In this document: one piece after another, positions 1 through 64,000 of the stretch | How positions within the stretch are numbered: the stretch's first letter is position 1 | Layout of the letters: every line of letters starts with the position of its first letter | Virus record (IMG/VR): IMGVR_UViG_3300021979_000001 | Location: 2,948 to 66,947 of that record | Direction: 5' to 3' (one strand) | From: a virus | Taxonomy: Duplodnaviria > Heunggongvirae > Uroviricota > Caudoviricetes | DNA: 64,000 nt | The notes under the pieces: generated by a model | The model's database searches: none | Told to the model about the DNA's origin: nothing | Seen by the model: only the letters and a program-made list of their open reading frames with translations | Translations under genes and position numbers: made by a program

Positions 1-47
1 ATAATATAAATTATAAATTGCAATCATAATTGGTAACAGTTTGTTCG

Positions 48-308
48 TTAATTATAATAACCATCCCCTTCCCCAAAACCATAACCGTGCCCATCCCCAA
101 TACCAGTGCCAATACCAGTGCCAATACCAATATCAATAATAAAACCATGACCATGACCATGACCAAAACCATAACCATGACCATCACTATGACCATCACT
201 ATGCCCATTCCCATGCCCCGAATCATCCGAAAAACCATGACCAAACCCATATGTCTCGTTATTGGTTATTAATGGTATTGAATAATATAAATTATAAGTT
301 GCAACCAT
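48..308 (-). CDS. Gly-X repeat small protein, subfamily A
   Basis: N-term MVATYNLYYSIPLITNNETYGFG; core with HG/DG/YG dipeptides and a (GIGT)3 block; AAAGG 9 nt upstream of ATG. Confidence 0.6.
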   Translation of the reverse strand: MVATYNLYYSIPLITNNETYGFGHGFSDDSGHGNGHSDGHSDGHGYGFGHGHGHGFIIDIGIGTGIGTGIGDGHGYGFGEGDGYYN

Positions 309-328
309 AATTGGTAACCTTTTGTTCG

Positions 329-547
329 TTAATTATAATAACCATCTTCATCTACATGACCAGACCCAAAACTAGAGCCAAGACCATATCCATGACCATA
401 ACCATCGCCAGGACCATCACCATTCCCCGAGCCATGACCAGACCCAAAACTAGAGCCATAATCATTACCAAAACCACGACCAAACCCATATGTCTCGTTA
501 TTGGTTATTAATGGTATTGAATAATATAAATTATAAGTTGCGACCAT
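329..547 (-). CDS. Gly-X repeat small protein, subfamily A
   Basis: start moved to ATG at 545-547 (MVATYNLYYSIPLITNNETYGFG); the track ORF extends upstream through the alternative frame of the neighbouring copy. Confidence 0.55.
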   Translation of the reverse strand: MVATYNLYYSIPLITNNETYGFGRGFGNDYGSSFGSGHGSGNGDGPGDGYGHGYGLGSSFGSGHVDEDGYYN

Positions 548-575
548 AATTGGTAACCTTTTGTCCTTTTGTCCT

Positions 576-809
576 TTAATCATAACCGTGTCCATAGCCA
601 TGACCATTTCCATTCCCAATCCCATTCCCACTCCCAAGCCCATACCCAAAACCATAACCATCGCTATCCCCATAGCCTTCGCCATAACCATTCCCATGAT
701 TTGAGCCATAACCAGAACCAGAACCAGACACCGTTCCACAATCATACCCATATGTCTCGTCATTGGTTATTAATGGCATCAAATAATATAAATTATATAT
801 TGTAACCAT
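576..809 (-). CDS. Gly-X repeat small protein, subfamily A
   Basis: N-term MVTIYNLYYLMPLITNDETYGYD; GYG/NG/SG core. Confidence 0.6.
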   Translation of the reverse strand: MVTIYNLYYLMPLITNDETYGYDCGTVSGSGSGYGSNHGNGYGEGYGDSDGYGFGYGLGSGNGIGNGNGHGYGHGYD

Positions 810-829
810 AACGGGTAACCTTTCTTTCT

Positions 830-1010
830 TTAACCATAGCCATCCCCATAATCAAACCCACGATCATACTCATGACACGACCTGGCCCGTCCCAAAACTA
901 GAGCCATATTCATTACCATGACCCGAACCATAACCATCATTAGGTGACGCATATTTAATATAATTTAATTTTATTTTATTTTATTTTATTTTATGTATAT
1001 ATTCATGATA
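830..1010 (-). pseudogene. decayed array member (subfamily B-like), coordinates approximate
   Basis: minus strand reads ATG AAT ATA TAC ATA AAA TAA (MNIYIK-stop) followed by an (AAAAT)n tract; the Gly-X-like tail remains downstream. Confidence 0.4.
965..996. repeat. (ATTTT)n microsatellite inside decayed array copy
   Basis: ttttattttattttattttatt visible at 966-995. Confidence 0.8.
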
Positions 1011-1087
1011 TGTTGTTCGAGTAAAACCAGAATCACTTATATTATAACTCAACTATTACATTATTGGGTAAAATCGTCTCCATCGAT

Positions 1088-1315
1088 TTAACCAAAACCA
1101 TGACCATAACCAAAACCATTTCCGTAACCGTCACCAACCCCATCACCATAACCATCCCCATAACCATAACCGTCACCATCTCCCTGACTATCCCCATAAC
1201 TATTGCCATAACCAAAACCATAACCTTCGCCATCACCATCGCCAGGACCATCACCATACTCGTCGTCATTGGTTATTAATGGTATCGAATAATATAAATT
1301 ATAAATTGTAACCAT
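1088..1315 (-). CDS. Gly-X repeat small protein, subfamily A
   Basis: N-term MVTIYNLYYSIPLITNDDEYGDG. Confidence 0.6.
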   Translation of the reverse strand: MVTIYNLYYSIPLITNDDEYGDGPGDGDGEGYGFGYGNSYGDSQGDGDGYGYGDGYGDGVGDGYGNGFGYGHGFG

Positions 1316-1335
1316 AACTGGTAACCTTTTGTTCT

Positions 1336-1566
1336 TTAATAATAACCATCCTCTGATCCACCCCCAAGCCCATCTCCATCACTATCCCCATCCCCATACC
1401 CATAGCCATCTCCATCCCCATAACCATGACCATCGCCATCCCCATAACCATAACCATCCCCAGACCCATAACCCAACACCGTTCCACAATCATGCCCATG
1501 CGTCTCGTCATTGGTTATTAATGGTATCGACGAATATAAAATATAAATTATAACCATAACTGGCAA
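1336..1566 (-). CDS. Gly-X repeat small protein, subfamily A
   Basis: N-term MPVMVIIYILYSSIPLITNDETHGHD; core of (GYGDGD)n. Confidence 0.55.
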   Translation of the reverse strand: MPVMVIIYILYSSIPLITNDETHGHDCGTVLGYGSGDGYGYGDGDGHGYGDGDGYGYGDGDSDGDGLGGGSEDGYY

Positions 1567-1577
1567 TCGTTTATCCT

Positions 1578-1847
1578 TTAATCATAACCCGCGCCATTCC
1601 CATGACCATTACCAATACCATGCCCACCGCCATAGCCACCACGCCCATTCCCTAAACCATGCCCATCACTATCCCCATAGCCAAACCCATTCCCATAATA
1701 TGAGACATAACCAGAACCAAAACCATTTCCAGAACCAGAACCATCACCATTCCCAATACCATCACCATTCCCCAAGCCATCACTATCATCATCGCCATCA
1801 TTGTATGAACTGGAATTGATATAATTTAATTTTATGGATATATTCAT
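1578..1847 (-). CDS. Gly-X repeat small protein, subfamily B
   Basis: N-term MNISIKLNYINSSSYNDGDDDSDG. Confidence 0.6.
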   Translation of the reverse strand: MNISIKLNYINSSSYNDGDDDSDGLGNGDGIGNGDGSGSGNGFGSGYVSYYGNGFGYGDSDGHGLGNGRGGYGGGHGIGNGHGNGAGYD

Positions 1848-1878
1848 AATTCACGCACCTGGTGAAAAATAAGTTGAA

Positions 1879-2190
<312 letters not shown>

Positions 2191-2220
2191 TAGATGTCGC
2201 TCCGGTAAAAATAAGTTAAA

Positions 2221-2442
2221 TCATTTATAACCATAACCATAACCATCGCCAGAACCATCTCCATTCCTCTCCCCAGAACCATCACCATGACCATCACCAT
2301 AACCAATACCAGAACCATTCCCATAGCCATGACTATAACCAGTCCCATGCACCGAACCATCCGCAAAACCATGACCAAACCCATATGTCTCGTCATTGGT
2401 TATTAATGGTATCGAATAATATAAAATATAAATTGTAACCAT
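2221..2442 (-). CDS. Gly-X repeat small protein, subfamily A
   Basis: start moved to MVTIYILYYSIPLITNDETYGFG. Confidence 0.55.
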   Translation of the reverse strand: MVTIYILYYSIPLITNDETYGFGHGFADGSVHGTGYSHGYGNGSGIGYGDGHGDGSGERNGDGSGDGYGYGYK

Positions 2443-2469
2443 AACTGATAATCTTTCTTTTTTAATCAT

Positions 2470-2650
2470 AACAATCCCAGCCCCAAAACCATGACCGGAA
2501 CTATCATTATAAACAATACCGGAACCAGAATCATAATCATAATCATAATCACAACCAGAGCCATCATAGCGTGACCAGGATTTGATATAATTTAATTTTA
2601 TTTTATAGAGATAATCAGGATATGTTGCTCCGGTAAAAACTGAATAAATT
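2470..2650 (-). pseudogene. decayed array member (B-like remnant), coordinates approximate
   Basis: Gly-X-like sequence and the 'ttgatataatttaattttat' leader remnant are present but the start codon is lost (ataatc instead of atattcat); no ORF in the Gly frame. Confidence 0.35.
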
Positions 2651-2675
2651 ATATTATAATTTAATTATTGCTTTA

Positions 2676-2903
2676 TTAGTAAAACTCCGATCCAGAACCA
2701 TGGCCCTTTCCATATTTCTTACCATATCCAGAACCAGAACCATAATCATACCCACACCCTTCACCATCGGCAGAACCATCGCGATTGCCATCCCCAGTGC
2801 CATACTCATTCCCATTGCCATGTCCATAGCTATATCCATATCCATGAACGGTGTCATGATCAGATATATTGATGTAAAATGACTGGGTTATGGATGATTT
2901 CAT
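2676..2903 (-). CDS. Gly-X repeat small protein, subfamily E
   Basis: likely start MKSSITQSFYINISDHDTVHGYG; the track ORF reads in frame through the spacer up to 2960, where the next copy's stop lies. Confidence 0.5.
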   Translation of the reverse strand: MKSSITQSFYINISDHDTVHGYGYSYGHGNGNEYGTGDGNRDGSADGEGCGYDYGSGSGYGKKYGKGHGSGSEFY

Positions 2904-2959
2904 GAATGGGTCATACCTGTAAAATGAATTATTCATAATGTAATCCAATTGTTGCATCA

Positions 2960-3163
2960 TTAGCTATGATCACGGCCATAACCATGCCCATCCCCATAAC
3001 CATCACCATCAACATGACCACTCGCATAGCCACGACCATAACCAGAATCAAGACCATCACCATAACCGAAATCACGACCAGAACCAGAACCATTCCCATA
3101 GCCATATGTCTCGTGATTGGTTATTAATGGTATCACATAATATAACTCATATATTGTAACCAT
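2960..3163 (-). CDS. Gly-X repeat small protein, subfamily A
   Basis: N-term MVTIYELYYVIPLITNHETYGYG. Confidence 0.6.
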   Translation of the reverse strand: MVTIYELYYVIPLITNHETYGYGNGSGSGRDFGYGDGLDSGYGRGYASGHVDGDGYGDGHGYGRDHS

Positions 3164-3183
3164 AACGGATGATCTTTCTTTTT

Positions 3184-3417
3184 TTAATTATAGTCCGCGC
3201 CATTCTCATGACCATCACCGCAACCATCACCATAAATATGACCATAACCATGACCATAACCATATCCATGACCATCACCATGACCGAAACCACGACCAGA
3301 ACCAGAACCATTCCCATAGCCATATGTCTCGTGATTGGTTATTAATGGTATCACATAATATAACTCATATATTGTAACCATACCTGTAACCATACCTGTA
3401 ACCATACCTGTAACCAT
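3184..3417 (-). CDS. Gly-X repeat small protein, subfamily A, with tandemly repeated start region
   Basis: N-term (MVTG)x3 then MVTIYELYYVIPLITNHETYG; a 12-nt unit repeated 4 times creates alternative in-frame ATGs. Confidence 0.55.
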   Translation of the reverse strand: MVTGMVTGMVTGMVTIYELYYVIPLITNHETYGYGNGSGSGRGFGHGDGHGYGYGHGYGHIYGDGCGDGHENGADYN

Positions 3418-3420
3418 ACC
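3371..3420. repeat. 12-nt tandem repeat (accatacctgta)x4 at the 5' end of an array gene
   Basis: taccatacctgtaaccatacctgtaaccatacctgtaaccatacc. Confidence 0.8.
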
Positions 3421-3437
3421 TGGTAACCTTTTGTTCG

Positions 3438-3641
3438 TTAATCATAACCCGCGCCATAGCCATGACCATTTCCATTCCCAAGCCCATTACCACTCCCAAG
3501 CCCTTTTCCAAAACAATAACCATCACTATCCCCATAGCCATCCCCATGACCATTCCCATGATTTGAACCATTCCCATAGCCATATGTCTCGTGATTGGTT
3601 ATTAATTGTATCGAATAATATAATTTATAAATTGTAACCAT
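3438..3641 (-). CDS. Gly-X repeat small protein, subfamily A
   Basis: N-term MVTIYKLYYSIQLITNHETYGYG. Confidence 0.6.
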   Translation of the reverse strand: MVTIYKLYYSIQLITNHETYGYGNGSNHGNGHGDGYGDSDGYCFGKGLGSGNGLGNGNGHGYGAGYD

Positions 3642-3661
3642 AACTGGTAACCTTTTGTTTT

Positions 3662-3754
3662 TTAATCATAATCCGCGCCATGACCATTTCCATGGCCTGA
3701 ATTCTCATAGATTGCCCAGGATTTGATATAATTTAATTTTATGGATATATTCAT
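3662..3754 (-). CDS. truncated mini-member (30 aa), subfamily B
   Basis: my translation: MNISIKLNYIKSWAIYENSGHGNGHGADYD-stop; intact ATG and stop but a very short core. Confidence 0.3.
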   Translation of the reverse strand: MNISIKLNYIKSWAIYENSGHGNGHGADYD

Positions 3755-3810
3755 AATTCACGCACCGGTAAAAACTGAATCACTTATATTATAATTCAAT
3801 TATTGATTGA

Positions 3811-4068
3811 TTAGTAAAACTCCGATCCAGAACCATGACCCTTTCCATATTTCTTACCATATCCAGAACCAAAACCATGTCCATAACCACAACCCTTGTC
3901 GGAACCGGAACCATTGCCATCATCGTATCCATCCCCAAAACCAGAACCAAAACCATCGCCATGACCATAACCATTTCCAGAACCATAACTGGAACCATAA
4001 CCAGAACCATCAAGTCCATTTCCTGGAAGATCGGATTTGTGATAATGTAACGTTATGGATATATTCAT
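3811..4068 (-). CDS. Gly-X repeat small protein, subfamily B
   Basis: likely start MNISITLHYHKSDLPGNG (ATG at 4066-4068); the track extends upstream in frame. Confidence 0.55.
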   Translation of the reverse strand: MNISITLHYHKSDLPGNGLDGSGYGSSYGSGNGYGHGDGFGSGFGDGYDDGNGSGSDKGCGYGHGFGSGYGKKYGKGHGSGSEFY

Positions 4069-4127
4069 GGTATGCCACCCCCGGTAAAACAAAGTATTCA
4101 TATTATAATTCACGTATTGCATCATTA

Positions 4128-4280
4128 TTAAAAACCATGACCCTTGTCAGAACTATAACCACAGCCATTATAATATATGCCATCACCATAATCAGAACCC
4201 CTTCCCATTCCCGAACCATAATTAGAATCATGTTCGGTCAGATCAGGATTTAGTTGACTTAATTTTATGGATGTATTCAT
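4128..4280 (-). CDS. Gly-X repeat small protein, subfamily B (short)
   Basis: likely start MNTSIKLSQLNPDLTEHDSNYG. Confidence 0.5.
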   Translation of the reverse strand: MNTSIKLSQLNPDLTEHDSNYGSGMGRGSDYGDGIYYNGCGYSSDKGHGF

Positions 4281-4336
4281 AATTATTATCACACCAGATA
4301 AAAAATAAATCACTATACTATAATTCAATTATTACA

Positions 4337-4564
4337 TCATTTGCTATGGCTCGAACCATGACCATCCCCATCCCCATACCCAGCACCAGCACCAGCACCA
4401 TCGTCATGACCACTACCATTGCCATAACCATCACCATCCCCAGAACCATAACCAAAACCATAACCATTACCATAATGATAAGCAGAACTATAAGCAGAAC
4501 CATCACCATAAACATTATAGGTTTGATCAGGTTCTTGGAAATAGGTTTCAATTGATGTATTCAT
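4337..4564 (-). CDS. Gly-X repeat small protein, subfamily C
   Basis: N-term MNTSIETYFQEPDQTYNVYG; TATAAATA lies 26 nt upstream on the coding strand. Confidence 0.6.
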   Translation of the reverse strand: MNTSIETYFQEPDQTYNVYGDGSAYSSAYHYGNGYGFGYGSGDGDGYGNGSGHDDGAGAGAGYGDGDGHGSSHSK

Positions 4565-4603
4565 AAGTAGCACACCAGGTAAAAACGAATTATTTATATT
4601 ATA
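4565..4603 (-). promoter_or_regulatory. conserved array spacer with TATAATATAAATA element (contains T4 late-promoter-like TATAAATA)
   Basis: minus strand reads tgctataatataaataattcgtttttacctggtgtgctactt then ATG. Confidence 0.4.
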
Positions 4604-4606
4604 GCA

Positions 4607-4882
4607 TCATTTGCTATGGCTCGCACCATTACCAAAACCATAACATGCTCCATGACCACTACCATGACCACGACCATTGCCATAACCATGACCATTGCCA
4701 TAACCATAACCATGACCATAACCATCCCCACAACCAGAGCCATCCCTAGACCCATCCCCGTCGTCATCCCCATCCCCATCGCTATAACCCTCCCCATCGC
4801 CAGGACCAGAGCCATGACCAAAACCATAAATATTATCGGGTTGATCAGGTTCTTGGAAATAGGTTTCAATCGATGTATTCAT
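4607..4882 (-). CDS. Gly-X repeat small protein, subfamily C
   Basis: N-term MNTSIETYFQEPDQPDNIYGFG. Confidence 0.6.
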   Translation of the reverse strand: MNTSIETYFQEPDQPDNIYGFGHGSGPGDGEGYSDGDGDDDGDGSRDGSGCGDGYGHGYGYGNGHGYGNGRGHGSGHGACYGFGNGASHSK

Positions 4883-4924
4883 AAGTAGCACACCAGGTAA
4901 AAACGAATTATTTATATTATAGCA
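4883..4924 (-). promoter_or_regulatory. conserved array spacer with TATAATATAAATA element
   Basis: identical to the 4565-4603 spacer. Confidence 0.4.
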
Positions 4925-5182
4925 TCATTTGCTATGGCTCGCACCATTACCATCACCATCCCCATCACCATTCCCTCTACCATACTCAATACCAAAACCA
5001 GTCCCAAAACCATGACCATTGCCATAACCATCACCATAACCATCCCCATTACCAGCCCCATCACCATAACCATAACCATAACCATAACCCTCCCCATCGC
5101 CATGACCAGAACCATGTCCATAACCATAAATATTATCGGGTTGATCAGGTTCTTGGAAATATGTTTCAATTGATGTATTCAT
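4925..5182 (-). CDS. Gly-X repeat small protein, subfamily C
   Basis: N-term MNTSIETYFQEPDQPDNIYGYG. Confidence 0.6.
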   Translation of the reverse strand: MNTSIETYFQEPDQPDNIYGYGHGSGHGDGEGYGYGYGYGDGAGNGDGYGDGYGNGHGFGTGFGIEYGRGNGDGDGDGNGASHSK

Positions 5183-5234
5183 AGTAGCACACCAGGTAAA
5201 AATGAATTATTTGTATTATAATTCAAGTATTGCA

Positions 5235-5519
5235 TCATTTTCTAATACCACGATTGCTGCCATATCTTCTGCCATATCCAAACGTATTACTAACCCTAAA
5301 CCCATTACCATTGCCATAACCATCACCAAAACCATGACCATAACCATCTCCCTCCCCATCCCCATCGCCAGAACCATCGGCAGAACCATCGCGATTGCCA
5401 TCCCCATAGCCATCCCCAGAACCATCCCCAGAACCATCCCCAGAACCATCACCATACATAAAATCATCGTTCGTTAGATGGGAATTAACGCAATAATACA
5501 ATTCAATCGAAATATTCAT
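5235..5519 (-). CDS. Gly-X repeat small protein, subfamily D
   Basis: N-term MNISIELYYCVNSHLTNDDFMYG; core of (GDGSGD)n. Confidence 0.6.
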   Translation of the reverse strand: MNISIELYYCVNSHLTNDDFMYGDGSGDGSGDGSGDGYGDGNRDGSADGSGDGDGEGDGYGHGFGDGYGNGNGFRVSNTFGYGRRYGSNRGIRK

Positions 5520-5622
5520 AATTAGCACACCGAGTAAAAATAAGTTAAATCATTTCCAACCACTACCACGACCATGACTAGTAGCCAGAGTTAGAGTCAA
5601 ATCCATATCCATATCCATATCA

Positions 5623-5844
5623 CTATCCATCCCCATCCCCAAACCCATGCGCGGAACCATCCCTATAATCATACCCATAATCATACCCATAATCATACCC
5701 ATACCCAAAACCATACCCATACCCCTCACCATCGGCAGAACCATCGCGATTGCCATCCCCAGAGCCATAGTCATAGTCGTATCCATGATAGGTTTCAGGA
5801 ACATATATATTGATGTAAAACGACTGGTTTATGTATGGTTTCAT
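5623..5844 (-). CDS. Gly-X repeat small protein, subfamily E
   Basis: N-term MKPYINQSFYINIYVPETYHGYDYDYG. Confidence 0.6.
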   Translation of the reverse strand: MKPYINQSFYINIYVPETYHGYDYDYGSGDGNRDGSADGEGYGYGFGYGYDYGYDYGYDYRDGSAHGFGDGDG

Positions 5845-5898
5845 TAATAGGTTACACCTGTAAAAAATAAATCACTATACTATAATTAATTTATTGCA

Positions 5899-6147
5899 TC
5901 ATTTGTTATGGCTCTCACCATTACCAAATCCATAACATGTTCCATTCCCACTACCACGACCACGACCATTGCTATAACCATTACCATTGCCATAGCCATC
6001 ACCAAAACCATGACCATAATCATCTCCCTCCCCATCCCCATCGCCAGAACCATCCCCATCGCCAGGACCAGAGTCATGACCATACATAAAATCATCGTTC
6101 GTTAGATGGGAATTAACACAATAATACAATTCAATCGAAGTATTCAT
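5899..6147 (-). CDS. Gly-X repeat small protein, subfamily D
   Basis: N-term MNTSIELYYCVNSHLTNDDFMYG. Confidence 0.6.
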   Translation of the reverse strand: MNTSIELYYCVNSHLTNDDFMYGHDSGPGDGDGSGDGDGEGDDYGHGFGDGYGNGNGYSNGRGRGSGNGTCYGFGNGESHNK

Positions 6148-6177
6148 AATTCGCACACCGGGTAAAAATAAGTTAAA

Positions 6178-6417
6178 TTATCCACACCCATGACCACGAC
6201 CATGACTAGAGCCAGAGTCAGAGCCAAATCCAGAGCCATAGCTATGTCCAACACCAAATCCAAAACCAAACCCACCATGATAGTCAGAACCAGACCCATC
6301 CCCGGAACCATCCCCATCCCCATAACCATGACCATTCCCAGAGCCATATTCGTATCCATGATAGGTTTCAGGAGCATATATATTGATGTAAAATGACTGG
6401 TTTATGTATGGTTTCAT
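6178..6417 (-). CDS. Gly-X repeat small protein, subfamily E
   Basis: N-term MKPYINQSFYINIYAPETYHGYEYG. Confidence 0.6.
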   Translation of the reverse strand: MKPYINQSFYINIYAPETYHGYEYGSGNGHGYGDGDGSGDGSGSDYHGGFGFGFGVGHSYGSGFGSDSGSSHGRGHGCG

Positions 6418-6471
6418 TAATAGGTCACATCTGTAAAAAATAAATCACTATACTATAATTCAATTATTGCA

Positions 6472-6780
6472 TCATTTGCTAATACCACGATTGCTGCCAT
6501 ATCCAAAACCTGCTCCATTACCACTACCATGACCACGGCCATTATCATAACCACGGCCATTACCATAACCATGACCAGAACCAATCCCATTACCATCTCC
6601 ATTGCCACCACCATAACCATGCGCAGAACCATCACCATAATCATACCCATACCCCGAACCATCGGCAGAACCATCGCGATTGCCATCCCCAGAGCCATCC
6701 CCAGAACCATCACCATACATAAAATCATCGTTCGTTAGATGGGAATTAACGCAATAATACGGTTCAATCGAAGTATTCAT
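6472..6780 (-). CDS. Gly-X repeat small protein, subfamily D
   Basis: N-term MNTSIEPYYCVNSHLTNDDFMYG. Confidence 0.6.
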   Translation of the reverse strand: MNTSIEPYYCVNSHLTNDDFMYGDGSGDGSGDGNRDGSADGSGYGYDYGDGSAHGYGGGNGDGNGIGSGHGYGNGRGYDNGRGHGSGNGAGFGYGSNRGISK

Positions 6781-6810
6781 AATTAGCATACCGGGTAAAA
6801 ATAAGTTAAA

Positions 6811-7074
6811 TTATTCACACCCATGACCACGACCATAACCATAACCATAACTATCCTCAAACCCATTCCCATTCCCAAGCCCTCTCCCAAAACCATGACC
6901 TTCACCATTCCCCGAACCATACCCATTCCCAGAACCATCGCCATCGCCACCACTATGACCATCACCAGACCCATCCCCATAACCATGACCATCCCCAGAG
7001 CCATAGTCGTATCCATGATAGGTTTCAGGAATATATATATTGATGTAAAACGATTGGTTTATGTATGGTTTCAT
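6811..7074 (-). CDS. Gly-X repeat small protein, subfamily E
   Basis: N-term MKPYINQSFYINIYIPETYHGYDYG. Confidence 0.6.
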   Translation of the reverse strand: MKPYINQSFYINIYIPETYHGYDYGSGDGHGYGDGSGDGHSGGDGDGSGNGYGSGNGEGHGFGRGLGNGNGFEDSYGYGYGRGHGCE

Positions 7075-7127
7075 TAATAGGTTACACCTGTAAAAAATAA
7101 ATCACTTACTATAATTAATTTATTGCA

Positions 7128-7382
7128 TCATTTGTTATGGCTCGCACCATTACCAAATCCATAACATGCTCCATTACCACTACCACGACCACGACCATTG
7201 CTATAACCATCACCATCACCATCGCCATCACCAAACCCATGACCATAACCATCCCCAGAGCCATCCCCATCGCCAAAACCATCACCATACCCGTCATCAT
7301 CACCATAACCATGACCTGATGTATAATAGATTTCATGATCAGATGGATTGATACCAAAATACTGACTTATGTATGGTTTCAT
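7128..7382 (-). CDS. Gly-X repeat small protein, subfamily E variant
   Basis: N-term MKPYISQYFGINPSDHEIYYTSGHGYG; near-identical to the copy at 7437..7691. Confidence 0.6.
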   Translation of the reverse strand: MKPYISQYFGINPSDHEIYYTSGHGYGDDDGYGDGFGDGDGSGDGYGHGFGDGDGDGDGYSNGRGRGSGNGACYGFGNGASHNK

Positions 7383-7436
7383 TAATAGGTCACACATGTA
7401 AAAAATAAATCACTATACTATAATTCATTTATTGCA

Positions 7437-7691
7437 TCATTTGTTATGGCTCTCACCATTACCAAATCCATAACATGCTCCATTACCACTACCATGACTA
7501 CCACCAGAAACATAACCATAACCATGACCATAACCATCCCCACAACCAGAGCCATCCCTATCCCCATCCCCAAAACCATACCCATAACCATCACCATACC
7601 CGTCATCATCACCATAACCATGACCTGATGTATAATAGATTTCATGATCAGATGGATTGATACCAAAATACTGACTTATGTATGGTTTCAT
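7437..7691 (-). CDS. Gly-X repeat small protein, subfamily E variant
   Basis: N-term MKPYISQYFGINPSDHEIYYTSGHGYG. Confidence 0.6.
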   Translation of the reverse strand: MKPYISQYFGINPSDHEIYYTSGHGYGDDDGYGDGYGYGFGDGDRDGSGCGDGYGHGYGYVSGGSHGSGNGACYGFGNGESHNK

Positions 7692-7763
7692 TAATAGGTC
7701 ACTCATGTAAAAAATAAATCACTCATAATATTATTCAATTGTTGCGTTATTAATGAAAAATCA

Positions 7764-7883
7764 TCAATGACCCTTTCTATCCGCATCACCATAACCATTG
7801 CCATAGTTTGAGTCAAAACCAGAAACATTTTCAGATATATCATGATCATGGTAGTGGTAATACAATTCAATCGATATGTTCAT
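7764..7883 (-). CDS. truncated mini-member (39 aa), subfamily D-like
   Basis: my translation: MNISIELYYHYHDHDISENVSGFDSNYGNGYGDADRKGH-stop. Confidence 0.3.
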   Translation of the reverse strand: MNISIELYYHYHDHDISENVSGFDSNYGNGYGDADRKGH

Positions 7884-7943
7884 AATAGGCCACTGCCAAT
7901 AATATAATAAAATAAACCATTACTATTTCAATTGGTGGAACCA

Positions 7944-8144
7944 CTAACCTTCGCGACCATGACCTCTGCCTCGGCCCCTTCCAGTTTCATAACCAGGCCC
8001 ATCCCCGGAGCCAAGACCATACTCAAATCCAAGCCAGTTACCATCACCATCGCCATAACCATTGCCCTGCTCGCCACCACTCACGAAATCCACGTTCGTT
8101 AGATGGGAATTAACGCAATAATACAATTCAATTGATGTATTCAT
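7944..8144 (-). CDS. Gly-X repeat small protein, subfamily D
   Basis: N-term MNTSIELYYCVNSHLTNVDFVSGGEQG. Confidence 0.55.
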   Translation of the reverse strand: MNTSIELYYCVNSHLTNVDFVSGGEQGNGYGDGDGNWLGFEYGLGSGDGPGYETGRGRGRGHGREG

Positions 8145-8201
8145 AATTAACACACCAGGTAAAAAACAAAGTATTCATCTTATAATTCAATTATTGCCTC
8201 A

Positions 8202-8459
8202 TTAACCATACCCGGAGCCATTTACATACCCATCCCCATATCCCTCGCCAATCCCAAATCCACCCCCCGCACCATCCCCTTCCAAATAGCCGTTTCCATA
8301 ACCGTAACCATAGCCATCGTCATACCTAATAATACCTGAACCATTACCAGAACCATCACCATAACCAGCCTCATAACCATACGTAAAACCGAAACCGGAA
8401 TCATAATCATATTTGTGACAATCTGTTTCGTGATAATTTAATTTTATAGATGAACTCAT
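8202..8459 (-). CDS. Gly-X repeat small protein (B-like, divergent)
   Basis: likely start MSSSIKLNYHETDCHKYDYDSGFG. Confidence 0.5.
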   Translation of the reverse strand: MSSSIKLNYHETDCHKYDYDSGFGFTYGYEAGYGDGSGNGSGIIRYDDGYGYGYGNGYLEGDGAGGGFGIGEGYGDGYVNGSGYG

Positions 8460-8520
8460 GATAGGACATACATGCAAAAATAAACCATTACTAATTCAAT
8501 TGTTGTGCTATTAACTACGA

Positions 8521-8763
8521 TCATGCACCCCCCTGACTATATCCATCGCCATACCCATAACCAAAAACTTTACCATCATTATCCCCATACCCATTACCAT
8601 AGCCAGAGCCATCCGCATCATCATCATCATCATTGGTAATATACCAAGCATTATTAATATTATATCCCGAACCATGACCATAACCAAAACCATCCCCTTC
8701 TATATAACCAGTTTTATTATTTTCAGATTCGATATAAAAAGATTGTTTTATCGATACTGGCAT
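8521..8763 (-). CDS. Gly-X repeat small protein (E-like, divergent)
   Basis: likely start MPVSIKQSFYIESENNKTGYIEGDG; internal DDDDD run. Confidence 0.5.
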   Translation of the reverse strand: MPVSIKQSFYIESENNKTGYIEGDGFGYGHGSGYNINNAWYITNDDDDDADGSGYGNGYGDNDGKVFGYGYGDGYSQGGA

Positions 8764-8813
8764 GCTAAATCCCATCAAGTAATAAAAAAGGTGTTACGTA
8801 ACTACGATTATAT

Positions 8814-8918
8814 TTAAAACACTGCGCCATCGCCATTACCATGACCATCACCGAGTGCATAATCGGGTTTATGATAATCTGTATTAATGTAAAACAACTG
8901 GTTTATGTATATGGTCAT
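8814..8918 (-). CDS. truncated mini-member (34 aa), subfamily E-like
   Basis: my translation: MTIYINQLFYINTDYHKPDYALGDGHGNGDGAVF-stop. Confidence 0.3.
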   Translation of the reverse strand: MTIYINQLFYINTDYHKPDYALGDGHGNGDGAVF

Positions 8919-8957
8919 GAATAGGCCACACCTGTGAAAATCAAACCACTAATATTA

Positions 8958-9248
8958 TTATGCACTTAAACCTTCCCCATAAATATTGCTATAACTATTG
9001 CCATTCCAGTTACCGGAACCATCGCCATAACCATCCCCATAACTATTGCAATTCCTGTTACCGTGACCATCTCCCTCACCATAACCATAACCATTCCCAA
9101 AATCATCTCCATCACTCTCCCCAGAGTCATCCCCATAACCGGAACAATAACCATTCACATATCCATAACCAAGACCATGACCATGACCATGATCGGTTTC
9201 ATGATCATCTGCATGTATGCAAAAATACTGATTTATGTATGGGGTCAT
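8958..9248 (-). CDS. Gly-X repeat small protein, subfamily E
   Basis: N-term MTPYINQYFCIHADDHETDHGHGHG. Confidence 0.6.
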   Translation of the reverse strand: MTPYINQYFCIHADDHETDHGHGHGLGYGYVNGYCSGYGDDSGESDGDDFGNGYGYGEGDGHGNRNCNSYGDGYGDGSGNWNGNSYSNIYGEGLSA

Positions 9249-9299
9249 AATTGGTCACACCTATAAAAATAAACACTAAACGTTTTTTTGATGGTATCA

Positions 9300-9575
9300 T
9301 TAGTTATAATTACAGCCATCACTATCTCCATAACCAAAACCATAACCAAAACCATCACCATCACCATAACCATAACCATGACTAACACCAGAGCCAGAGC
9401 CATCCCCATCCCCATCTCCCTGCCCATCGCCATCGCCATCGCCCTGTCCATTACCATAACCATGACCAAAACCATTCCCATTCCCATAACCATGACCCGA
9501 GCCATTACCATGACCGGAACCGGTTTCATGATCATCTGCATGTATGCAAAAATACTGATTTATGGGTAGATTCAT
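9300..9575 (-). CDS. Gly-X repeat small protein, subfamily E
   Basis: N-term MNLPINQYFCIHADDHETGSGHGNG; core of (GDGDGQ)n. Confidence 0.6.
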   Translation of the reverse strand: MNLPINQYFCIHADDHETGSGHGNGSGHGYGNGNGFGHGYGNGQGDGDGDGQGDGDGDGSGSGVSHGYGYGDGDGFGYGFGYGDSDGCNYN

Positions 9576-9627
9576 GATCGGTCACACCTGTAAAAATAAA
9601 CACTAAACTTTTTTTTGATGGGTATCA

Positions 9628-9882
9628 TTAGTTATAATTACAGCCATCACCATCTCCATAACCAAAACCATCACCATAACCACCGCCATGACTAACGCCA
9701 GAGCCAGAGCCATCACCATCTTCATAACCAAAACCATAACCAAAACCATCACCATAACTATAACCATGATCCCCATCACCAAAACCATTCCCATAACCAT
9801 GACCCGAGCCATTACCATGACCGGAACCGGTTTCATGATCATCTGCATGTATGCAAAAATACTGATTTATGGGTAGATTCAT
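9628..9882 (-). CDS. Gly-X repeat small protein, subfamily E
   Basis: same leader as the copy at 9300..9575. Confidence 0.6.
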   Translation of the reverse strand: MNLPINQYFCIHADDHETGSGHGNGSGHGYGNGFGDGDHGYSYGDGFGYGFGYEDGDGSGSGVSHGGGYGDGFGYGDGDGCNYN

Positions 9883-9937
9883 GATCGGTCACGCCTGTAA
9901 AACGAATTATTAATATTGTAATTCAAGTGTTGCATCA

Positions 9938-10153
9938 TTAGTTATAATTACAGCCATAGCCAGCACCATTGCCATTGCCATTGCCATTGCCGTAACCGTC
10001 GCCAGCCCCATCGCCATGACTAACACCAGAGCCAGAGCCATCACCATCCCCATCTCCCTGCCCATCGCCATCACCCGAGCCATTACCATGACCGGAACCG
10101 GTTTCATGATCATCTGCATGTATGCAAAAATACTGATTTATGGGTAGATTCAT
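9938..10153 (-). CDS. Gly-X repeat small protein, subfamily E
   Basis: same leader as the copy at 9300..9575; shorter core. Confidence 0.6.
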   Translation of the reverse strand: MNLPINQYFCIHADDHETGSGHGNGSGDGDGQGDGDGDGSGSGVSHGDGAGDGYGNGNGNGNGAGYGCNYN

Positions 10154-10202
10154 GATCGGTCACACCTGTAAAAATAAACCACTAAAATTTTTATTTACTG
10201 TA

Positions 10203-10457
10203 TCATTGGTTATGATCGCGACCATCCCCTTCCCCAAAACCATCCCCATCTCCATTCCCCAAGCCATTGCTTCGACCATAACCATCACCATGACCAGAAC
10301 CAGCATTAATCCCATAACCAGACCCACACCCGGAGCCATAACCCTCCCCGTAACCATAGCCATACGCATTACCATGACCATGACCATAACCGAAACCATA
10401 CTCGGTTTTATGATAATTTGTATTAATGCAAAACATTTGGTTTATATATGTGGTCAT
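10203..10457 (-). CDS. Gly-X repeat small protein, subfamily E
   Basis: likely start MTTYINQMFCINTNYHKTEYGFG; the track extends upstream in frame. Confidence 0.5.
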   Translation of the reverse strand: MTTYINQMFCINTNYHKTEYGFGYGHGHGNAYGYGYGEGYGSGCGSGYGINAGSGHGDGYGRSNGLGNGDGDGFGEGDGRDHNQ

Positions 10458-10513
10458 GAATAGGTCACGCCTGTAAAACGAATTATTAATATTATAATTC
10501 AAGTGTTGCATCA

Positions 10514-10771
10514 TTAGTTATAATTACAGCCATAGCCAGCACCATTGCCATTGCCATTGCCGTAACCGTCGCCATCCCCATAGCCATTGCCAAAACCATA
10601 ACCATCCCCATAATCATACCCATAACCGGAGCCACTGCCAAATCCATAACCATCCCCATCATTATCCCCATAACCGGAGCCATTACCATGACCATACTCA
10701 TTATCATGACCATACGTGTTTTCATGATAATATGTATTGATGTAAAATGACTGGGTTATGGGTGGGTTCAT
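10514..10771 (-). CDS. Gly-X repeat small protein, subfamily E
   Basis: N-term MNPPITQSFYINTYYHENTYGHD. Confidence 0.6.
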   Translation of the reverse strand: MNPPITQSFYINTYYHENTYGHDNEYGHGNGSGYGDNDGDGYGFGSGSGYGYDYGDGYGFGNGYGDGDGYGNGNGNGAGYGCNYN

Positions 10772-10819
10772 GATCGGTCACGCCTGTAGAAATAAACCAC
10801 TAAATTTTTATTGACTGTA

Positions 10820-11086
10820 TCATTGGCTATGATCGCGACCATTCCCATAACCATTCCCAGAGCCATAATTATTTCCATTCCCAGAGCAAGAGCCATACCC
10901 AGAGCCATAATTATTCCCGTAACCATTACCATGCCCCGTAGCATAACCGAAACCATCGCTCGAACCATCTCCAAAACCATCCCCAGTGCCATACTCATTC
11001 CCATTGCCATGTCCATAGCCATATCCATGAACGGTGTCATGATCAGATGTATTGATGTAAAATGACTGGGTTATGGATGATTTCAT
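10820..11086 (-). CDS. Gly-X repeat small protein, subfamily E
   Basis: likely start MKSSITQSFYINTSDHDTVHGYG; paralog of the copy at 2676..2903. Confidence 0.5.
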   Translation of the reverse strand: MKSSITQSFYINTSDHDTVHGYGYGHGNGNEYGTGDGFGDGSSDGFGYATGHGNGYGNNYGSGYGSCSGNGNNYGSGNGYGNGRDHSQ

Positions 11087-11142
11087 GAATGGGTCACACC
11101 TGTAAAATGAATTATTCATAATGTAATCCAATTGTTGCATCA

Positions 11143-11388
11143 TTAGCTATGATCACGGCCATAACCATGACCACTCTCATAGCCATAACCATCAACATGA
11201 CCACTCGCATAGCCACGACCATAACCAGAATCAAGACCATCACCATGACCATAACCACGACCAGAGCCAAGACCAGAGCCACGACCAGAGCCAAGACCAG
11301 AGCCAAGACCATAACCATTACCATGACCGGAACCGGTTTTATGTGTATCGGCATTGATGTAAAACGACTGGTCTATAGATTGATTCAT
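11143..11388 (-). CDS. Gly-X repeat small protein, subfamily E
   Basis: N-term MNQSIDQSFYINADTHKTGSGHG; core of (GLGSGRGS)n. Confidence 0.6.
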   Translation of the reverse strand: MNQSIDQSFYINADTHKTGSGHGNGYGLGSGLGSGRGSGLGSGRGYGHGDGLDSGYGRGYASGHVDGYGYESGHGYGRDHS

Positions 11389-11446
11389 GAAACGGTCTTA
11401 CCTGTAAAAATGAAATCACTTATATTGTAATTCAATTGTTGCATTA

Positions 11447-11698
11447 TTAGCTATTATCATGACCATTCCCATTGCCATAACCATCCCCCGCACTATCCCC
11501 ATAGCTGCCGCCATAACCATAACCACGACCATTACCATAACCATAGCCGCCGCCATAACCATAACCATGATCGGTGCCAACACCATAACCAGAACCATAG
11601 CCATGCTCATTGCCATGACCATAATCAACGCCGGGTCCATTATCGATTTCATGATCATGTGTGTTGATGTAAAACGACTGGTGTATGGATTGGTTCAT
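11447..11698 (-). CDS. Gly-X repeat small protein, subfamily E
   Basis: N-term MNQSIHQSFYINTHDHEIDNGPG; near-identical leader and flanks to the copy at 11757..12026. Confidence 0.6.
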   Translation of the reverse strand: MNQSIHQSFYINTHDHEIDNGPGVDYGHGNEHGYGSGYGVGTDHGYGYGGGYGYGNGRGYGYGGSYGDSAGDGYGNGNGHDNS

Positions 11699-11756
11699 GA
11701 AACGGTCTTACCTGTAAAAATGAAATCACTTATATTGTAATTCAATTGTTGCATTA

Positions 11757-12026
11757 TTAGCTATTATCATGACCATTCCCATTCCCATTCCCATTGCCAT
11801 CCCCATCCCCCGCCCCCGCACTATCCCCATAGCCGCCGCCATAACCATAACAATGCGCGTCCCCAAATCCAGAGCCAAGACCATAACCATAACCATGATT
11901 GGTGCCAACACCATAACCAGAACCATAGCCATGCTCATTGCCATGACCATAATCAACGCCGGGTCCATTATCGATTTCATGATCATGTGTGTTGATGTAA
12001 AACGACTGGTGTATGGATTGGTTCAT
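11757..12026 (-). CDS. Gly-X repeat small protein, subfamily E
   Basis: N-term MNQSIHQSFYINTHDHEIDNGPG. Confidence 0.6.
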   Translation of the reverse strand: MNQSIHQSFYINTHDHEIDNGPGVDYGHGNEHGYGSGYGVGTNHGYGYGLGSGFGDAHCYGYGGGYGDSAGAGDGDGNGNGNGNGHDNS

Positions 12027-12089
12027 GAAACGGTCTTACCTGTAAAAACGAAACCACTTATGTCGTAATTCAATTGTTGCATTATTAGC

Positions 12090-12190
12090 TATTATCATGA
12101 CCATTCCCATTGCCATGCCCATTACAATAACCAAAACAATATTCATTGTCATTTTGGTTTAGATTAGTATTGATGTAAAAAATGTTGGAT
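12090..12190 (-). pseudogene. array member remnant (N-terminus lost), coordinates approximate
   Basis: a short Gly-X stretch (NDNEYCFGYCNGHGNGNGHDNS-stop) preceded by in-frame stops; the conserved spacer is still present. Confidence 0.3.
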
Positions 12191-12270
12191 TATGGTGTGT
12201 TCACAGTAATTCGTTCAATCATGTATAAAATAACTAAATTATGCCTATTATAACTTAAATTGTTGCATCA

Positions 12271-12513
12271 TTAACCATACCCCGATCCATTACTATGATC
12301 TGTCAGATAACCATCACCATCACCAAACGCGGAACCATCACCACTTCCATCGCCATGGCCGTAACCATGACCACGTGCAGACCCAAACCGATCACCTAGA
12401 CTATACTTTTTATCATCATTATACTCATTGCCAGCACCATAACCAAAACCATAACCAGAAAACTTTTCGGATTGATCATATTGGGTATAATTTAATTTTA
12501 TGGATGTATTCAT
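12271..12513 (-). CDS. Gly-X repeat small protein, subfamily B
   Basis: N-term MNTSIKLNYTQYDQSEKFSGYG. Confidence 0.6.
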   Translation of the reverse strand: MNTSIKLNYTQYDQSEKFSGYGFGYGAGNEYNDDKKYSLGDRFGSARGHGYGHGDGSGDGSAFGDGDGYLTDHSNGSGYG

Positions 12514-12616
12514 GATATGTTCTAGTAAATAATGAACGAAAAAATTAATTTACATTTCAATGTCAGTATTATCCATCACCATCACATATTCATGACCTGG
12601 CCTGTTTGTTGTATCA

Positions 12617-12907
12617 TTAATTATGATCACTGCCATTCCCATTACCATAACCAAAACCATGACCATTCCCAAGCCCTCTCCCAAAACCATGACCTTCACC
12701 ATTCCCCGAACCATACCCATTCCCAATACCATCGCCATCGCCATCACTATGACCATCACCAGACCCATCGCCAAAACCATAACCATTACTATCGCCATAA
12801 CCCAAAACGCCCCTAATACCACCACCATGCTTAGATGTTAATCTTTTGTAATATACATGTTTGGAAAGATCAGATGTATGGTAATTTAATTTTATGGATA
12901 GTTTCAT
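12617..12907 (-). CDS. Gly-X repeat small protein, subfamily B
   Basis: N-term MKLSIKLNYHTSDLSKHVYY. Confidence 0.6.
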   Translation of the reverse strand: MKLSIKLNYHTSDLSKHVYYKRLTSKHGGGIRGVLGYGDSNGYGFGDGSGDGHSDGDGDGIGNGYGSGNGEGHGFGRGLGNGHGFGYGNGNGSDHN

Positions 12908-12969
12908 GATAGGACCATCCCTGGTAATAAAAAATCACTAATATTTCAATTGGCAGTATCAATTAATCA

Positions 12970-13185
12970 TTAACTACAGTCATGCCCTGGACTCTCACCA
13001 TAACCATAACCATTCCCAACACCATTGCCATCCCCATCACCATAACCAGAACCGAAACCGTCCCCCTCATTATAACCATTCCCATTACCAGAACCGAAAC
13101 CATCGCCATTAGCAAAAATAGAACCATAAAGATTTCTCTTTAGGTCCGCATTGTATAAATAAAACAAATTAATTGGTGTATTCAT
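12970..13185 (-). CDS. Gly-X repeat small protein (divergent)
   Basis: N-term MNTPINLFYLYNADLKRNLYG. Confidence 0.55.
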   Translation of the reverse strand: MNTPINLFYLYNADLKRNLYGSIFANGDGFGSGNGNGYNEGDGFGSGYGDGDGNGVGNGYGYGESPGHDCS

Positions 13186-13243
13186 GATCTGCTTCCTAGG
13201 TAATAAAATTGCTCATTCATGTTATACTTCAATTAATGCATCA

Positions 13244-13465
13244 TTAGTCAAAAAAACTAACGGAACCATTCCCATAGCCATAACTAGAACCATTGTCCAA
13301 ACCCTCGTTATAATCTTTTCCAGAACTATAACCATTTCCATAATCATAACCAAACCCGGCCCCATAGCCAAAACACCTGTAACTGGTATCTGCACCGGAA
13401 CCGAAACCAGAATCATTTATGGATAGATCAGACTCTTGATGATTTAATTTTACGAATATAGTCAT
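13244..13465 (-). CDS. Gly-X repeat small protein (divergent)
   Basis: N-term MTIFVKLNHQESDLSINDSGFG. Confidence 0.55.
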   Translation of the reverse strand: MTIFVKLNHQESDLSINDSGFGSGADTSYRCFGYGAGFGYDYGNGYSSGKDYNEGLDNGSSYGYGNGSVSFFD

Positions 13466-13517
13466 TATATGCCATATAAGGTAATAAGTTTAATAAATCA
13501 TATTATAATTGGTTGCA

Positions 13518-13745
13518 TCAATCACCATGACCCTTACCATCTCCAAAACCATACCCGAAACTATAACCAAACACCGAACCAATACCCTCGCCAACACCAA
13601 TACGGAAATCATTACCATCCCCATTCCCATAACCAAAACCATAACTTTCCCCAGTATAATAACCCGAACTCGGTTCATTACCCAACCACCCATCGGGTGT
13701 TAGGTCGGTGTTATAACAATAATACATTTTTATTGGCGTATTCAT
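13518..13745 (-). CDS. Gly-X repeat small protein (divergent)
   Basis: likely start MNTPIKMYYCYNTDLTPDGW. Confidence 0.5.
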   Translation of the reverse strand: MNTPIKMYYCYNTDLTPDGWLGNEPSSGYYTGESYGFGYGNGDGNDFRIGVGEGIGSVFGYSFGYGFGDGKGHGD

Positions 13746-13812
13746 AATTATTTTACCGAGTGACAAAAATAAGTTAACTAAATTGCATTACAACTTAGTG
13801 GTATCATTAATA

Positions 13813-14043
13813 TTACGTATCCCCATAATCATAACCAAATCCAGAACCCTTACCATAACCATTTCCCTGCTCGCCACCATACCCCGCACCAACCCCAGAA
13901 CCGTAACTATCTCCATTATTATAACCAGCACTGGCCCCCATCCCATAACTCAAACCATTACCAAAACCCAAACCAGACCCATCCCAGGAGACATCTTTTT
14001 TTAGATAGGGTTCGTGATAACACCAGTCGATAGCGGTATTCAT
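13813..14043 (-). CDS. Gly-X repeat small protein (divergent)
   Basis: likely start MNTAIDWCYHEPYLKKDVSWDG. Confidence 0.5.
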   Translation of the reverse strand: MNTAIDWCYHEPYLKKDVSWDGSGLGFGNGLSYGMGASAGYNNGDSYGSGVGAGYGGEQGNGYGKGSGFGYDYGDT

Positions 14044-14096
14044 AATTATCATCTCGGTAAAAAATGAAAGTTCAAATCACATATATTTCAATTATT

Positions 14097-14290
14097 CGGA
14101 ATTACACCCCAGAGTGCCATACCTAAACCCAAAACCAAAACCATATTCATTCTCACCACCATATCCCTGACCGGAACACGAGCCATAACTATGACCATGA
14201 CTATGACCGGAACTATCGGTATGATCCGGTTCATCACCTGTTTCATTAGTGTGGTCATCGACAAAACAATAACATGTTTATATTCATGTT
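14097..14290 (-). pseudogene. frameshifted array member, coordinates approximate
   Basis: a leader-like ATG AAT ATA AAC ATG.. is out of frame with the downstream Gly-X core (..GHSHGHSYGSCSGQGYGGENEYGFGFGF..); no intact ORF. Confidence 0.35.
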
Positions 14291-14313
14291 ATAATAAGAG
14301 CCATTTGAATAAT

Positions 14314-14550
14314 TTACGATATACGTCCATGACCATGACCATTGCCCGCCCCAAAACCATAATTATAACCATGCTCATTACCGGCGCTATCCCCAGCACC
14401 ATCCCCCATGCCATAACCTGCATGATACTCATTCCCATGACCCAACCCCGGACTATGATCATCCCCATAATCATCCCCGGCACCGGAACCAGAATTATCA
14501 GTTTTTAGATCGGGGTTATCGCAGTAATGAAACATAATCGATGGTTTCAT
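14314..14550 (-). CDS. Gly-X repeat small protein (divergent)
   Basis: likely start MKPSIMFHYCDNPDLKTDNSGSG. Confidence 0.5.
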   Translation of the reverse strand: MKPSIMFHYCDNPDLKTDNSGSGAGDDYGDDHSPGLGHGNEYHAGYGMGDGAGDSAGNEHGYNYGFGAGNGHGHGRIS

Positions 14551-14581
14551 AATTGTTTCACCAAGTAAAAAATAAGTTAAA

Positions 14582-14824
14582 TTATTCACCATCTACGTTG
14601 CCATGACCATTGCCCGTCCCAAAACCATAACTATAACCATACCCATCATCCACACCATACCAGGCACCATCACCATTGCCATAACCCACGTCATATTGAT
14701 TCCCATAACCTTTCCCCGGACTATAATCATCCCCAGGATCATACCCGGCACATGAACCAGAGCCAGAACCATCGGTTATTGGATCGGGTTCATAGCAATA
14801 ATTAAATGCAATCGGTAGATTCAT
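14582..14824 (-). CDS. Gly-X repeat small protein (divergent)
   Basis: N-term MNLPIAFNYCYEPDPITDGSGSG. Confidence 0.55.
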   Translation of the reverse strand: MNLPIAFNYCYEPDPITDGSGSGSCAGYDPGDDYSPGKGYGNQYDVGYGNGDGAWYGVDDGYGYSYGFGTGNGHGNVDGE

Positions 14825-14877
14825 AATTGGTTCACCAATGAGAAAAAATAAGTTAAATCATTCACATTATATTTCAA

Positions 14878-15183
14878 TTATTCATAATTACGCCCAGTGC
14901 CATGCCCATCCCCATACCCAAAACCATCACCATCACTAGACACATAACCATCACCATCAACATAACCAATACCATTGCCAGCCCCATCACCATCACCATC
15001 AACATAACCAATACCATTGCCAGCCCCATCACCCATGCCATAACCTTCGTCATAATCATTCCCATAACCCTGCCCCGGATTATGATAATCCCCAGAATCA
15101 TAACCGGCACCGGAAACGGAACCATCACCATCACTTACTAGATCGGGGTTATTGCAATAATTAAATGTAATTGATGGTTTCAT
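14878..15183 (-). CDS. Gly-X repeat small protein (divergent) with internal 15-aa duplication
   Basis: N-term MKPSITFNYCNNPDLVSDGDG; GDGAGNGIGYVDGDG occurs twice. Confidence 0.55.
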   Translation of the reverse strand: MKPSITFNYCNNPDLVSDGDGSVSGAGYDSGDYHNPGQGYGNDYDEGYGMGDGAGNGIGYVDGDGDGAGNGIGYVDGDGYVSSDGDGFGYGDGHGTGRNYE

Positions 15184-15243
15184 AATTATTTCACTAAATG
15201 GTTAAACCACGTCAAATCGCACAGTTAGATTACAGGTATTGCA

Positions 15244-15444
15244 TCATTCACCCCTATTCCCATCACCACGACCATAACCCTCACCAGAAACAAAACCTTT
15301 ACCTGAACCATTCCCAAATCCATACACATTACCATAAGATATACCAAAACCATCCTCGGTGCCATGATCAGAGCCATGACCAAAACCATAAACATTGTTG
15401 GGTATATCATGGTTTTGGAAATATGATTCAATCGATATATTCAT
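15244..15444 (-). CDS. Gly-X repeat small protein (C-like)
   Basis: likely start MNISIESYFQNHDIPNNVYGFG. Confidence 0.5.
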   Translation of the reverse strand: MNISIESYFQNHDIPNNVYGFGHGSDHGTEDGFGISYGNVYGFGNGSGKGFVSGEGYGRGDGNRGE

Positions 15445-15512
15445 AATTAAATCATTCATTTATTACATCATCAACTGTTACCAGGTCCATTGTCATACCC
15501 GCTTATCGGCAT

Positions 15513-15770
15513 CTATTCAGGTTCACCACTTGATCCATCCCAGTTTCCACGACTCGAACCATTACCAAATCCAAAAGCCGAACAATAACCATTTTTGTGA
15601 ATAAAAATATGTTCATACGTTTTGCCATCACCATAACCATAACCATAACCAGAACCATATCCATAACCATTACCAAATCCAAAAACCGAACCATTATCTG
15701 AAACAATTTCCGAAACAATTTCATTTGGGCTGCTATCATCGCAATATAATAAATTTATCAGTTCATACAT
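15513..15770 (-). CDS. Gly-X repeat small protein (divergent)
   Basis: N-term MYELINLLYCDDSSPNEIVSEIVSDNGSVFGFG. Confidence 0.5.
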   Translation of the reverse strand: MYELINLLYCDDSSPNEIVSEIVSDNGSVFGFGNGYGYGSGYGYGYGDGKTYEHIFIHKNGYCSAFGFGNGSSRGNWDGSSGEPE

Positions 15771-15779
15771 AATTAATAC

Positions 15780-15890
15780 TGACCATCCATCGAACCCTCA
15801 CCAAACCCATGACCATATCCATAAATGTCACCAACATCATCACATTCGCCGCCCCATTTGTATGACAGTAGTTCGTTAGGACGTCATAAT
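15780..15890 (-). pseudogene. array member remnant without start codon, coordinates approximate
   Basis: Gly-X frame ..YKWGGECDDVGDIYGYGHGFGEGSMDGQY-stop with no in-frame ATG. Confidence 0.3.
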
Positions 15891-15989
15891 TAAAATAATA
15901 AAACCCGATTAATATATTAATGATACGGACACCCCAAGTGATAAAAAATGATTTAAATCACTACAACTATAATTCAACTGTTAAGTTCG

Positions 15990-16238
15990 TTAATCCGATC
16001 CATGACCGAAACCAGCACCATATCCAGTCCCAAAACCATCCCCATCACTAGAGCCATGACCATGACCATGACCATCTTTATAGTCTTGACCAGACCCGAC
16101 ACCATTGCCATCCCCATCACCTAGACCATAACCTTTGCCATCCCCTTTACCATAGCCTTCACCATCGCCATCATCATAACTGATTTCCTTTTGATCGGCG
16201 GTATTTATGTAAAAAGATAGGATTACGTATGTGTTCAT
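15990..16238 (-). CDS. Gly-X repeat small protein (divergent)
   Basis: N-term MNTYVILSFYINTADQKEISYDDGDG. Confidence 0.55.
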   Translation of the reverse strand: MNTYVILSFYINTADQKEISYDDGDGEGYGKGDGKGYGLGDGDGNGVGSGQDYKDGHGHGHGSSDGDGFGTGYGAGFGHGSD

Positions 16239-16290
16239 AATATGTCACTCCAAACACAACAATAATAATTCAAAATACACATATTATATT

Positions 16291-16530
16291 TCAATAAGCA
16301 CCGTCACCATAACCATGCCCCCAATGCCCAGTCATATTTGTATCCCCAATATCAAACCCATTCCCATTCCCATTCCCTTTTCCAAAACCAAAACCATAAC
16401 CATCACTATCCCCATTATGATGGACATAACTAAGACTATAACCTTTCCAATTGTCATACCCATCATACCCATCACTATCATCATATTCACAGATATGGAC
16501 ATAATAATACAATATTATGTTAATGTGCAT
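16291..16530 (-). CDS. Gly-X repeat small protein (divergent)
   Basis: likely start MHINIILYYYVHICEYDDSDGYDGYD. Confidence 0.45.
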   Translation of the reverse strand: MHINIILYYYVHICEYDDSDGYDGYDNWKGYSLSYVHHNGDSDGYGFGFGKGNGNGNGFDIGDTNMTGHWGHGYGDGAY

Positions 16531-16578
16531 TACGAGTTCCCACATGTAAATAACATAATCAAACAGTTAATATAATAT

Positions 16579-16839
16579 CTATTTCATGGTCATATAAAAA
16601 TGATCTGTTTCATTACCATCATTGGCACCAGCCCCATGTCCAACACCGTTACTATCACCTAAATCATCACCCGAAGCAGAATCATCCCCCATACCAGAAT
16701 TATTTGTATGTCCAGAACCACTTCCTCTACCATATCCAAACACATGTCCTTTTTTATGTCCATGCGCAAACCCACGACCATAGTGATACCAATTACTATA
16801 TACATCGACACAATAAATTACTTTTATGGGCAATTTCAT
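16579..16839 (-). CDS. Gly-X repeat small protein (divergent)
   Basis: likely start MKLPIKVIYCVDVYSNWYHYGRG. Confidence 0.5.
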   Translation of the reverse strand: MKLPIKVIYCVDVYSNWYHYGRGFAHGHKKGHVFGYGRGSGSGHTNNSGMGDDSASGDDLGDSNGVGHGAGANDGNETDHFYMTMK

Positions 16840-16901
16840 TATTAACATCCAATCAATTAAATAGATAAACCGTAATAATTATAATTATTTCTTACACTAA
16901 T

Positions 16902-17180
16902 TCACCATGATTTTCTGACCCATTTATGCGAGCCGTAACCAATATTATAACTTGACCCATATCCATTTCCCTGTCCATCAGCATAACCATAACCATGCCC
17001 TGCCCCTGAAAGATAACTAACCCCTAACGTTGGGCTTGTATCCCCAACATATGCAGAGCCATCCCCCTGCCCGTCACCTTTAACAGAACCATCCTCATAC
17101 TCCGAACCAGTTCTAGTCCCGGAAAAGTTGTTATAAAGATCGGCATTTCGGTAAAAACACGATTTTATGGTGGGTTTCAT
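16902..17180 (-). CDS. Gly-X repeat small protein (divergent)
   Basis: likely start MKPTIKSCFYRNADLYNNFSG. Confidence 0.5.
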   Translation of the reverse strand: MKPTIKSCFYRNADLYNNFSGTRTGSEYEDGSVKGDGQGDGSAYVGDTSPTLGVSYLSGAGHGYGYADGQGNGYGSSYNIGYGSHKWVRKSW

Positions 17181-17238
17181 ACTTATCACACTTGCAAAAA
17201 GTTGGATTAGTCATAAAATAAACACAATGGTGGCTGCA

Positions 17239-17484
17239 TTACCCGAAACTATCACCGAAATAAAAACCGTAAGCGTGACCACATCCAAGACCCTCACAAT
17301 TACCAGATTTAGCATTTAATCCATAATCCTGACCATGACCGTAAACGGCCCAATATCGAATTACGTAACTTATTTCATAATGAGAACCACTTCCCTGCCC
17401 CTCGCCATAACCACCCCCATTACGAATTAAAGAACCATTACCCGAACGTTTTATGTAATATAAATCTATTGGTATATTTGCCAT
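17239..17484 (-). CDS. Gly-X repeat small protein (divergent)
   Basis: N-term MANIPIDLYYIKRSGNGSLIRNGGGYG. Confidence 0.45.
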   Translation of the reverse strand: MANIPIDLYYIKRSGNGSLIRNGGGYGEGQGSGSHYEISYVIRYWAVYGHGQDYGLNAKSGNCEGLGCGHAYGFYFGDSFG

Positions 17485-17533
17485 TTGACTTCGCCAAGTA
17501 AAAATGGATATATGGAGATAATCATTTCATTGT

Positions 17534-17728
17534 TCACTCTGCCATAGCACCATGCCCATAGCCATAACCACCATCAAACACGTTCCCATACCCATTACTA
17601 TCCCCATCCTCATACCCATCGCTAGAGTCAGACCCGTATCCATACCCGGTTCCATCACTATTGCCATATCGATAGCTATTATTATGTTGATCAACTGTGT
17701 AATATAGTAGTGTTATAGGTAGTTTCAT
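17534..17728 (-). CDS. Gly-X repeat small protein (divergent)
   Basis: N-term MKLPITLLYYTVDQHNNSYRYG. Confidence 0.55.
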   Translation of the reverse strand: MKLPITLLYYTVDQHNNSYRYGNSDGTGYGYGSDSSDGYEDGDSNGYGNVFDGGYGYGHGAMAE

Positions 17729-17826
17729 TGTTTTATTACCAAGTTGGGTTCAACCGAAATAATACTGGTAAGTATATCAATCATACTCATATATCATTTA
17801 ATAATATAAGGGATAATGTAGTTTGG

Positions 17827-18213
17827 TTAGTCCTGTCCTAACGCATCTGACGAAAACGGATGTGAATTATCCATATGCTGACTGCATAACCATTCAATTC
17901 CAGTAATGGAGTAAACACCATTAACTGCGGGCGCGCCGCAATAATGACATTTTTTGTGTGCCATTTCGGACGTTCCGTCGTGTTTAGCACGTTTTTTACT
18001 GAACTTGGACTTTGTAAAATGCCCCGCTTTCATCTGGGTAACGGATTTACCCATTGCTCGGTAATTTGCCCCATTAATTCCTGTTGTTTTGGTTTGGTGT
18101 TTTGCTTTACACCCTTTACAACAATACTGCGCCCATCCTCGATTGCGATCTGCAATTCTTGCTTCAAAATCAGTTTTACACCATAAGCAAGAAAATGTTC
18201 CAGTGGCCGCCAT
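17827..18213 (-). CDS. Cys-rich putative zinc-ribbon protein
   Basis: several CxxC pairs (CLWC, CCKGCK, CHYCG); locally GC-richer; interrupts the array before its last member. Confidence 0.4.
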   Translation of the reverse strand: MAATGTFSCLWCKTDFEARIADRNRGWAQYCCKGCKAKHQTKTTGINGANYRAMGKSVTQMKAGHFTKSKFSKKRAKHDGTSEMAHKKCHYCGAPAVNGVYSITGIEWLCSQHMDNSHPFSSDALGQD

Positions 18214-18348
18214 AGGTCAAATCTCCATAATGGGGGGTAAAAATCATAAACAATTGTAGTATTTTTGGTTATATAAAGCAAAGATTAAAATTATTGTTTT
18301 TTGATGATTGGAATGGCATATAACACGGTGTCATCAATAACTTATTTC

Positions 18349-18594
18349 TCAATCAACCAAGTTTGCAATACCAAAACCATAACCGTTACTATCGCCTTCG
18401 GTATTACCTGGACCATCCCCATAACCTTCCCCATTACTTACACTATTACTAAATCCAAAACCATGCCCTGAACCATTACCAAAACTACGACCACAACCAC
18501 CCCCGTATTCTGATATAGCAATATCACCTACGGAATCATCATCACCTGGATAAAAATCGACGATATGATATGATAGTATGACAGTTTTCATCAT
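18349..18594 (-). CDS. Gly-X repeat small protein (outlying, divergent member)
   Basis: N-term MMKTVILSYHIVDFYPGDDDSVGD followed by a GxG-rich core. Confidence 0.5.
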   Translation of the reverse strand: MMKTVILSYHIVDFYPGDDDSVGDIAISEYGGGCGRSFGNGSGHGFGFSNSVSNGEGYGDGPGNTEGDSNGYGFGIANLVD

Positions 18595-18661
18595 TTTTTT
18601 TTCGTTAATAACGACCTGGCGTTGACCTGATAGTAAAGATTACATCGTTTTTAAGGGCCTA

Positions 18662-19147
18662 TTACCGATTATTTGAGGTATACGTCATGGTTTTCAAATT
18701 CAATGTAAATTTATTTCCAGTGTGTTGACTGAATTTTAGGTTGAATTTTTGCAATTGACTAAATTCACGCATGAAAGCATATGCATCTTTCCGGCGATGA
18801 AATCCAATTGAATGATCGATGGAACTATTGATATTTAACGGGTTGTCGGTGGACCATCCTGGATTATATGTTTTTTTATCACTAAACCATCGAAGTTGTT
18901 CATATACTGGTTCAACATTTTCTAATAACCAGAAGAAAACGTTAGTGTTTAAAAACGTATATTTTCCATTTAACGTTGAATCAACCGTAAATATTCTATC
19001 AAAATCGATAGATCGGGTATATTTATTTGGTTGATCGGTGGATTTTGTGTCGTCCCAGTATGGAATTGATATAAGATAATTAACATCAAATAGTTCGTTT
19101 CCCCAAATGTCATTCATTAACGAATAATACCCGTGATATAAATTCAT
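18662..19147 (-). CDS. hypothetical protein (161 aa)
   Basis: intact ORF, no recognisable motif. Confidence 0.4.
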   Translation of the reverse strand: MNLYHGYYSLMNDIWGNELFDVNYLISIPYWDDTKSTDQPNKYTRSIDFDRIFTVDSTLNGKYTFLNTNVFFWLLENVEPVYEQLRWFSDKKTYNPGWSTDNPLNINSSIDHSIGFHRRKDAYAFMREFSQLQKFNLKFSQHTGNKFTLNLKTMTYTSNNR

Positions 19148-19268
19148 TTTTATTTCCTAATTTGGTATAAAAAAACAGCACCGTCCTAACGAACAGTGCT
19201 GCTAGAACAATCTGATGATTGTTGATATAAATTCCGGTCACTCTAACCGCAACAATGCGGATCGAACC

Positions 19269-19664
19269 TTACGAGGATTGTGCGTGTGGTGTCATGTCCA
19301 GCAAGCTGGCAATTGCCACATCGGTGCAAATGGTCAAAGAGTATTCTTCGACGATCACCTTATACGGTGCCGGATGTGAGATTTTGCTGTCATTTGATGT
19401 GCCATATAGTGCCACGCCTTCATACCACGAGGCTTCTTGCACACTTGGCTTGAAATACCACAGCCGTTGTGCATTCTTTATCACAACACCGGTATGATCG
19501 GCGGAGACAACCAGACCGAAATTCAATCCTTCATTTCGGGTGCGAACAAGGCAGTATTTGCCAATTGCAAAATCGGTGACTGGACTGCCGGTAGTTACGT
19601 TGTTCTGCTTGATATAATCAGGAACATCGGTGTTTGGTCCGGCGGCGGCAACTGCTGTTGACAT
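19269..19664 (-). CDS. hypothetical protein (131 aa)
   Basis: intact ORF. Confidence 0.35.
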   Translation of the reverse strand: MSTAVAAAGPNTDVPDYIKQNNVTTGSPVTDFAIGKYCLVRTRNEGLNFGLVVSADHTGVVIKNAQRLWYFKPSVQEASWYEGVALYGTSNDSKISHPAPYKVIVEEYSLTICTDVAIASLLDMTPHAQSS

Positions 19665-19976
19665 GCGTATAAATTCCTAATGAAATGTCTGTTAGTGCCT
19701 GTTCGGGCAAACTGCTATACAGACCGACCAAAAAGTAAGGAAATATGGTTATGCTACACAGTAATACATCATCGTGGTGGTGATATATAACGTGACAAAT
19801 ACACTGACATTACCATTTTCCGGTGGTTAGAGGCGTTATTTGCCTCCGATGGGTCTCACCTTATTCTCGTTCATTTTTGCCGTCAACATAATTTTTTGAA
19901 GAAATCGCAATTTTACAAAAAAAAATCGGTATCCATATATTTCCCCCCGTGTTCGTGGATTATTCCGTATCGAAAA

Positions 19977-20882
19977 ATGATAAATAAAAATATGCAAGTT
20001 TCAGATTTTATGTCACAACAAGACCTTACCGAAATATTCACGCCCAACATCCGCAAAACCGCTGCGGGTGCGTTGGTTGGTGCCGGTCTGGCAGCATCGT
20101 CAATGATTGGGCTTGGGTATGGTCTATCAAATACAACGGACACCACAACAATCAATGAACCACTACCAATACCCAGGGGCAAACCCGAAATTAAATCAAC
20201 ACCAACCCCCAAAATCTCCTCACAGGCGCAGTCTAGCAATATTCCAGCACCTCGCATGCGACCATCTACCAAAGACCTCTCACCGGTTGAATTAAAGGCC
20301 CAGTTCATTGATAAAATGGTGCCTATGATTAAATCAGTGAACGATGGTATCGATGAAGTTAGAAATAAAGTTGAAGAAATTTCACATAAAAAGGTAAAAA
20401 ACAAATCTGATCTTGCATACATCAGTAAGTTGATGTCAGAATATAATGTTACCGATGGCGATATAACAACGTTGATTGCCAGGTTACAACCGATTCCGGT
20501 TAGCCTAGCATTGGCACAAAGTGCAGTAGAAAGCGGTTGGGGAACATCGCGATTATCACAAGATGGTAATGTTATGTTTGGTCAAAAGAAATGGACGGAT
20601 GACGAAAATACCATCAAGGCATCAGAAGATGGCACAAAATATGCGGCATTTGGTGATCCGAAAGATAGTATTGAAGCATATGCCAGAAATCTCAATTCGC
20701 ATCCCGCATATAAGCATTTACGTGCTGCCCGCTGGTGGCTTAAAACAGAAAAGGGTCGCAATGCAACAGGATTAGACCTTGCACCACACTTGACCAAGTA
20801 TTCCACAAAAGGCGATGAATACACTAAACAAATTGCCCGTGTTATTAGACAGAATGATTTAACCAAATGGGATAATTCGTGA
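19977..20882 (+). CDS. peptidoglycan hydrolase, glucosaminidase (FlgJ/Bax-type) domain with N-terminal TM anchor
   Basis: LALAQSAVESGWGTSRL matches the glucosaminidase signature; hydrophobic AAGALVGAGLAASSMIGLGYGL segment; start chosen at ATG 19977 (track starts at 19896). Confidence 0.6.
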   Translation: MINKNMQVSDFMSQQDLTEIFTPNIRKTAAGALVGAGLAASSMIGLGYGLSNTTDTTTINEPLPIPRGKPEIKSTPTPKISSQAQSSNIPAPRMRPSTKDLSPVELKAQFIDKMVPMIKSVNDGIDEVRNKVEEISHKKVKNKSDLAYISKLMSEYNVTDGDITTLIARLQPIPVSLALAQSAVESGWGTSRLSQDGNVMFGQKKWTDDENTIKASEDGTKYAAFGDPKDSIEAYARNLNSHPAYKHLRAARWWLKTEKGRNATGLDLAPHLTKYSTKGDEYTKQIARVIRQNDLTKWDNS

Positions 20883-21577
20883 CCAATATTGCGGTAATCA
20901 GTATGCCACGAACCGGATCATCTATCATTATGGTATTGCTAACTGGCGATAGGGTGAATCTTGGTGAAATAACCAATAAAGATCGTCTTACCCAACATTA
21001 CATTGGATGTAATAATACCAATATCAAAATACCGTTGACGGTAGATGATGTTTTTACTACGTTAAATCAACGACATATCAGTTATATTGCAAAATTTCAT
21101 TTATTACAAAACATCGAGTATGGATTTGATACAAAATTATTTGATGTTCGGGTATTTACGCATAGATTGGATGTTGTTCAATCATGTCTGTCCTTAATGA
21201 TAGCCAGAAAAACGGGTATATATTCATCTACTGATAAGCTATCGGTATTGCCATTTGCAGTTGACATTAAAAAGTTTACTACCGAACTTAATGCACGAAT
21301 GCAGTTTCTACGTCATTTCGTTGATACCAATCTTGATGATATTGATTTTGTTATATCATATGAAAATGATTTGTCTGAATTAAAGCAATATTTTGGTTAT
21401 AGCGATGGTCCAGGACAACTTGTGGAAAATTACCCGGATAAAAATGAAATTATCACAAACTATAACGAATTGATTAATATTGCCGCCCCGTATTCGGGCG
21501 AAATAGACGAAATCAATGATATTATCATGGAAAAGAAAAAGGCCACCTTATTAAATGACCTTTTATCGATAATATGA
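20879..21577 (+). CDS. Stf0-like sulfotransferase (putative)
   Basis: VISMPRTGSSII resembles the 5'-PSB loop (PRSGSTLL) and RLDVVQSCLSLMIARKTG the 3'-PB region; GTG start overlaps the upstream stop (alternative ATG at 20903). Confidence 0.45.
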   Translation: MTNIAVISMPRTGSSIIMVLLTGDRVNLGEITNKDRLTQHYIGCNNTNIKIPLTVDDVFTTLNQRHISYIAKFHLLQNIEYGFDTKLFDVRVFTHRLDVVQSCLSLMIARKTGIYSSTDKLSVLPFAVDIKKFTTELNARMQFLRHFVDTNLDDIDFVISYENDLSELKQYFGYSDGPGQLVENYPDKNEIITNYNELINIAAPYSGEIDEINDIIMEKKKATLLNDLLSII

Positions 21578-21578
21578 C

Positions 21579-22667
21579 TTACTTGAACTGATCACCAAAC
21601 GGATCAAAATCTTTTCCGCATGTTTTGGCACATACTTTTAATTTACCTGCGGCACAACTTGGTTTTGACCATGTGCTTTCGATGTAATTGAACATTGGCC
21701 CGGCTAAAATCTTTTCAACTGAAACCATGATACCATTGATTGCATCTTTGCCACCAACATGCTCGATTATTTTCCAAAGAGGCGATGATTTTGGTTCCAA
21801 ATACCATACATAAAGCTGGTTGGCGGTCCAACAGCATGGAAATACCAAACCTTCTGCCGATATATATATTGACCCTTCGGTATCAGTTTTGCAGGTGATC
21901 GGGGTATTATCCAAATAATTTTGCAAGCTACCATGCTTCGCAATTAATGATTGTTCCTGTTGCAAAGCATTGTTTTGGTATTGCGGATCAATTGGTTTTT
22001 CCAGGACGTGTTTTACGGTCCCATCCTTACCCATAACATCTTGCGAATCTTTGCCTTTTAGTTGGTTATTTGAGAAGAACCGCCCGGTTTTTTTAACCTG
22101 GAAGTGAATAAAACCCATTTCTGCGGCAAGGGTGCGGGCATCGTCCACCTGGTGTTCATTGTGTTTGAAAACAATATAATCCCAAATTGCGCGGCCACCA
22201 GATTGAATAAATGATTCCACATTACGCATAATAACATCGAACCGGCATCCTTGACGATACAGATGATTTGTATCATCAAGACCATCAATACCAAACCGAA
22301 CACTGTCACCTTTTTTTGATAACAGTTTACCGAGTTCTCCCCACCATTCGGGATTTTTCGCGCTACCATTGGTATTCATACCAAGGGTAATATTTGGGTT
22401 CATTTCTCGGAAATATTTCATTACGTCCAAGGTATCTTGGGCTGCAATTGGGTCGCCAAAATTACCACACATGTAAATTCGATTAAGACTTAGTAAAAAT
22501 TCCTTTGTGAAGATTTTTTTACAATCATCTAACGTCAATTCGGTAATCGGCAGGGATGGGTTTACCCATGTTCCAAGGACATTTCGTCCACATTGCGGGC
22601 ATGATGCATTGCATCTGGATGTGATTTCCAAATGCACAGTTTTAATACGAGAATATTCAAATGCCAT
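21579..22667 (-). CDS. radical SAM protein with C-terminal Cys-rich (SPASM/twitch-like) region
   Basis: CNASCPQC (CxxxCxxC) near the N-terminus; C-terminal PCCW...CAAGKLKVCAKTC; paralog of the gene at 50881..51966. Confidence 0.65.
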   Translation of the reverse strand: MAFEYSRIKTVHLEITSRCNASCPQCGRNVLGTWVNPSLPITELTLDDCKKIFTKEFLLSLNRIYMCGNFGDPIAAQDTLDVMKYFREMNPNITLGMNTNGSAKNPEWWGELGKLLSKKGDSVRFGIDGLDDTNHLYRQGCRFDVIMRNVESFIQSGGRAIWDYIVFKHNEHQVDDARTLAAEMGFIHFQVKKTGRFFSNNQLKGKDSQDVMGKDGTVKHVLEKPIDPQYQNNALQQEQSLIAKHGSLQNYLDNTPITCKTDTEGSIYISAEGLVFPCCWTANQLYVWYLEPKSSPLWKIIEHVGGKDAINGIMVSVEKILAGPMFNYIESTWSKPSCAAGKLKVCAKTCGKDFDPFGDQFK

Positions 22668-22672
22668 GATTT

Positions 22673-22939
22673 TTAATCCCAGGTAAGATAAAACAGAATT
22701 GCGCTATCTATATCATTAAAAAGCCAAAATTGCGGATTGAATTGCTTCGTTATTATATTATTGTCATTGCACCATTTTGTAATTTCATTTTGCACCAAGT
22801 ATGCTTTATCAAAGTCGATTTTAACAACCGTGTTAAATGAAACGTTGCGTAGTATATCACACAAATGGTCATTCACAATATTACCCCCGATAGGACCGTA
22901 AGTATGTGAAAAGTGATCAATCGACATTATTTTATTCAT
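22673..22939 (-). CDS. hypothetical protein (88 aa)
   Basis: intact ORF, overlaps the downstream gene by 4 nt. Confidence 0.4.
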   Translation of the reverse strand: MNKIMSIDHFSHTYGPIGGNIVNDHLCDILRNVSFNTVVKIDFDKAYLVQNEITKWCNDNNIITKQFNPQFWLFNDIDSAILFYLTWD

Positions 22940-23637
22940 TTTATACCAATCATCATAAAACGGGTATAATTGGCGGTGCTAATATATTTGTCTCCTTCGA
23001 ACATAACATTTGTCATTGGGGCCATTGCTTTAAACTCGCCAATACTGTTCACACAATTGATGTGATCGCGTCCACCAAATAGGTTATTTGATTGGATAAC
23101 GCATAGCGTTCCAGACGGAATCATGTTCCACCAGGTAGCAACATCAATATGTTCGCATGATGTATTAACGATCACATCGGGACGTTCATGTAATGTTACA
23201 ACAGACCCATCAGATCGTTTCGTATCATATTTATGTCCCGTATAATCAATATTGAACATATCACCGGTTGATGCCTTGAACCGCCATCCATTTACAACAT
23301 ATGGTATTTTATTTACCGCTTCTGCAATAACGGCGCATTCGGGATCGATGTCAAAACTTCGAATAACTCCTATATCAAGATTTGATCTGAACAGCATTGC
23401 GGGTAGTGTTCCCAGCCATCCCCCCAGAATGAACATAGTGGTCATTTTGGGATTGATTTTTGTTAGTTCCGCAACCAGCCATTTTTTTGATTGGAGTTGC
23501 CCCCATGACAATGCATCGTCCCAATACGCATCTGGATATTGGGATATAGCTTTGCGTAAATTAGATAAAAACTGGTCATCTGTGATATATTCCAGCTTAT
23601 GTAAAATATCATGCGATTGTATCATAAACGTGGTCAC
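22936..23637 (-). CDS. hypothetical protein, possible methyltransferase-like fold
   Basis: ILGGWLGTLP glycine-rich motif; otherwise unassigned. Confidence 0.4.
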   Translation of the reverse strand: MTTFMIQSHDILHKLEYITDDQFLSNLRKAISQYPDAYWDDALSWGQLQSKKWLVAELTKINPKMTTMFILGGWLGTLPAMLFRSNLDIGVIRSFDIDPECAVIAEAVNKIPYVVNGWRFKASTGDMFNIDYTGHKYDTKRSDGSVVTLHERPDVIVNTSCEHIDVATWWNMIPSGTLCVIQSNNLFGGRDHINCVNSIGEFKAMAPMTNVMFEGDKYISTANYTRFMMIGIK

Positions 23638-24349
23638 TCTTTTTAAATTGTTCAGTTAGCCAGTTCCAATCATTGATTTTCGCCAACTCGGGTTGATTAT
23701 CGCAATATTTGATACCATATTGTTCGCCCGCTTTTGCACCAGCTATTGAGAACTGACCATATTCACGATCAGTGCCCATCGTTTTCCACGTGGATAATCG
23801 TTGTTCGGTTTCAAAATCCTTTTGGTTTTTTATCGTTTTGCTTGACAACTTAACACATTCACGAAATGCGCTTTTCCAGGTCTCAAATGGTGATGTATTA
23901 TATCGTGTTTCAGAAACCAGTTCATTAACTATATGATATGATGTGGTTACAGATGTCGTCATGTCAATACTAGTGGTATCCACATCTATCAAATGTCTGG
24001 TAGAAAATAGCTTGATTGCACCATATCCATAAACCAAATCATTGACTGCATTTTTACACCGATACACATGGACTCCATTTGGGTCTGGTTCAAATGATGG
24101 GATAAATTCAAATTTATCATAGACCCAATTATCTGCATCAACGGTGAAGAAAAAATCAGTAGTTGATTGCTGCGCACATGCCATATGGGCGGCATGAATG
24201 CCGGTCACACCATGAACACGATCTGCCCATGGTGCAACATCTAACAATCTTGCATAATTCTGTTCGCTATTTGGTTCATTGTAACTTAAAAAGAATATGT
24301 CATACATTGATAAAAATCTTCGTTTTTGTTTATACGTGTCATACGTCAT
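23609..24349 (-). CDS. member 1 of a 3-paralog family (FFLSYNEP...HGVTGIH...C...VDADN), function unknown
   Basis: MYDIFFLSYNEP, HGVTGIHAAHMACAQ and TVDADN motifs shared with the genes at 24568..25470 and 25467..26123. Confidence 0.55.
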   Translation of the reverse strand: MTYDTYKQKRRFLSMYDIFFLSYNEPNSEQNYARLLDVAPWADRVHGVTGIHAAHMACAQQSTTDFFFTVDADNWVYDKFEFIPSFEPDPNGVHVYRCKNAVNDLVYGYGAIKLFSTRHLIDVDTTSIDMTTSVTTSYHIVNELVSETRYNTSPFETWKSAFRECVKLSSKTIKNQKDFETEQRLSTWKTMGTDREYGQFSIAGAKAGEQYGIKYCDNQPELAKINDWNWLTEQFKKSDHVYDTIA

Positions 24350-24578
24350 CCCAAGTCACCAGTTCAATATATTGTGCTGGGCCAACCTCACTGGGCAATC
24401 CCCCATATTCATTAACGTAATGACGTATGATCGCTTTGTAAAATCCTTGGCTATCATGATGTGCTTCACGTGTGAAGACGTATAATTCATTATTGCCATA
24501 TTTGTAATGGGCCATCGCAAGACTAGACTCGGTTTGTAACTTCAATAAATCCATGGCATCAAACATATTATAATACAA
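24339..24578 (-). CDS. hypothetical small protein (79 aa)
   Basis: fills the gap between two paralog genes with 4-nt overlaps. Confidence 0.3.
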   Translation of the reverse strand: MYYNMFDAMDLLKLQTESSLAMAHYKYGNNELYVFTREAHHDSQGFYKAIIRHYVNEYGGLPSEVGPAQYIELVTWDDV

Positions 24579-25470
24579 CCTTATCCATATTAGGGAACAT
24601 CAAACCTGATCGAACCGGGTTAATGTATGTCATCTTTACCCACCGACTAGCATCAGGTCCAAGCATTGGTAAATGAAGTCCCAAATGATGTTCTAATAGT
24701 TTGCCATATTTTTCTGCATTCGTCCAGGCACACTCATTTTTATGGGTAATCCATTCTGAATCAAACCAGTCGTAATTATTGATATTAGATATGGATTTAT
24801 GTAATACCCAAGTATCATAAAGACCTAATCTTGCACCATATATTGCCTCTCGACCATGCGTCACATCACTACCAACACACAACCACATCATTAACCGGGA
24901 AAGATTTGATTTGGCAATACGATCAATATCCCACTTGTTATCATCGGGTTTGATGCCATTAGGTAAACTCAATTTTACGCCTTCTCGATACCCCGCACGA
25001 AAGGCTTGATATGCCGATTGGTTACACATTACTGTTGACCCCAATTGATCAATTTGCATATAACGCAATGACCAACAAAAATCAGTTGTGTCGCGACCAA
25101 CGGTTGCATTTTCATGTGTTTTCATATTGACAATATTAACCGGCCAGCATTTGATTCCACCGTTCCCATATGCCAACCCATTGATGATATTTGTTGCTTT
25201 AAACGAATAAACCACATCTTCTAAATTAGTATCATCAAATTCATATTCGAAAATATTTGGATTGATTTCGTTGTCACCATCAATTGTTACAAATCTGGGC
25301 GTTTTGCTCAATCGTGCCGCCCGTTTATGGGCTTTATCAAAACCTTTAACCCCATGAATTCGATGAACCTGCGGGAAATAACCTTCAATTTTCTCATAAA
25401 AGGAATCTGCATATGGTTCATCGTAACTAATGTAAAAAATATCCAGGTCAGATAATCGATAGGTTGTCAT
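24568..25470 (-). CDS. member 2 of the 3-paralog family, with a long C-terminal extension
   Basis: LDIFYISYDEP, HGVKGFDKAH and TIDGDNE motifs. Confidence 0.55.
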   Translation of the reverse strand: MTTYRLSDLDIFYISYDEPYADSFYEKIEGYFPQVHRIHGVKGFDKAHKRAARLSKTPRFVTIDGDNEINPNIFEYEFDDTNLEDVVYSFKATNIINGLAYGNGGIKCWPVNIVNMKTHENATVGRDTTDFCWSLRYMQIDQLGSTVMCNQSAYQAFRAGYREGVKLSLPNGIKPDDNKWDIDRIAKSNLSRLMMWLCVGSDVTHGREAIYGARLGLYDTWVLHKSISNINNYDWFDSEWITHKNECAWTNAEKYGKLLEHHLGLHLPMLGPDASRWVKMTYINPVRSGLMFPNMDKVVL

Positions 25471-26123
25471 TTTATATCCTCAAATTTTAATTTTAGCCAA
25501 GCAAAGTCGTTGATTTTTTTCAACGCGGTTATGTTGTGTTTATTGCGTAATCCATACTGTTCTCCGGCAACTGCGCCTTTGACTACCATATTCGCCCCAT
25601 ACCCGGTTCCAGGATGTTTCCATTGTTCAAGGCGATTAGCATTTTCATAATCATCGGAAACTGCAAGTTTTACGCATTCACGAAATGCTGCTCGCCAACA
25701 ATCGAAATCTGATGAATTATAATGTGTGATTGACTTGACTTCGGGGATAATTTTTAGTTCAAAAGAAGTGGTCATGTCTAATGGTTGATCTGACATATTA
25801 AGAACAATTTCTTTTGGAAATAGTTTTATACCACCCCAGCCATATTCTAACCCGTTAACTGGGTTTCGTGCATACCAAAGATGCACATATTTGCGATCCC
25901 ATGCGGAAAGTTTGATGGTGAAATCAAAATCAATAATTTCTGAATCCGCATCAATAACAAAAAAATTTCTGGTTTTGGATAGCTTGGCGCACTCATAATG
26001 TGCATTATGAATTCCGGTTATTCCAGACACATGCGACGAATGCGGTGCATGTCGAACAAGTTTTTTCCAATGTTGTTGTGCCATTGGTTCATTATAACTT
26101 AAGAAAAAAACGTCATACATCAT
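25467..26123 (-). CDS. member 3 of the 3-paralog family
   Basis: MYDVFFLSYNEP, SGITGIHNAHYECAK and VIDADSE motifs. Confidence 0.55.
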   Translation of the reverse strand: MMYDVFFLSYNEPMAQQHWKKLVRHAPHSSHVSGITGIHNAHYECAKLSKTRNFFVIDADSEIIDFDFTIKLSAWDRKYVHLWYARNPVNGLEYGWGGIKLFPKEIVLNMSDQPLDMTTSFELKIIPEVKSITHYNSSDFDCWRAAFRECVKLAVSDDYENANRLEQWKHPGTGYGANMVVKGAVAGEQYGLRNKHNITALKKINDFAWLKLKFEDIK

Positions 26124-26297
26124 TTAACTTTCGGCTTTATTCCAATGACCATTATAATACCGAAATCGATAGTCAAAATCCATATATTTAAAAAAACTCA
26201 CAAAATGCTATTTTTATGTTGACGAAATTTTTTTAGCGTTTAATATACACGTTATCGACAGGGGAAACGGTTTCCCTTAAAAAAAATTCTTTGATGA

Positions 26298-26870
26298 ATG
26301 GAAAAACAAATGTCTAATGCAAATCTTTTTGGTTCTAAACCCAGTGATCGCGTTGCTGTGTTTTTCGACGGGGCGAACCTGTTTGCCAGCACTCGGGCCT
26401 TGGACGTTCACTTGGATTATTCCAAGCTGACCGAAGCCCTGGGCACGGGATGCAACATGATGCGGATGTATTACTACACCGCCCTGCCGGATGGTGATGC
26501 TCAATGCGCGGTTCGTCCGCTTGTGGATTGGCTCGACTATAACGGCTATACCATGGTCACGAAGCCAACCAAGGAATTCACCGACTCCGCAACTGGTTTG
26601 CGGAAAATCAAAGGTAACATGGACATCGAAATTGCAATTGATGTGATGGAAATGGCACCGCACCTTGACCATGTGATCCTGTTTTCCGGTGATGGCGATT
26701 TCCGGCGTCTGGTTGAGGCGGTTCAACGCAAAGGGGTGCGCGTTACTGTTGTATCGACCGTCAAATCGAACCCATCGATGATTGCGGATGAACTTCGTCG
26801 CCAGGCCGACAAATTCGTCGAACTTGCGGACATCATGTCGTATGTCGTGCGGGATGTGCGGGAGAAATAA
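26298..26870 (+). CDS. NYN/LabA-like domain protein (putative RNA nuclease)
   Basis: VAVFFDGANL ... IDVMEMAPHLDHVILFSGDGDFRRLVEAVQRKGVRVTVV is typical of the LabA/NYN fold; clearly GC-richer than the flanks. Confidence 0.65.
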   Translation: MEKQMSNANLFGSKPSDRVAVFFDGANLFASTRALDVHLDYSKLTEALGTGCNMMRMYYYTALPDGDAQCAVRPLVDWLDYNGYTMVTKPTKEFTDSATGLRKIKGNMDIEIAIDVMEMAPHLDHVILFSGDGDFRRLVEAVQRKGVRVTVVSTVKSNPSMIADELRRQADKFVELADIMSYVVRDVREK

Positions 26871-26906
26871 TTCCATCATACCAGCACGGTTAGTTATTAA
26901 TCAAAA

Positions 26907-26935
26907 AAGCGGTCCTTTATGGGCCGCTTTTTTTG
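26907..26935 (+). terminator. rho-independent terminator after the NYN gene
   Basis: gcggtcc-tttat-gggccgc hairpin (one G-U pair) followed by a run of 7 T. Confidence 0.5.
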
Positions 26936-27033
26936 TAAATAAACTCAATTACCATTGGGTTATAATTACGCGATGGATTGCTGATTTAAAAATAGACTTT
27001 TAAAGTAATCATCAAGTATTATAACTCAAATTA

Positions 27034-27771
27034 TTGAGTTATTTTGTTATGAATACTTTATCGATAAATGAACTAAGAAATGATTTAAAAGAATCAACAA
27101 ATAATATGTCCTGGACCGTAAGTAATATTATCACCGATGATGGTCTTTTACTACCACCAACGTCCGATTCTAAAGAAATATCGAAGTTATTAGAGCGACA
27201 AGCGGAAATACATTTGAGCAAGATTGCGGATAAGTATGGGTATGTTTTTGAAACAAGTAGTAGACAAAATACATACCCGGACGGAACATTAACAAAATAT
27301 GATGCTGGCAGAATACTCCATAGAATAGCAATAGATGCAAAAAGCACGTTTGAAAAACCATCCATGAATTTGACACTTGGTAGCTACACATCATTTTTAT
27401 TGAACGACAATAAAAGCATTACATATCCATATTCGACATATGATGACCATTGGGTTATGATTTTTACATATCGTCGAACAGAGGATGGTTCTTATGATTC
27501 AGTCAGATGGTATTTAACTGAAAAAGCCCGCATCACCGGGTTGGTGGCGGGTAGCGGCAACACAAAAAATATAGGGAGTGTTCGTTTCAGAAAAGTAGAT
27601 GATTTAACATCAATTAATGGGCCATTTGCCCGTTTCAAAAACATGAAAGGGGCTTCTGATCACTATTGGCGCAACTATGATCGTTTGCGCAAAGAAATCA
27701 AAAGCCCTGGCGATTTGATAATGCACCCGGAATTTGTTCAATTCACAAATCTGGAACGTAGTAATTGTTGA
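27034..27771 (+). CDS. hypothetical protein (245 aa)
   Basis: intact ORF. Confidence 0.4.
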   Translation: MSYFVMNTLSINELRNDLKESTNNMSWTVSNIITDDGLLLPPTSDSKEISKLLERQAEIHLSKIADKYGYVFETSSRQNTYPDGTLTKYDAGRILHRIAIDAKSTFEKPSMNLTLGSYTSFLLNDNKSITYPYSTYDDHWVMIFTYRRTEDGSYDSVRWYLTEKARITGLVAGSGNTKNIGSVRFRKVDDLTSINGPFARFKNMKGASDHYWRNYDRLRKEIKSPGDLIMHPEFVQFTNLERSNC

Positions 27772-28828
27772 TTTTGTGTTGTAAAGCTGGAATTTTTGAT
27801 GATATTCCTTCGGTGGAAAGAATAATCAATCGATCTGCGGTCACGTAACTTTCGCACTTTGCATTGGTAAATGTCCCTAATTCGTTCCCATATCCGATTA
27901 GGATACCGCAATTAAGATTTAAAATATTGTTTGCGGTTTGTTTCCAGTCAATAACCGTGCGGTTAATGGCAACAGAGATCACACTATCTCCTTTGGCCGT
28001 GAATAAATCTTCTATGATTTCTTCGGTTCCAGGCGCGACCATCGCCCGAACCGCCATTGCTGGATAACTGCGCATGGGACGAATAACCGATGTTGCACCG
28101 GCAGCAATGATACGTTTTCGATTATGATCTGATACGCATTCAGCGATGATGGGAACGGATGGGTTTTGTTCACGAACGTGGTATACCGTGGAGAACGTGA
28201 TTGAGTCATCATCATTGCTGCCACTAGGTGCGATAACAAAGATCGCACGGCATTTGGTCAAACCGACTTGTTCGGACATGCCAGGACTGTTGATGTTTCC
28301 ATGATTGAAAATTGTTCGATTGTCAAAATCGCACAGGTTGGTCGTCCATTGGTCAGTGAGGATATTAATTGCGATTTTATTATATTCTGGAATATCACGA
28401 ATTTCCCGGATGAATTCCTGAAAATATTTTACCGCATTTGGTCCATTCGGTGACCCGATAACTAAAATGTGATCGTTCAATTTCCAGTTCCATTTCCCGG
28501 TTTTTATTGCATTTGATCGAAATTCGCGCATATCTTGATAAATGTCAATCATTCTAGCAAAAATTGCCAATGCTGGAATAAACAATACCATAACGCTTAT
28601 TATTCGACCGATAGGGGTTGATGCGGACAAATCCCCATATCCAATTGTAGTGATACTGGTTGAAGCCAACCATAACGCATCACCGATGGTCATATTTTCA
28701 TATATGACCATCGTTGGAACAAATATCCCGATACATAGTAATAAAATTGCACCTAATTCAAAGAACTCGCGTTTTGTCGTCTTGTTTCGAATTAGTTGAC
28801 GATTGCGCCAAAAAAACAAAAAGTGCAT
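27743..28828 (-). CDS. two-TM potassium channel with C-terminal RCK/TrkA-N-like domain
   Basis: TTIGYGD selectivity filter flanked by two hydrophobic helices; ILVIGSPNGPNAV Rossmann-like motif after the pore. Confidence 0.7.
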   Translation of the reverse strand: MHFLFFWRNRQLIRNKTTKREFFELGAILLLCIGIFVPTMVIYENMTIGDALWLASTSITTIGYGDLSASTPIGRIISVMVLFIPALAIFARMIDIYQDMREFRSNAIKTGKWNWKLNDHILVIGSPNGPNAVKYFQEFIREIRDIPEYNKIAINILTDQWTTNLCDFDNRTIFNHGNINSPGMSEQVGLTKCRAIFVIAPSGSNDDDSITFSTVYHVREQNPSVPIIAECVSDHNRKRIIAAGATSVIRPMRSYPAMAVRAMVAPGTEEIIEDLFTAKGDSVISVAINRTVIDWKQTANNILNLNCGILIGYGNELGTFTNAKCESYVTADRLIILSTEGISSKIPALQHKINNYYVPDL

Positions 28829-28855
28829 ATCATTCTCAATCGGGGTAAATGATGA

Positions 28856-29215
28856 TCACGCGGTTTTGGTAGCTTTGTCCTTTGCGGACTGCTCTTTCCG
28901 ATGACGGTTCATGATCAAATGATCTGCCAACATACGGGCCTGGGTCCGTTCTTCCATCATGGTGCGAGCAAGCGATGATACCCGCTTCAAATCTCGCTGT
29001 GACAGAACTACATGTGCAATCATGTCATTCCGGGCACATGTCGCAATACAGTTTTTAAGCCACCGACTTTTTTCTGAAATTTGACGATATTTTAACCGCC
29101 AAATAACAATAAAATCATGGTATGATTTTTTATCGGTAATGATCGTTTTGATGTTAAAATCAACAACATTGATTTCGGGTTCGTTTACTTTAATCTGTTG
29201 CTGCATTTTCGTCAC
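28856..29215 (-). CDS. hypothetical protein (119 aa)
   Basis: intact ORF. Confidence 0.35.
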   Translation of the reverse strand: MTKMQQQIKVNEPEINVVDFNIKTIITDKKSYHDFIVIWRLKYRQISEKSRWLKNCIATCARNDMIAHVVLSQRDLKRVSSLARTMMEERTQARMLADHLIMNRHRKEQSAKDKATKTA

Positions 29216-29684
29216 CTTCTTGGCTAAGTTTGATGATTTCTTTTAGACGCCGTTCAACTTCGGAGTGTATCATCACGTTGATTTTATGCGGAAGTTTCGT
29301 TTCTACTGTTTTTGTTACGACATCCATTAATTGTTGCTCAAAGTCACACAACAACGCTGCAACTTTAAATTGCACCGACGCAATTAAATCATGGTCTGTG
29401 ATGAATGTTTCACATGCGGTTTCGATTGTGCGTTGCAATCGAGTCATAAATTGTGAATTTGCAGGTATGGATACACTGCTATGGTCTGCCAATATATCAC
29501 CAAAATGAGATTCAAATATATTTTTGGCAATACTTTCCACGCGGGGCTTTAATTGACTATCCGTCAATATTGACATGTGCTGCGACACCGCAGTCTTAAT
29601 TACTTTTTCGGTGATTGCAATCTCACAATCTGGGTTTTGTTCCAGAATTTGTTGCAATTGATCCGATCCTAAATAAATTTTCAT
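29190..29684 (-). CDS. hypothetical protein
   Basis: intact ORF; start chosen at MKIYLGSD. Confidence 0.35.
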   Translation of the reverse strand: MKIYLGSDQLQQILEQNPDCEIAITEKVIKTAVSQHMSILTDSQLKPRVESIAKNIFESHFGDILADHSSVSIPANSQFMTRLQRTIETACETFITDHDLIASVQFKVAALLCDFEQQLMDVVTKTVETKLPHKINVMIHSEVERRLKEIIKLSQEGDENAATD

Positions 29685-29784
29685 AACAACAATCACCAAC
29701 TATATTACATAAGATATAAAAACAATAGCACGATATTTTATCATACACAAGCATGAATATTATCGTGCTATTGTTTTTATTTAA

Positions 29785-30141
29785 TTATTTCACGATTTGG
29801 TAATCGATGGTATTAGCCTCGGCAAGACTAATCCAAAAACGTTGTTTGATGATATGTTCCAATGGGGATGACATAACTCGGAATGTCACGGAATCATATT
29901 TTGGTAGATTATTCCGAATATAGATTCGATCAATCGTCAACGCGGTTTCTTGTGGTATAACCACATTCATGAAGGACGGGGTTTTCCTGTTTTCATAATA
30001 ATCATCCAGGATGTCCTCATATTTTGTTCCTGCAATTTTCGCGGAAAATTTCGCATTTCGGCTATCGACAAAATTAATTGAGCATGATAGCGGTTTAAGT
30101 AATAGTAACGTTGTGCGCAAAGGTGGGATGAATAGTTTCAT
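29785..30141 (-). CDS. hypothetical protein
   Basis: intact ORF; start uncertain. Confidence 0.3.
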   Translation of the reverse strand: MKLFIPPLRTTLLLLKPLSCSINFVDSRNAKFSAKIAGTKYEDILDDYYENRKTPSFMNVVIPQETALTIDRIYIRNNLPKYDSVTFRVMSSPLEHIIKQRFWISLAEANTIDYQIVK

Positions 30142-30586
30142 ATGCCATCTCCATTGGTTTAAACAAGGATACACCAATCATCAACGATAATAGTGTAATA
30201 ATCGCCAAAATAAGGAATACAACAAAAATCAGACTGGAATTATCCCCGTGTGTTGCAAAATTTTCTTTCATAAACCCAAGGGAATACATAATAACTTCAT
30301 ATAAGAAGAACAGGCATAGCGCCCCAATAGCATATCGAACTGCCTGCAAAATCATCGGAGATAATGCGAGATTAACAATCAATATCCACTGAATTGCGGA
30401 ACCTAGTTGTGAGTCAATCATGTTCTCTATTGGAATATTCTGTTCTTTTGCTACATCAGTTAAAATTTGATTTATCTGATTAGACAATGTATCCGCATGT
30501 GCGATATTTGTTATTGCAAAAACACAAGCGGCAATTAGCAGAACCGACCCTATCGTATTTTTGAATGTCATTTCACTTACGCCCAA
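30095..30586 (-). CDS. membrane protein (several TM helices)
   Basis: hydrophobic segments LLIAACVFAITNIA, ALCLFFLYEVIMYSLGF and IFVVFLILAIITLLSLMIGV. Confidence 0.4.
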   Translation of the reverse strand: MGVSEMTFKNTIGSVLLIAACVFAITNIAHADTLSNQINQILTDVAKEQNIPIENMIDSQLGSAIQWILIVNLALSPMILQAVRYAIGALCLFFLYEVIMYSLGFMKENFATHGDNSSLIFVVFLILAIITLLSLMIGVSLFKPMEMAYETIHPTFAHNVTIT

Positions 30587-31209
30587 TACATAGCTGAAAT
30601 AGGGCGCAATTCATTTACACCTTCATCAGTCATCAATCCAATCTTTGTCATCCACCAACGAATGGCACCTGGAACGGCGGGTAACGTATTTGCTAAAAAG
30701 TCAGGGTCATTATAATCAAATATGACCGGTTTGTAATTTTTATCCGTTCGTGAAAGATTATAATAGGAAAACCCATGATCATGAACCCGACAAAACGAGT
30801 TGAAGTTATCATATTGTTTTGTGGTATTATCATATACCAGCATAGTATAATCTAGATCATTCGCATATCTAGTCCATTCTTTTTTTTCATTAGGATCGCT
30901 ATAAAATAAAATGTAGTCATCCCCAAAGACGTTCGATTCATCGCAAATGTAGTGAAATAAATCATCTCCGCTTTGTATTGTTCCTTTAAAGAAAATATGT
31001 TGATTATGTTGTTTCCTTATTTTTAAATGTTCTTCTTTGGTTATTTTGAACTCATGTTTGTAATATTTTATTTTGTTACAGACTTCGGAATGTAAATCAT
31101 AATAGTCGCTGTCTGATGCTACACAATCAGGAAAATTCAAATCCGCCAATCCCTTGAACTTAGTTACAGGCATTCCCCATCCTTGCACCACATGTAATCT
31201 ACTGCCCAT
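30577..31209 (-). CDS. hypothetical protein (210 aa)
   Basis: intact ORF. Confidence 0.4.
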   Translation of the reverse strand: MGSRLHVVQGWGMPVTKFKGLADLNFPDCVASDSDYYDLHSEVCNKIKYYKHEFKITKEEHLKIRKQHNQHIFFKGTIQSGDDLFHYICDESNVFGDDYILFYSDPNEKKEWTRYANDLDYTMLVYDNTTKQYDNFNSFCRVHDHGFSYYNLSRTDKNYKPVIFDYNDPDFLANTLPAVPGAIRWWMTKIGLMTDEGVNELRPISAMYWA

Positions 31210-31289
31210 GATACTACTCCGTTATATATTGCTATAAAAACACCCACCACATACATTATAATATGGTGGATGTTTAATTCCAATGATTT

Positions 31290-32687
31290 TTATTCGCCGG
31301 TGAATGGTTTCGACGAGTGACGGGTTGTCAGCTTATCGAGTGCCCCAAGGCTGGTTACAATGTCCAACGACGTTGGTGCCGCAACGGATGAACCACCACC
31401 ATAATAAATATCCGGCATCGACACTGTAATGTCTTTTAGATTTGGATAAATAATTTGGGCGGTATCGCGTGCCAATTCTGCCATATAAATATCTTTGGCA
31501 TCTTGTAACGCCTTGTATTTGGCACGGGCAACGTCGGCTTCGGCCAGGCCAGTTTCACGAATAGATTCTGCCTTGAATTTTGCGGCCTGGGCCGTCGCAT
31601 TTTGAATATCTTTATCCGCAACTGCCATTTCAAGTTCCTTCTGTTTTTTCAGAAGGGCAATTTGCTTTTCCTTGTTTTGTCGAACTTTTTCCAGTTCCGC
31701 AGTTTGCCGTTCCACTTCCACCTGCTGAACAGCCCGGATAATAGCCAATTCTTTTTCTTTTTGTGCTTTTTGCACATCCCGCGCCTTCTCAATTTCCATA
31801 TTGAGAGCGATGGTTTTTGCTTCGGTGCGAGCGGTATCTTGTTCCTGCAACGAAGTGATACGTTTTGCGACCAACAGCTTTTTATCCCGCAGCAACGTTG
31901 TCAACTGGGGATCGGGTTCGGGACGACCGATAGTAACCTGCCGAACTGAAATCCCATACAGTTCAAGCGGGTTTGAAATCCGCAATTCGGCCCCGGCAGC
32001 ATTTGTGGTGATCACGTTTTTCCAAACTAGTTGGTTTCGGCTTTCCAACTTGTTTGCATCGGAATTCTCCGAATTAACGGCAGCAAAGTCGGTTTGCTGG
32101 ACTTCAACTTGTTTCCGTGTGGTTTGATACAAACCATAGGTTAACTGATTTTCAAGTTTTACCTTGAAATCGTTTAGGCCCCCTTGGAAAAATTCTTCCC
32201 CGGTATATTGCGTCCCTGTGACCACCGTGACGTTCTTGGCATTTTTAACCATCAAAGAATCAATGAGGTTGTCTTTGCCACGAAACTCCGAATGCATCAG
32301 AAGAATTTTCTGAACATCAGATGACAATTTAAACCGGAAGGTGGCCGGAATATCTGCAATATAAGTATCAGCAAATTGCACTGATACTGGGTCAAGCTGC
32401 CGCGTTGACGACGCTTCTTCACTGGCATCTTGATTGCCGAATGATATGACCACTGCTTGTGGATATTCGTAGATGGTAGTAAAGAATGGGATTTTAGCAT
32501 GAACCCCAGGCTCGGTATATACGATCAACCGGCCCAAAAGGGTATCTTGCAGGACATAAGTGATGCCTGCTGCGGTGGTGAAAAATGATGAAAACCCGAT
32601 GATTAAGGCAAAAATGGCAAAAATGCCGCCAATAATCCACCGTTTGATAGATTGTAAAATCATGTCATGTTCTTCTGTTTGGTCCAT
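31290..32687 (-). CDS. SPFH/band-7 (flotillin-like) membrane protein
   Basis: N-terminal TM, SPFH-like domain, then a long Ala/Lys/Glu/Gln-rich coiled coil (KAQKEKELAIIRAVQQVEVERQTAELEKVRQNKEKQIALLKKQKELE). Confidence 0.55.
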   Translation of the reverse strand: MDQTEEHDMILQSIKRWIIGGIFAIFALIIGFSSFFTTAAGITYVLQDTLLGRLIVYTEPGVHAKIPFFTTIYEYPQAVVISFGNQDASEEASSTRQLDPVSVQFADTYIADIPATFRFKLSSDVQKILLMHSEFRGKDNLIDSLMVKNAKNVTVVTGTQYTGEEFFQGGLNDFKVKLENQLTYGLYQTTRKQVEVQQTDFAAVNSENSDANKLESRNQLVWKNVITTNAAGAELRISNPLELYGISVRQVTIGRPEPDPQLTTLLRDKKLLVAKRITSLQEQDTARTEAKTIALNMEIEKARDVQKAQKEKELAIIRAVQQVEVERQTAELEKVRQNKEKQIALLKKQKELEMAVADKDIQNATAQAAKFKAESIRETGLAEADVARAKYKALQDAKDIYMAELARDTAQIIYPNLKDITVSMPDIYYGGGSSVAAPTSLDIVTSLGALDKLTTRHSSKPFTGE

Positions 32688-32765
32688 CGCTCGATCTTCC
32701 TTATTTAATTATAAAAATCATGTCTGCTTGCGTATATCAAGTAACATACTAACTGTAAACAAAAA

Positions 32766-33560
32766 TTATCGTTCGTCATTAATAATTTTTGTCGCTTGAT
32801 TTTTCAAGGTGGTTCCGTCTTCGGCCAAGTTACCAAGTTTCTCGGTAGAACACGGATTGGTCAGGATATTCAGCAAACTGCCAGCACCGGCCCAGTTAAC
32901 CAGATCACTAACTGCACCATTGATGTAGTTTGAAATTTTATTGGTTATATCATTTATTTTATTGGAAATTTCAGATAGCGCATCCCCAATTGATTGTCCG
33001 AGTTCTGAAATAACTTCGGAAAATTTATTTGCAACGGTTGCCAGCATAGCTACGATTGCGGCCAGACCTTGCGCAACTGCATTTGCAACCTGTTCCAAAA
33101 TATTTTCAATAAATTCGCCGATATGCGCCAGGGTTGATGTGATTTTACTGGCAATATCATTTAAATCATCTAAAAACTCATTAAATGCCGAACATGGATC
33201 AAAACCACTTGTCGTTGCCGATTTCACCGAAGCATGGCTATTCATAATCGATAAATTCTTTGGTAATTCTGAAAAAACATTTACTTGTTGCATTTCCGCC
33301 GCATTAATAGATGATTGTATATTGGACACATCTAATTCAACCCCTTCGGCAATTGCAATATCTTCTGGTGTTGCTAATGGATCATTTTTAACCGCACTGA
33401 TCGCATCAGTAAGGCCACCACCTGTGGTGGGCAGCAATCTGTTAAAACTATATGTTAACGATTTCATTTGGTTTACGGGTGAAAATGCGGTTCCTGATTG
33501 AATATCAGAAAATACCCCAGCAATATCGGTTGTTGTTGGAACAAAATCGACAATACTCAT
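32766..33560 (-). CDS. hypothetical protein (264 aa), possibly virion-associated
   Basis: helical Ala/Ile/Asn-rich repeats; adjacent to the PAAR gene. Confidence 0.35.
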   Translation of the reverse strand: MSIVDFVPTTTDIAGVFSDIQSGTAFSPVNQMKSLTYSFNRLLPTTGGGLTDAISAVKNDPLATPEDIAIAEGVELDVSNIQSSINAAEMQQVNVFSELPKNLSIMNSHASVKSATTSGFDPCSAFNEFLDDLNDIASKITSTLAHIGEFIENILEQVANAVAQGLAAIVAMLATVANKFSEVISELGQSIGDALSEISNKINDITNKISNYINGAVSDLVNWAGAGSLLNILTNPCSTEKLGNLAEDGTTLKNQATKIINDER

Positions 33561-33570
33561 AAAAAATCCT

Positions 33571-33840
33571 TTAACTACGATTTACGTTTGGTGATCCCGT
33601 TAAAATTACCGCACCACATGCACAAACTGCCGCCACGTGGGCTGTTTCTTGTCCTTCGACACTTACATTGGGATGCACCGCAATAATTTGATTAATGCCG
33701 TGATAGGGAATCGGACATGAGACCAGATCACCGACACGGGCAGTTGAAATACCATTTGTGGTATGTTTGACCGCGCCGGTGATAATGGTTGCGCCATGGT
33801 CGCTGGTATCCCCTATGCGTGATACCGAAAACCCTGCCAT
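33571..33840 (-). CDS. PAAR-repeat protein (T4 gp5.4-like spike tip)
   Basis: MAGFSVSRIGDTSDHGATIITGAVKHTTNGISTARVGDLVSCPIPYHG...AVCACGAVILTGSPNV has the PAAR pattern; start chosen at an internal ATG of the track ORF. Confidence 0.6.
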   Translation of the reverse strand: MAGFSVSRIGDTSDHGATIITGAVKHTTNGISTARVGDLVSCPIPYHGINQIIAVHPNVSVEGQETAHVAAVCACGAVILTGSPNVNRS

Positions 33841-33844
33841 TTTT

Positions 33845-34150
33845 TTATGCCAGGCGCAGACTTGATGTCTGCTCCGAATAAAAATGGGACATATTGGTAT
33901 TTGCCTGCACTGGCATAATTGCAATACCTGTTTTGTTAATTTCAATAGATGATGATGGGTCACATCCCACAAGAACAGGCTCTAACTGAATGCTTTGCTG
34001 GTTATCGATGATGACGCGAACGAGCGAAAACGGTTTCTGCAATGTAATGGAATCAGTCGAGGTTTTTAATAACCGCCCAATGATTTCTTCACCAGAAGTC
34101 AGTTTTGCGATTACTGTTGAATTTATTTCGGGTTTCTTTTCGATAAGCAT
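33845..34150 (-). CDS. hypothetical protein (101 aa)
   Basis: intact ORF. Confidence 0.35.
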   Translation of the reverse strand: MLIEKKPEINSTVIAKLTSGEEIIGRLLKTSTDSITLQKPFSLVRVIIDNQQSIQLEPVLVGCDPSSSIEINKTGIAIMPVQANTNMSHFYSEQTSSLRLA

Positions 34151-34440
34151 GGGTTGTCCTTAAAATTTGATTGAACCCCGACTATATCCCATCAATAGAG
34201 AAAGAACCAAAATTTATTTTGGTTGTTGATAATAAAATCGCAACACACGCCCGTTGAGAACCAAAACTTTCTTTTTTATCAGAACCTTCACATCGCGGTT
34301 TTGATTGCCACCATAGTTGTTTACATTACAAAACCCCAAGCCAACCAGACGCATAATCGCCCCACGTCGATACTTGCCAACACTGGTATGAACTATCTTA
34401 AATAAGTTATGGGGTTCATCAGGGTATGATTTGCACATCG

Positions 34441-34878
34441 CTATAACACCAACCGCGCCATAACGGATTCAGGCTTGCTTTCAAACCAAATACGATAATA
34501 CGTCCGGTTCGTTTTGTGTTGCGCGACTTCTTTACATAAAAATTTATACTGACATAGATTGTGCAATTTAGTGTTTAATTCATTCATCGTATATGTATCG
34601 TGGTTTTCATTAATCGTTACCGAATGACACAACCAACGTGGTTTTATGTAGTTTTTATTGATCACCGCAAAGATCATAGAACATAACAAATATCCGGTGA
34701 AATAACCTACCGTCATTACAAACCAGATTATATCAATATAATCTAAAAACCATACGATTCCAGTCATTCCTGCAAAAAGACCAATACTGATTACACTCAA
34801 TTCAGGAATAATCCGCTGGATTTTAATTACATCTATAATCAAAACATAACTCCTTATTGCGCCATTGATAAAAATCAA
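34441..34878 (-). CDS. membrane protein, tandem paralog family member 1 of 5
   Basis: N-terminal TM helices; C-terminal region shares the W-L-x-H/Y motif with the neighbouring paralogs. Confidence 0.4.
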   Translation of the reverse strand: MIFINGAIRSYVLIIDVIKIQRIIPELSVISIGLFAGMTGIVWFLDYIDIIWFVMTVGYFTGYLLCSMIFAVINKNYIKPRWLCHSVTINENHDTYTMNELNTKLHNLCQYKFLCKEVAQHKTNRTYYRIWFESKPESVMARLVL

Positions 34879-35371
34879 TGGGTTGTGGTAATTGATGATC
34901 GCATATTAGCGAACATAGTAAAGCATCCTCGTATTTCATAAAAATCACATTAATGTGTTTATAATACAGCATAATTATCTCACGGGTATTACTGTCTATT
35001 TCGCATATGTGTTCCCAGCGTGCCATAACTCGATATTTAGATGAATATTCTAGTTGACAAATTCTAGAAATCAATTGATGTGTTTCATTATAATTAACGT
35101 TGCCAATATTAATCAAATATGCAGTGCGTGGTAACCAATGTTTATGGTATTTTGTATTATGAACTTTGCGTAAAATCAATATTTGCACATAGAATAATGA
35201 ACACAAGGAAATGAATAATATTAATGCCCCGGTTGATATATCCGGGCTTTCTGGTAAAATTGAAATTGACAAATATACACATGCAACCACGCCATATATT
35301 ATATACATGGCGGCGAAAAATAACCCACTACGATTTGGGAAATATATTTCTTGAAACTGTTGTATCGTCAT
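34823..35371 (-). CDS. membrane protein, tandem paralog family member 2 of 5
   Basis: TIQQFQEIYFP N-terminus, TM helices, HWLPRTAYLIN motif. Confidence 0.45.
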   Translation of the reverse strand: MTIQQFQEIYFPNRSGLFFAAMYIIYGVVACVYLSISILPESPDISTGALILFISLCSLFYVQILILRKVHNTKYHKHWLPRTAYLINIGNVNYNETHQLISRICQLEYSSKYRVMARWEHICEIDSNTREIIMLYYKHINVIFMKYEDALLCSLICDHQLPQPIDFYQWRNKELCFDYRCN

Positions 35372-35373
35372 TA

Positions 35374-35946
35374 TTATGCAGTCATATCCAGTATAGTTAA
35401 ATGCCGTTGGTTATGTTTAATTTTACGTATATCCCCATTCCACGTCAATGCGCATAATGTCGCGTCATTAATCGACGCAAAAAGAACGATGCTTTTACCA
35501 TCTAATGTCGTCAACACCGAATGCATAAAATGACTTCGATAGCAATAATTCATCGTTGAATTGGCAGCAAGCCAATCTTGACCTTCGGGTGTCAATATTG
35601 GCAATTCCGATATTACCGCATATATGTTCCAGGGCATCCATTGTCGGTATGATAACTGGGTATCCTCCATGGCACTACGGATGGTGATAAACGTAAATGC
35701 GAACACCACGAACCAAACAATACCAGCAAAAATGTTGCTTAATAATATCACTATGTCAATTGTTGCCATACTGATTGCAAACGTGGCGAAATACACGTTG
35801 GGAATCAAAATCTGTAGCCATATAATCAGGGTAGATTTCATGTTTATGTTTTCCACAAATGGTATTTTGCTGGGTTTTAGGGTTTTGGGTGGGGGGATCA
35901 AAAACTGGTTATATTGTTCGATGCCGGATGTATTTTGCGTTCCCAT
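35374..35946 (-). CDS. membrane protein, tandem paralog family member 3 of 5
   Basis: EQYNQFLIPP N-terminus, TM helices, QWMPWNIYAV motif, INDATLCAL. Confidence 0.45.
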   Translation of the reverse strand: MGTQNTSGIEQYNQFLIPPPKTLKPSKIPFVENINMKSTLIIWLQILIPNVYFATFAISMATIDIVILLSNIFAGIVWFVVFAFTFITIRSAMEDTQLSYRQWMPWNIYAVISELPILTPEGQDWLAANSTMNYCYRSHFMHSVLTTLDGKSIVLFASINDATLCALTWNGDIRKIKHNQRHLTILDMTA

Positions 35947-36443
35947 TCAAACTCGAAACCAATTATAACGATGTTTTTGCGTTTTTTATATGTTGCTATT
36001 TGGCCGAATCTTAACGCAAATATGGTAGCATCATTATGGTTTGCAAACTGAACATGAAAATCTTCCCCATTAGCCATCCCTAATTTATAGTTATCAAGGC
36101 ATTCGGCATCACACCATTCATTAATTTCTTTTCTTAATAGATGATTTGGCAAATTAAACACTGCCTCGTAAACGTAATGAGGCAACCAGTTCTTTAACTT
36201 GGTTGATTTGTGTTCAACATTGATCAAAACCCAGATATATGAAAAAATAACGATCAATAGTGAAATGATATTAATCACCAATGAAATCAAGATTGATTTA
36301 TCATTGATGTTGTTATTGTTTTTAAACAACAGATTGCATATTAGTAGACAGTCACCTACCATCAAAAAATAATACAAATATGAAAATTTATTGAATGGAA
36401 AAAATGCCTGGAACCATTGTTTCGTTGTCATGATATTTTTCAC
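35898..36443 (-). CDS. membrane protein, tandem paralog family member 4 of 5
   Basis: TKQWFQAFFP N-terminus, TM helices, NWLPHYVYEAV motif, HNDATIFAL. Confidence 0.45.
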   Translation of the reverse strand: MKNIMTTKQWFQAFFPFNKFSYLYYFLMVGDCLLICNLLFKNNNNINDKSILISLVINIISLLIVIFSYIWVLINVEHKSTKLKNWLPHYVYEAVFNLPNHLLRKEINEWCDAECLDNYKLGMANGEDFHVQFANHNDATIFALRFGQIATYKKRKNIVIIGFEFEWERKIHPASNNITSF

Positions 36444-36470
36444 TCCGATGAAATTATTACGGGGGTTATA

Positions 36471-36965
36471 TCAACTAAACTGGTATATAATATTATAGTC
36501 AACAATATCTTTTCGCGTAACGGTTTCCATATGGTCGCCGAACGCAGAAGCATATCGGGTAGCATCGTTTGAACTACCAATCATAAAATGCACCTCATAC
36601 CAGTAATCGGAGTCAAAATCATTTAAACTGTTTTTAATCATATTAGCGGTAAACGTTCCATTGCAGAATTCTTCGCACCATTCGAAACGTTGGATCAATG
36701 TGCCATAAATCGTGTCACGGTCACCCCGCAATATCACTTTGAACACATAGAACCGGTGCGGGAGCCAGTGCATCATGCTCTTTCCAAAATTGTCATATTT
36801 TCGGGTTTGGTAGGAAAGAAAGAACATGATTGGCATGAACAACCATACTAAGGTTGTGGTAACGGAGATAATATATCCACCGGCACAAAACAATAAAAGA
36901 TCGGTTACTACCACATTCATTGTTGGGTATGATAACGATAACATTTCACGTAATTTCATGTCCAA
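36471..36965 (-). CDS. membrane protein, tandem paralog family member 5 of 5
   Basis: TM helices, HWLPHRFYVF motif, SNDATRYAS. Confidence 0.45.
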   Translation of the reverse strand: MDMKLREMLSLSYPTMNVVVTDLLLFCAGGYIISVTTTLVWLFMPIMFFLSYQTRKYDNFGKSMMHWLPHRFYVFKVILRGDRDTIYGTLIQRFEWCEEFCNGTFTANMIKNSLNDFDSDYWYEVHFMIGSSNDATRYASAFGDHMETVTRKDIVDYNIIYQFS

Positions 36966-37163
36966 CCCCCAAGTGTATTAAGATACGTGTTATATCACAT
37001 ATCACAGTTTTTTTGATAATTATAGAGAAAAAACCGTTATTCTGAAAAAAATCGACAACGATAATGATAAATAAATATAAGAACAGTGCCCAAGTGGCAC
37101 ATTTTCCGAGAAATCGGAAAGAAGATAAATAAACATACACACCCACTATGTGAGGAAAAAAAT
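36966..37163. promoter_or_regulatory. divergent intergenic region (strand switch) with short palindrome gtgcc-caagt-ggcac
   Basis: minus-strand genes to the left, plus-strand genes to the right; AT-rich with an inverted repeat at ~37092-37106. Confidence 0.35.
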
Positions 37164-37520
37164 ATGGTAGAAAAAGTTAACGGGCACTTTGTCCCAGGTG
37201 AAACACTGTCCAGCGACAATGAATTTTTCGAAATTCGCACTTCGGTTAATATTCTGGTGCATTCCGGTTCGACTGGTAGTGATACAACACAGAAAGCACT
37301 TGATAAACTCGTTGAAGTGATTTCGCTTCGTGGTCAGCCAGTTATTGCTGGTTCCCCTTATCTTGATAGCGAAGACAGCAAATATGTGTTTAAGTTTACA
37401 ACTGAACATGCTGGTTCGTGGGATGCGACACCGACATTGCTTGAAAGCATTGTTGAACATGCTGGTTCACACGGCTTTGCTGCAAACAACACAACTGTTT
37501 CATCTTCTGACCTGATCTAA
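37164..37520 (+). CDS. hypothetical protein
   Basis: start at MVEKVNGHF (ATG 37164), preceded by GAGGAAAAAAAT. Confidence 0.4.
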   Translation: MVEKVNGHFVPGETLSSDNEFFEIRTSVNILVHSGSTGSDTTQKALDKLVEVISLRGQPVIAGSPYLDSEDSKYVFKFTTEHAGSWDATPTLLESIVEHAGSHGFAANNTTVSSSDLI

Positions 37521-37554
37521 TATTATCTGTTTCAGTGTCAATAAACTAAGTTTA

Positions 37555-37589
37555 AAGTGGTCCGACATAATAGTTGGACCACTTTTTTG
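37555..37589 (+). terminator. rho-independent terminator
   Basis: aagtggtcc-(12 nt loop)-ggaccactt followed by a T run. Confidence 0.6.
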
Positions 37590-37786
37590 TATTTGCATAA
37601 ATAATTAATATTGGTAAACGAGGACAACCATAATGGAATTAGCCGAATTGTTTTTTGAATCCGCATCTAGTCAAAAGACGGTCTGGAAAAAACGTGGTGA
37701 AACTTTAACCAAATCAGTAAAAAAACAGGATAGTGATACTATTGATATTACATCATATGTGAAATTTGATTTACAGGATAACAATA

Positions 37787-38713
37787 ATGAGTAAAGATTA
37801 TACAAAAGATGAAAATTTTATTAAAACGTTATCAAATATTGTAAATGGCGATGCCGATAAAATTCAAGATGTATTGTCTAAAATGTCAGTTAATAGTCTT
37901 ATGGAACTGATTGATTCAGTGATAGTTAATGATCCAAAATCGGCGCGAGAACTATATCTTGATGCCACAAACAATCTTAAAACCGAAAGTATTAATGTTA
38001 TGCGTAGCAAAAAGCCGATTACTCAAAATAACTCACACAAAAAAACGTCAAAACGTAGCATGAATGAAAGTATTTTAGGCATGTCTAGCATGCCAAATCT
38101 TGATCGTTTGCGCAAATTGTCCGGTATGCGTGAAAGTGATTATGAAACTGATTTAGATGGTGACGTTGGTAATGATTTCGATAGTGACACTATTGATGCC
38201 ACTCCGATCCCAATGTCGGATAATAAACCATCTTTGCCGCCTGTTGATGATTATGAAAATACTGATTTTGATGATATGTTCCCGGTTGAAGAACCAAGTG
38301 CATTTGTGGATACCAGCAATGTCATTAGCGACGTTGAACAACTGATGGATCAACTTGAACAGAAAATTACATCAATTCCAGTTGGTGATTATAAAGCGGT
38401 CGTATCTAGATTGCGAGACATTCTTAATACTGCGGTTAATGTTGGTCGTGATAATCTTGTCGAAAATCGTAAATCACTCAAAGATGCCATGCACGAAAAT
38501 GATGACTCAATGTCAATTGGTAAAACGCGAACGGACGCGGTTAAATCTCTCCAAACGCGCATGGGTGATAAACCAGGTGATCGCCAGAAGGCAGAAAAAG
38601 CATTTGATAAACTGCGCAAAGATGGTGGTATAAGCATGAAAAATGGTGAATTTTCCATGAAAACCATGGGCGATGATGAATTTGACGCAGAAACATATAT
38701 TAACGATAAATAA
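37787..38713 (+). CDS. acidic low-complexity protein
   Basis: start MSKDYTKD preceded by AGGA; Asp/Glu-rich central region (DYETDLDGDVGNDFDSDTIDATPIPMSDN). Confidence 0.45.
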   Translation: MSKDYTKDENFIKTLSNIVNGDADKIQDVLSKMSVNSLMELIDSVIVNDPKSARELYLDATNNLKTESINVMRSKKPITQNNSHKKTSKRSMNESILGMSSMPNLDRLRKLSGMRESDYETDLDGDVGNDFDSDTIDATPIPMSDNKPSLPPVDDYENTDFDDMFPVEEPSAFVDTSNVISDVEQLMDQLEQKITSIPVGDYKAVVSRLRDILNTAVNVGRDNLVENRKSLKDAMHENDDSMSIGKTRTDAVKSLQTRMGDKPGDRQKAEKAFDKLRKDGGISMKNGEFSMKTMGDDEFDAETYINDK

Positions 38714-38744
38714 ATAAATAAAAAGAATACAATCGAATAAACTT

Positions 38745-38777
38745 AGTGGTGGCCGTTTTGGTCACCACTTTTTTTTG
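38745..38777 (+). terminator. rho-independent terminator
   Basis: agtggtggcc-gtttt-ggtcaccact followed by 8 T. Confidence 0.6.
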
Positions 38778-38860
38778 TTCTAATATGATTTCATTGATGA
38801 TTTAACCGGCAACTAATCCTGTTGCCCATCTGAATTACTGGGGGACAGACAATAAGTGAC

Positions 38861-39154
38861 TTACCCCGTATAAACACGTTCGCCCGTCTTAAAGTTGGTG
38901 TAGAATGGTTTCGTATTGTCGGCAATCAAGGATTTAACCTGATCCGCACAAAAATCACCAATTGGACGATTTGCAACTGACACCTTACGTAACCCTACCG
39001 CGAACACATCTATAATTGTGCCATCACTAAGGATTTCTACGTTATAACAACGTTCCTTGGATACATGCCCCATCTCACTATAAACCACCGCAAAACCACC
39101 AGTGGCATAAAATTTCGGGCGATATTCGGTGACGATGATATTTGGCGTCTTCAT
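38861..39154 (-). CDS. hypothetical protein
   Basis: start MKTPNIIVTEY with AAAGGG 6 nt upstream; the track ORF extends further to 39226. Confidence 0.4.
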   Translation of the reverse strand: MKTPNIIVTEYRPKFYATGGFAVVYSEMGHVSKERCYNVEILSDGTIIDVFAVGLRKVSVANRPIGDFCADQVKSLIADNTKPFYTNFKTGERVYTG

Positions 39155-39405
39155 AATGTTACCCTTTCGTAAATCAGCATTTGTAATATACACCCACAAT
39201 ATAAAATAGTCAACCAAAATATACATAAAAATATATAAACTAACAAAACATAACGCTAAAATAAAAGGTCAAGTAAACATATACACCCTGGTCGCGTATA
39301 TAACTGATATGTGGGGATCAACCATAAAGATATTGCTTTTTATGTGCGGTATGATGGATGATTGTCATTCGATCATAAATAAGTAAACCGTGTAATATTG
39401 GTATT

Positions 39406-39636
39406 ATGACAATGAGATATTTTGAAATCGCTAGTGGTATACGCATTGCGGTATCTAAAGATGAACAAAATTTAATCGATATGGCGTCGAATGGCCCAGT
39501 TCGGGAAGATGATCTTGATGCGCATCAAGTGGAATTGGCACATCGCCTTACATCCCGCGATATTTTGGTTCGTGATGAAACGGACAATGCAACGACATTT
39601 AAACTCAATTCAATGGATGACGTTTGGAGATTTTGA
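39406..39636 (+). CDS. hypothetical small protein (76 aa)
   Basis: intact ORF. Confidence 0.35.
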   Translation: MTMRYFEIASGIRIAVSKDEQNLIDMASNGPVREDDLDAHQVELAHRLTSRDILVRDETDNATTFKLNSMDDVWRF

Positions 39637-39637
39637 C

Positions 39638-40240
39638 ATGAACGACAATGAAATGGAACGATTCTTGCGGATCATCAATGGGGATATGTCGGTAAATACA
39701 TCCGAGGCAAAACCCACCAACCCCATTGGTGAAAATGATCCCGCATATATGCGTAATGATATGGTGCGTCTCATGTCTGGTCTTCGCGATGGTGTCCAGG
39801 AATTAAAGCAAGACGCGAAAACGGATCGCACCTTGCGCGAAGCCATCATCACGAAGCAAACAGATGCCGGTGTAAAAATTGGCGAATATGAAATCATTGT
39901 GCATGATGACGATGGACAAAAAAGTTTTGATGTCATGGAAAATGACACGTATTCGCTTATTGCGGCAGAAATGTCATTGTATGAAAGTGCCCATGCGATT
40001 GTTCGATTATTGAATTCTGGATTTTCAAAAAACTCGTCCAAAATAAACGAAATTGTATCACTTGATGAACAATATGGCCGGGGCCTGGCAGATGCCGTTA
40101 TTTGTCGGCATCGAGCAAAAAAGTTAAATGAAACCGGCCAATATGACCGAGCGGAAATTATGGAAATCCGATATGACTCCGCCAAAGTCCGGGCTTTAAC
40201 TGCACAAAATACTTTAGCACGATTAATCGAACGCATGTAA
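39638..40240 (+). CDS. hypothetical protein
   Basis: start at MNDNEMERF, directly after the upstream gene's stop. Confidence 0.4.
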   Translation: MNDNEMERFLRIINGDMSVNTSEAKPTNPIGENDPAYMRNDMVRLMSGLRDGVQELKQDAKTDRTLREAIITKQTDAGVKIGEYEIIVHDDDGQKSFDVMENDTYSLIAAEMSLYESAHAIVRLLNSGFSKNSSKINEIVSLDEQYGRGLADAVICRHRAKKLNETGQYDRAEIMEIRYDSAKVRALTAQNTLARLIERM

Positions 40241-40296
40241 ACACATTTTTTTTCACATCAGTAAAGTAGTTGTATAAATATAGTTAACTAAAACTG

Positions 40297-40575
40297 ATGG
40301 GGCTTGAAATGACACATGCACTGGATATGCTGAATAAGCTACTAGAAACACGTTTTGACATCTGCATTGATTATGATGTAGACGAGTTTTATTTACGTGA
40401 AATGCGGAATCATTATCAAGACAAACGCGAAAAATTGCTATACGAAATTGGCGAACCCGCAATTCTTGATGAAGATTACGCTAAAGCATCTATTGTCGTT
40501 GAAGCCATTAGAGTATACTTACGTGAAATTGCACCGACACGTCGAAACAAAAGACGTTCTCGTAAAAGGAAATAA
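40297..40575 (+). CDS. hypothetical small basic protein (92 aa)
   Basis: intact ORF with an Arg/Lys-rich C-terminal tail. Confidence 0.35.
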   Translation: MGLEMTHALDMLNKLLETRFDICIDYDVDEFYLREMRNHYQDKREKLLYEIGEPAILDEDYAKASIVVEAIRVYLREIAPTRRNKRRSRKRK

Positions 40576-40576
40576 T

Positions 40577-41503
40577 ATGTCTAAAAAAATCAAAGAAAGT
40601 GTTCGCTTCTTGATCGAAAGCGATCTTGATAGAGCCGAAGTTGTATTGGCCGCACAAGCGATGACCGATAAATTGCAAGATATGGCCGAAGACTTGGCGA
40701 AGATTGAAGCCAATGATTTGATGCCGATTCTGGACCCAATAAAGGAACAGTTCGGACCAGATGTTGCAACACGGTTCAATGATATTTCAACACAAAAACT
40801 GCGTGATGTAATTGAAATTCTTAAATCAGCAAAAGATTCCATATCAACGGAAATCATGCGAATGGAAGGGTCTATTGATGGCGATCCATTAAATGACATG
40901 AGTTTTGATGATACTGATACTGACAATACCGACAATACCGACAATATGACCGATATGGATGATACTGAAACCGGTGAGTTACCCGACGTTGATGATACCA
41001 GCGGAGAACCGGCACTAGATGGTGAACAGTCTGATGACATCAATGATCTTTTAAATGACATCAATGATGAATTGGATGACAATAATAATTCAGCAGGGCG
41101 GGCAAGAAAAGAAAGCATCGCATCTGGTGCAAACGCATTAATGGAATCAAAAAATCCAGATCGTTTGATTTACAATACCTTTTGCAAAAATATCGGAAAA
41201 GGGCGTTCAACTATTCAGATTATTGAAAGTGTTTCGCGTTATTTTGGTATTGATTCACGAGATGTTGTGCAAATTGTCAAAGAAGAAACAGAAAACAAAA
41301 AAAATGAAGATGGTAGCAACAAACAAAAATTAACATATGAAGATTGGATTTCCCAAGTAAATAAAATTGCAAAGACCAGATATGGGGTTGTCCCAGAAAA
41401 AGGTGAATACGGAATTTCAATGCTAAAATCGTATAATCATTTGATGTCGCCAACAGAATATGTTGACTGGTGGAATAATTTCGAAGACCTTGACCAACTT
41501 TGA
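40577..41503 (+). CDS. highly acidic protein with DTDTDNTDNTDN repeats
   Basis: start MSKKIKESV (ATG 40577); central block DDTDTDNTDNTDNMTDMDDTETGELPDVDDTSGEPALDGEQSDDINDLLNDINDELDDNNN. Confidence 0.45.
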   Translation: MSKKIKESVRFLIESDLDRAEVVLAAQAMTDKLQDMAEDLAKIEANDLMPILDPIKEQFGPDVATRFNDISTQKLRDVIEILKSAKDSISTEIMRMEGSIDGDPLNDMSFDDTDTDNTDNTDNMTDMDDTETGELPDVDDTSGEPALDGEQSDDINDLLNDINDELDDNNNSAGRARKESIASGANALMESKNPDRLIYNTFCKNIGKGRSTIQIIESVSRYFGIDSRDVVQIVKEETENKKNEDGSNKQKLTYEDWISQVNKIAKTRYGVVPEKGEYGISMLKSYNHLMSPTEYVDWWNNFEDLDQL

Positions 41504-41512
41504 TTTTGGGAA

Positions 41513-41537
41513 ATGGGTGGGTTAACAACCCACCCAT
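41513..41537 (+). terminator. terminator-like perfect hairpin (11-bp stem) without a strong U-tract
   Basis: atgggtgggtt-aac-aacccacccat. Confidence 0.35.
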
Positions 41538-41547
41538 TATTAATAAT

Positions 41548-41922
41548 ATGAAGTTAACCGATTTATTTGAAGATGATACTCACGATGTGACTGAAAATAT
41601 TATGAATGACCTAATGGATATTTTAACGCCATTGGTTGCACATGATATACCATACATCACAATACAACAGATCATTGATAAAATTGATGATTTAGATAGT
41701 GGCGTTGTCGTTGATCGCAATTTAGTCATGACACTGCTTGATCCTAATTATATCAAACTGATTAAAAAAATAGAAGGGGACAAAATTTATTTGACAACCC
41801 CGATGCCTGCGGCCCGATCTGTATCTGACAAGGATAAGGACAAGGAAACAAAAAAAATGAAGAAAACCGCAAAATCACAGGCGCAAAAATCAATAAAAAA
41901 CAGCGGTCCAGGTAAGCTATAA
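41548..41922 (+). CDS. hypothetical protein with Lys-rich C-terminus
   Basis: start MKLTDLFEDD, downstream of the hairpin. Confidence 0.4.
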   Translation: MKLTDLFEDDTHDVTENIMNDLMDILTPLVAHDIPYITIQQIIDKIDDLDSGVVVDRNLVMTLLDPNYIKLIKKIEGDKIYLTTPMPAARSVSDKDKDKETKKMKKTAKSQAQKSIKNSGPGKL

Positions 41923-42016
41923 TTTTTTCGTGCAAACACACAGTTTAATTTAGGTCTACGTCACCCCCCTATGTTAAATTAATATGGTAAACAAAAATTA
42001 ATTGTGTGGATTGCTC

Positions 42017-42700
42017 ATGTTTCTTAATTATAAGTTTAACTACCCATCTTTGCAAAGAGTTACCCACGCCAGCGGCGAACGGTATTATGTATGTCCATTG
42101 ACCGGTAGTCCATTGACCTCGGTTACAACCATCCTGTCAGCTACCGACGAAAATAAAGAGGCACTTGCTAACTGGCGAAAATTTGTTGGTGATGCAAAAG
42201 CAGATCGGGTCATCACCGAAGCCAGGAATAAGGGTAGTTTGATGCACGAAGACCTTGAACTGTTCGTGCAAGGGAAGCCAAGATCAACCGGCACAAACCT
42301 GATTCACAAAATGGCACGCAATATGGCAAACGGCATCATCAATGATTGTCTTTGTGATGTTGATGAAGTATGGGGATTAGAAGTCCCGTTATATTATCCA
42401 CAACTATATGCAGGGACAACCGATTTGGTTGGTGTTTATAAAGGCAAAGACGCCATTATGGATTACAAAACAACCAAGAAAATGAAGACAAAAAGCCAAA
42501 TCACTAATTATTTTTGCCAGGGTGTGGCTTATGCTATTGCACACAATCTTCATTTTGAAACGAATATATCAACTGTTGCTATCTTCATGGTTGATTCCAA
42601 TAACTTCGCAACAACATTCGAGATTACTGGTAGTGAGTTTGAACATTATGCAGAAATTTTTCTTAAAAAGCTAAATCAGTTTGGTGTTCTGGTAGACTAA
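42017..42700 (+). CDS. PD-(D/E)xK family nuclease (Cas4/RecB-like fold), putative
   Basis: GTTDLVGVYKGKDAIMDYKTTKK fits the D...(D/E)xK signature; start uncertain (track starts at 42002). Confidence 0.4.
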   Translation: MFLNYKFNYPSLQRVTHASGERYYVCPLTGSPLTSVTTILSATDENKEALANWRKFVGDAKADRVITEARNKGSLMHEDLELFVQGKPRSTGTNLIHKMARNMANGIINDCLCDVDEVWGLEVPLYYPQLYAGTTDLVGVYKGKDAIMDYKTTKKMKTKSQITNYFCQGVAYAIAHNLHFETNISTVAIFMVDSNNFATTFEITGSEFEHYAEIFLKKLNQFGVLVD

Positions 42701-42732
42701 ATAAACAGTAACAATAACAATCGGTTGATCAT

Positions 42733-43434
42733 ATGGCAGAAATAATCATTAGTAAAATTCAGTTGAGGAAAGGATCAGAGTTAGATTTACCTGGTGCCCC
42801 GACTAATATCGATCCAATTGAATTTTCAGATGGCCTTGATGTGGCAGAACTCGCCTTCACGTCAGATAGTGGGAGATTGTTCATTGGGCATGATCCCGAA
42901 CAAGGACAACCTAATTTTGAACGCAATGTTTTTCCTTATCAAAACATTGAAGTATTGACGGAAAACAGTCAACAAACCTTACAAAATATGGTCAATGTGT
43001 TTAATCGCAAAACAACACAGGATTCATTTTATGTCACCGATTTAAGTATTAGTTCTGATCCAGAAAATGGATATATTAATGTTGCATATAATGGTGCCAT
43101 CACGATTTTTGAGGATGCAGATCGGGTATCTGTTATGATAGAATATTTTATCACTACGATGTCTGGCCTACCATTCCGTCATGGTAAATTATCAATCATG
43201 CATGATGGTTCAACCAATGAACCACAAATTCACGATGATTATAATGATTTTCGATCAATGGATGGTGATATTGATGATGGTGTTTTATATGCAGATGAAA
43301 TTTATGGTCATTCCTTTAGATTTCGATCACAATATGATACCAATAGTTCAACGCCGTATGTTACTTTTGAATACCTGAATAATTCGGGCGAACCTCTCAA
43401 AATGGCATATCGTATAACTCATGTAATTTTATAA
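42733..43434 (+). CDS. hypothetical protein with a tail-fibre-like N-terminal motif
   Basis: ISKIQLRKGSELDLPGAP...GLDVAELAFTSDSGRLFIG resembles the conserved N-terminal domain of many phage fibre/spike proteins. Confidence 0.3.
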   Translation: MAEIIISKIQLRKGSELDLPGAPTNIDPIEFSDGLDVAELAFTSDSGRLFIGHDPEQGQPNFERNVFPYQNIEVLTENSQQTLQNMVNVFNRKTTQDSFYVTDLSISSDPENGYINVAYNGAITIFEDADRVSVMIEYFITTMSGLPFRHGKLSIMHDGSTNEPQIHDDYNDFRSMDGDIDDGVLYADEIYGHSFRFRSQYDTNSSTPYVTFEYLNNSGEPLKMAYRITHVIL

Positions 43435-43456
43435 CTCTTTAGTCTATAGGTGTTCT

Positions 43457-43900
43457 ATGAATCCCTTTTTACTCTCGTCCGCTGCACGCCTGGCGGACTG
43501 GAAACAATTTCGTATTGCCTTATCAAATTTCCCAGAAAATGAACAGCTTGAAAAAGTTGCTGCATATTGGTCTGATGCCCCTTTACTGGTGATAGCATGT
43601 GACCCTGAAACACCCGAAAATTGGTTGACGCCATGGGAAATGATTTCCCAAAATGAATGGTGTCGCAAATCGATTGCAATTGGAATGGAATTCACTTTGC
43701 GCCTTGCTGGGTGGGATTCTAGCCGTATGCAATTGAAAATGATACGAGATTACGAAGTATCCGATTTCTTACTTGTTTTAGAAATTGACGGTAAAGTATG
43801 GTTAAACTATAATTACGGCAACGTGTCGCAAATACCATCATCACATTTTGATGAAGTTACAAAAATTCAGTTTGAAAAGAGAAAATATGTGAAATTGTAA
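43457..43900 (+). CDS. hypothetical protein (147 aa)
   Basis: intact ORF. Confidence 0.4.
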   Translation: MNPFLLSSAARLADWKQFRIALSNFPENEQLEKVAAYWSDAPLLVIACDPETPENWLTPWEMISQNEWCRKSIAIGMEFTLRLAGWDSSRMQLKMIRDYEVSDFLLVLEIDGKVWLNYNYGNVSQIPSSHFDEVTKIQFEKRKYVKL

Positions 43901-43933
43901 AGCTAAATAACTGTCCCAAATAATAGAAATAGA

Positions 43934-45673
43934 ATGGTAATTAAGGATATATCTATGCAAGTTAAGAAACGAAATGGTTCAATGGAGCCAGTAAATCTCG
44001 ATAAAATTGTTAAATCCATTGAAGCGGTAGCAACGGGCCTGGACGGGGTTGATGTTTTCCGAATCGCGCAGAAAACCGTTGGTGGACTAGTTCATGGTGT
44101 TACCACACGTGAACTCGATATGTTTTCAATTCGAAACGCGGCTGGGTTGATTATCGAAGACCCCGTATATTCCAAAGTCGCGGCCAGAATCATGCATAAC
44201 GTCATTTCCAAAGAAGTATCAGGACAAGATATTCAATCTTTTTCACAATCAATCAGTCTTGGTTACGAAATGGGGTTGATTGATGAACAAACATATAATC
44301 TGGTTATGAATAATAAACGCAAGTTAAATGCGTCTATTAAAACCGAACGTAGTGATTTATTTGAATTTCACGGAATCATCACTGTTTATGATAGATACCT
44401 GTTGAAGCATCGTGATTTGATGGCTGGCTCTGGGACGGATCGTCGTCGGGCAGTAATTGAAACCCCGCAATATTTCTTCATGCGTGTCGCTTGTGGTTTG
44501 GCGAATGATGCGAAAGAAGCAGTTGAACTGTATAATCTGGTATCATCGCTTGAATATATGACATCAACACCGACATTGTTTAATTCCGGGACATCACATA
44601 CGCAAATGTCGTCCTGCTATCTGCTTGATAGCCCGAACGATGATTTGCAGGATATTTATAAACGATATTCGGATATTGCCTCCCTATCAAAATTTGCGGG
44701 TGGCATTGGTGTGTCTGCTAGTCGCATTCGGTCTAAAGGTTCCCCCATTAAGGGCACAAACGGTCGTTCAAACGGTATCATTCCATGGTTACACACCCTG
44801 TCTGGATCAGTTGGGGCAGTCAACCAGGGCGGCAAGCGCAAAGGTGCTGCATGTGTTTATCTTGAACCACACCATGCTGATGTAATGCAGTTTTTGGAAT
44901 TGCGTGACCAGACGGGTGAAAAAGAACGTCGTGCCTATAACCTTAACATTGCAAATTGGGTATCTGATTTGTTTATGTCACGCGTCAAGAATGATGAAAT
45001 TTGGTCATTGTTTGATCCGGCTGATGTTCCAGAACTGGTTGATCTTTATGGTGATGAATATACCAAACGGTATCTTGAACTTGAAGAACAGGGAAAATTT
45101 GTTGAACAGATTAGCGCACGAAAAATTTATGCGCGAATGATGCGCACCCTGGCAGAAACCGGTAATGGTTGGATGTGCTTTAAAGATACATCCAATAATC
45201 GCGGGAATCAGGTGGGCGAGGGACGCTCGATCAAGCTGTCAAACCTTTGTTTTGCCCCAGATACCATCATTCATGCAAAACTGGGTGATAAGGTAATGGA
45301 CATTGAAATCAAGGCATTAAGTGATTATTTCAGCGTTGGTATTCCGGTTCAGGTTTGGTCGTTCAACGAAGAAACACACGAAATGGAATGGAAAAATGTG
45401 GTGAATGCCGGATTGACCAATCCTGATGCGGAATTGATGGAAATCGAAACACCATCCGGTAAAATAATTCGTTGCACGGAAGATCACCCCATGCTGACTG
45501 AACGCGGGTGGGTTAATGCTGGCGATCTAACCGAAGACGACTCTCTTGTTGAAGTTGATACCACGCAAGAAGTGCATAAATTCGAACATTGGAATAAAGA
45601 TAAACACATGGTAACCGAAATTATCATGGATCATCTTTATTCCAAAAATAAAAAAACCAGCGTCATTATGTAA
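43934..45673 (+). CDS. nrdA: class I ribonucleotide reductase alpha subunit, N-terminal fragment, ending in a split-intein N half (IntN)
   Basis: ATP-cone/NrdA-like sequence up to ..IKLSNL, then CFAPDTIIHAKLGD...GKIIRCTEDHPMLTERGWVNAGDL (Hint N-blocks, DnaE IntN-like), then a stop. Confidence 0.75.
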   Translation: MVIKDISMQVKKRNGSMEPVNLDKIVKSIEAVATGLDGVDVFRIAQKTVGGLVHGVTTRELDMFSIRNAAGLIIEDPVYSKVAARIMHNVISKEVSGQDIQSFSQSISLGYEMGLIDEQTYNLVMNNKRKLNASIKTERSDLFEFHGIITVYDRYLLKHRDLMAGSGTDRRRAVIETPQYFFMRVACGLANDAKEAVELYNLVSSLEYMTSTPTLFNSGTSHTQMSSCYLLDSPNDDLQDIYKRYSDIASLSKFAGGIGVSASRIRSKGSPIKGTNGRSNGIIPWLHTLSGSVGAVNQGGKRKGAACVYLEPHHADVMQFLELRDQTGEKERRAYNLNIANWVSDLFMSRVKNDEIWSLFDPADVPELVDLYGDEYTKRYLELEEQGKFVEQISARKIYARMMRTLAETGNGWMCFKDTSNNRGNQVGEGRSIKLSNLCFAPDTIIHAKLGDKVMDIEIKALSDYFSVGIPVQVWSFNEETHEMEWKNVVNAGLTNPDAELMEIETPSGKIIRCTEDHPMLTERGWVNAGDLTEDDSLVEVDTTQEVHKFEHWNKDKHMVTEIIMDHLYSKNKKTSVIM

Positions 45674-45817
45674 GTATTGTGGTAAAAATCCGGTAGGTCG
45701 TAATAAAACATCATATCGAAAATGTTGCGACCTGCCGGAATTTAAATGAAATATACAACTATGAAGTTAAATGTGCAAATGATGTTTCATTTGAACATAT
45801 ATGAAAGGCTAAAATAA

Positions 45818-47092
45818 ATGGCATTAAAAATTCGTCGCACCGGAGAAAGAAGTCCGGTATATGATTTGCATGTTGCAGATAATCACACGTTCGTAGCGGA
45901 TGGTCATATTGTCCATAATTGCACCGAAATTTTAGAAGTCACATCATCTGGTGACAAGTTAAAAATGAGTCGTGAACAGATTGCGGCCTTAACCAAAGAT
46001 GACATGATTAAGGACAATATCCGTGTTGTTGGCTTTGACCATAAGACTGATCAATTTGAAGTCATTAAGGGAATGGAAACTGCGGTTTGTAATCTTGGCT
46101 CGATTAACCTGTCTCGTGGTTATGTCAAGGCTGGCAAACTCGACAAAGTAAAGTTGCGAAAGAATGTTGCAATTGCGGTTAAATATCTTGATCGCGTTAT
46201 TGATCGTAATTTTTATCCAATCCCGGAAGCAGAATCATCGAATGATCGGTGGCGTCCAATTGGACTTGGATTGATGGGTCTGGCGGATTTCTTCTTTCAG
46301 ATTGGATTACCATTTGGCAGTGATGAAGCAATTAAATTGTCTGGTGAGATTCAGGAAGAAATTTATTATCAGGCATTGGTGACATCTAACGAATTGGCAA
46401 AAGAACATGGCCCACATCGTGATTTCGATTTAACACGGGCGGCCAAAGGAGAATTACAATTCGATTTGGCGGGCGTAGAAGTGGCCGACAAAGAGCGTTG
46501 GGATGATCTTAAGGCATCCATCATGGAACACGGCTTACGCAACTCCTTGGTCATTGCAATCGCTCCCACGGCCACTATTAGTCATATCGTTGGGGCCGAA
46601 GAATGCATTGAACCAATCAAGTTTAATTTGATGAAACGCGAAACCTTGTCCGGTGAATTTATTTCGATCAATAAGTATTTGGTTCGTGATCTGAAAAAAC
46701 TTGGGCTATGGGATGAACGCATGCGATCATTGCTAACACGAGAAAATGGTTCGGTCCAAAACTTGCCGGTTCCTGATGAAATCAAAGAACTCTATAAAAC
46801 AGTTTGGGAAATATCACAGAAAGACATCATCGCCCATGCTGTTGCTCGTGGTGCCTTTATTGATCAAAGCCAGTCTCTCAATCTGTTCCTGGACTTGACC
46901 AAACATGCACCGGATAAGCGCATCGGTGTTGTATCAAAACTTTATATGCATGCATGGGAAATGGGTTGCAAAACAACTTATTATTTGCGCACACGATCAG
47001 GAAGTCAGATTGAAAAGGTGACGATTAACAGTCAGTCATCTGCCCCTGCGGCGGCACCGGAAAATCCAGATATTTGTGAAAGCTGCACCTAA
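45818..47092 (+). CDS. nrdA: split-intein C half (IntC, 35 aa) fused to the RNR alpha C-terminal fragment
   Basis: MALKIRRTGERSPVYDLHVADNHTFVADGHIVHN followed by CTEI..; own RBS GAAAGG 9 nt upstream of the ATG; NrdA C-terminal region with the C-terminal Cys pair. Confidence 0.75.
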   Translation: MALKIRRTGERSPVYDLHVADNHTFVADGHIVHNCTEILEVTSSGDKLKMSREQIAALTKDDMIKDNIRVVGFDHKTDQFEVIKGMETAVCNLGSINLSRGYVKAGKLDKVKLRKNVAIAVKYLDRVIDRNFYPIPEAESSNDRWRPIGLGLMGLADFFFQIGLPFGSDEAIKLSGEIQEEIYYQALVTSNELAKEHGPHRDFDLTRAAKGELQFDLAGVEVADKERWDDLKASIMEHGLRNSLVIAIAPTATISHIVGAEECIEPIKFNLMKRETLSGEFISINKYLVRDLKKLGLWDERMRSLLTRENGSVQNLPVPDEIKELYKTVWEISQKDIIAHAVARGAFIDQSQSLNLFLDLTKHAPDKRIGVVSKLYMHAWEMGCKTTYYLRTRSGSQIEKVTINSQSSAPAAAPENPDICESCT

Positions 47093-47102
47093 TCACGAAA
47101 AA

Positions 47103-47134
47103 GGTGGTCGCCATTGTGCGACCACCTTTGTTTT
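47103..47134 (+). terminator. rho-independent terminator after nrdA
   Basis: perfect 9-bp stem ggtggtcgc/gcgaccacc with a 6-nt loop, followed by tttgtttt. Confidence 0.7.
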
Positions 47135-47147
47135 ATTGGAAAAAAGA

Positions 47148-47768
47148 ATGAATGATTTCACCGAATTTGATGAAAATTATGTAAATAATTTATCACAGCC
47201 GAAACCAGCATTATTTCATATTTTAGGTAAGTATGATACGTATCAAGAATATCGTATTAAAGCAAACGACTATAAATATATCAATATCGAAGCCCCATAT
47301 CGGCAGTATTTTGACAATTTGAACCAATTAAACCATTATTGGAAATTCAGTGGTTCCGAAGATATATCATATCAGCGATCTATTATATTAGTTGGAGAAA
47401 ATCAATTATTTGAGTCATTCATGGACATTTGTGCCGAGTTTGAAATTAGATATTTGGTTATTCTTCAACAAACTATATGTGGGACTACGTTCACATGCCT
47501 TGATGAAGATTTTCAAATCATAAATCCAAAAAACACAATATTGCTCAATCAATTAATAACTGCGCATAACTCATGGTTATTTGCGTATTCTATGAGTTGT
47601 AATTTCATTCATCGGTTATATTTTGCAGGCATATTTGACATAGTTTCGAGAGAAAAAATATACCAGGCATTGCCACATGATCAGACCATTGAATGTGATG
47701 ATATATGCGAAAACATGAAACAAAAACGATATTCTGAAATTCTACAACCATGGTTTACCACAGTATAA
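47148..47768 (+). CDS. hypothetical protein
   Basis: start MNDFTEFDENYV, downstream of the terminator; the track ORF starts inside the terminator. Confidence 0.4.
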   Translation: MNDFTEFDENYVNNLSQPKPALFHILGKYDTYQEYRIKANDYKYINIEAPYRQYFDNLNQLNHYWKFSGSEDISYQRSIILVGENQLFESFMDICAEFEIRYLVILQQTICGTTFTCLDEDFQIINPKNTILLNQLITAHNSWLFAYSMSCNFIHRLYFAGIFDIVSREKIYQALPHDQTIECDDICENMKQKRYSEILQPWFTTV

Positions 47769-47805
47769 ATGATAAATAAATGAAATATATTGGATTATTT
47801 ATACT

Positions 47806-49500
47806 ATGTCAGATATTAGAAAATTTATTAATATTGTAAGCGGAAAACCGATTTTATCGGAAAGTAAAGCATCTTTACTACTCACTGAATCATCGGTTTA
47901 TAGCACTATGCTTAATCCGTTATTGTCATATATTGAAAAAAATCCCGATAACGTAAATACGACAGCCGATGCGATTAAGAGAACATTCAATACTGAATTG
48001 AAATGGGCCAAAACATATCTTAAGAAAAATGATCGTGTTATTTGGTTTATGCGACTCGTTCGATATGTTATTGCACAAAAATCATTCCCAGCAGATGTTG
48101 CATCGGCATTTAGTAGTTCCGATGACAAAATACCACTTCAATTAAATAACATTAAAACAAACCTAGTTCACTATTATGGTTTAAATATTAATCAAATCAA
48201 TACGTATCCATTAAGTAAAGAAAGCCCACAAGAATTATTTGGTATCTTTGCAGACTTTGAAGAAGAATGGAAAGAAATGGCTGATCGTTTTATTCCATTT
48301 GATGCTATTACAGATATAAAAATATTATTTGATGCTGGCGATGGTTATTACTGGGTTGATCTTAATCGGGCATCATGTCGTTTAGAAGCCGATTCTATGG
48401 GTCATTGTGGTAATACCGGGGGAAATTATTCTGATCGAATTTACAGTTTGCGTAAAATCCATAATTTTAATGGAGAAAAGTTTTGGGAACCATTCTTAAC
48501 ATTCATTGTGGATGATAAGGGATTTCTTGGTGAAATGAAAGGCCGGGGTAACGACAAACCAGCGGACCGGTATCATCCATATATTATTAAATTACTTGAA
48601 AAGCCTTATATTAAAGGAATCAAGGGTGGTGGATATTTGCCACAAAATAATTTTTCGTTAGATGATTTAACTGAATCCGAAACTGAACGTCTGTATGCAG
48701 TCAAACCAACCCTGGCACCATTTGATATACAATACGAACGTAATGGAATGACACCAGAATTGGCAAAGTTAATCAGCTATAAATTTGATAACGAAATTGA
48801 ATGGTCCGAAGATTACCAATATATAATTTTATACTCATATAATGATATTGCTGATTTAATCGAAAATGTTGGAAATTCAACCGCGAAATACATTATGAAT
48901 GTCATTGACGGTGATGAAATCGTTGAATATTTAGCAGGTGATGATGAAATAAAAACTTTTGTTGACGACTTACCGAATATTGTCATTTCGCAAATAAAGG
49001 AACACACCTTTAATGAATATCCTGAAACATGTCAAGATGAATATAATTGCGATGAAGCCGATGATTTATCAGTATCAGAATGTGTTGAAATTTTATCAAA
49101 TGAAATGGATGACATGTATCACGCCATTAGATCAGCGGTTGAAATGGGTCATCGATATGGCACAGAAAATGAAATGATGGATAATTTGAAAAAGGCTGTT
49201 TTAAATCCAACAATTGAAATGTATGATGATATTGATTTTAGGATTATACTTGATACTGATCAATTTTGGGATAACCCTTGTTATATCGCTGCTCCTATAG
49301 AAAATATATTCACCGAAATGAAAAATGATCCAGATATAATTGATGAACTAATCAACAATACCCACGATGATGAAATACTCAAAGTTAATGTTTCGGAGCC
49401 TCATTATGGATATAATGAGTATGATTTGGATGCCGCGATTGCGGAATTCTATGAGGTGTCGGACATTTCTGATCCAGCACTTGAAAAAAATGCGGCATAA
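47806..49500 (+). CDS. hypothetical protein (564 aa)
   Basis: long intact ORF with an acidic C-terminus. Confidence 0.5.
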   Translation: MSDIRKFINIVSGKPILSESKASLLLTESSVYSTMLNPLLSYIEKNPDNVNTTADAIKRTFNTELKWAKTYLKKNDRVIWFMRLVRYVIAQKSFPADVASAFSSSDDKIPLQLNNIKTNLVHYYGLNINQINTYPLSKESPQELFGIFADFEEEWKEMADRFIPFDAITDIKILFDAGDGYYWVDLNRASCRLEADSMGHCGNTGGNYSDRIYSLRKIHNFNGEKFWEPFLTFIVDDKGFLGEMKGRGNDKPADRYHPYIIKLLEKPYIKGIKGGGYLPQNNFSLDDLTESETERLYAVKPTLAPFDIQYERNGMTPELAKLISYKFDNEIEWSEDYQYIILYSYNDIADLIENVGNSTAKYIMNVIDGDEIVEYLAGDDEIKTFVDDLPNIVISQIKEHTFNEYPETCQDEYNCDEADDLSVSECVEILSNEMDDMYHAIRSAVEMGHRYGTENEMMDNLKKAVLNPTIEMYDDIDFRIILDTDQFWDNPCYIAAPIENIFTEMKNDPDIIDELINNTHDDEILKVNVSEPHYGYNEYDLDAAIAEFYEVSDISDPALEKNAA

Positions 49501-50180
49501 TGGATCGTATAAAGCTAAGTAGTAAAGCAAAGAAATATTATGGGTATCAGCGGTGCAAATCACGTCCGCTGACCCATGATGAAACAGAAACATTTGCTTA
49601 TGATTTCCACAAGGGGATTTACGATCAAATCGCCAAGTATATCCCAAATGGTGGTGCCATGATGGATTTCGGATGTGGAATCGGCATTATTAATATTTTT
49701 TGTGCGAAATCATTTGCAACGCTTTATCTCGTTGATGGAACGGTTGATACGGCATCTCTTGATAACACATTTTATGGGTTTCATGGTGCGGGATATGATT
49801 TACACGATGATTACGACCCGGTTCCTGATCGAAAAGTCAATGTTTTCAGTAATTATTGTTTTTATAATGATTTAACTGTTAGTAAAGATACTATTGCACC
49901 ATATCTACCAAACACCAATATTATATGCATGACCCCAGATAATTTGAATATGCCCGATTACAGCCTTGATTTGGTGCAAAGTCATATGTCATGGGGATGG
50001 CATTACCCATTTGACCAATATCGGTCTGCTATCACAAATAAAATCAAACCTGGTGGGACGTTGATTATTGATATTCGTGATAACACATTGCAACCCGGAG
50101 ATTTACAGGATTTTCGTGTGATCGACAAATTGGCTAACCGTGAACAAAACAGCCGAAAGTATATTTTAGAAAAATGTTAA
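49500..50180 (+). CDS. class I SAM-dependent methyltransferase (putative)
   Basis: MMDFGCGIGIINIF resembles motif I (xxDxGxGxG), followed by an acidic motif II-like LYLVDG. Confidence 0.5.
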   Translation: MDRIKLSSKAKKYYGYQRCKSRPLTHDETETFAYDFHKGIYDQIAKYIPNGGAMMDFGCGIGIINIFCAKSFATLYLVDGTVDTASLDNTFYGFHGAGYDLHDDYDPVPDRKVNVFSNYCFYNDLTVSKDTIAPYLPNTNIICMTPDNLNMPDYSLDLVQSHMSWGWHYPFDQYRSAITNKIKPGGTLIIDIRDNTLQPGDLQDFRVIDKLANREQNSRKYILEKC

Positions 50181-50860
50181 TCCTTGAACAAATCATGATG
50201 GCGGTTCGTAACGCAACTGTTTTTATTGATCCATTTCCACATATGGTTATTGATAACTTGGTAACATATGAAACATATAAACAATTGTTACCGTTATATC
50301 CGATGCATAAAGACTATGTATCTGCAAAAGAAATGCTGGGGGGAGAAGAAACAATTTGGCGTGATTATATCGCCGCGTTAAATACAGTTGAGTTTCATCA
50401 ATTATGTTTGCAGAAATTTGGATCACATATTGTTTTAACTCGTGATAACACTGGTTTGCGAAAAGTTGATGACAAAACACCTTATGTAACTGAAAGCTAT
50501 ACCATTATTCGTTATCCGAGTGAAGAATGGGTATTAAAGCCGCATATTGATAGTGAATATGCCAGGATTAGTTCTGTTCATATGTTTAAAGATTTTTCGG
50601 ATACTGGAACCGGTGGAGAATACTGCACATTGGTAAGAAATTCAGATGCGTTACGTGTTGTGTCTGATAACAATGTTATTGATTATGCGGAACCAGATGG
50701 TTTTACCATCGCAAAAAAGGTTCCGTATTCACCAAATGCGGCGGTAATCATGTTTAAAACATCAACACAGTGGCACGGGATAATGCCGAGTTCATATGCC
50801 AAACGTCGAACAGTTAATTTCAGTCTAGAAACACAAAACTCGGGTATTCGTAAAAAATAG
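50174..50860 (+). CDS. 2OG-Fe(II) oxygenase-like protein (putative)
   Basis: possible HxD...H iron-binding triad (KPHIDSEY ... QWHGIMP) in a double-stranded beta-helix-sized protein. Confidence 0.35.
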   Translation: MLILEQIMMAVRNATVFIDPFPHMVIDNLVTYETYKQLLPLYPMHKDYVSAKEMLGGEETIWRDYIAALNTVEFHQLCLQKFGSHIVLTRDNTGLRKVDDKTPYVTESYTIIRYPSEEWVLKPHIDSEYARISSVHMFKDFSDTGTGGEYCTLVRNSDALRVVSDNNVIDYAEPDGFTIAKKVPYSPNAAVIMFKTSTQWHGIMPSSYAKRRTVNFSLETQNSGIRKK

Positions 50861-50882
50861 CCCGACAATCCGGGCTATTTTT
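50858..50882. terminator. bidirectional terminator between convergent genes
   Basis: A tract, tagcccg-acaatc-cgggcta, T tract. Confidence 0.55.
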
Positions 50883-51966
50883 ACATTTCGCGATGTAACG
50901 TTATTTTATGTTGTCCAAGAGGACGTTTTGCTTTTGCCGTTTTCCCACACGTTGTCGCGCATTTAACCATTTTTCCACATTTCCCGGTGCCAAATGATTG
51001 AGAAAAGCTAGACACAATATGTTTGGTATAAAAATCATGTGCCAGGACATCACTAACTGAATGAATATCTAGCCTGTTCCAATCGGGATCATCCGCAAAC
51101 ATAATGTGATCGATTTGTCGCCAAGTATGGCTTGTTTTGTTGAACTCGGTGTTACGGATAAAACAGCACGGCCATAATCTCGATTCGAAATCAATGAAAT
51201 ACATTCCTTCTGACCCGAAATAGCAATCTATCGGTTCGTCTTCAATATCTCGATTGGCGTCAAACATAGTTCTAATAGGACTCGAACTGGAATTATTATT
51301 GCCTTGATGATTTTTCATCTTAATCGCCGCAATATCATCATACGTCCAGTTATTTTGGGAAATCGTGCTGCGATCATTTCGTGCAACAAATCGCCAAAAC
51401 CCCATATCCTTGCTTTTTTGGCAAGCATCATCAATTTGATGATTATTCCATGGGAACACCAAAAATTGCCAAGTGGCCTTTCCCCCGGCATCGATGAATG
51501 ATTTGGCATTCTCCATAATAGCATCGAACCGGGTATTTTGGCGATACATGTGGTTGGTGTCAGACAGACCATCTATTGAAAACTTAATTTCGTGTTTATG
51601 GAACCGGGACAAAATGGATGCGGTTTCGGTCCAATATTCGGGAAGTCTGATAGCGCCATTGGTGTGTATAACAATATGATCAATGTTGGATTGCATGCTG
51701 GCAATACCCAGCAATTCGTTGAATTGTGGATGCATGAACGGTTCGTCTATCGAACCACAAAATTCTAGCTTTGATATGGATGCAAAACCCGGATCGGCTA
51801 ACAATTTCCGAAACGTGTCTGGTTTGATCATCGTCTTATCAGGAATAGTAGACCGTTTTTGATTGAAGTTGTGTGGGTCAGTTCGGTTGCATCCAGGACA
51901 TAACGCATTACACATACTGCTAATTTCTAGCTGCAATGTGGTTGGGTCTAATAGGTAGTGTTGCAC
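50881..51966 (-). CDS. radical SAM protein with C-terminal Cys-rich region (paralog of the gene at 21579..22667)
   Basis: CNALCPGC near the N-terminus; IDGLSDTNHMYRQNTRFDAIMENAKSFIDAGGKATWQFLVF aligns with IDGLDDTNHLYRQGCRFDVIMRNVESFIQSGGRAIWDYIVF of the paralog; C-terminal PCCF...CGKMVKCATTCGK. Confidence 0.65.
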   Translation of the reverse strand: MQHYLLDPTTLQLEISSMCNALCPGCNRTDPHNFNQKRSTIPDKTMIKPDTFRKLLADPGFASISKLEFCGSIDEPFMHPQFNELLGIASMQSNIDHIVIHTNGAIRLPEYWTETASILSRFHKHEIKFSIDGLSDTNHMYRQNTRFDAIMENAKSFIDAGGKATWQFLVFPWNNHQIDDACQKSKDMGFWRFVARNDRSTISQNNWTYDDIAAIKMKNHQGNNNSSSSPIRTMFDANRDIEDEPIDCYFGSEGMYFIDFESRLWPCCFIRNTEFNKTSHTWRQIDHIMFADDPDWNRLDIHSVSDVLAHDFYTKHIVSSFSQSFGTGKCGKMVKCATTCGKTAKAKRPLGQHKITLHREM

Positions 51967-52128
51967 GTATTCAGCACCTTTGTTTTTTAGATCATACCAT
52001 ATGTCCGACGTAAATCGGTATATATCTTTTTATGAATTTGGTTAACGAAAATATTGCATTGCGACAGGGTATTGTGGCATATTTAGCCCTATCAAATGGA
52101 AACACACCAAATATAGTTTAAGGGAACA

Positions 52129-52590
52129 ATGATAAACGATAAAAATAATAAAACATTCGGTATCTATTCCAAAGTAGTTTATACCGATGCAGATAATCAA
52201 CGCATTGCTGATTATATTAAAAAGCACAATTTTCCCAATCCGGTTGCGACCAATGATATACATACAACATTGGTTTACTCTCGCAAACCGTTTCAGTGGA
52301 AACCAAATCTTGGCAATAGTGATAACACACCAATTGCCACCGCTTCAACATACCAGCTTGAAGTTTTTGAATCGGATACTGGAAATTATTTAGTTGCTCT
52401 TGTTCATAGTGAATACTTGGTAAAACGCTGGGTAGAAGCTATTGATAATGGGGCAACTTGGGACTATCCCGAATATCGCCCACATATTACGCTTGCAACG
52501 GATATTGGCGATTTTGATATTTCGGATATTCCTGATCCGGTGTTTGATCTGCAAATCGTAAAAGAAGTTGTAGAACAACTAAAAGACTAA
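52129..52590 (+). CDS. 2H phosphoesterase family protein (Acb1/LigT-like cyclic-nucleotide phosphodiesterase)
   Basis: two H-x-T-x motifs (DIHTTLVYS and RPHITLATD) in a 153-aa protein. Confidence 0.5.
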   Translation: MINDKNNKTFGIYSKVVYTDADNQRIADYIKKHNFPNPVATNDIHTTLVYSRKPFQWKPNLGNSDNTPIATASTYQLEVFESDTGNYLVALVHSEYLVKRWVEAIDNGATWDYPEYRPHITLATDIGDFDISDIPDPVFDLQIVKEVVEQLKD

Positions 52591-52613
52591 CCTAATTTTT
52601 TGGAGAATTTTTT

Positions 52614-53624
52614 ATGTCATTATTAGACCCTGGCTTCGACCTTACCCTGCGACCAATGAAATACCCGAAATTTTTTGATGCATTTCGTGATGCACAGAAT
52701 AATAACTGGTCCGTTCAGGAAATTTCATTTGCAACGGATTTCACCGACCTTCAAGAAAAACTTACCCCTGCTGAACGGCATGTAGTTTCCCGGTTGGTTG
52801 CATTTTTTGCTACTGGCGATAATATCGTTGCAAACAACGCCGCATTGACCTTGTATCGCCATGTCAATTCACCCGAAGCCAGATTATATTATTCCCGGCA
52901 GATTTTCGAAGAATCGTTGCATGTCGAATTTTACCTTACCCTATTGGACAATTATATCCCCGATCCCGAAGAACGGGCGGAAATGTTCCGGGCAATTGAA
53001 ACCATCCCATCTGTTAAGAAAAAAGCAGATTTTGCAATGAAATGGATGGATCAAATGGATTCAATTGATCGGTTGGAAACAAATGATCAAAAAAAGACAT
53101 TTTTGATGAATTTGTTGGCATTTGCCACCTGCATTGAAGGACTATTTTTCTTTGCGGCATTTGCGTATGTATATTATCTTCGAGATCGTGGTTTGTTACA
53201 TGGCTTGGCATCGGGGACCAACTGGGTGTTTCGCGATGAATCATGGCATATGCGATTTGCATTCGATGTTATTGACGTAGTTCGCAAAGAAAACCCGGAA
53301 TTGTGGGATGACGATCTTGAAACCCGCATTTATGAAATGCTGGATGAAGCAATCGATTGTGAAATGCAATTTGCCGACGATGTTTTGACCATGGGTGTGA
53401 TTGGCCTTTCAAAAGATGATATGCGCGAATATCTGCAATATACTGCCGATAATCATTTGCGTCGTTTGAACATGAAACCATGCTATGACTCTAAATGTCC
53501 ATTTGATTTCATGCTAAAACAAGACGTGCAAGCATTAACCAGCTTTTTCGAACGCACAGTATCAGAATATTCTGTAGGTATTGGCGGAAATGTTGATTTT
53601 GATGATGATGACGTTGATTTTTAA
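52614..53624 (+). CDS. nrdB: class I ribonucleotide reductase beta subunit
   Basis: ferritin-like di-iron motifs (EESLHVEFY, EGLFFFAAFAY, DESWHMRF) and an acidic C-terminal tail. Confidence 0.8.
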   Translation: MSLLDPGFDLTLRPMKYPKFFDAFRDAQNNNWSVQEISFATDFTDLQEKLTPAERHVVSRLVAFFATGDNIVANNAALTLYRHVNSPEARLYYSRQIFEESLHVEFYLTLLDNYIPDPEERAEMFRAIETIPSVKKKADFAMKWMDQMDSIDRLETNDQKKTFLMNLLAFATCIEGLFFFAAFAYVYYLRDRGLLHGLASGTNWVFRDESWHMRFAFDVIDVVRKENPELWDDDLETRIYEMLDEAIDCEMQFADDVLTMGVIGLSKDDMREYLQYTADNHLRRLNMKPCYDSKCPFDFMLKQDVQALTSFFERTVSEYSVGIGGNVDFDDDDVDF

Positions 53625-53638
53625 CTGATGTTTTTTAT

Positions 53639-53670
53639 AGGGGGCAAAAATACTTGCCCCCTAATTTCTT
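53639..53670 (+). terminator. rho-independent terminator after nrdB
   Basis: agggggcaa-aaatac-ttgccccct then a T-rich run. Confidence 0.5.
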
Positions 53671-53708
53671 TTATAAATAATCTCGGAAACAATTTTTCGG
53701 GATTGATT

Positions 53709-54212
53709 ATGACTAATGAGTCACACAGTAAATGGGAACTGGCGTATAAATACGGCAATCGAAGTTGGTTCAATACTAATACCGAAGAATTTATCAAGAT
53801 CACCGGTGCGGGTAACAATCATGCGTTAATGGTTTTTAATAACCCAGAACTGTTCGATGTTTCAGTCGAAGATATAGCACATCTCACGAAGGTCCGTGAT
53901 CGTGATCCATATATAATGTCATTGGTGTGTAATATGGGATGGATCAGAATTGCGGGCCAGGATCGGAATAATCCACAACGTTATATGATCTTTGAAGGCA
54001 ACAATATGGATGATATACATCTTATTGTGCGTCGTTTTTACTCTGATATGGCCCGCAGTTTAGAAAATGTCACGGTTAAAATCAGAACGGGAATCAACAG
54101 TGGGATGGAATATCCGTTCCGTGGTGTTTCTTCGGTCACCGATTTTGTGCGAAATAAAACATTACCAGAACCAAAATCACTGGATTCAAGTGGTAGTTTC
54201 AAAATCAAGTGA
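53709..54212 (+). CDS. hypothetical protein
   Basis: start MTNESHSKWE downstream of the terminator; the track ORF starts inside the terminator. Confidence 0.4.
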   Translation: MTNESHSKWELAYKYGNRSWFNTNTEEFIKITGAGNNHALMVFNNPELFDVSVEDIAHLTKVRDRDPYIMSLVCNMGWIRIAGQDRNNPQRYMIFEGNNMDDIHLIVRRFYSDMARSLENVTVKIRTGINSGMEYPFRGVSSVTDFVRNKTLPEPKSLDSSGSFKIK

Positions 54213-54229
54213 TTATCACACGCGGTATT

Positions 54230-54523
54230 TTAATACAAAATGTTGGTGTCCCATAAACGACCTGGTTCCCCGGCATTTAAACCGAGTGCCCGAAGATCGC
54301 TCCGCTGAACAAACAATCGCATACCCGGTTTATAATGATATTGCCAATCATCTGTTACTCGCCACGGGTCTAGCCCGAACTCGTCTCCACCCACATATAT
54401 GTAGATGATGCAGTTAATCAGATGTTGTTCAGCAAATTCTGGTGTTACTTCCTGCCGATGTAACGTATCCGCTACATATTGCGCACGATTATCGCTGGGT
54501 GCATGATATTCATGTTGAATCAA
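54230..54523 (-). CDS. hypothetical protein (97 aa)
   Basis: intact ORF. Confidence 0.3.
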   Translation of the reverse strand: MIQHEYHAPSDNRAQYVADTLHRQEVTPEFAEQHLINCIIYIYVGGDEFGLDPWRVTDDWQYHYKPGMRLFVQRSDLRALGLNAGEPGRLWDTNILY

Positions 54524-54829
54524 ATTTGCCTCCTATGCGTTCATTACTTGTATCATTGATTTCATTTTTCGCAATAAAAAAATAGCTGTTTTAATCCTCG
54601 TTAAATGCCCCCACAACGTCGTTGATTATTTTAGCTACCGCCCATGCTAAAATACTATAGATACTCTGTGTGTGCCAAAAATACCCCACTACGTTGATGT
54701 TTTATTCTGCTGATGCGTTGTGAACAATAACATATTATATTTGAAATACAGTATACATCAATTTTAACGTTTGACTTTCTTTTATAGTATGGATATTTTA
54801 TTACCATATCTATACAAATGAGGAAAGAA

Positions 54830-55234
54830 ATGTCTGATAACAGAATAAGCATTGGGTATGCGGCAGAAATTACAACACATATTGGAAATTGTCGCACTAT
54901 CGAATGGGAAGAATGGGAAGAAAAGCTGTCTGAATACGGGCTTTCCATCAACTATGATGGGACCATAGTATATTCTGTCCTTTTATGTGAAATTTTATAT
55001 GAGTTTAACGCGGAATTTAATGTCGGGACGCCAGAACAACGTCAACAGTTTATCGATGATGTTGCAAAAACAGGGTTAAAAATTACCCAGGATACAGCAT
55101 GTTCGTATGTTTCATGCTGGTATGATGGAACTGATCCCTATATGTCAGATTTATCATTGGATACTTTTCGTGAAAAGAAACAATGCCCATTCATATGTAA
55201 TGGGTTAGCTACAATATCGGAGACAAACAAATGA
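54830..55234 (+). CDS. hypothetical protein
   Basis: start MSDNRISIGY preceded by GAGGAAAG. Confidence 0.4.
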   Translation: MSDNRISIGYAAEITTHIGNCRTIEWEEWEEKLSEYGLSINYDGTIVYSVLLCEILYEFNAEFNVGTPEQRQQFIDDVAKTGLKITQDTACSYVSCWYDGTDPYMSDLSLDTFREKKQCPFICNGLATISETNK

Positions 55235-55677
55235 CAATTCTTGATCGAATCAAGACTGAATCTCTTGCTGCGAGGAAAAGCGGCGATAAAGTTAAAGCAA
55301 AAATATTGGTTACCCTTATTGGGGAAGCCAACACGAAAGAAAAGAACCTTCAACCGGCACGTGCAATTTCTGATGCCGAAGTGGTTGCCTTGATCAATAC
55401 CATGATCAAAAATAACGACATCACGATTGATGCACTATCCAGCCATGATAACAATGAAAAGGCCATCGACGACCTTGCGACATTAAACCGTGAAAAGGAA
55501 ATTTTGGATTCGTTCCGTCCCAAACAAATGACGGATGACGAATTGGGTAAGGCCATTTACCAATACACCCAGACGGGTGCTGCTGACATGAAATCAATCA
55601 TGGAACGGTTGAAAGCCGATTTTCCCGGTTGTTATGATGGGAAATCTGCTGCACGTATCGCAAAATCCCTCGTGTAA
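55231..55677 (+). CDS. GatB/YqeY domain protein
   Basis: LDRIKTESLAARKSGDKVKAKILVTLIGE...SDAEVVALINTMIKNNDITIDAL...MTDDELGKAIYQYTQ...ADMKSIMERLKADFPGCYDGKSAARIAKSLV follows the YqeY pattern. Confidence 0.6.
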   Translation: MTILDRIKTESLAARKSGDKVKAKILVTLIGEANTKEKNLQPARAISDAEVVALINTMIKNNDITIDALSSHDNNEKAIDDLATLNREKEILDSFRPKQMTDDELGKAIYQYTQTGAADMKSIMERLKADFPGCYDGKSAARIAKSLV

Positions 55678-55731
55678 AGAGACCCCCTCTTTACACAAAC
55701 TTGCCCCGGTTTTAAACAACCGGGGTTTTTT
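55672..55731. terminator. two tandem hairpins (10-bp and 8-bp perfect stems), the second with a T tract; bidirectional terminator region
   Basis: gtgtaaagag-acccc-ctctttacac and ccccggtt-ttaaac-aaccgggg-tttttt. Confidence 0.6.
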
Positions 55732-55915
55732 ATGTCTTATATAATCGCGTTTGATAGTGGTCCTGCTCTGCCATACGAAGCATCACATCTTGAATGTCGT
55801 CCTCGTTATTATATGTGATTTCTACCCCATCATCATATATCGCATCAATATGAGTGATAATATCGTGTATGTTCGTATGTTGATTGATGTTTGTAATAAC
55901 CCCGTCTCTAATCAT
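55730..55915 (-). CDS. hypothetical small protein (61 aa)
   Basis: intact ORF ending at the terminator. Confidence 0.3.
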   Translation of the reverse strand: MIRDGVITNINQHTNIHDIITHIDAIYDDGVEITYNNEDDIQDVMLRMAEQDHYQTRLYKT

Positions 55916-56089
55916 TGAAAATCCTTGTGTTTATGCATTTGGGTCGTGGTTCTTATAGGGTATTTAGACAATGAAAATCCGATTTTATATAAAAAATGTG
56001 CATTTTTATTAAAAAAGTGATTGACGTTATCCAAATAACTGCTAATCTTCATTTTATCGGAACAAAGGAACGTAGAAAGGACTAAAGAA

Positions 56090-56875
56090 GTGAACCGTCC
56101 AACCAAGACATTTATGGCTTTTATGATGGTGGCAACACTGTCCGCGTGTGCCGATGTCAATAAAGTTGATCGGGGAGATTTTGGTTCTTTTGAACGTTCG
56201 CTGAACCATAAAAGTTATGGTTATCAATTGATTGATGATCCGACTGGTTCAGCACCAACTGCACAAGTAGAGCGGTTTGAAGTTCGCGATGGTGATTGTG
56301 CGAATGATTTCACGTGGAGTGATTGCGCAACCCATCGCGAACGGTCCGAGGTTAAACAACCGCCGAAAATGCGGCGGTTATCCGAAGGAACACACCAGTG
56401 GTATAGCTGGTATATATACGTCCCGAAAGGGACACCTTCGATCAATCCGGGAAATAACTGCATGGCGCAGTTTCACAACTCGGGTTCAAATGAAACAGCG
56501 TTTATGTTTCAACATGGTTTAGGTGGGTATTACTTCGACAACCATTTATTCCGCGATGCCAACTATGTTGTTTTGGTCCCAAAAGGTCAATTCGATGGAA
56601 AATGGCATCATATTGAAGTCGAAGTTTTTTGGTCGCGAAACGGCCAGAAAGGTTTTGTTAATGTGTGGGCCAATGGCGACCAAAAAGTCGCGTGGAAGGG
56701 GGTAACCCTTCGGGCTGGGGATGCATACTTTAAGTATGGTATTTATCGGTCGCACCTTGATCGCTTTGACAAGGTGTATCCCGGTAAAAAACATCCAACA
56801 CAAATTGCCATGTATGCCGGGGTGCGTGCCGGTGAAACGCGGGCTGATGTTCAAATACCCGCTTCCAACTTCTGA
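56090..56875 (+). CDS. secreted lipoprotein with PL7-like (alginate lyase-type) motifs
   Basis: lipobox LSAC; RSEVKQ, AQFHNSG (QxH) and YFKYGIY match the PL7 R(S/T)EL, QIH and YFKAGVY signatures; GC-rich. Confidence 0.5.
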   Translation: MNRPTKTFMAFMMVATLSACADVNKVDRGDFGSFERSLNHKSYGYQLIDDPTGSAPTAQVERFEVRDGDCANDFTWSDCATHRERSEVKQPPKMRRLSEGTHQWYSWYIYVPKGTPSINPGNNCMAQFHNSGSNETAFMFQHGLGGYYFDNHLFRDANYVVLVPKGQFDGKWHHIEVEVFWSRNGQKGFVNVWANGDQKVAWKGVTLRAGDAYFKYGIYRSHLDRFDKVYPGKKHPTQIAMYAGVRAGETRADVQIPASNF

Positions 56876-56887
56876 AAGGACGTTCTT

Positions 56888-57343
56888 ATGAACGAAGATT
56901 CCAACAACATTATTACCGTAACAAACAACATCGTGACCGCCTACCTTGCGAACAACAGCATCGACTACGCTGACCTGCCTGACTTTATCATCAACGTGTC
57001 AAACGCGGTCCGGGGCGTTGAAGAAAGCGCGTCGGTCTCTGGCAACATTACCATCAACGACACCCCGGCCCCGGCCCCAACTGAAAAGCCGAAACCTGCG
57101 GTTTCAATCAAGAAATCCATTGGCGACGATTTCATCATCTGTCTGGAAGACGGGAAGAAATTGAAAATGCTGAAACGCCACCTTCGGACCACCTACAACA
57201 TGACCCCGGACGAATACCGGGCCAAATGGGGCCTGCCCGCAGATTACCCGATGGTTTGCCCGAACTACGCCCAACAGCGCTCCGAACTGGCCCGCCAAAA
57301 TGGCCTTGGTCGCAAAGCTGGCTCCAAAAAGGCGGACGCCTAA
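56888..57343 (+). CDS. Ros/MucR family transcriptional regulator with degenerate zinc-binding site
   Basis: [57 protein letters not shown] versus the Ros/MucR core [45 protein letters not shown]; GC-rich. Confidence 0.7.
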   Translation: [151 protein letters not shown]

Positions 57344-58641
57344 CGCCGGATAACAATCGGCTTATTGGATGCCTTCTTCTTTTTTTCACCTCGATCTGAT
57401 GGGGCGTAAATCCCATAATCCCCATCAGGATCGAACCCAGACCCAAAGGAGCCGGTTAATGGCTTCGAAACACTCGCAATATTCGCCGCAGCGGTCGCCC
57501 CCGCTGTGGCGTTTTCTTTTATAGACCCAGAACCATCATTGATTAAACCAAATAATTTTTTTATGGCATTCGCATTTTCACTGCTACTATATGCAATAAC
57601 ATTAGAAATTGACAGTTTGGTTTTTGCCATTAAAATACGCAATTCACGCATTTGTTTGTCAGATGGTTTATCAATAATATTCCATTCAACTTTCATCGCC
57701 ACATCCTGGATGAAATACCTCAATTCTCGATCAGATTTTCCCAAATATTCCAAATCACGTTTAATAATAGTCCCATACGTATTCCATGATGGTAAAATAG
57801 TTGACGTGATACCATTTTTATATGCATTAAACATGCGGTTTATTTTAGTTATATATTCATTACGGTTTAGTGTAGGGTCCGACGACAATATAACTAAGTT
57901 TGCAAATTTGTTAATATATGATAATATTTCTTTTCCGCGTCTTTCATATTCAGCATTCCCCAATGCTCGAAATTCAACAACGCCATTTTCTCGCATGTTA
58001 ATTGATGTTAATGTCGGAATTGTGTTAATAACGTCTTCACCAAATTTTCTCATATCTTTAATTACAGCATTAACCCCACGTTCACCTGAAAATACGTCAT
58101 CTTTTGGTGAAAATTCTAATGATCTGTTCAGCCTTGGTAAAAGTTGGTCCACATACTGGTTTCCAACCCGGTCAAATTGTTTAAGGGTATATGTTTCATC
58201 ATAAAACAAAGCCATTTTCAGCAAGTCATAATCTGATTTTGATTTTCCCCTGATCGCAATATTAACGTGTAATCCAGTGGTATAATTGGTTATCCACTTG
58301 GCCGATTGAATAAGATCAAACACTTTTTGCATCGTCGAAAGACCATCATTAAACGAAAAGGGTGGAGAAACAATTTCGACGCCATGTTCATCATTCCCCA
58401 TAACCGATATATCTGGTTCAATCATCCAAACATTAGTTGGTTTATTTTTAACCTTATTATTATTAATAACGATTTTATCAGATGTGATTGTTTTTAGTTT
58501 TTTTGCAACATCATTAAATGCATCCGCCATCGTTAGACCATTTACCAAAATCTCAAACTCAAAACCAATAGTCAATAAATCCGATGATATGTAATCCGCC
58601 TTGTTTATTTTAAGTTCGGTGATAATATCATGATACCGCAT
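57340..58641 (-). CDS. hypothetical protein (433 aa), possibly amidoligase-like
   Basis: N-terminal TIGFEFEI motif reminiscent of the GxExE of putative amidoligases; weak. Confidence 0.3.
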   Translation of the reverse strand: MRYHDIITELKINKADYISSDLLTIGFEFEILVNGLTMADAFNDVAKKLKTITSDKIVINNNKVKNKPTNVWMIEPDISVMGNDEHGVEIVSPPFSFNDGLSTMQKVFDLIQSAKWITNYTTGLHVNIAIRGKSKSDYDLLKMALFYDETYTLKQFDRVGNQYVDQLLPRLNRSLEFSPKDDVFSGERGVNAVIKDMRKFGEDVINTIPTLTSINMRENGVVEFRALGNAEYERRGKEILSYINKFANLVILSSDPTLNRNEYITKINRMFNAYKNGITSTILPSWNTYGTIIKRDLEYLGKSDRELRYFIQDVAMKVEWNIIDKPSDKQMRELRILMAKTKLSISNVIAYSSSENANAIKKLFGLINDGSGSIKENATAGATAAANIASVSKPLTGSFGSGFDPDGDYGIYAPSDRGEKKKKASNKPIVIRR

Positions 58642-59388
58642 TCATTTATTCTTTCGGTTGGATATTGCATATGATGCTGCTGCCCCAGCGGCAACTGCGG
58701 CAAGTCCAGACAAAAAACTGGTTTTCAATTTGCTGTTTTTCTTTAGCATAGGTTCCTGGCATCCTTCGCCAGTTTCAGGATTGCACACATCATCCAGTTC
58801 AAGGTCATGTTGTCTTGCAATACGGTTCAGATATGGCAATAATTCAGACCTTGGCGCACGAACACGCAATAACTGCAACAATCGGGTCATGGCTAATTGC
58901 CGGTCAGTTTTCCCCAAATCAGGCCAATCCATCACCAATCTACGAATAGCCCGAAATGATCCGTTCTTAATTTTAAAGGTATAGTCCATTCGGGTGAATA
59001 ATCGTTTGGTAACATCGGACCTGGATTGGTTTAGTGATCCTGCCCGCATCCATCGATACAGATTGTCATAATCAATCACAATGTTATCGCGATATTTGTT
59101 ACTTTCTGCTTCATGTTTAAGCACCACATCCGGGGCATATATTGAATGCAAAATGGAATATAGATCGGTTCCATTAACCCGCCATCTATCAAAATTATCG
59201 AATTGTATTGTTTTTCTAAGATATGGACGTGCCCAGCTTTCCGTTTCATCTTCTGCCAATAAAATACGAATGGCACAAACATAAAGATACAATAATTCCA
59301 CCATATCTTCGGCTGATTTTCTCGTCAACGCGTTTTTTGACGGAAATAAATTGCTTTCTGATAAATTTCCAATAAAATCATATGTCAT
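58642..59388 (-). CDS. hypothetical protein with C-terminal TM segment
   Basis: C-terminal LSGLAAVAAGAAASYAI. Confidence 0.4.
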   Translation of the reverse strand: MTYDFIGNLSESNLFPSKNALTRKSAEDMVELLYLYVCAIRILLAEDETESWARPYLRKTIQFDNFDRWRVNGTDLYSILHSIYAPDVVLKHEAESNKYRDNIVIDYDNLYRWMRAGSLNQSRSDVTKRLFTRMDYTFKIKNGSFRAIRRLVMDWPDLGKTDRQLAMTRLLQLLRVRAPRSELLPYLNRIARQHDLELDDVCNPETGEGCQEPMLKKNSKLKTSFLSGLAAVAAGAAASYAISNRKNK

Positions 59389-59411
59389 TATGTTGTGCCA
59401 TCAATAAATTA

Positions 59412-60575
59412 TTATTTCATATTCGCGATAATTGCTGCCAGGACTTTTGATAATCTACCCGAACCAAGTTCACTAATTCGTTTTGAAAAATCTTCCAGAT
59501 TTCCATTGGTTTCATTATATATCTGATTGATTTCATCCCGATACCGGTCAACCCCCAATGATCGTAATGTTTTATCCAGTTTTGATCTATCAATTGTCGA
59601 GCGACTAATACCCGATGCGTAATCATGGCGTTTTAATTTTTCAGATTTTTTAAAGTTTGGTTCTTCTCGGCCATAACTATTACGTCCTGCATTATTGCCA
59701 TTATCAGGAGAATCATTATAATCGTCTTCATTATCATAATTATTTTCCTGGCGGTTCATCAAGATTGTTCGGGCCAGGGCGATCCAAATATTTTCCAATT
59801 CAGAATCAGATAATGGCCTATTTTCGTAAAGCATATTAAATGTTTCTGTGATCGTATCCTTACCCCGAATATTATTCTCAACCAGATACGTTGCGATATT
59901 GATTGCCATTTTTGCTTCTTTAATAGTCATTCTGGACAATTCTGGAATTTTATTAAGGACAACAGGGTTCTTTTTTAATGCTTTCAAAAATGTAATAACA
60001 CGTGCTTTCTCATTACCACCATAATCATTTGCATGATTAATGAGTTCTTTTACAGCACTAAACACTTGTCCTTTATTAACATTATCTGATTTAATTGAGG
60101 ATACGATAGATTTCATCACATCCGTTTGATATTTATTAACGGTTTGGCTGACTTTACTTTGTGGCAATTTTGGATCAGAGACCTTTGCTTGCGGTGTTTT
60201 TTGTCCACGGTTATCCATTGCTGCCTGGGAATTATCAGTAGTAGTGCCTTGGGAATTATCTGATGATGCTGATTGATTATTGTCTTTAGATGTTGCAGAC
60301 ATATCAGATGTGCGTTGTGGATTAATGTTGTATTTTTTTAAAAATTGTGCAACTGAATTTTGATCTTGTTGTAGACCCTGTGCGCCAATAAATTTATTAT
60401 ATTCTTGACTTAGTTTACCGGCCATTTTACGAATCTCTAACCGACCGTCTGCTTTTTTGCTTCCTAATGCACCCAGGGCGGCATCACGGGTAATCGCCCC
60501 GGCACGACCAAGACGCGTTTTAAGCATGTCACCCAACCCGGCTTCAAGAATGATCTTTTCCATTTCTGGCGTCAT
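59412..60575 (-). CDS. hypothetical protein (387 aa)
   Basis: intact ORF with a low-complexity Ser/Gln/Asn-rich middle. Confidence 0.45.
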   Translation of the reverse strand: MTPEMEKIILEAGLGDMLKTRLGRAGAITRDAALGALGSKKADGRLEIRKMAGKLSQEYNKFIGAQGLQQDQNSVAQFLKKYNINPQRTSDMSATSKDNNQSASSDNSQGTTTDNSQAAMDNRGQKTPQAKVSDPKLPQSKVSQTVNKYQTDVMKSIVSSIKSDNVNKGQVFSAVKELINHANDYGGNEKARVITFLKALKKNPVVLNKIPELSRMTIKEAKMAINIATYLVENNIRGKDTITETFNMLYENRPLSDSELENIWIALARTILMNRQENNYDNEDDYNDSPDNGNNAGRNSYGREEPNFKKSEKLKRHDYASGISRSTIDRSKLDKTLRSLGVDRYRDEINQIYNETNGNLEDFSKRISELGSGRLSKVLAAIIANMK

Positions 60576-60576
60576 A

Positions 60577-60843
60577 TTAATTATCCTCTTTGTTTCTTTT
60601 TGTTTCTTGTATTTTTTTTAATTTACGACCAAATTTATCAGCATCATTGCTTTTGATCGCATGAAACAACCGACGGGTTAAATCTACCGATTCTTCTTCG
60701 GTATAACTTTCTTCGATCAGACGCACCAAATTTGCGACACTGCCAATTACTTGACTAGCACGACTTTCAATGAACAAATCACGGTCCCGTATAGGTGCAT
60801 AATCAGTTAATTCGGATAATATGCTTTTGAATTTTTTATCCAT
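60577..60843 (-). CDS. hypothetical small protein (88 aa)
   Basis: intact ORF, tightly packed. Confidence 0.35.
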   Translation of the reverse strand: MDKKFKSILSELTDYAPIRDRDLFIESRASQVIGSVANLVRLIEESYTEEESVDLTRRLFHAIKSNDADKFGRKLKKIQETKRNKEDN

Positions 60844-60844
60844 G

Positions 60845-61144
60845 TTATTCGCGGCCCCGTTTATGACGTTCTATAATTGTTTCTATCATTCCGGCAGCAA
60901 GTGACATCCCAGATTCAACACCAAAGGCGTAATCTCCTTCACTATTTTCATAGTGGGACTTCAATCGAAACACCAAATCGTCAAGATCAATAATAATTTT
61001 TTCAAATGCATCATCACTTTGTTCAATGTCTTCACAAATGTCATCGTCAATATATTCTTCACCAAACACGATATTATTATATCCTTCATTAAGTTTTATG
61101 ATTTCCGACATGTAATCTGATAAATTATCCACTACGCGCACCAA
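60845..61144 (-). CDS. hypothetical small acidic protein (99 aa)
   Basis: intact ORF. Confidence 0.35.
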   Translation of the reverse strand: MVRVVDNLSDYMSEIIKLNEGYNNIVFGEEYIDDDICEDIEQSDDAFEKIIIDLDDLVFRLKSHYENSEGDYAFGVESGMSLAAGMIETIIERHKRGRE

Positions 61145-61251
61145 TTAATTTCCACTATTTATTTAGTATTTTCAAATTGATGCTACGATAACTTTTATGT
61201 TTCCCAAAAAGCAAGTGCCAGATAATTATTAATTACCTGGCACCAGTTTCA

Positions 61252-62637
61252 TTATTTATTATTTGATCGATTGATCAATGCCATAATACTGTCTCTGGGT
61301 GAATTGATCTGCGGTGATGCAACTGCATTAGTAGTTGTCGTGTTACTTTTTTGTAGTGATGAAGTAGGTGTAGTGGATTTTCCACTAAAGCTATTAAGCA
61401 TGGTATCGGGATCATCTGTTATCCGCATCGAATTAACATCATATGCCAGACGTATTTTTTGACCAACCGCAGCGGCAGAACGGGTTTTAAGAAACTGCAA
61501 TTCATATTTTCCAGTTTCGCGCATGGCAGTCGTGGTATAAATACCAAACACGTTATCAGCGGTGTTAATTTTTGAGATGCCGCCCGCAATATGTGAATGG
61601 TCAAATTCCTGCGCTTCAACCGAATTACGGTTCAACTGCGATGCTGTTGCACACAAAACATCATATTCACCAACCAGCGCCCGCAATTCTTCTGATACAT
61701 ATTTGTCTTTAACAAACAAGTCAGATGGATTGATTTTATTACTATTCGGGTGAAGCAAATCAAGATAGTCAACAACAATCGCATCCGGGCGAAACCCCAT
61801 TTCGATTTCAAATTGTTTTAGATATGCCCGCAAATCATTTGCATTGGTCCCTGCTTCTGGGAGTTTTTTAATAAAAATTTTACCATATTTTGCCGCAGTG
61901 GTTTTAATTTGAATCGATGCTTGGTTAATGTTACCCATCACTTGCTTAGTTGACGTGTTTGTTACCATCGCATCCATACGTATAGATACAAGCGTTTCAG
62001 CAAGTTCCAGGGTGAAATAAACAACTGTTTTTCCCTGGGTCGCCCAGTTTAGCGCAATGTTTTGTAAGAATAGTGATTTCCCGGAACCAGAACCCCCCGC
62101 AAAAACGTTTAATGCACCTTTAGTGAAACCACCATACAGCTTATCATCAAGCGCCTGCCATCCGGTTGATACAAAATTGGATTTATCACGTAGCGTTTCC
62201 AATCGTCCTTGTGGATCATCAAAGTAATCGGTGCCAAGATCAGTCGTAATGCTAATCGTCATTGCATCTTTAATGCGTCTTTCTACTTCGGACCCTTGGC
62301 CCGCCCGCAATAAATCAACACCATCAAGGATGATGTTTTCTAGGGCACGATACCGACAAAATTGTTCAATTGTATCCAGATACCATTGTGAATGCTGTTC
62401 AGAAACAACACTCGCATTTGTCAGAACTACATTAGTAGTTGCAGCAACCTGTTCCACCGTAGGAAGGGAGCGATATTTCTCACTGAACCCAAGAATGTAT
62501 TTAACTGCGGGGCGCAATCTGTCATCAAAGTATTCAGGTTGAATTATATTTTGACTCATAGTAAAGGCAGCAGAATCAGACAACATATATCCAATGAGAA
62601 GACGCTGAACGTCTTCTCCGTATTCTTTTAAATCCAT
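61252..62637 (-). CDS. DnaB-family replicative helicase (T4 gp41-like)
   Basis: Walker A FAGGSGSGKSLFLQN and a RecA-like core with DnaB architecture; adjacent to the primase as in the T4 41-61 pair. Confidence 0.75.
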   Translation of the reverse strand: MDLKEYGEDVQRLLIGYMLSDSAAFTMSQNIIQPEYFDDRLRPAVKYILGFSEKYRSLPTVEQVAATTNVVLTNASVVSEQHSQWYLDTIEQFCRYRALENIILDGVDLLRAGQGSEVERRIKDAMTISITTDLGTDYFDDPQGRLETLRDKSNFVSTGWQALDDKLYGGFTKGALNVFAGGSGSGKSLFLQNIALNWATQGKTVVYFTLELAETLVSIRMDAMVTNTSTKQVMGNINQASIQIKTTAAKYGKIFIKKLPEAGTNANDLRAYLKQFEIEMGFRPDAIVVDYLDLLHPNSNKINPSDLFVKDKYVSEELRALVGEYDVLCATASQLNRNSVEAQEFDHSHIAGGISKINTADNVFGIYTTTAMRETGKYELQFLKTRSAAAVGQKIRLAYDVNSMRITDDPDTMLNSFSGKSTTPTSSLQKSNTTTTNAVASPQINSPRDSIMALINRSNNK

Positions 62638-62659
62638 TTTTATAAATTCCTAAAAATAA

Positions 62660-63721
62660 TTAAATTAATGCTTTTTGTTTTACTTTAATCATTGCTTCAT
62701 TATTAGTTGCAGTTTCAATAATTGACCGCAACGTATAGATACGCCCATATCGTTTTACTGCATCATCCACATCTTTTACATCAGAATCCCACCAACCCGT
62801 GCTACGAAGCCGGGGGAATGATACCATCCATTTATATTGTAATGCGGTATCAATCATGCGCTGTCCTTGGGTATCGCGATCAGATACCAAAATTGGAATT
62901 TTACCAGATTGATTGATCCAGGCAGCTTGTTTTTCATTCAGTTTTGCACCAAGAGTAGATATACCATCTATCGCGATGGCATCAAAAATACCTTCCACAA
63001 TAATGACATATTTTCTTGATGCGGTTAAAACCCGACTATTAAACAAAATATCCGAAGGAATATTAGACCAGTATTTGGGACGAATTTTTTCATCACATGA
63101 TCGGGCAGACCAACCAACCAGCATACCTTCATGGTATATCGGAATTATTATACGACGGTTCATCTTGTGTTTTTGATCCGGGGACCAAAAATAGGTAGAC
63201 CCATTTAGAACCGTATCCCCACGATTGATTAAATATTCTGCAACCGCAAGAAAATCTGGATCAGAACAACCAGTCGTGGCGAGTTTTTCTATACTTTTTG
63301 CTTTTGGTGGCAATGATACCCTCTTGAATGAGGGTGTGAAATCAACATTGAAATGGCTCTGCACCTCGACTGAACTGCGTTCAATCATTCTCCGAACCGT
63401 TAGCATATGATGTGATAATCGTTTTACTTCCAATGATGAAATGCCAATTTCAACCATAAAATCCCGTAGATTTCGCGAAATTGTTTCACCTGGAACCCAG
63501 GACGTTTTGAACCCGCAATTGAAGCAATAAATACCAACACCACGAAAGTTTTTCTTGATACCACATCTCATTCTGGTATCACAACTTTCGCCACGGGAAA
63601 CACACATAGGGCAATTAATGTTCACAAAACTAGTCCCGGAACGCTTTCGTTTCCCAGGAATAGCAGCAACAATCGCTGCCCAAAGAAGATCATCCCCGGA
63701 TAATTGATCAATATATGACAT
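62660..63721 (-). CDS. DNA primase (T4 gp61-like: zinc ribbon + TOPRIM)
   Basis: CPMC...C..C / CFNCGF zinc-binding motifs; TOPRIM IIVEGIFDAIAIDG..VSDRD; start chosen at ATG 63721 with GAAGG 9 nt upstream (track uses a TTG at 63760). Confidence 0.7.
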   Translation of the reverse strand: MSYIDQLSGDDLLWAAIVAAIPGKRKRSGTSFVNINCPMCVSRGESCDTRMRCGIKKNFRGVGIYCFNCGFKTSWVPGETISRNLRDFMVEIGISSLEVKRLSHHMLTVRRMIERSSVEVQSHFNVDFTPSFKRVSLPPKAKSIEKLATTGCSDPDFLAVAEYLINRGDTVLNGSTYFWSPDQKHKMNRRIIIPIYHEGMLVGWSARSCDEKIRPKYWSNIPSDILFNSRVLTASRKYVIIVEGIFDAIAIDGISTLGAKLNEKQAAWINQSGKIPILVSDRDTQGQRMIDTALQYKWMVSFPRLRSTGWWDSDVKDVDDAVKRYGRIYTLRSIIETATNNEAMIKVKQKALI

Positions 63722-64000
63722 TAAAAACCTTCGGTCTTGATTATGACTAATAATACCCAATCCGATAGATTAAAGTCAATTTTTAAAAAGAATCTTTGTT
63801 ACTGTCCCTGATGCCGCAACATAAACAAATCTCACCCACCGCAATTGAGCGGTGAACGTTTTTGAAATGGTATCAACTTGATTGTAGACAACAAAAGTTT
63901 CAATTGGAAACCACTCAATATCAGTTGTTGATGGTTGATCTTCTATCGATCCTTCGATAATTACACTACCAGTGAAATCATCAAAATAAAATGCAACCGT

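Follow-up and report, generated by a model that had tools for sequence, protein, structure and literature searches.

A phage array of more than 60 short glycine-repeat genes with a conserved N-terminal peptide, and its possible relationship to an Sm-like two-gene cassette

Introduction

Several proteins of the Sm/LSm family carry glycine-rich tails. Among eukaryotic members, SmD1 has a (Gly-Arg)n tail, and SmB and LSm4 have RGG tails. A bacterial precedent is Acinetobacter Hfq, an Sm-family protein with a repetitive, glycine-rich C-terminal tail (PMC5663733).

Three further systems share features with the phage gene array analysed here. The prochlorosins (many ProcA, one ProcM) likewise comprise many short paralogs that share a constant N-terminal region, with hypervariable sequence towards the C-terminus. 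The triceptides and spliceotides are repeat peptides modified by radical SAM enzymes and carry aromatic-x-x and x-Tyr-Gly motifs, respectively; the array cores abound in Tyr-Gly-x, His-Gly-x and Phe-Gly-x, which we take to be comparable motifs, and radical SAM/SPASM-like genes also occur in the window (the whole 64,000-nucleotide stretch of a Caudoviricetes genome that was analysed). Finally, the T4 internal proteins are several small phage proteins with a shared N-terminal peptide of about 10 residues and divergent bodies, and some array subfamilies have an acidic residue near the junction, as they do.

A first-pass annotation of the window had described the conserved N-terminal leader of these genes and offered two readings: a precursor family of the prochlorosin type, or proteins that dock by strand addition into an assembly. 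Here we weigh these readings against the array, its neighbours and its relatives in other phages.

Results

Architecture of the array

The array is a tandem series of small minus-strand genes, with 53 intact members of 64-103 aa in the window (Table 1), nine of which lie within 4337-7074. The contigs L001 and L171 carry at least eight additional members to the left of window base 1, bringing the total to at least 61 genes, and the array occupies at least 21 kb, or about 5%, of the 457-kb phage genome. Each member is built of a conserved N-terminal peptide, a variable polar linker and a (Gly-X)n core, in which X is Y, D, S, N, H or F. A few degenerate copies are interspersed, and one unrelated Zn-finger-like ORF lies inside the array span. 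An SD-like GGTG (-13 to -9) and a T-run (-21 to -18) precede the ATG, and the stop codons are mixed in the same way as in the rest of the window (30 TAA, 19 TGA and 4 TAG). The upstream intergenic units, including the motif TGAATTAYARTAT, have been duplicated together with the genes.

Table 1. Positions of the array, of the members in 4337-7074 and of neighbouring features in the window
Feature	Position	Strand	Remarks
Tandem array, 53 intact small genes	48..18594	-	continues left of base 1 (L001/L171)
Degenerate copies (examples)	3662..3754, 4128..4328, 7764..7883, 8814..8918		inside the array
Member, 75 aa, leader MNTSIETYFQEPDQ	4337..4564	-	codons 1-12 at 4529-4564
Member, 91 aa, leader MNTSIETYFQEPDQ	4607..4882	-	leader at 4847-4882
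Member, 85 aa, leader MNTSIETYFQEPDQ	4925..5182	-	leader at 5147-5182
Member, 94 aa, leader MNISIELYYCVNSHLTNDD	5235..5519	-	leader at 5484-5519
Member, 73 aa, leader MKPYINQSFYINIY	5623..5844	-	leader at 5809-5844
Member, 82 aa, leader MNTSIELYYCVNSHLTNDD	5899..6147	-	leader at 6112-6147; modelled with AlphaFold2
Member, 79 aa, leader MKPYINQSFYINIY	6178..6417	-	leader at 6382-6417
Member, 102 aa, leader MNTSIEPYYCVNSHLTNDD	6472..6780	-	leader at 6745-6780
Member, 87 aa, leader MKPYINQSFYINIY	6811..7074	-	leader at 7039-7074; SD-like AGGTG about 10 nt upstream, in 7075-7098
Zn-finger-like ORF, unrelated	17827..18213		inside the array span
Orphan ORF, 161 aa	18662..19147	-	between the DUF6948 gene and the first array member
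Intrinsic-terminator-like hairpin	19174..19203	-	13-bp stem, then T-run; directly after the DUF6948 gene
DUF6948 (PF22253) protein, 131 aa	19269..19664	-	predicted Sm/LSm fold; upstream of the array, same strand
Radical SAM gene	21579..22667		part of a conserved five-gene module
Paralogs	22936..26123		part of the same module

The leader is conserved as protein

We aligned the 47 distinct leaders, inserting a one-residue gap for the MV[TA][TI]Y subfamily. Three positions are near-invariant: M1 (47/47), I5 (45/47, 4.0 bits) and Y/F9 (46/47, 3.2 bits). The other positions are weaker, with [NK]2 in 34/47, [SP]4 in 27/47 (plus Y in 8), [LQ]7 in 27/47, [YC]10 in 32/47, [IV]11 in 22/47 and N12 in 20/47. 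The mean pairwise identity is 0.30 over columns 2-12 and 0.135 over columns 13-20. The resulting dozen, M-[NK]-x-[SPY]-I-x-[LQ]-x-[YF]-[YC]-[IV]-N, is the sole non-repetitive, hydrophobic part of each protein. The conserved N-terminus that the first-pass annotation described is therefore real, and all five of the N-termini that it quoted are found on the minus strand. Its consensus holds at M1, I5 and Y/F9 but is over-specified elsewhere, where several positions reach 20-34 of the 47 leaders, and its extension to D-[HL]-x-x-[DN] is not general, because columns 13-20 carry merely 1.1-1.7 bits.

The leader had also been read as an amphipathic beta strand, on the strength of an i,i+2 alternation of Ile, Leu and Tyr. 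A clean alternation is seen in some subfamilies only, such as that with S-I-E-L-Y-Y-C-V-N. The hydrophobic fractions of columns 5-12 are 0.98, 0.24, 0.47, 0.58, 0.98, 0.78, 0.56 and 0.22, and the family-wide feature is the invariant hydrophobic pair of columns 5 and 9, spaced i/i+4.

Is the conservation that of a protein, or of a promoter or leader RNA? Ile5 is encoded by ATA, ATT and ATC, position 9 by TAT, TAC, TTT and TTC, and Ser4 by all four TCN codons, while codons 2, 5 and 6 lose per-nucleotide information at their third positions. An Rfam search gave no match, and no consensus RNA structure was found around the array start codons. With synonymous codons varying and neither an RNA family nor a fold detected, the DNA-only conservation that the first-pass annotation had itself raised as an objection does not apply; the leader residues are maintained by selection on the protein. 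The same results bear on the idea that the whole array is a non-coding repeat—(GGNNNN)n structures, a leader RNA or a promoter array—with the ORFs as by-products. Several frames are indeed open across the repeats on both strands, the GC skew is strong (-0.36 to -0.51 over 1-18000) and the intergenic motif occurs 15 times in the array. However, the conserved ATG, the SD-like GGTG, the conserved N-terminus and a regular stop in each unit accompany the Gly-X frame only. All four glycine codons are used in the cores (GGT 0.54, GGG 0.22, GGC 0.16, GGA 0.08), the preferred one (GGC, GGT or GGG) shifts between phages as the amino-acid pattern persists, and a natural in-frame fusion to DUF6948 is known (see below). 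A non-coding array is thus extremely improbable.

Close paralogs have leaders that are identical even at synonymous sites, and cores that differ. This contrast suggests either that the cores have undergone recombination or repeat slippage, or that gene conversion has acted on the 5' ends; the core differences are probably inflated by misalignment of the repeats. Gene conversion may accordingly explain part of the leader constancy. Taken further, the leader would have no binding role at all, its constancy reflecting recent duplication, gene conversion and selection for A+T-rich, unstructured sequence at translation initiation, in front of the G-rich repeats of the mRNA. Codons 1-12 are strongly A+T-rich, and the copying of intergenic units along with the genes agrees with recent duplication. 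Yet Ile5 and Tyr/Phe9 are fixed across distant subfamilies with about 30% leader identity while their codons vary, third codon positions are more variable than first and second ones, and A+T-richness alone does not fix two specific residues. We judge a leader devoid of any binding role to be unlikely.

A two-gene cassette of an Sm-like and a glycine-repeat protein

Exactly one DUF6948 gene is present in the window, upstream of the array and on the same strand, with the array running from 18594 downward. Its predicted fold is that of Sm proteins, in which an N-terminal helix precedes a bent sheet of five beta strands, and its invariant residues are R41, R43, N44, E45 and R67, alongside further polar ones. 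No sequence similarity to Sm or Hfq is detectable, and we found no literature on DUF6948.

We examined the linkage of the two genes from both sides. Among viral loci found solely by the DNA pattern for GYGxGYGxGYG, a DUF6948-like ORF was present in 74 of the 82 with enough upstream flank, and in 68 of those 74 it lay immediately upstream on the same strand; no such ORF was found in 727 kb of control phage loci. Conversely, among loci found solely by DUF6948 homology, a (Gly-X)n gene lay at the DUF6948 stop in 49 of the 51 with enough downstream flank. In 31 of 47 loci they share a 14-nt overlap, and a true fusion of the two lies in L077 (4912-5622). The second gene encodes, after a short N-terminal segment, a protein in which glycine alternates with Tyr, Asp, Ser or Asn, as in the array. 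The cassette occurs in more than 100 sampled viral contigs; its carriers include the cultured Pectobacterium phage Taid and relatives and a prophage, and in the Pectobacterium phages both genes are annotated as "hypothetical protein". DUF6948 and (Gly-X)n genes are thus a widespread, so far undescribed two-gene phage cassette, and the Sm-fold protein is the only gene consistently linked to (Gly-X)n proteins. Across phages, the N-terminus types of the repeat proteins track the DUF6948 subtypes, which may reflect joint inheritance of neighbouring genes alone.

The locus in the window departs from the usual cassette. In place of the 14-nt overlap, a terminator-like hairpin and the 161-aa ORF separate the DUF6948 gene from the array; this ORF has no family match, and its sole database relative is from the same phage. 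The single-copy cassette proteins have shorter N-termini (median 11 aa), against which the window leader scores a PSSM mean of -10, compared with -14 for shuffles and +21 for self. L049 contains a second array, of seven genes whose N-termini are similar, and no DUF6948 gene is detectable nearby.

The cores are predicted to be disordered

The cores are rich in glycine (0.40), with D 0.11, Y 0.11, S 0.09, N 0.07 and H 0.05, and contain 933 GxG triplets versus 22 GG dipeptides. All 53 have an acidic net charge (median -5), and 31 contain no cysteine. We modelled one member (5899..6147) by AlphaFold2 with the family alignment. The mean pLDDT was 42.7, and residues 17-82 were below 50; the first 10 residues were the best-predicted part, with a mean of 65, at which confidence is still low. 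The array proteins are accordingly predicted to be small, acidic, intrinsically disordered (Gly-X)n proteins.

Could such proteins assemble by themselves? The leader would then act as a beta strand of the steric-zipper kind, through which the proteins form homo- or hetero-oligomers and so fibrils, gels or condensates, and the Sm-like protein would be unneeded. The N-terminus is rich in Ile, Tyr, Asn and Gln, leaders such as YINQSFYINIY, SIELYYCVN and TIYNLYYSIPLI abound in beta-branched, aromatic and amide residues, and the cores presumably resemble Gly/Tyr low-complexity segments. The L049 array, moreover, has conserved hydrophobic segments at both ends without DUF6948 nearby. Against self-assembly, AlphaFold2 shows no confident strand, acidic cores would work against packing, and the near-obligate linkage of such genes to DUF6948 is left unexplained. 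There is, in our estimate, a small chance that the leader serves as a nucleator of this kind.

No linked RiPP enzymes, and no virion genes near the array among the ORFs scanned

The array has the architecture of a RiPP precursor family, with short genes divided into leader and core. The leader would in that case be read by a maturase, for example a radical SAM/SPASM-like protein, and the cores modified and then released, perhaps with cyclophanes on aromatic-x-x motifs or splicing at x-Tyr-Gly. The many copies with a constant N-terminus and variable cores suit such a library, as do the abundance of Tyr-Gly, His-Gly and Phe-Gly in the cores and the window's pair of radical SAM proteins, whose Cys clusters are C-terminal. 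However, one radical SAM gene, separated from the array by two plus-strand genes, belongs with the paralogs beyond it to a conserved five-gene module of its own. This module is present in 37-38 of 46 other IMG/VR phage loci, and within 10 kb none of these loci contains a (Gly-X)n gene. In both radical SAM proteins CxxxCxxC starts near residue 19, leaving no room for an N-terminal recognition domain. Their best NCBIfam matches are generic (twitch or tungsten-cofactor maturase), at 50-54 bits versus cut-offs of 170-380, and neither reaches a peptide-maturase cut-off.

Elsewhere, in more than 100 phage loci, (Gly-X)n relatives of the array genes adjoin an Sm-like gene. In 25 of the 55 loci chosen for their DUF6948 homology, the flanking genes are those for replication, recombination, methylases, ParB and terminase; the 25 neighbour families listed include neither a maturase nor any other RiPP enzyme. 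An NCBIfam scan of three array members matched no precursor family, including Nif11 and NHLP, and neither a protease nor a transporter was seen adjoining the array. These findings, together with the 31 Cys-free cores, leave the prochlorosin-like reading of the first-pass annotation unsupported, and we consider a RiPP library very improbable.

The individual RiPP types were also compared. A PqqD-like RRE was absent from the proteins scanned (17.8-33.6 kb and selected ORFs elsewhere), and no LanM-like synthetase was found among the window proteins scanned. The leaders of the three members scanned show no Nif11 or NHLP match, and no dedicated XyeB- or PlpX-type rSAM/SPASM maturase lies beside the array.

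The leader might alternatively direct the proteins into the prohead, where a prohead protease would cut at an acidic residue before the core. In several subfamilies Glu or Asp followed by Thr or Ile directly precedes the repeat, giving putative junctions PE|T, DE|T, HE|T and HE|I, and we presume a likeness of the leader to the capsid-targeting sequence of the T4 internal proteins. The acidic junction residue is, however, not conserved across subfamilies (columns 17-19, 1.3-1.7 bits), and no prohead protease or capsid gene lies near the array among the ORFs scanned. Single-copy relatives lie in replication/recombination regions rather than in structural modules, and acidic cargo is atypical for DNA-filled heads. 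We consider virion targeting quite improbable.

Discussion

How might so short a leader serve so many different tails? We tentatively propose, at rather less than an even chance, that the array is an extreme expansion of the second cassette gene and that its leader is a docking motif for a common partner, most plausibly the Sm-like protein. The evidence is compatible with a docking peptide, which we prefer to the RiPP reading. It thereby agrees with the first-pass suggestion of docking into an assembly, although the beta-strand detail is only partly borne out.

The first cassette gene encodes a small protein of predicted Sm/LSm fold (DUF6948); the start of the second usually falls inside the final 14 nt of the first, and its product is a (Gly-Tyr/Asp/Ser/Asn)n protein. 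In the proposed mechanism, the array genes would be hugely expanded versions of this second gene, and the leader would join every variant glycine-repeat tail to one common partner, the most plausible being the Sm-like protein encoded just upstream, since only the Sm-fold gene is consistently linked to (Gly-X)n genes. The complex would resemble Sm-family proteins with fused glycine-rich tails, such as SmD1, SmB, LSm4 and Acinetobacter Hfq. Its targets during infection may be RNA or ssDNA, and the acidic tails could perhaps tune binding or promote condensates.

Some features of the locus fit the docking proposal poorly: the DUF6948 gene and the array are not immediate neighbours, the leader scores poorly against the single-copy N-termini, and the L049 array lacks a detectable DUF6948 gene. 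The stoichiometry would be odd, with a single Sm-like gene set against more than 60 tail genes, and part of the leader constancy may be due to gene conversion.

With greater doubt, we can imagine more than 60 interchangeable, acidic, Gly/Tyr-rich disordered tails that all plug, by the N-terminal peptide they have in common, into one viral ring of the Sm type, and so build or tune RNA-protein assemblies or condensates, or counter host factors, during infection. If this were true, the system would be a split counterpart to the Sm/LSm proteins with low-complexity tails, diversified on a massive scale, and the one-plus-one cassette a module that is widespread among temperate and virulent phages but has gone unrecognised. 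Should the inference of docking hold, phages would carry a common, unnamed two-component module of an Sm-fold protein and a separate glycine/tyrosine low-complexity protein. Testable questions would follow. Do bacterial viruses employ Sm-type scaffolds bearing prion-like or FUS-like tails, what role do these tails play inside a bacterial cell, and what led a single lineage to diversify them to this extent? There is also a practical correction to annotation. Where short genes with a constant N-terminus form an array next to radical SAM genes, it is tempting to annotate a RiPP cluster; here comparative linkage argues otherwise.

The array differs from each of the systems that it recalls. Unlike the prochlorosins, it has no linked LanM or maturase and, in the three members scanned, no Nif11 or NHLP leader, most of its cores are Cys-free, its genes are in tandem and its conserved neighbour is an Sm-fold protein. 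In contrast to the genes of triceptide and spliceotide systems, the radical SAM genes of the window are not co-conserved with the array, lack a recognition domain and fall far under the NCBIfam cut-offs. The T4 internal proteins differ in that no linked protease or head genes were found here and the junction residue is not conserved; moreover, the array bodies are acidic glycine repeats with single-copy relatives in early replication regions. The Sm/LSm proteins with glycine-rich tails differ as well. DUF6948 has no detectable sequence similarity to Sm or Hfq. In the phages, a second, overlapping gene downstream normally encodes the tail as a polypeptide of its own; the composition of the tail is acidic and aromatic (Tyr, Asp, Ser, Asn, His), not Arg-rich; and this phage has more than 60 versions of it, each with its own N-terminal peptide.

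Organization and make-up of the array

Exact protein matches place the window within a 457,165-bp metagenomic contig. The window is phage DNA, and its genes include those for ribonucleotide reductase, DnaB-type helicase, primase and glucosaminidase. The array comprises 53 intact small genes in the window, each encoding a (Gly-X)n protein of 64–103 aa, and nine of them lie in the segment where the leader was first noticed. The array runs on past the left end of the window, where two short public contigs (L001 and L171), which overlap it with 99.9–100% identity, add at least eight further genes, and it thus totals at least 61 members over more than 21 kb. These two contigs are otherwise near-identical and belong to the population of this phage, and one 71-aa member is present in the former (L001 1714–1929) and absent from the latter (L171 7411–7430), which is a copy-number polymorphism of the array.

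Each member consists of a conserved N-terminus (for example MNTSIELYYCVN..., MKPYINQSFYIN... and MVTIYNLYYSIPLI...), a polar linker and a core in which Gly and X alternate strictly. The cores, all 53 of which carry a net acidic charge, are composed of G (0.40), D (0.11), Y (0.11), S (0.09), N (0.07), H (0.05) and F (0.035). The predicted structure of one member is disordered (pLDDT 42.7), with the N-terminal ten residues as its best-predicted part (65). Stop-codon recoding and a polyprotein were considered and rejected, because the stops are a mix of TAA, TGA and TAG, often with more stops behind them, and the members occupy all three frames. The cores draw on all four Gly codons, which suggests that the array copies are older and diverged. 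The single-copy (Gly-X)n genes of other phages (L051–L230, e.g., L194, L190, L172, L195 and L187) each use a near-uniform Gly codon, which is GGC even at 33–38% GC, or GGT or GGG in other phages; this codon usage suggests recent growth by hexanucleotide slippage.

Several other genes in the window deserve mention. A Cys-rich, zinc-finger-like ORF of 128 aa, with weak DksA-like PHROG hits, lies inside the array between the members at 18349–18594 and 17534–17728. The large subunit of ribonucleotide reductase comes as two ORFs with 145 nt between them, one matching the N-terminal and the other the C-terminal half of phrog_84; an intron, the remnant of an intein or a truly split gene could account for this. 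The EcoRV-like endonuclease, the K+ channel and the SPFH/Band 7 protein are unusual phage cargo.

Positions of the array, its spacer motif and other features in the window
Feature	Position	Strand	Remark
Array, 53 intact genes	48–18594	−	
Segment where the leader was first noticed	4337–7074	−	
TGAATTAYARTAT in array spacers	1039–16293	−	e.g., 6450–6462, 7415–7427, 11422–11434
Zinc-finger-like ORF	17827–18213	−	inside array
Orphan 161-aa ORF	18662–19147	−	between DUF6948 gene and array
DUF6948 gene	19269–19664	−	PF22253
Radical SAM/SPASM-like gene and four ORFs without family match	21579–26123	−	conserved in 37–38 of 46 IMG/VR phage loci, among them contigs of 216–519 kb
EcoRV-like restriction endonuclease	27034–27771	+	converges on K+ channel gene
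K+ channel with RCK domain	27743–28828	−	
SPFH/Band 7 protein	31290–32687	−	
Ribonucleotide reductase, large subunit	43934–45673; 45818–47092	+	split
Amidoligase-like ORF	57340–58641	−	

Conservation of the leader

M1, I5 (45/47) and Y/F9 (46/47) hardly vary among the 47 distinct leaders. The biases at positions 2, 4, 7, 10, 11 and 12 agree with the consensus of the first-pass annotation, but conservation is weak past position 12, and the second half of that consensus is not general. Similarly, the proposed alternation of hydrophobic residues at i and i+2 is clear only in some subfamilies, and the pair fixed throughout the family is i/i+4; positions 8–11 form an aromatic or hydrophobic cluster family-wide.

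Is the leader conserved as a peptide, or only as DNA? Ile5 is encoded by ATA, ATT and ATC, position 9 by TAT, TAC, TTT and TTC, and Ser4 by all four TCN codons, and the third positions of codons 2, 5 and 6 are less informative than the first and second. These variable codons at fixed residues, together with an SD-like GGTG at −13 to −9 of the member starts, the normal stops, the four Gly codons and the lack of an Rfam match or a consensus RNA structure, point to selection on the protein. The proposed refutation, that conservation exists at the DNA level only, thus fails. That the array is a non-coding repeat is extremely improbable.

Close paralogs have leaders that are identical even at synonymous sites and cores that differ, a difference raised in appearance by misalignment in the repetitive cores. 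This pattern probably stems either from repeat-driven recombination and slippage within the cores or from gene conversion at the 5′ ends. Duplication history combined with translation-initiation constraints would account for the leader without any specific role, a reading that we consider unlikely.

A leader RNA or a promoter was also rejected: an Rfam search gave no match, the start region has no consensus RNA structure, and sigma-70-type sites are not enriched. The intergenic motif TGAATTAYARTAT is enriched, with 15 copies in the array spacers and 18 in the window versus 1.65 expected. It sits outside the leader coding sequence, about 30–40 nt upstream of the starts, and is a candidate for a phage-specific promoter.

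Relatives of the leader

A leader profile of 45 columns, covering residues 1–45 and run against 1.84 billion representatives, and a homology search with one member both returned this phage's own members, one distant array (P0008/L049), two unrelated Gly-rich proteins and nothing else. In addition, a related-locus search with one member yielded no confirmed relative, and 20 kb of the window compared with cultured phages by megablast had no match. A tblastn search of cultured phages with one member was also empty, its query being masked by the low-complexity filter. Pfam, NCBIfam and PHROGs scans of the members and the ORFs at 17827–26879 were informative only for DUF6948, glucosaminidase and radical SAM, and no curated family covers the small (Gly-X)n proteins. 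By these searches, the leader family is lineage-restricted and almost confined to this phage.

The distant array, on another phage contig (L049 2961–4439, +), consists of seven tandem (Gly-X)n genes with stop/start overlaps, and its proteins conserve both an N-terminus (MFYSILQxYSxIRIYNT...) and a hydrophobic C-terminus (ISLYKILI). An RNA ligase and a metallophosphatase are encoded upstream of it.

The radical SAM module

A constant leader preceding a variable core had suggested a RiPP precursor, with the nearby radical SAM proteins among the candidate enzymes. The radical SAM gene at 21579–22667 has homologs in 46 IMG/VR loci, none of which has a (Gly-X)n gene within 10 kb, and in 37–38 of the 46 it travels with homologs of the ORFs at 22936–23637, 23609–24349, 24568–25470 and 25467–26123. 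The five-gene set is, by its gene context, a separate conserved module unrelated to the glycine-repeat array, from which two plus-strand genes separate it. Moreover, both radical SAM proteins lack an N-terminal recognition domain, since CxxxCxxC opens each directly, and both fall far under every NCBIfam maturase cut-off. The three members scanned match no NCBIfam precursor family, and 31 of the 53 cores contain no Cys. The RiPP reading is not supported, and we regard it as very improbable. The “sulfotransferase-like” protein proposed as another partner could not be identified; the ORFs at 22936–26879 have no Pfam, NCBIfam or PHROG match. Elsewhere in the window, one ORF weakly matches a phage amidoligase (phrog_2443); it and the radical SAM genes could together serve a pathway that modifies nucleotides or DNA instead of peptides.

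The DUF6948–(Gly-X)n cassette

Small (Gly-Tyr/Asp/Ser/Asn)n ORFs are common in viral contigs, and at least 120 loci have DNA encoding GYGxGYGxGYG. Their adjacent gene is recurrently a homolog of the window ORF at 19269–19664, which is Pfam DUF6948. We rebuilt the DUF6948 profile from G-poor envelopes to clear it of Gly-rich columns, and the counts stood. Among the matches listed with this cleaned profile, 74 of the 82 loci that have enough flank contain a DUF6948-like ORF, which in 68 of them directly precedes the repeat gene on the same strand; none occurs in 727 kb of control phage loci. In 49 of 55 loci picked by DUF6948 homology alone, a selection unbiased as to the repeat, a (Gly-X)n gene begins at the stop codon of DUF6948, and four of the six exceptions have at most 50 nt of sequence beyond it. 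A 14-nt overlap between the two genes is seen in 31 of 47 loci. Four apparent fusions were rejected as artifacts of Gly-rich columns contaminating the initial profile; a genuine fusion is found at L077 4912–5622.

The cultured carriers include the Pectobacterium phages Taid, Ymer and Abuela, in which both genes are annotated as hypothetical, with Erf, exonuclease VIII and SSB genes next to the cassette. In Taid (PQ008975) its two genes lie at 23616–24014 and 23375–23632. A prophage cassette adjoins an ANT/pRha antirepressor gene, and on a bacterial-genome contig the DUF6948 gene is downstream of RecT. The neighbors in 25 of the 55 loci selected by DUF6948 homology are replication initiators, helicase loaders, recombinases, methylases, ParB-like nucleases and the small terminase, and none of the 25 neighbor families listed is a peptide-modifying enzyme. 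With one repeat gene in most cassettes and two to five in a few, the 61 or more of this phage make it an extreme outlier.

Some DUF6948-linked repeat proteins (L082, L091, L098, L111, L121, L135 and similar) are 190–290 aa long. In them a (Gly-X)n stretch lies between an N-terminal segment of the “K-x-F-L” type and a structured C-terminal domain, which suggests that the repeat can serve as a linker in a larger protein.

Proposed role of the leader

How might the leader act? As a docking handle, it would attach a large set of alternative low-complexity tails to a single Sm-like scaffold. We tentatively favor this role because the leader is the sole non-repetitive, hydrophobic piece of a disordered acidic chain, because the only conserved partner is a small protein of predicted Sm fold, usually co-translated and once fused, and because the N-terminus types follow the DUF6948 subtypes across phages. 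This tracking could also be explained by joint inheritance.

Three observations argue against docking. First, the leader scores poorly against the single-copy cassette N-termini; its PSSM is only weakly better than shuffles, and homology between them is therefore not claimed. Second, DUF6948 was not detected near the L049 array (8.3 kb of sequence). Third, in this phage the single DUF6948 gene, which precedes the array on the minus strand, is separated from it by a terminator-like hairpin and the orphan ORF. The orphan ORF has relatives only in this phage, and its start, MNLYHGYYSLMND, loosely resembles the array leaders (MNLYIKLNY..., ...LYYSIP...). Instead of docking, the hydrophobic leader might nucleate self-assembly, for which we see only a slim chance; that it targets the members to the capsid and is then removed by proteolysis is improbable.

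No paper in the open-access text searched names DUF6948 or reports these GYG-type repeats in phages, and nothing relevant was found on phage glycine-rich arrays or phage Sm-like proteins. Within that literature, no described system matches the cassette, and above all none matches its enlargement to at least 61 genes that have a dedicated N-terminal peptide. The Sm-family proteins SmD1, SmB and LSm4 have fused Gly-rich tails. Acinetobacter Hfq, also of the Sm family, has such a tail as well (PMC5663733). These four proteins, in which the tail is fused to the Sm fold, are the closest analogues of the proposed leader-tethered tails.

What the first reader, a model, noticed from the sequence alone, without database searches (positions are those of the whole stretch)
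27743..28828. Phage-encoded K+ channel with an RCK gating domain
It has a canonical TTIGYGD selectivity filter between two TM helices. Unlike the minimal Kcv channels of chloroviruses, it also carries a roughly 230-aa cytoplasmic domain with a Rossmann-like ILVIGSPNG motif (TrkA-N/RCK). A ligand-gated viral K+ channel is unusual. It could depolarise the host membrane or regulate turgor during infection.
Basis: partly seen in the sequence, partly recalled or inferred. Interest (0 to 1): 0.55.

Follow-up and report, generated by a model that had tools for sequence, protein, structure and literature searches.

The report
RCK-gated potassium channel in jumbo phage
A roughly 457-kb bacteriophage genome carries an intact, full-length potassium channel with a built-in cytoplasmic sensor domain, taken from a common bacterial family; this is rare in phages but not unique, and what it does during infection is untested.

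Summary
ORF 27743-28828 (minus strand, 361 aa) has two TM helices, a pore helix, a single TTIGYGD filter and a cytoplasmic RCK domain of about 250 aa. Pfam Ion_trans_2 and Slo-like_RCK both pass their cut-offs. The AlphaFold2 model is confident (pLDDT 92.9) and its best solved matches are full-length MthK, GsuK and Slo channels.

The surrounding genes are jumbo-phage genes. The DnaB helicase is 52% identical to those of Atu_ph07 and Phosso, and the exact protein lies on a 457,165-bp contig.

The protein is a divergent member (37% identity or less) of a large proteobacterial family. It keeps every family-invariant residue. In 4 of 7 bacterial loci inspected, that family sits in PspA/DUF350/spermine-synthase envelope-stress operons, an association already published.

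The ligand is unknown. Only one residue of the MthK Ca2+ triad is kept, and there is no GxGxxG nucleotide motif.

Phage channels with an RCK domain are rare but recur. Four of 80 IMG/VR loci have one, two of them on contigs above 450 kb. One cultured roseophage, DSS3_VP1, has an unremarked example.

Verdict: a real, probably functional, new member of a known kind, of moderate interest.

The parts
27743..28828 (-). Complete channel gene (361 aa plus stop): 2TM K+ pore fused to an RCK domain.
   Evidence: ORF list. Pfam Ion_trans_2 and Slo-like_RCK both pass their cut-offs. AF2 pLDDT 92.9. Best Foldseek match in the PDB is MthK 6oly, E 2.6e-17. The identical protein occurs on 5 contigs, including one of 457,165 bp.
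28697..28777 (-). TM1 (outer helix), residues 18-44, preceded by a basic N-terminus (RNRQLIRNKTTKR) that fits a cytoplasmic N-end.
   Evidence: AF2 helix 18-44. Hydropathy peak at 25-43.
28652..28687 (-). Pore helix, residues 48-59 (GDALWLASTSI; W53 is family-invariant).
   Evidence: AF2 helix 48-59. W53 is invariant in alignments A2 and A3.
28631..28651 (-). Selectivity filter TTIGYGD, residues 60-66.
   Evidence: Coordinates. T61, G63, G65 and D66 are invariant and Y64 nearly invariant across 60 family members. The stretch aligns to TVGYGD of MthK.
28502..28615 (-). TM2 (inner helix), residues 72-109, continuing as one long helix towards the RCK domain. The hinge region reads IPA where MthK has GIG.
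   Evidence: AF2 helix 72-109. Alignments.
28481..28498 (-). Linker GKWNWK (residues 111-116) between TM2 and the RCK domain, carrying the family signature G-x-W-x-W.
   Evidence: G111, W113 and W115 are invariant in A3. Coordinates.
28034..28480 (-). RCK N-lobe (Rossmann-like beta-alpha-beta), residues about 117-265. It includes strand betaA HILVIG, invariant D208 and invariant E230 (equivalent to MthK E210).
   Evidence: Pfam Slo-like_RCK covers 117-228 and TrkA_N covers 176-251. Strands and helices from AF2. The family profile aligns to MthK residues 20-306 at E about 2e-27.
27767..27985 (-). RCK C-terminal lobe, residues 282-354 (beta-sheet plus two helices).
   Evidence: AF2 elements E282-294, H295-304, E309-338 and H343-354. 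The alignment to the MthK C-lobe extends to residue 306.
31290..32687 (-). Context gene: a 465-aa membrane-anchored SPFH/Band-7 protein in the same minus-strand gene run, 2.5 kb upstream of the channel.
   Evidence: Pfam Band_7 E 4.4e-14. N-terminal TM at 18-36. Homologues in Vibrio and Pseudoalteromonas phages.
27034..27771 (+). Context gene: a convergent EcoRV-like type II restriction endonuclease homologue. Its 3' end overlaps the channel's 3' end by 29 nt.
   Evidence: Pfam Endonuc-EcoRV E 2.3e-28. PADLOC REase_II E 2.7e-32.

Best explanation
The gene encodes an MthK-type potassium channel. Four subunits would each contribute TM1, a pore helix, a TTIGYGD filter and TM2 to a K+-selective pore. 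The RCK domain that follows TM2 would form a cytoplasmic gating assembly that opens the inner-helix gate when a cytoplasmic ligand binds.

The gene belongs to a jumbo phage of about 457 kb from the Atu_ph07/Phosso/Rak2-like supergroup. [quoted passage not shown] In bacteria that family is typically encoded in PspA (YjfJ-type)/DUF350/polyamine envelope-stress operons.

Made during infection and inserted into the host inner membrane, the channel would give the phage a regulated K+ conductance. This would clamp membrane potential towards E_K and allow electrophoretic K+ re-uptake or release. The likely benefit is stable ion content, turgor and membrane energetics over a long infection cycle.

Shown here: the architecture, the fold, family membership, conservation of family-invariant residues, the phage context, and recurrence in other phages. 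Inferred: tetramer assembly, K+ conduction, ligand gating, expression, and the physiological role. The ligand is unknown. It is probably not Ca2+ bound at the MthK site, and probably not a dinucleotide bound through a GxGxxG loop.
For: - Architecture and fold: Pfam Ion_trans_2 plus Slo-like_RCK. AF2 pLDDT 92.9 and pTM 0.84, with TM1, pore helix, filter, TM2, then a two-lobed RCK domain.
- Structural matches: the top Foldseek PDB hits are full-length MthK (E 2.6e-17), then GsuK, Slo2.2 and Slo1. The family profile aligns to MthK residues 20-306 at E about 2e-27.
- Family size and origin: 910 cluster representatives score E<1e-30. Named members come from Marinobacter, Oceanobacter, Pseudomonadales, Thiodiazotropha and Alphaproteobacteria.
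- Conservation: the phage protein is 37% identical or less to any member, yet it keeps all 23 positions that are invariant in A3.
- Composition: gene GC is 0.407 and GC3 is 0.395, matching the window (0.39). Bacterial homologues match their own loci, which range from 0.38 to 0.59. This fits a long-resident gene.
- Phage context: DnaB is 52% identical to Atu_ph07 and Phosso. RNR, exonuclease, primase, a virion protein, PAAR and an endolysin-like gene are present. The exact protein lies on a 457,165-bp contig, and 9 kb of identical context recurs in two other assemblies.
- Bacterial operon link: 4 of 7 inspected loci show PspA_IM30, DUF350, Spermine_synth and DUF2170 or YbjN next to the channel. 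The literature describes the same association (PMC11237479).
- Recurrence in phages: L003, L004 (469.6 kb, next to a PspA gene), L005 (545 kb) and L017. DSS3_VP1 has a channel next to a glutathionylspermidine-synthase homologue.
- Independent captures: the phage copies do not cluster together. Each has a different best bacterial hit.
Against: - There is no functional or expression data.
- Only one sequence variant exists, so selection within the phage lineage cannot be measured.
- An MthK-style ring of eight RCK domains needs four extra soluble domains, made in MthK from the internal start M107. Here M93 and M100 have no Shine-Dalgarno-like sequence upstream and are not conserved in the family, so the stoichiometry of the gating assembly is open.
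- The hinge glycine of the inner helix is replaced (IPA instead of GIG).
- None of the bacterial operon partners (PspA, DUF350, spermine synthase, DUF2170, or the conserved 215-aa and 114-aa proteins) has a detectable homologue among the window neighbours. The operon-based functional inference therefore transfers only indirectly.
- No capsid or terminase gene lies inside the window itself.
Confidence: 0.75

Rival explanations
1. Neutral passenger. The gene is a recently picked-up host gene with no role in infection, and may be decaying.
For: Jumbo phages carry many host-like genes. No expression data exist. The bacterial operon partners are absent.
Against: The ORF is intact and keeps every family-invariant residue. 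It is only 37% identical or less to any of about 5.8 billion database proteins, and its GC and GC3 match the phage. This points to an old, maintained gene, not a recent pick-up. Equivalent genes were acquired independently by at least four other phage lineages.
Confidence: 0.1
2. Lysis-timing or exclusion effector. The channel is opened late, or on superinfection, to collapse or shift the membrane potential. This would trigger holins or block entry of competing phage DNA, not maintain homeostasis.
For: The gene ends a long minus-strand run that includes PAAR (a structural, probably late gene) and many small membrane proteins. Membrane depolarisation is known to trigger holins (established knowledge). 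Greiner et al. note that T4 and T5 infection involves changes in K+ conductance (PMC6163359).
Against: A K+-selective pore clamps the potential at E_K and does not collapse it. The regulated RCK domain and the link between the bacterial family and membrane-protective Psp systems point to homeostasis. No holin or spanin was identified next to the gene. The promoter and terminator scans found no more sites than shuffled sequence, so operon structure is unproven.
Confidence: 0.12
3. Not a phage gene. The contig is a bacterial chromosome, a megaplasmid or a misassembly, and the channel is an ordinary cellular gene.
For: No major capsid, portal or terminase gene lies within the 64-kb window. Close bacterial family members exist. 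One close homologue, P0134, sits on a plasmid-like contig with ParA, ParB and RepB.
Against: DnaB, the virion structural protein and the Band-7 protein all have their best annotated matches in phages, mostly jumbo phages: Atu_ph07, Phosso, PA5oct, Rak2-like and Vibrio phages. The window is dense with ORFans, has no tRNA, rRNA or housekeeping genes, and its PHROG hits are typical of phage replication modules. The same 9-kb context assembles identically in independent samples. A scan of 185,579 species genomes found no close relative.
Confidence: 0.04
4. A Ca2+-gated channel working exactly like MthK, or a nucleotide-gated one (NAD/ATP) like KtrA, TrkA or GsuK.
For: MthK, GsuK and BK are the closest solved structures. 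E230 aligns with MthK E210, and the preceding loop is acidic (SNDDDS).
Against: In the family-MthK alignment, MthK D184 has no fixed acidic counterpart in the phage protein; it falls next to an alignment gap, at about S204 or N205. E212 aligns with V232, which is V in the family consensus. The glycine loop reads IGSPNGPNA, not GxGxxG, and the residue ending beta2 is T, not the D or E that binds ribose. TrkA_N scores below its Pfam cut-off.
Confidence: 0.15

Closest known systems
MthK, the Ca2+-gated K+ channel of Methanothermobacter thermautotrophicus (PDB 1lnq, 6oly, 6u68)
   Same: Both have a 2TM pore with a T-x-G-Y-G-D filter, followed directly by one RCK domain with N- and C-lobes, at a similar length (336 vs 361 aa). 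MthK is the best match by sequence profile (E about 2e-27 over residues 20-306) and by fold (E 2.6e-17).
   Different: Identity is only 17-20%. Two of the three residues of MthK Ca2+ site 1 are not conserved. There is no evident internal start for a soluble RCK copy. The G-x-W-x-W linker is specific to this family. The hinge reads IPA instead of GIG.
[quoted passage not shown] 2024, PMC11237479)
   Same: This is the family the phage protein belongs to by sequence: 30-37% identity over the full length, with all invariant residues kept. Four of seven inspected bacterial members lie beside PspA_IM30, DUF350, Spermine_synth and DUF2170.
   Different: The phage gene has none of these partners nearby. 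Only an unrelated SPFH/Band-7 membrane protein lies 2.5 kb upstream. The host is a virus, not a cell.
Previously catalogued phage K+ channels (Greiner et al. 2018, PMC6163359): mycobacteriophage Myrna, vibriophages, Acinetobacter phage ME3, Lactobacillus phage PLE
   Same: All are phage-encoded proteins with a G(Y/F)GD filter and at least 2 TM helices.
   Different: Those proteins are 117-259 aa, and the paper mentions no RCK or TrkA domain (0 occurrences). In GenBank phages, tblastn with this protein finds only pore-region matches. The one longer match is a mislabelled Salmonella contig.
Roseophage DSS3_VP1 CDS DSS3VP1_00108 (QGH74676.1, 328 aa; UniProt A0A7S5FRH1)
   Same: It is the only full-length match in the viral structure library (E 9.8e-12, 354 aligned columns). 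It has a 2TM pore plus a cytoplasmic RCK-like domain, comes from a cultured lytic phage, and lies next to a polyamine-related gene (GSP_synth, E 1.5e-131).
   Different: It belongs to a different subfamily. Sequence similarity is limited to the pore and the first RCK strand (BLASTP E 4e-6 over 74 aa), and Pfam detects only Ion_trans_2. The phage is a 75-kb siphovirus-type phage, not a jumbo phage. GenBank annotates the CDS as hypothetical, and the genome paper does not discuss it.
Chlorovirus Kcv and other phycodnavirus K+ channels
   Same: Both are virus-encoded, tetrameric, K+-selective pore modules with the same filter signature.
   Different: Kcv-type channels are 79-156 aa pore-only proteins. 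Kcv sits in an internal virion membrane and acts at entry (established knowledge, not a tool result). A tailed phage has no membrane, and this protein carries a regulatory domain of about 250 aa.

Membership tests
K+ channel pore superfamily (Pfam Ion_trans_2; KcsA/MthK-type 2TM pore) | Two transmembrane helices flanking a re-entrant pore helix | tested here: met
   AF2 gives helices 18-44, 48-59 and 72-109 at pLDDT above 90. Hydropathy peaks at 25-43 and 76-94. Ion_trans_2 E 2.6e-11, above its cut-off.
K+ channel pore superfamily (Pfam Ion_trans_2; KcsA/MthK-type 2TM pore) | Selectivity-filter signature T-[TV]-[IV]-G-[YF]-G-D | tested here: met
   TTIGYGD at residues 60-66, a single occurrence in the window. 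It aligns with the MthK filter.
K+ channel pore superfamily (Pfam Ion_trans_2; KcsA/MthK-type 2TM pore) | Tetramer that conducts K+ selectively | not testable with these tools
   Only a monomer could be modelled. Testing needs a multimer prediction, electrophysiology or a complementation assay.
RCK-regulated K+ channels (MthK, GsuK, Slo type) | RCK domain (Rossmann-like N-lobe plus C-lobe) fused directly after the inner helix | tested here: met
   Slo-like_RCK scores 26.9 bits against a cut-off of 24. The top 50 Foldseek PDB hits are MthK, GsuK, Slo1 and Slo2. The profile aligns through MthK residue 306.
RCK-regulated K+ channels (MthK, GsuK, Slo type) | MthK Ca2+ site 1 (D184, E210, E212) | tested here: not met
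   Only E210 is kept (as E230). E212 aligns with V232. D184 has no fixed acidic counterpart.
RCK-regulated K+ channels (MthK, GsuK, Slo type) | Eight-RCK gating ring, made from an internal start (MthK M107) or from tandem RCK domains | tested here: inconclusive
   The protein has a single RCK domain. M93 and M100 lack an upstream SD-like sequence and are not conserved in the family. Some relatives (P0002, P0103, P0118; 600-657 aa) do have two RCK domains.
KTN/TrkA-N nucleotide-binding RCK domains (KtrA, TrkA) | GxGxxG loop after beta1 and an acidic residue after beta2 for NAD/ATP binding | tested here: not met
   The loop reads IGSPNGPNA, with P127 family-invariant. The position after beta2 is T in the family consensus. 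TrkA_N scores 22.3 bits, below its cut-off of 23.8.
PspA/polyamine-operon K+ channel family of Proteobacteria (Ravi et al. 2024) | Full-length sequence membership, including family-invariant residues | tested here: met
   Identity of 30-37% over about 320-340 aa to many members. All 23 invariant A3 columns are kept, including G111, W113, W115, P127, D208, E230, R239 and P251.
PspA/polyamine-operon K+ channel family of Proteobacteria (Ravi et al. 2024) | Gene neighbourhood with PspA_IM30, DUF350, spermine-synthase-like and CesT/Tir-like genes | tested here: not met
   No Pfam or BLASTP match between 17 window neighbours and the bacterial operon proteins. The neighbourhood is present in bacterial loci L084, L087, L088 and L090, and PspA is present in phage contig L004.
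Minimal viral K+ channels (Kcv, Kesv and similar) | Pore-only protein of about 80-160 aa without regulatory domains | tested here: not met
   The protein is 361 aa with a cytoplasmic domain of about 250 aa.
Jumbo tailed phage (Atu_ph07/Phosso/Rak2-like supergroup) as carrier | Genome above 200 kb, with replication and virion genes whose nearest relatives are jumbo phages | tested here: met
   The contig is 457,165 bp. DnaB is 52% identical to Atu_ph07 and Phosso. A virion structural protein matches Atu_ph07, Phosso and Rak2-like phages. RNR, primase, exonuclease and PAAR are present. Capsid and terminase genes lie outside the window and were not seen.

The most novel reading that the evidence does not exclude
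Large phages repeatedly capture pieces of the bacterial PspA/polyamine envelope-stress module. Examples are the channel alone (this window), PspA plus channel (L004), and channel plus a glutathionylspermidine-synthase homologue (DSS3_VP1). They would use a metabolite-gated K+ channel to keep the infected cell's membrane potential, K+ content and turgor stable through a long infection. The RCK domain would sense a stress- or polyamine-linked cytoplasmic ligand that no solved RCK domain binds.
Probability: 0.2. Interest if true: 0.6.

Novelty: new member of a known kind. Interest (0 to 1): 0.4.

Why it matters
Virus-encoded K+ channels have mostly been studied as minimal pore modules. I found no functional study of any phage K+ channel in the searchable literature. 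In the four searches aimed at this question, no paper describes a phage channel with an RCK domain.

This gene shows that a phage can encode a complete regulated channel. It recurs in the very largest phages, and it belongs to a bacterial family tied to the Psp envelope-stress and polyamine systems. That gives a concrete, testable handle on two questions. The first is how long-cycle jumbo phages manage host ion balance and membrane energetics. The second is what ligand gates this large, uncharacterised RCK family.

The gene is still an acquisition from a common cellular family, so it extends known biology but does not overturn it.

Tried and rejected
- Megablast of 27000-30000 against 50,697 GenBank phages gave no match.
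- tblastn of the channel against the same set gave nothing at E<=1e-3. At E<=10 it gave only pore-region hits, plus one mislabelled Salmonella contig.
- The alternative-genetic-code idea for the ORF-poor first 18 kb was rejected. No stop reassignment opens long ORFs. The region instead holds about 55 short Gly/Tyr-rich genes.
The single-protein scan found no relative.
- The promoter and terminator scan found no more sites than shuffled sequence, so it says nothing about operon structure.
- NCBIfam has no family for the protein; the only hit is a 37-residue pore match far below its cut-off. PADLOC shows no defence-system association for the channel or the Band-7 gene.
- BLASTP of 17 window neighbours against the bacterial operon partners (PspA, DUF350, spermine synthase, DUF2170, YbjN, DUF4178, and the conserved 215-aa and 114-aa proteins) found nothing significant.
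- A search for sequence variants to estimate selection failed because L001 and L002 are 100% identical to the window.
- A single 'phage clade' of RCK channels was rejected. The phage copies rank 38th to 263rd among each other's hits.
- The jumbo-phage comparative review (PMC7824862) does not mention potassium or ion channels. The DSS3_VP1 genome paper does not mention its channel.
Full report
**1. The observation**

The window holds an ATG-initiated ORF of 361 codons on the minus strand at 27743-28828. JGI and Logan assemblies called the same 361-aa gene independently.

TTIGYGD is residues 60-66 (28631-28651) and ILVIGSPNG is residues 121-129 (28442-28468). The full filter signature T[TV][IV]G[YF]GD occurs once in all six frames. 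The bare G[YF]GD tetrapeptide occurs 58 times because of an unrelated Gly/Tyr-rich gene array, so only the long motif in its structural setting carries information.

Pfam gives the following:
- Ion_trans_2: E 2.6e-11, 43.7 bits, cut-off 22.5.
- Slo-like_RCK: E 4e-6, 26.9 bits, cut-off 24.
- TrkA_N: 22.3 bits, just under its cut-off of 23.8.

The start codon follows the upstream gene's stop by 27 nt and has a weak GAGA motif upstream.

**2. Structure**

I built an alignment of 60 family members (A2). AlphaFold2 on it gave a confident monomer, with mean pLDDT 92.9, pTM 0.84 and no segment below 50. The elements are:
- TM1, residues 18-44.
- Pore helix, residues 48-59.
- Extended filter, residues 60-66.
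- A long inner helix, residues 72-109.
- A beta-alpha-beta lobe starting with strand 120-124.
- A C-terminal beta-rich lobe, residues 282-354.

Foldseek against the PDB returns full-length MthK first (6oly, E 2.6e-17). GsuK, Slo2.2 and Slo1 follow. TM-scores are modest (0.4-0.55) and rmsd is large, as expected when a two-domain monomer is compared with chains from different gating states.

A profile of the 12 closest relatives (A3) aligns to MthK residues 20-306 at E about 2e-27. This covers the pore and both RCK lobes.

**3. What the sensor domain can and cannot bind**

In the family-MthK alignment (with A3), only one residue of MthK Ca2+ site 1 survives:
- E210 is conserved as the family-invariant E230.
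- E212 corresponds to V232, which is V in the family consensus.
- D184 falls beside an alignment gap with no fixed acidic residue. The loop SNDDDS is acidic, and D208 is invariant and aligns with MthK D188.

The loop after the first strand reads IGSPNGPNA, with an invariant proline, not GxGxxG. The residue ending beta2 is T, not the ribose-binding D or E. 'Rossmann-like' is correct as a fold description, but nucleotide binding of the KtrA/TrkA kind is not supported.

The ligand is unknown. MthK needs four extra soluble RCK copies, made from an internal start at M107. Here M93 and M100 have no Shine-Dalgarno-like sequence upstream and are not conserved in the family. Some relatives carry two RCK domains in tandem (P0002, 600 aa; P0103; P0118). 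The stoichiometry of the gating assembly is therefore open.

**4. The carrier is a jumbo phage**

The exact protein sits on a 457,165-bp contig. Two shorter contigs from other samples are 100% identical to the window over 9,073 and 3,261 bp.

Within the window, PHROG and Pfam searches find:
- a DnaB-like helicase and a primase;
- an exonuclease;
- a class I RNR, with a large subunit in two ORFs plus a small subunit;
- a virion structural protein and a PAAR protein;
- a glucosaminidase-type endolysin-like protein.

The helicase is 52% identical to those of Agrobacterium phage Atu_ph07 (490 kb) and Sinorhizobium phage Phosso (469 kb). It is about 50% identical to those of PA5oct-like phages. The virion protein matches Atu_ph07, Phosso, Vibrio phage 2.275.O and Rak2-like coliphages.

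There are no tRNA genes or cellular housekeeping genes. The channel gene's GC (0.407) and GC3 (0.395) match the rest of the window. Capsid and terminase genes are outside the window, which is the one gap in this argument.

**5. Which family it belongs to**

An exhaustive profile search of 1.84 billion cluster representatives found 28,333 proteins at E<=0.001. Of these, 7,134 scored E<=1e-10 and 910 scored E<=1e-30. Most of the listed best hits are 340-390 aa and match over the full length.

Named members are 'potassium channel family protein' from Marinobacter, Oceanobacter, Saccharospirillaceae, Pseudomonadales, a Thiodiazotropha symbiont, Desertibaculum and other Alphaproteobacteria.

The phage protein is at most 37% identical to any of them (P0134). 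It still keeps all 23 columns that are invariant in A3. These include the post-TM2 G-x-W-x-W linker, P127, D208, E230, R239, the V-x-x-P-x-R-x-x-P stretch, G267 and E269. This is the pattern expected of a functional, long-diverged copy.

**6. Genomic context of the bacterial relatives**

I inspected seven bacterial loci. In four of them the channel lies in one transcriptional direction with PspA_IM30, DUF350, a spermine-synthase-like protein and DUF2170 or YbjN/DUF4178. The four are L084, L087 (Marinobacter lacisalsi), L088 and L090, the last also with AdoMet decarboxylase. The other three loci (L083, L089, L091) lack this arrangement.

This is the operon class described by Ravi et al. 2024. 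[quoted passage not shown] They also note variants in which the dyad is replaced by a Band-7 protein (PMC11237479).

In the phage window none of these partners is detectable next to the channel. The minus-strand run that ends with the channel is nevertheless rich in membrane proteins:
- a TM-anchored SPFH/Band-7 protein (31290-32687);
- a multi-TM protein (30095-30586);
- five proteins with two TM helices each (34441-36965).

**7. Other phages**

Among 50,697 GenBank phage records, tblastn finds only pore-region matches. These are Listeria, Lactobacillus, Vibrio, Aeromonas and Pseudomonas phages annotated as 'Kef-type K+ transporter' or 'ion transporter'. The single match that extends into an RCK domain is a mislabelled Salmonella contig.

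In IMG/VR, 181 contigs encode relatives of the pore. Of the 80 best loci, 70 have a pore only, 6 have a pore plus a partial RCK, and 4 have a pore plus RCK. The four are:
- L003: a 20.9-kb contig with a T4-type DNA polymerase and DnaB nearby.
- L004: a 469,617-bp contig where the gene immediately upstream is PspA/IM30, E 1.3e-17. This PspA is homologous to the bacterial operon PspA.
- L005: a 545,322-bp contig.
- L017: a 22.2-kb contig.

The viral structure library has exactly one full-length match, a 328-aa protein of the cultured roseophage DSS3_VP1 (E 9.8e-12). GenBank annotates it as hypothetical, and it lies directly upstream of a glutathionylspermidine-synthase homologue (GSP_synth, E 1.5e-131). 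The genome paper does not mention it.

The phage copies are not each other's closest relatives. Each has a different best bacterial hit. This suggests repeated independent capture.

**8. Mechanism**

Shown: a canonical K+ pore fused to an RCK domain, in a phage.

Inferred from established knowledge of MthK, GsuK and BK channels: four subunits form the pore, and ligand binding to the RCK assembly pulls the inner helices open.

Inferred for the biology: the protein inserts into the host inner membrane with its N-terminus inside (it has a basic N-terminus) and provides a gated K+ conductance. Bacterial membrane potential is usually more negative than E_K. Opening such a channel would therefore allow electrophoretic K+ uptake and pull the potential towards E_K. 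This is how some bacterial RCK channels act as K+ uptake routes (established knowledge, not tested here).

A phage with a genome of about 457 kb and a long replication cycle could use this to restore K+ lost at DNA entry and to steady turgor and membrane energetics. A role in lysis timing or superinfection exclusion cannot be excluded.

**9. Novelty and score**

Phage K+ channels are already catalogued (PMC6163359). The bacterial family and its Psp/polyamine association are published. At least five other phage genomes or contigs carry channels that have an RCK domain.

I found nothing on phage channels with an RCK domain in the literature I could search. No phage RCK channel has been discussed, and their enrichment in contigs above 450 kb and their link to Psp/polyamine genes have not been noted.

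I rate this a new member of a known kind, with interest 0.4. The finding is real, well supported and experimentally approachable, but it is a gene capture from an abundant cellular family.

Noticed in passing
window 48-18594, minus strand: About 55 tandem small genes (64-107 aa) fill this stretch. Each has a conserved N-terminus of about 20 aa (variants MNTSIELYYCVNSHLTNDDF, MVTIYNLYYSIPLITNDETYG, MNLPINQYFCIHADDHET, MKPYINQSFYINIYxPETYHG). A Gly (28%), Tyr (11%) and Asp (10%)-rich tail follows. The array explains the GC skew of -0.32 to -0.51 and the absence of long ORFs, and it contains 300-330-nt higher-order repeats. Pfam gives only sub-threshold low-complexity hits. The function is unknown; RiPP-like precursors or structural Gly/Tyr-rich proteins are possibilities. 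The array takes up about 4% of the genome.
   Followed up: partly
window 21579-22667 (-) and 50881-51966 (-): Two radical-SAM ORFs of about 361 aa hit the same PHROG (phrog_21308) and Pfam Radical_SAM only, with no SPASM domain detected. One lies 3 kb from the Gly/Tyr-rich gene array. A link to that array is speculative.
   Followed up: no
window 43934-45673 (+) and 45818-47092 (+): The class I ribonucleotide reductase large subunit is split into two ORFs separated by 144 nt. They match PHROG 84 positions 62-497 and 488-794. The C-terminal ~70 residues (473-541) of the first ORF hit unrelated helicase and head-protein PHROGs. This could be an intron, an intein remnant or a genuinely split gene.
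   Followed up: no
window 26298-26870 (+) and 27034-27771 (+): A NYN-family nuclease (E 4e-36) and an EcoRV-like type II restriction endonuclease homologue (E 2.3e-28) lie side by side. They are convergent with the channel gene, and the endonuclease 3' end overlaps the channel 3' end by 29 nt. No methyltransferase was seen next to them.
   Followed up: partly
window 34441-36965 (-): Five consecutive ORFs of 145-190 aa each have two predicted TM helices. Several share a C-terminal 'HWLP(R/H)' motif, which suggests a paralogous membrane-protein family. Pfam and PHROG annotate none of them.
   Followed up: no
L004 7159-8828 (IMGVR_UViG_3300028840_006907, 469.6 kb): A huge-phage contig encodes a PspA/IM30 homologue (E 1.3e-17) immediately upstream of its own pore-plus-RCK K+ channel. 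This mirrors the bacterial PspA-channel operons.
   Followed up: partly
L093 22586-24745 (roseophage DSS3_VP1, MN602266 72586-74745): A cultured 75-kb lytic roseophage carries a 328-aa K+ channel with an RCK-like cytoplasmic domain, annotated as hypothetical. It lies directly upstream of a glutathionylspermidine-synthase homologue. The pair resembles part of the bacterial PspA/polyamine operon and offers a tractable experimental system.
   Followed up: partly
L027 7512-8255 (IMGVR_UViG_3300020172_001601, 340 kb): Another large viral contig encodes a 247-aa voltage-gated-type K+ channel (Ion_trans E 2.1e-24, with an S4-like RxxRxxR stretch). Large phages therefore carry several different classes of K+ channel.
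   Followed up: no

Follow-up and report, generated by a model that had tools for sequence, protein, structure and literature searches.

[quoted passage not shown] This raises the question of whether it is a genuinely fractured gene, the products of which are rejoined by protein trans-splicing, or a gene that only appears to be broken or is dying. The first-pass annotation favoured the former, with a split intein inserted directly before the thiyl-radical cysteine. Our analysis leads to a more specific proposal: very probably, this is a phage class I nrdA that is naturally split into two same-strand cistrons within a class-1 mini-intein, at Leu438/Cys439 (E. coli numbering, Cys439 being the thiyl-radical cysteine), and that has since lost a PD-ExK endonuclease.

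Layout and integrity of the two half-genes

The ORF scan delimits ORF1 (43934–45673, plus strand, 579 aa) and ORF2 (45818–47092, plus strand, 424 aa), separated by 144 nt (45674–45817). In Pfam, ORF1 matches the ATP-cone, Ribonuc_red_lgN and profile positions 1–212 of Ribonuc_red_lgC (E 3.5e-73), and then the N part of Intein_splicing (E 1.9e-8). ORF2 matches Intein_splicing positions 125–155 (E 1.6e-5) followed by Ribonuc_red_lgC positions 189–523 (E 8.6e-102). The N-extein (43934–45247, plus strand; NrdA residues 1–438, ending ..KLSNL) was assigned by Pfam and is colinear with the intact NrdA of three other loci (L001, L002 and L003); it comprises the ATP-cone, the all-alpha domain and the first half of the barrel. 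The true start of ORF1 is probably the ATG at 43955 and not position 43934, since AAGGA lies 9 nt upstream of this ATG and the homologues begin there. At the junction ORF1 reads ..KLSNL/CFAPDTIIH..RCTEDHPMLTERGWVNAGDL.., with the Cys439 codon at 45248–45250; coordinates and Pfam agree with the initial description of Hint N-terminal blocks followed by a 37-aa tail and a stop. ORF2 begins MALKIRRTGERSPVYDLHVADNHTFVADGHIVHN/CTEI, with the Cys35 codon at 45920–45922, and has its own translation signals as annotated, namely the ribosome-binding site GAAAGG (45803–45808) and, 9 nt downstream, the ATG at 45818. The C-extein (45920–47092, plus strand, 390 aa) begins with the thiyl-radical cysteine, according to the Ribonuc_red_lgC match and to motif positions, by which its CTEI corresponds to C439-x-E441 of E. 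coli. Further motifs in it are AVCNLGS, TTYY and, at the C-terminus, CESCT, and it is 71% identical to the C-extein of L018, a close relative of this locus. The partner of the spliced NrdA, the RNR small subunit NrdB, is encoded 5.5 kb downstream (nrdB, 52614–53624, plus strand; Pfam Ribonuc_red_sm, E 1.9e-81), and the ATP-cone and nrdB both support the assignment of this RNR to class I.

Could a contiguous intein simply have been broken by an assembly or sequencing error, an indel or a mis-join, for example in the A-run at 45643–45657? An A-rich, homopolymer-like run (CCAAAAATAAAAAAACC) does lie just upstream of the ORF1 stop, and the two ORFs are in the same reading frame. But six in-frame stops separate them, and both other forward frames are also interrupted by stops across the gap. 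Moreover, five contigs, which come from different pipelines and at least two runs, do not differ at any position of the region (Logan SRR7168051 and SRR7168050; JGI 3300021977; ENA ERZ23499214). They rule out an assembler error; one sample or site may underlie all five, and a defective variant dominating that one population may also be compatible with their identity. The IntN stop and the IntC ATG are furthermore found at homologous positions in four related loci (L018, L014, L015 and L016) at 43–62% IntN identity, which random error would not repeat, and the ribosome-binding site and ATG of IntC fall exactly at the start point used by NrdA-2 and its relatives. The probability of an artefact is practically negligible, and the claim of a genuinely fractured gene is upheld.

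The conceptual spliced product has 828 aa and a computed mass of 92.7 kDa, where about 85 kDa had been announced. Its predicted SNL-CTEI junction, as first proposed, aligns without a gap to uninterrupted NrdA proteins from related viral contigs, with 71%, 69.5% and 63% identity, and the catalytic motifs SSC, SNLCTE, AVCNL, TTYY and CESCT are all retained. Compared with L018, the IntN core has a pN/pS of 0.21/0.94 and IntC one of 0.07/0.94; the N-extein has 0.14/0.86 and the C-extein 0.195/0.80. No numeric dN/dS is given because the synonymous sites are saturated (pS above 0.75). Purifying selection is nevertheless evident: non-synonymous differences are far below synonymous differences in both intein and enzyme, so that the intein is as constrained as the enzyme that it interrupts. 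These figures bear on a second explanation, in which the locus is a decaying pseudogene whose halves no longer splice, nrdA being dead and on its way out along with the endonuclease. The neighbouring endonuclease gene has clearly decayed (see below) and the spacer hairpins are odd and very stable, as might be expected of such a locus. Yet both long ORFs and nrdB are intact, the catalytic residues of the intein and of the RNR are all kept, and non-synonymous divergence from L018 is 4- to 13-fold below synonymous divergence in intein and exteins alike, while real decay at this same locus, in the endonuclease relic, takes the form of a lost start codon and a large deletion. A pseudogene is thus very unlikely, and nrdA looks functional.

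The intein halves and the proposed trans-splicing

The N-intein core (45248–45559, plus strand, 104 aa, CFAPD...SLVEV) and the C-intein (45818–45919, plus strand, 34 aa, MALKIRRTGERSPVYDLHVADNHTFVADGHIVHN) were both delimited by Pfam, family alignment and an intein profile; the annotated size of about 100 aa for IntN holds for this core, and IntC is one residue shorter than the 35 aa first given. The IntN core carries Cys1 and the block B motif T-E-D-H (..RCTEDHP..), and IntC carries the block F Asp/His, the penultimate His and the terminal Asn. All of the class-1 residues are therefore present on re-inspection of the termini. In the family alignments, Cys1 (Cys439 of ORF1) is invariant in 7/7 members; the columns of Thr77 and His80 in block B, the F-block Asp, and H33, N34 and the +1 residue C35 of ORF2 (..IVHN/C) are invariant too. 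The break lies between blocks B and F, at the canonical site of the endonuclease domain, with a TAA stop at 45671–45673 on the IntN side and independent start signals on the IntC side. The IntN core is 71% identical to that of L018, and 31/34 residues are identical between the two IntCs. With NrdA-2 the identity is 36% for IntN and 46% for IntC (over an aligned segment that includes the first extein residues); the end of the IntN core, ..DDSLVEV, aligns with the ..DDELVFS of NrdA-2, and the IntC starts also co-align. Between the IntN core and the stop lies a C-terminal tail of 37 aa (45560–45673, plus strand, DTTQEVHKFEHWNKDKHMVTEIIMDHLYSKNKKTSVIM, TAA included), delimited on the DNA and by family alignment. 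It is kept in L018 (..IIMDHLY..), where the stop is at the homologous position, and its VH(K/N)(L/F)E motif is common to most family members; from this conservation the tail appears to be a genuine feature of this intein lineage and not junk.

The first-pass annotation compared IntC with DnaE-type inteins. A split intein is indeed what the alignment to split-intein families returns, but its nearest relatives are elsewhere. The fused IntN and IntC of the window match the NrdJ-1 intein (PDB entry 8ubs) with E 2e-15. A profile of five fused IntN–IntC pairs matches 45 solved intein chains, of which NrdJ-1 is the best (E 2.1e-29, in a single stretch spanning both halves), whereas DnaE inteins score E 1e-6 or weaker. 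By sequence, then, the intein has its nearest relatives among the NrdA-2/NrdJ-1 metagenomic split inteins; with the DnaE type only a general intein relationship is apparent. The DnaE inteins (Ssp, Npu) are likewise naturally split class-1 inteins that trans-splice and whose IntN and IntC measure about 100 and 35 aa, but their halves are encoded at distant loci and they occupy another host protein and insertion site. NrdJ-1, the closest solved structure, is a metagenomic phage RNR split intein with an equal split point; it differs in sitting in a class II RNR, inserted one residue closer to the C-terminus (PMC2677866), and in its +1 residue and flanks. As the single-sequence 3D prediction of the fused halves reaches a pLDDT of only 33.7, the putative HINT fold rests on the sequence-profile matches.

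The resemblance to NrdA-2, and more broadly to NrdA-1 to -7, comprises a class I RNR large subunit, insertion at SNL/C (SNL/CTEI here, SNL/CNE in NrdA-2, which is listed as naturally split; PMC7090010), a break just after ..DDxLV, where the endonuclease domain would sit, a 34-aa IntC starting M-[AG]-L-K-I, adjacent halves in the same orientation, a phage context, and clear homology of both halves with common blocks. The fractured NrdA loci of the GOS metagenomes are described by Dassa et al. (2009, PMC2677866) as having their intein ‘directly N-terminal to the thiyl radical active site’, and NrdA-2 combines an acidic IntN with a basic IntC (PMC2677866), as does the window, where the IntN core has a net charge of −15 and the first 12 residues of IntC one of +3. 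The NrdA-2 construct differs in being devoid of the 37-aa IntN tail. Given its divergence, the window intein can be regarded as a distinct allele lineage within the NrdA-2 type.

From homology and conservation, we infer a splicing activity that would proceed as follows. The two cistrons, probably on one transcript, would be translated separately into NrdA-N with IntN and its tail (65 kDa) and IntC with NrdA-C (48 kDa). The acidic IntN would pair with the basic N-terminal part of IntC to give a complete HINT domain, which would carry out an N–S acyl shift at Cys1, trans-thioesterification to the +1 Cys, Asn cyclization and finally an S–N shift. The outcome would be an uninterrupted NrdA of 828 aa (about 93 kDa) carrying the native sequence ..SNL-CTEI.., together with released intein pieces of 16 and 4 kDa. 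The homologous NrdA-2 is about 89% cis-spliced as a fused construct and trans-splices in vitro (Pinto et al., 2020, PMC7090010).

The halves might instead assemble non-covalently, the intein halves and the conserved tail acting only as an affinity clamp. There is a precedent for a fragmented NrdA working without splicing: in phage Aeh1, in which mobE splits nrdA, both halves are made and together yield an active RNR (Friedrich/Gibb/Edgell; Crona et al., 2010, PMC3045599). There too, nrdA consists of two adjacent genes fragmented by a free-standing homing endonuclease. In the window, the extra tail conserved on IntN would fit a clamp. However, Aeh1 has no intein, its NrdA assembling through insertion-derived tails (PMC3045599), and we rejected an intein-less split of this type for the window, which has a complete split intein with all of its catalytic residues. 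Binding alone would not need these residues (Cys1, TxxH, HN and +1 Cys), which are strongly constrained, and an unspliced HINT of 140 residues at the tip of the active-site finger loop should block catalysis, judging from known RNR structure. Considering also that the homologous NrdA-2 splices, we hold non-covalent assembly to be highly improbable and retain trans-splicing as the mechanism proposed for this locus.

The endonuclease relic in the spacer

The two halves of the enzyme gene lie next to each other in their original order and orientation, each with its half of the split intein, as in the phage-metagenome loci (PMC2677866) to which the arrangement had been likened. It was also claimed that no homing endonuclease lies between them. 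This holds for an intact gene, none being found in a spacer devoid of any ORF longer than 32 aa, but the 144 nt are not featureless: they contain a dead endonuclease stump and two strong hairpins. In L018 the nrdA halves are separated by a free-standing PD-ExK endonuclease gene of 303 aa. Blastn aligns window 45025–45644 with L018 15–634 and window 45794–47022 with L018 1505–2738, from which it follows that a stretch of 870 nt in L018 has a counterpart of only 149 nt in the window. At the 5′ side of this deletion, a family HMM identifies an N-terminal relic of 36 codons (45639–45749, plus strand, +1 frame relative to ORF1), I(ex-Met)PKIKKPASLCKYCGKNPVGRNKTSYRKCCDLPEFK*, in which, by alignment with L018, the start codon has changed from ATG to ATT (45639–45641). 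At the 3′ side, where homology resumes at window 45794 (L018 1505), blastn and pairwise alignment recover the last eight codons of the endonuclease gene (45794–45817, plus strand; NIYERLK* versus NIYNRTTTQWH* in L018), which contain the GAAAGG ribosome-binding site (45803–45808) of the C-terminal half-gene.

The N-terminal relic is convincing only through the family profile and its positional correspondence, since its pairwise match is short and weak (26 aligned residues, tblastn E 1.9). This weak match to a single endonuclease leaves room for another history, in which the split would be ancestral, with no endonuclease ever taking part, the relic being a chance CxxC-containing frame and the L018 endonuclease having homed later into an existing spacer; homing endonucleases do invade endonuclease-less alleles. 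But an HMM of four endonuclease N-termini, run against all 2318 six-frame fragments of the window, singles out the relic as its sole hit (E 4.2e-5, the next-best fragment being at E 1.3). The match also starts at the codon homologous to the endonuclease ATG, its placement with respect to the IntN stop being that of the endonuclease genes in L018, L014, L015 and L016, and the overlap with this stop is kept (TTATGTAAG versus CTTTGTAAG). Finally, the 3′ end of the endonuclease gene is matched by the eight codons that precede the IntC ATG. An ancestral split is quite unlikely on these grounds. In the history that we favour, a free-standing PD-ExK endonuclease gene would have inserted at the usual endonuclease-domain site of the intein, a state kept in L018. 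In the window lineage its start codon would then have been lost and about 720 nt net deleted, leaving the 36-codon 5′ stump and the eight 3′ codons, which still supply the ribosome-binding site. The order of these events, like the co-transcription of the halves, is inferred.

As to the nature of the parent endonuclease, its motif YLPDF..IIEIKG fits a canonical PD-ExK nuclease, and it has an N-terminal CxxC..C motif. All four of its database homologues (4/4) lie between the IntN and IntC halves of nrdA. It matches PHROG 29037 ‘endonuclease’ (E 1.2e-7), and its relatives match no Pfam family, TnsA-like being the closest (E 0.048). With a profile of four full-length relatives, the only PDB matches are weak ones with a PD..ExK-type motif in common, namely 8gy8 (E 0.0016), a deposited putative translation initiation factor, and Bax1 endonuclease (E 0.04–0.08), and no Vsr chain of the PDB appears at E up to 10. 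A Vsr-like identity was rejected on the basis of this profile search. The stump thus distinguishes the window from NrdA-2, its parent being of PD-ExK type with no Vsr match, and from NrdA-1 to -7 in general, in which a free-standing GIY-YIG or Vsr-like endonuclease gene lies between the halves.

With only relics in its spacer, the window locus is an endonuclease-less derivative and not a full fractured gene in the sense of Dassa et al. (2009). It compares with gp41-7, which represents step III of their gene-breaking model (PMC2677866) and is also a split-intein gene with adjacent halves and a missing endonuclease gene, albeit for the gp41 helicase and not for NrdA. The endonuclease-loss step had been inferred from that single gp41 locus (Dassa et al., 2009, PMC2677866), whereas here it is documented directly by the 5′ and 3′ relics and by an endonuclease-bearing sister allele; the pair formed by L018 and the window is direct sequence evidence for this step. 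The locus would be a clean natural case of the late ‘fractured gene’ stage, with an essential phage enzyme left permanently dependent on protein trans-splicing after decay of the endonuclease that split it. The split-intein nrdA arrangement is already known from phage metagenomes and the recognizable relic is the new detail; current understanding is unchanged, since endonuclease-less split RNR genes are frequent (11/80 loci sampled in public viral contigs) and common in IMG/VR. For protein engineering, in which the fast NrdJ-1/NrdA-2 group is used, the window intein, as a member of that group, is one more candidate orthogonal Cys+1 split intein with SNL/CTE junctions, a 104-aa IntN (plus the 37-aa tail) and a 34-aa IntC.

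Hairpins around the ORF1 stop and the end of nrdA

The spacer as a whole folds with a z-score of −6.0, and two hairpins bracket the ORF1 stop. H1 (45589–45645, plus strand; inverted repeat I10) has a perfect 13-bp outer stem and an 8-bp inner stem (ΔG −22.1 kcal/mol, z −6.85), and its 3′ arm spans the defunct start codon of the endonuclease; L018 has no such hairpin in the homologous stretch (z 0.18). H2 (45689–45739, plus strand) is a 17-bp stem inside the endonuclease relic (ΔG −27.7 kcal/mol, z −7.55), with no U-tract behind it and no copies elsewhere in the window. Such a stable H2 could lower or uncouple expression of the downstream half. Neither H1 nor H2 is found in the endonuclease-bearing relatives or in seven other endonuclease-less spacers. 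At gp41-7, a hairpin persists upstream of the C-terminal half (PMC2677866); the window hairpins differ in not being common to the endonuclease-bearing relatives. We may wonder whether H1 and H2 form an RNA device, evolved after the death of the endonuclease, that processes, stabilizes or translationally balances the half-messages, so that the intein halves would be made in matched amounts, and/or whether the IntN tail (..IIMDHLY..) is a functional split-intein extension, for example an affinity or solubility module. We consider this rather unlikely. No terminator-like site lies between the two nrdA halves; a strong terminator-like hairpin (47100–47129, plus strand; inverted repeat I18), with a 12-bp stem of which seven pairs are GC, followed by GTTTTATT, sits just 3′ of the nrdA stop.

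Two half-genes of nrdA

The nrdA gene of the window is carried by two ORFs on the + strand, ORF1 (43934–45673, 579 aa) and ORF2 (45818–47092, 424 aa), which are 144 nt apart and share a reading frame, with six stop codons between them. In Pfam, ORF1 matches the ATP-cone, the all-alpha RNR domain and the first 212 of the 523 positions in the RNR barrel profile (E = 3.5e-73), together with the N-terminal part of Intein_splicing (E = 1.9e-8). ORF2 begins with the final 31 positions of Intein_splicing (E = 1.6e-5) and continues with RNR barrel positions 189–523 (E = 8.6e-102). The junctions read ..KLSNL/CFAPDTIIH.. in ORF1 (Cys codon 45248–45250) and ..GHIVHN/CTEILEV.. in ORF2 (Cys codon 45920–45922), and ORF2 has a ribosome-binding site of its own, GAAAGG, 9 nt before its ATG. 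The split of nrdA reported in the first-pass annotation is thus borne out by the ORF coordinates, the Pfam halves, the junctions, the GAAAGG and the six in-frame stops. Its sizes need adjusting: the C-intein (IntC) has 34 aa instead of about 35, and the conceptual ligated product has 828 aa and 92.7 kDa, not the spliced band of about 85 kDa that had been predicted. Moreover, the first ATG of ORF1 (43934) has no ribosome-binding site, whereas the ATG at 43955 has an AAGGA 9 nt upstream and coincides with the start of homologous NrdA proteins (MQV[RK]KRNG); the true start is therefore probably 43955, and the annotated ORF1 is probably seven codons too long.

The exact ORF1 protein is found on four public contigs and the exact ORF2 protein on five (Logan, SRR7168051 and SRR7168050; JGI, 3300021977; ENA, ERZ23499214), with no mismatch to the window in any contig covering the region. 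The stop of the N-intein (IntN) and the start of IntC also lie at homologous positions in four related fractured nrdA loci (L018, L014, L015 and L016), with an IntN identity of only 43–62%. These identical contigs and homologous boundaries make an assembly artefact very unlikely. A megablast search of GenBank phages gave no match to the locus.

The conceptual spliced NrdA aligns without a gap at the junction with intact, intein-free NrdA proteins from related viral contigs (71% identity for L001, 69.5% for L002 and 63% for L003; the first two share upstream neighbour genes with the window and are therefore syntenic relatives), and it retains SSC(225), SNLCTE, AVCNL, TTYY and the C-terminal CESCT. 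Compared with L018, the closest allele, pN and pS are 0.21 and 0.94 for the IntN core, 0.07 and 0.94 for IntC, 0.14 and 0.86 for the N-extein, and 0.195 and 0.80 for the C-extein; synonymous sites are saturated, so that no pN/pS ratio is quoted. In intein and exteins alike, synonymous differences greatly outnumber non-synonymous ones per site. The intein is clearly constrained to the same degree as the enzyme, as would be expected if function requires splicing. The gap-free alignment, the preserved catalytic motifs and the rarity of non-synonymous change make a pseudogene very unlikely.

The surroundings are phage-like, encoding a DnaB-like helicase, a primase, an exonuclease, a virion protein and, about 5.5 kb from nrdA, nrdB (52614–53624). 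The genes between nrdA and nrdB include methyltransferase-like, 2OG-Fe(II) oxygenase-like and opposite-strand radical-SAM genes.

A split intein predicted to act in trans

The combined IntN and IntC of the window match the solved NrdJ-1 split intein (PDB entry 8ubs) with an E value of 2e-15, and a profile derived from five IntN+IntC fusions of the same lineage matches it over both halves in a single stretch (E = 2.1e-29), as well as more than 40 further intein structures. The family alignments show no variation at Cys1, the T-x-x-H of block B (RCTEDH), the Asp of block F, the terminal His-Asn or the +1 Cys. With a net charge of −15, IntN is strongly acidic, and IntC has a basic N-terminus (+3); the metagenomic split intein NrdA-2 has the same polarity (Dassa et al. 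2009, PMC2677866). The fold is assigned from sequence profiles, since the model that AlphaFold2 built from the fused intein as a single sequence was not usable (pLDDT 33.7).

Among the relatives that have been tested, NrdA-2 comes closest: it has the SNL/C junction and the split point in common with the window, at 36% identity for IntN and 46% for IntC over an aligned segment that extends into the first residues of the extein. As a fusion, NrdA-2 reaches about 89% splicing in cis, and in vitro it also works in trans (PMC7090010). The likeness to a DnaE-type IntC suggested earlier did not hold: DnaE inteins show only general intein similarity in the profile search, and their halves lie at distant loci. 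The split nrdA of Aeh1 differs in another way, as it has no intein and its parts assemble non-covalently, whereas the window has a split intein.

Trans-splicing of two polypeptides is the best explanation for this arrangement, and we infer that splicing itself occurs. The two polypeptides would be translated separately and joined through the standard class-1 pathway, with the thiyl-radical Cys serving as the +1 nucleophile, and the product would be native NrdA. The first-pass reading of a fractured gene joined by protein trans-splicing was essentially right, the intein being a canonical one in two pieces with homology to NrdJ-1 and NrdA-2.

ORF1 continues for 37 aa past the canonical end of IntN (45560–45670). 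Pfam gave no match to this tail or to the frameshift-extended tail/relic peptides. Read in the IntN frame, the tail is conserved in L018, where the segment ..IIMDHLY.. is retained although the codons differ by four synonymous changes; the tail begins, just past the split point, with VH(K/N)(L/F)E, which is common to most of the lineage. The tail may be a functional extension of IntN. We considered it as an HNH remnant and dropped this idea given the empty Pfam result and the conservation in frame, which also rules out endonuclease debris. A word-indexed protein search with IntN plus tail returned no match at E ≤ 1e-3, and an exhaustive HMMER search was needed to find relatives: it recovered many proteins that terminate right behind an IntN, the best being P0001 (52% identity).

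An endonuclease relic and two hairpins in the spacer

L018 is close enough to serve as a comparator for the spacer: its IntN core is 71% identical, its tail is conserved, 31 of the 34 IntC residues are identical and its C-terminal ORF has 424 aa, as does ORF2. In blastn, window positions 45025–45644 align with 15–634 of L018 and 45794–47022 with 1505–2738, leaving 870 nt in L018, essentially its 303-aa endonuclease gene, against 149 nt in the window. The +1 frame of these 149 nt and the overlapping end of ORF1 encodes IPKIKKPASLCKYCGKNPVGRNKTSYRKCCDLPEFK followed by a stop, to be compared with the N-terminus of the L018 endonuclease, MPAKLPDPLCKFCGVYPVVKNVHGNRMIRCASPEC; the endonuclease ATG has become ATT in the window (45639–41). 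Among all 2318 fragments from the six frames of the window, an HMM of the N-termini of four endonucleases matched this relic (45639–45749) and nothing else (E = 4.2e-5; next 1.3). Pairwise tblastn with the L014 endonuclease found it at E = 1.9, insufficient by itself, and a MAFFT DNA alignment with L014 was uninformative at such divergence. The final eight codons ahead of the ORF2 ATG (NIYERLK and stop), which hold the ribosome-binding site of the C-terminal half, align with the C-terminus of the L018 endonuclease (NIYNRTTTQWH and stop). The loss of the endonuclease is thus visible as a relic beside an endonuclease-bearing sister allele. The earlier statement that the halves have no homing endonuclease between them stands for an intact gene, but not for its remains.

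In L014, the IntN ORF (on the contig of P0001) is overlapped by an ORF of 307 aa, whose stop overlaps the IntC-type ATG. A word-indexed search of a 5.8-billion-protein collection found only three other homologues of this ORF, and all of them sit between the IntN and IntC halves of fractured nrdA. The members have about 300 aa (L014, 1837–2760; L018, 629–1540; L016, 661–1560; L015, 5001–5906), and they carry the motif [LI]CK[YF]C..C..C near the N-terminus and a PD-ExK motif, YLPDF..IIEIKG, near the C-terminus. The family matches PHROG 29037, 'endonuclease' (E = 1.2e-7), and no Pfam family; in the PDB it has weak matches to 8gy8 (a putative translation initiation factor according to its deposition; E = 0.0016) and to the Bax1 endonuclease (E = 0.04–0.08), both through a PD..ExK-type motif. 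As there is no Vsr match in the PDB, we call the family a PD-ExK-type putative homing endonuclease and not a member of the Vsr-like family of Dassa et al. A viral-contig scan with the L014 endonuclease found no relatives.

The whole spacer is much more structured than chance (z = −6.0), with two exceptionally stable hairpins on the sense strand that flank the ORF1 stop: H1 (45589–45645; dG −22.1, z −6.85), which covers the dead endonuclease start, and H2 (45689–45739; 17 bp, dG −27.7, z −7.55), inside the relic. Owing to two G.U pairs, H2 is stronger in the sense RNA than in the antisense RNA; it has no U-tract, and no further copy in the window, which rules out a repeated genomic element. Neither hairpin is present in the homologous parts of L018 or L014, and the spacers of seven other endonuclease-less split-intein loci do not stand out (z −1.9 to +1.1). 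H1 and H2 may influence the stability or processing of the mRNA or the balance of translation, or they may be mutational by-products in a stretch that is now neutral. Rfam returned only sub-threshold hairpin look-alikes at 45400–46000, with no intron and no known RNA, and a group I intron is therefore rejected. The T4-type late promoter motif TATAAATA shows no enrichment and does not occur in the spacer, in which a sigma-70-like scan found no convincing promoter either. As there is no terminator-like site between the halves and a strong terminator-like hairpin after ORF2 (47100–47129), the halves are probably co-transcribed. The called ORF 47076–47768 overlaps this hairpin, which makes its start doubtful.

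Endonuclease loss among fractured loci

[quoted passage not shown] 2009, PMC2677866). One gp41 locus of that study, gp41-7, has no endonuclease, and endonuclease loss was proposed as step III of the gene-breaking model. The locus in the window corresponds, for NrdA, to gp41-7. Judged from its sequence, it is a fractured phage NrdA gene with a split intein that has reached the stage of endonuclease loss. Its value is modest, that of a documented evolutionary intermediate and a candidate tool intein; what it adds to the known cases is a loss that can be traced in a relic next to an endonuclease-bearing sister allele.

Endonuclease-less split intein loci are not rare. We sampled 80 loci in an IMG/VR scan with the intein profile: 22 have contiguous inteins, about 45 have an ORF of 200–370 aa between the halves, and 11 have a spacer of at most 150 nt without an ORF above 50 aa. 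These 11 include RNR genes split at SNL/C (L023, L028, L034 and L061/62; L034 and L061 checked by eye). Moreover, the NrdA-2-like locus L038 (3167–3933, SNL/CNE) has a 347-nt spacer with a truncated ORF of 100 aa, and in its IMG/VR relatives L033 and L036 the spacer measures 803 nt and holds an endonuclease ORF of 252 aa; this looks like another, independent endonuclease decay.

Other nrdA genes carry further inteins. L015 (1705–7044; Logan SRR15458562) has nrdA in three pieces with two different split inteins, each with a free-standing endonuclease ORF (392 aa with ..IEFHGEKFH.., and 301 aa of the PD-ExK family). The nrdA of a related phage, L005 (IMGVR_UViG_3300037418_003772, 6700–7300), has no intein at SNL/C; it has a different, split one at APTA/C..HN/TISH (IntN ORF with its stop at 7008, IntC ORF with a GTG start at 7195), which is contiguous in L009, and also a large contiguous endonuclease-containing intein at SSC/../CYLLD. 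L009 itself (IMGVR_UViG_3300047335_000156, 78–3149) has NrdA exteins 80% identical to those of the window and three contiguous inteins. Its SNL/C intein ends in ..VFNGILTGQ, like the RIR1 intein of Chilo iridescent virus, so that unrelated inteins share one site in close relatives.
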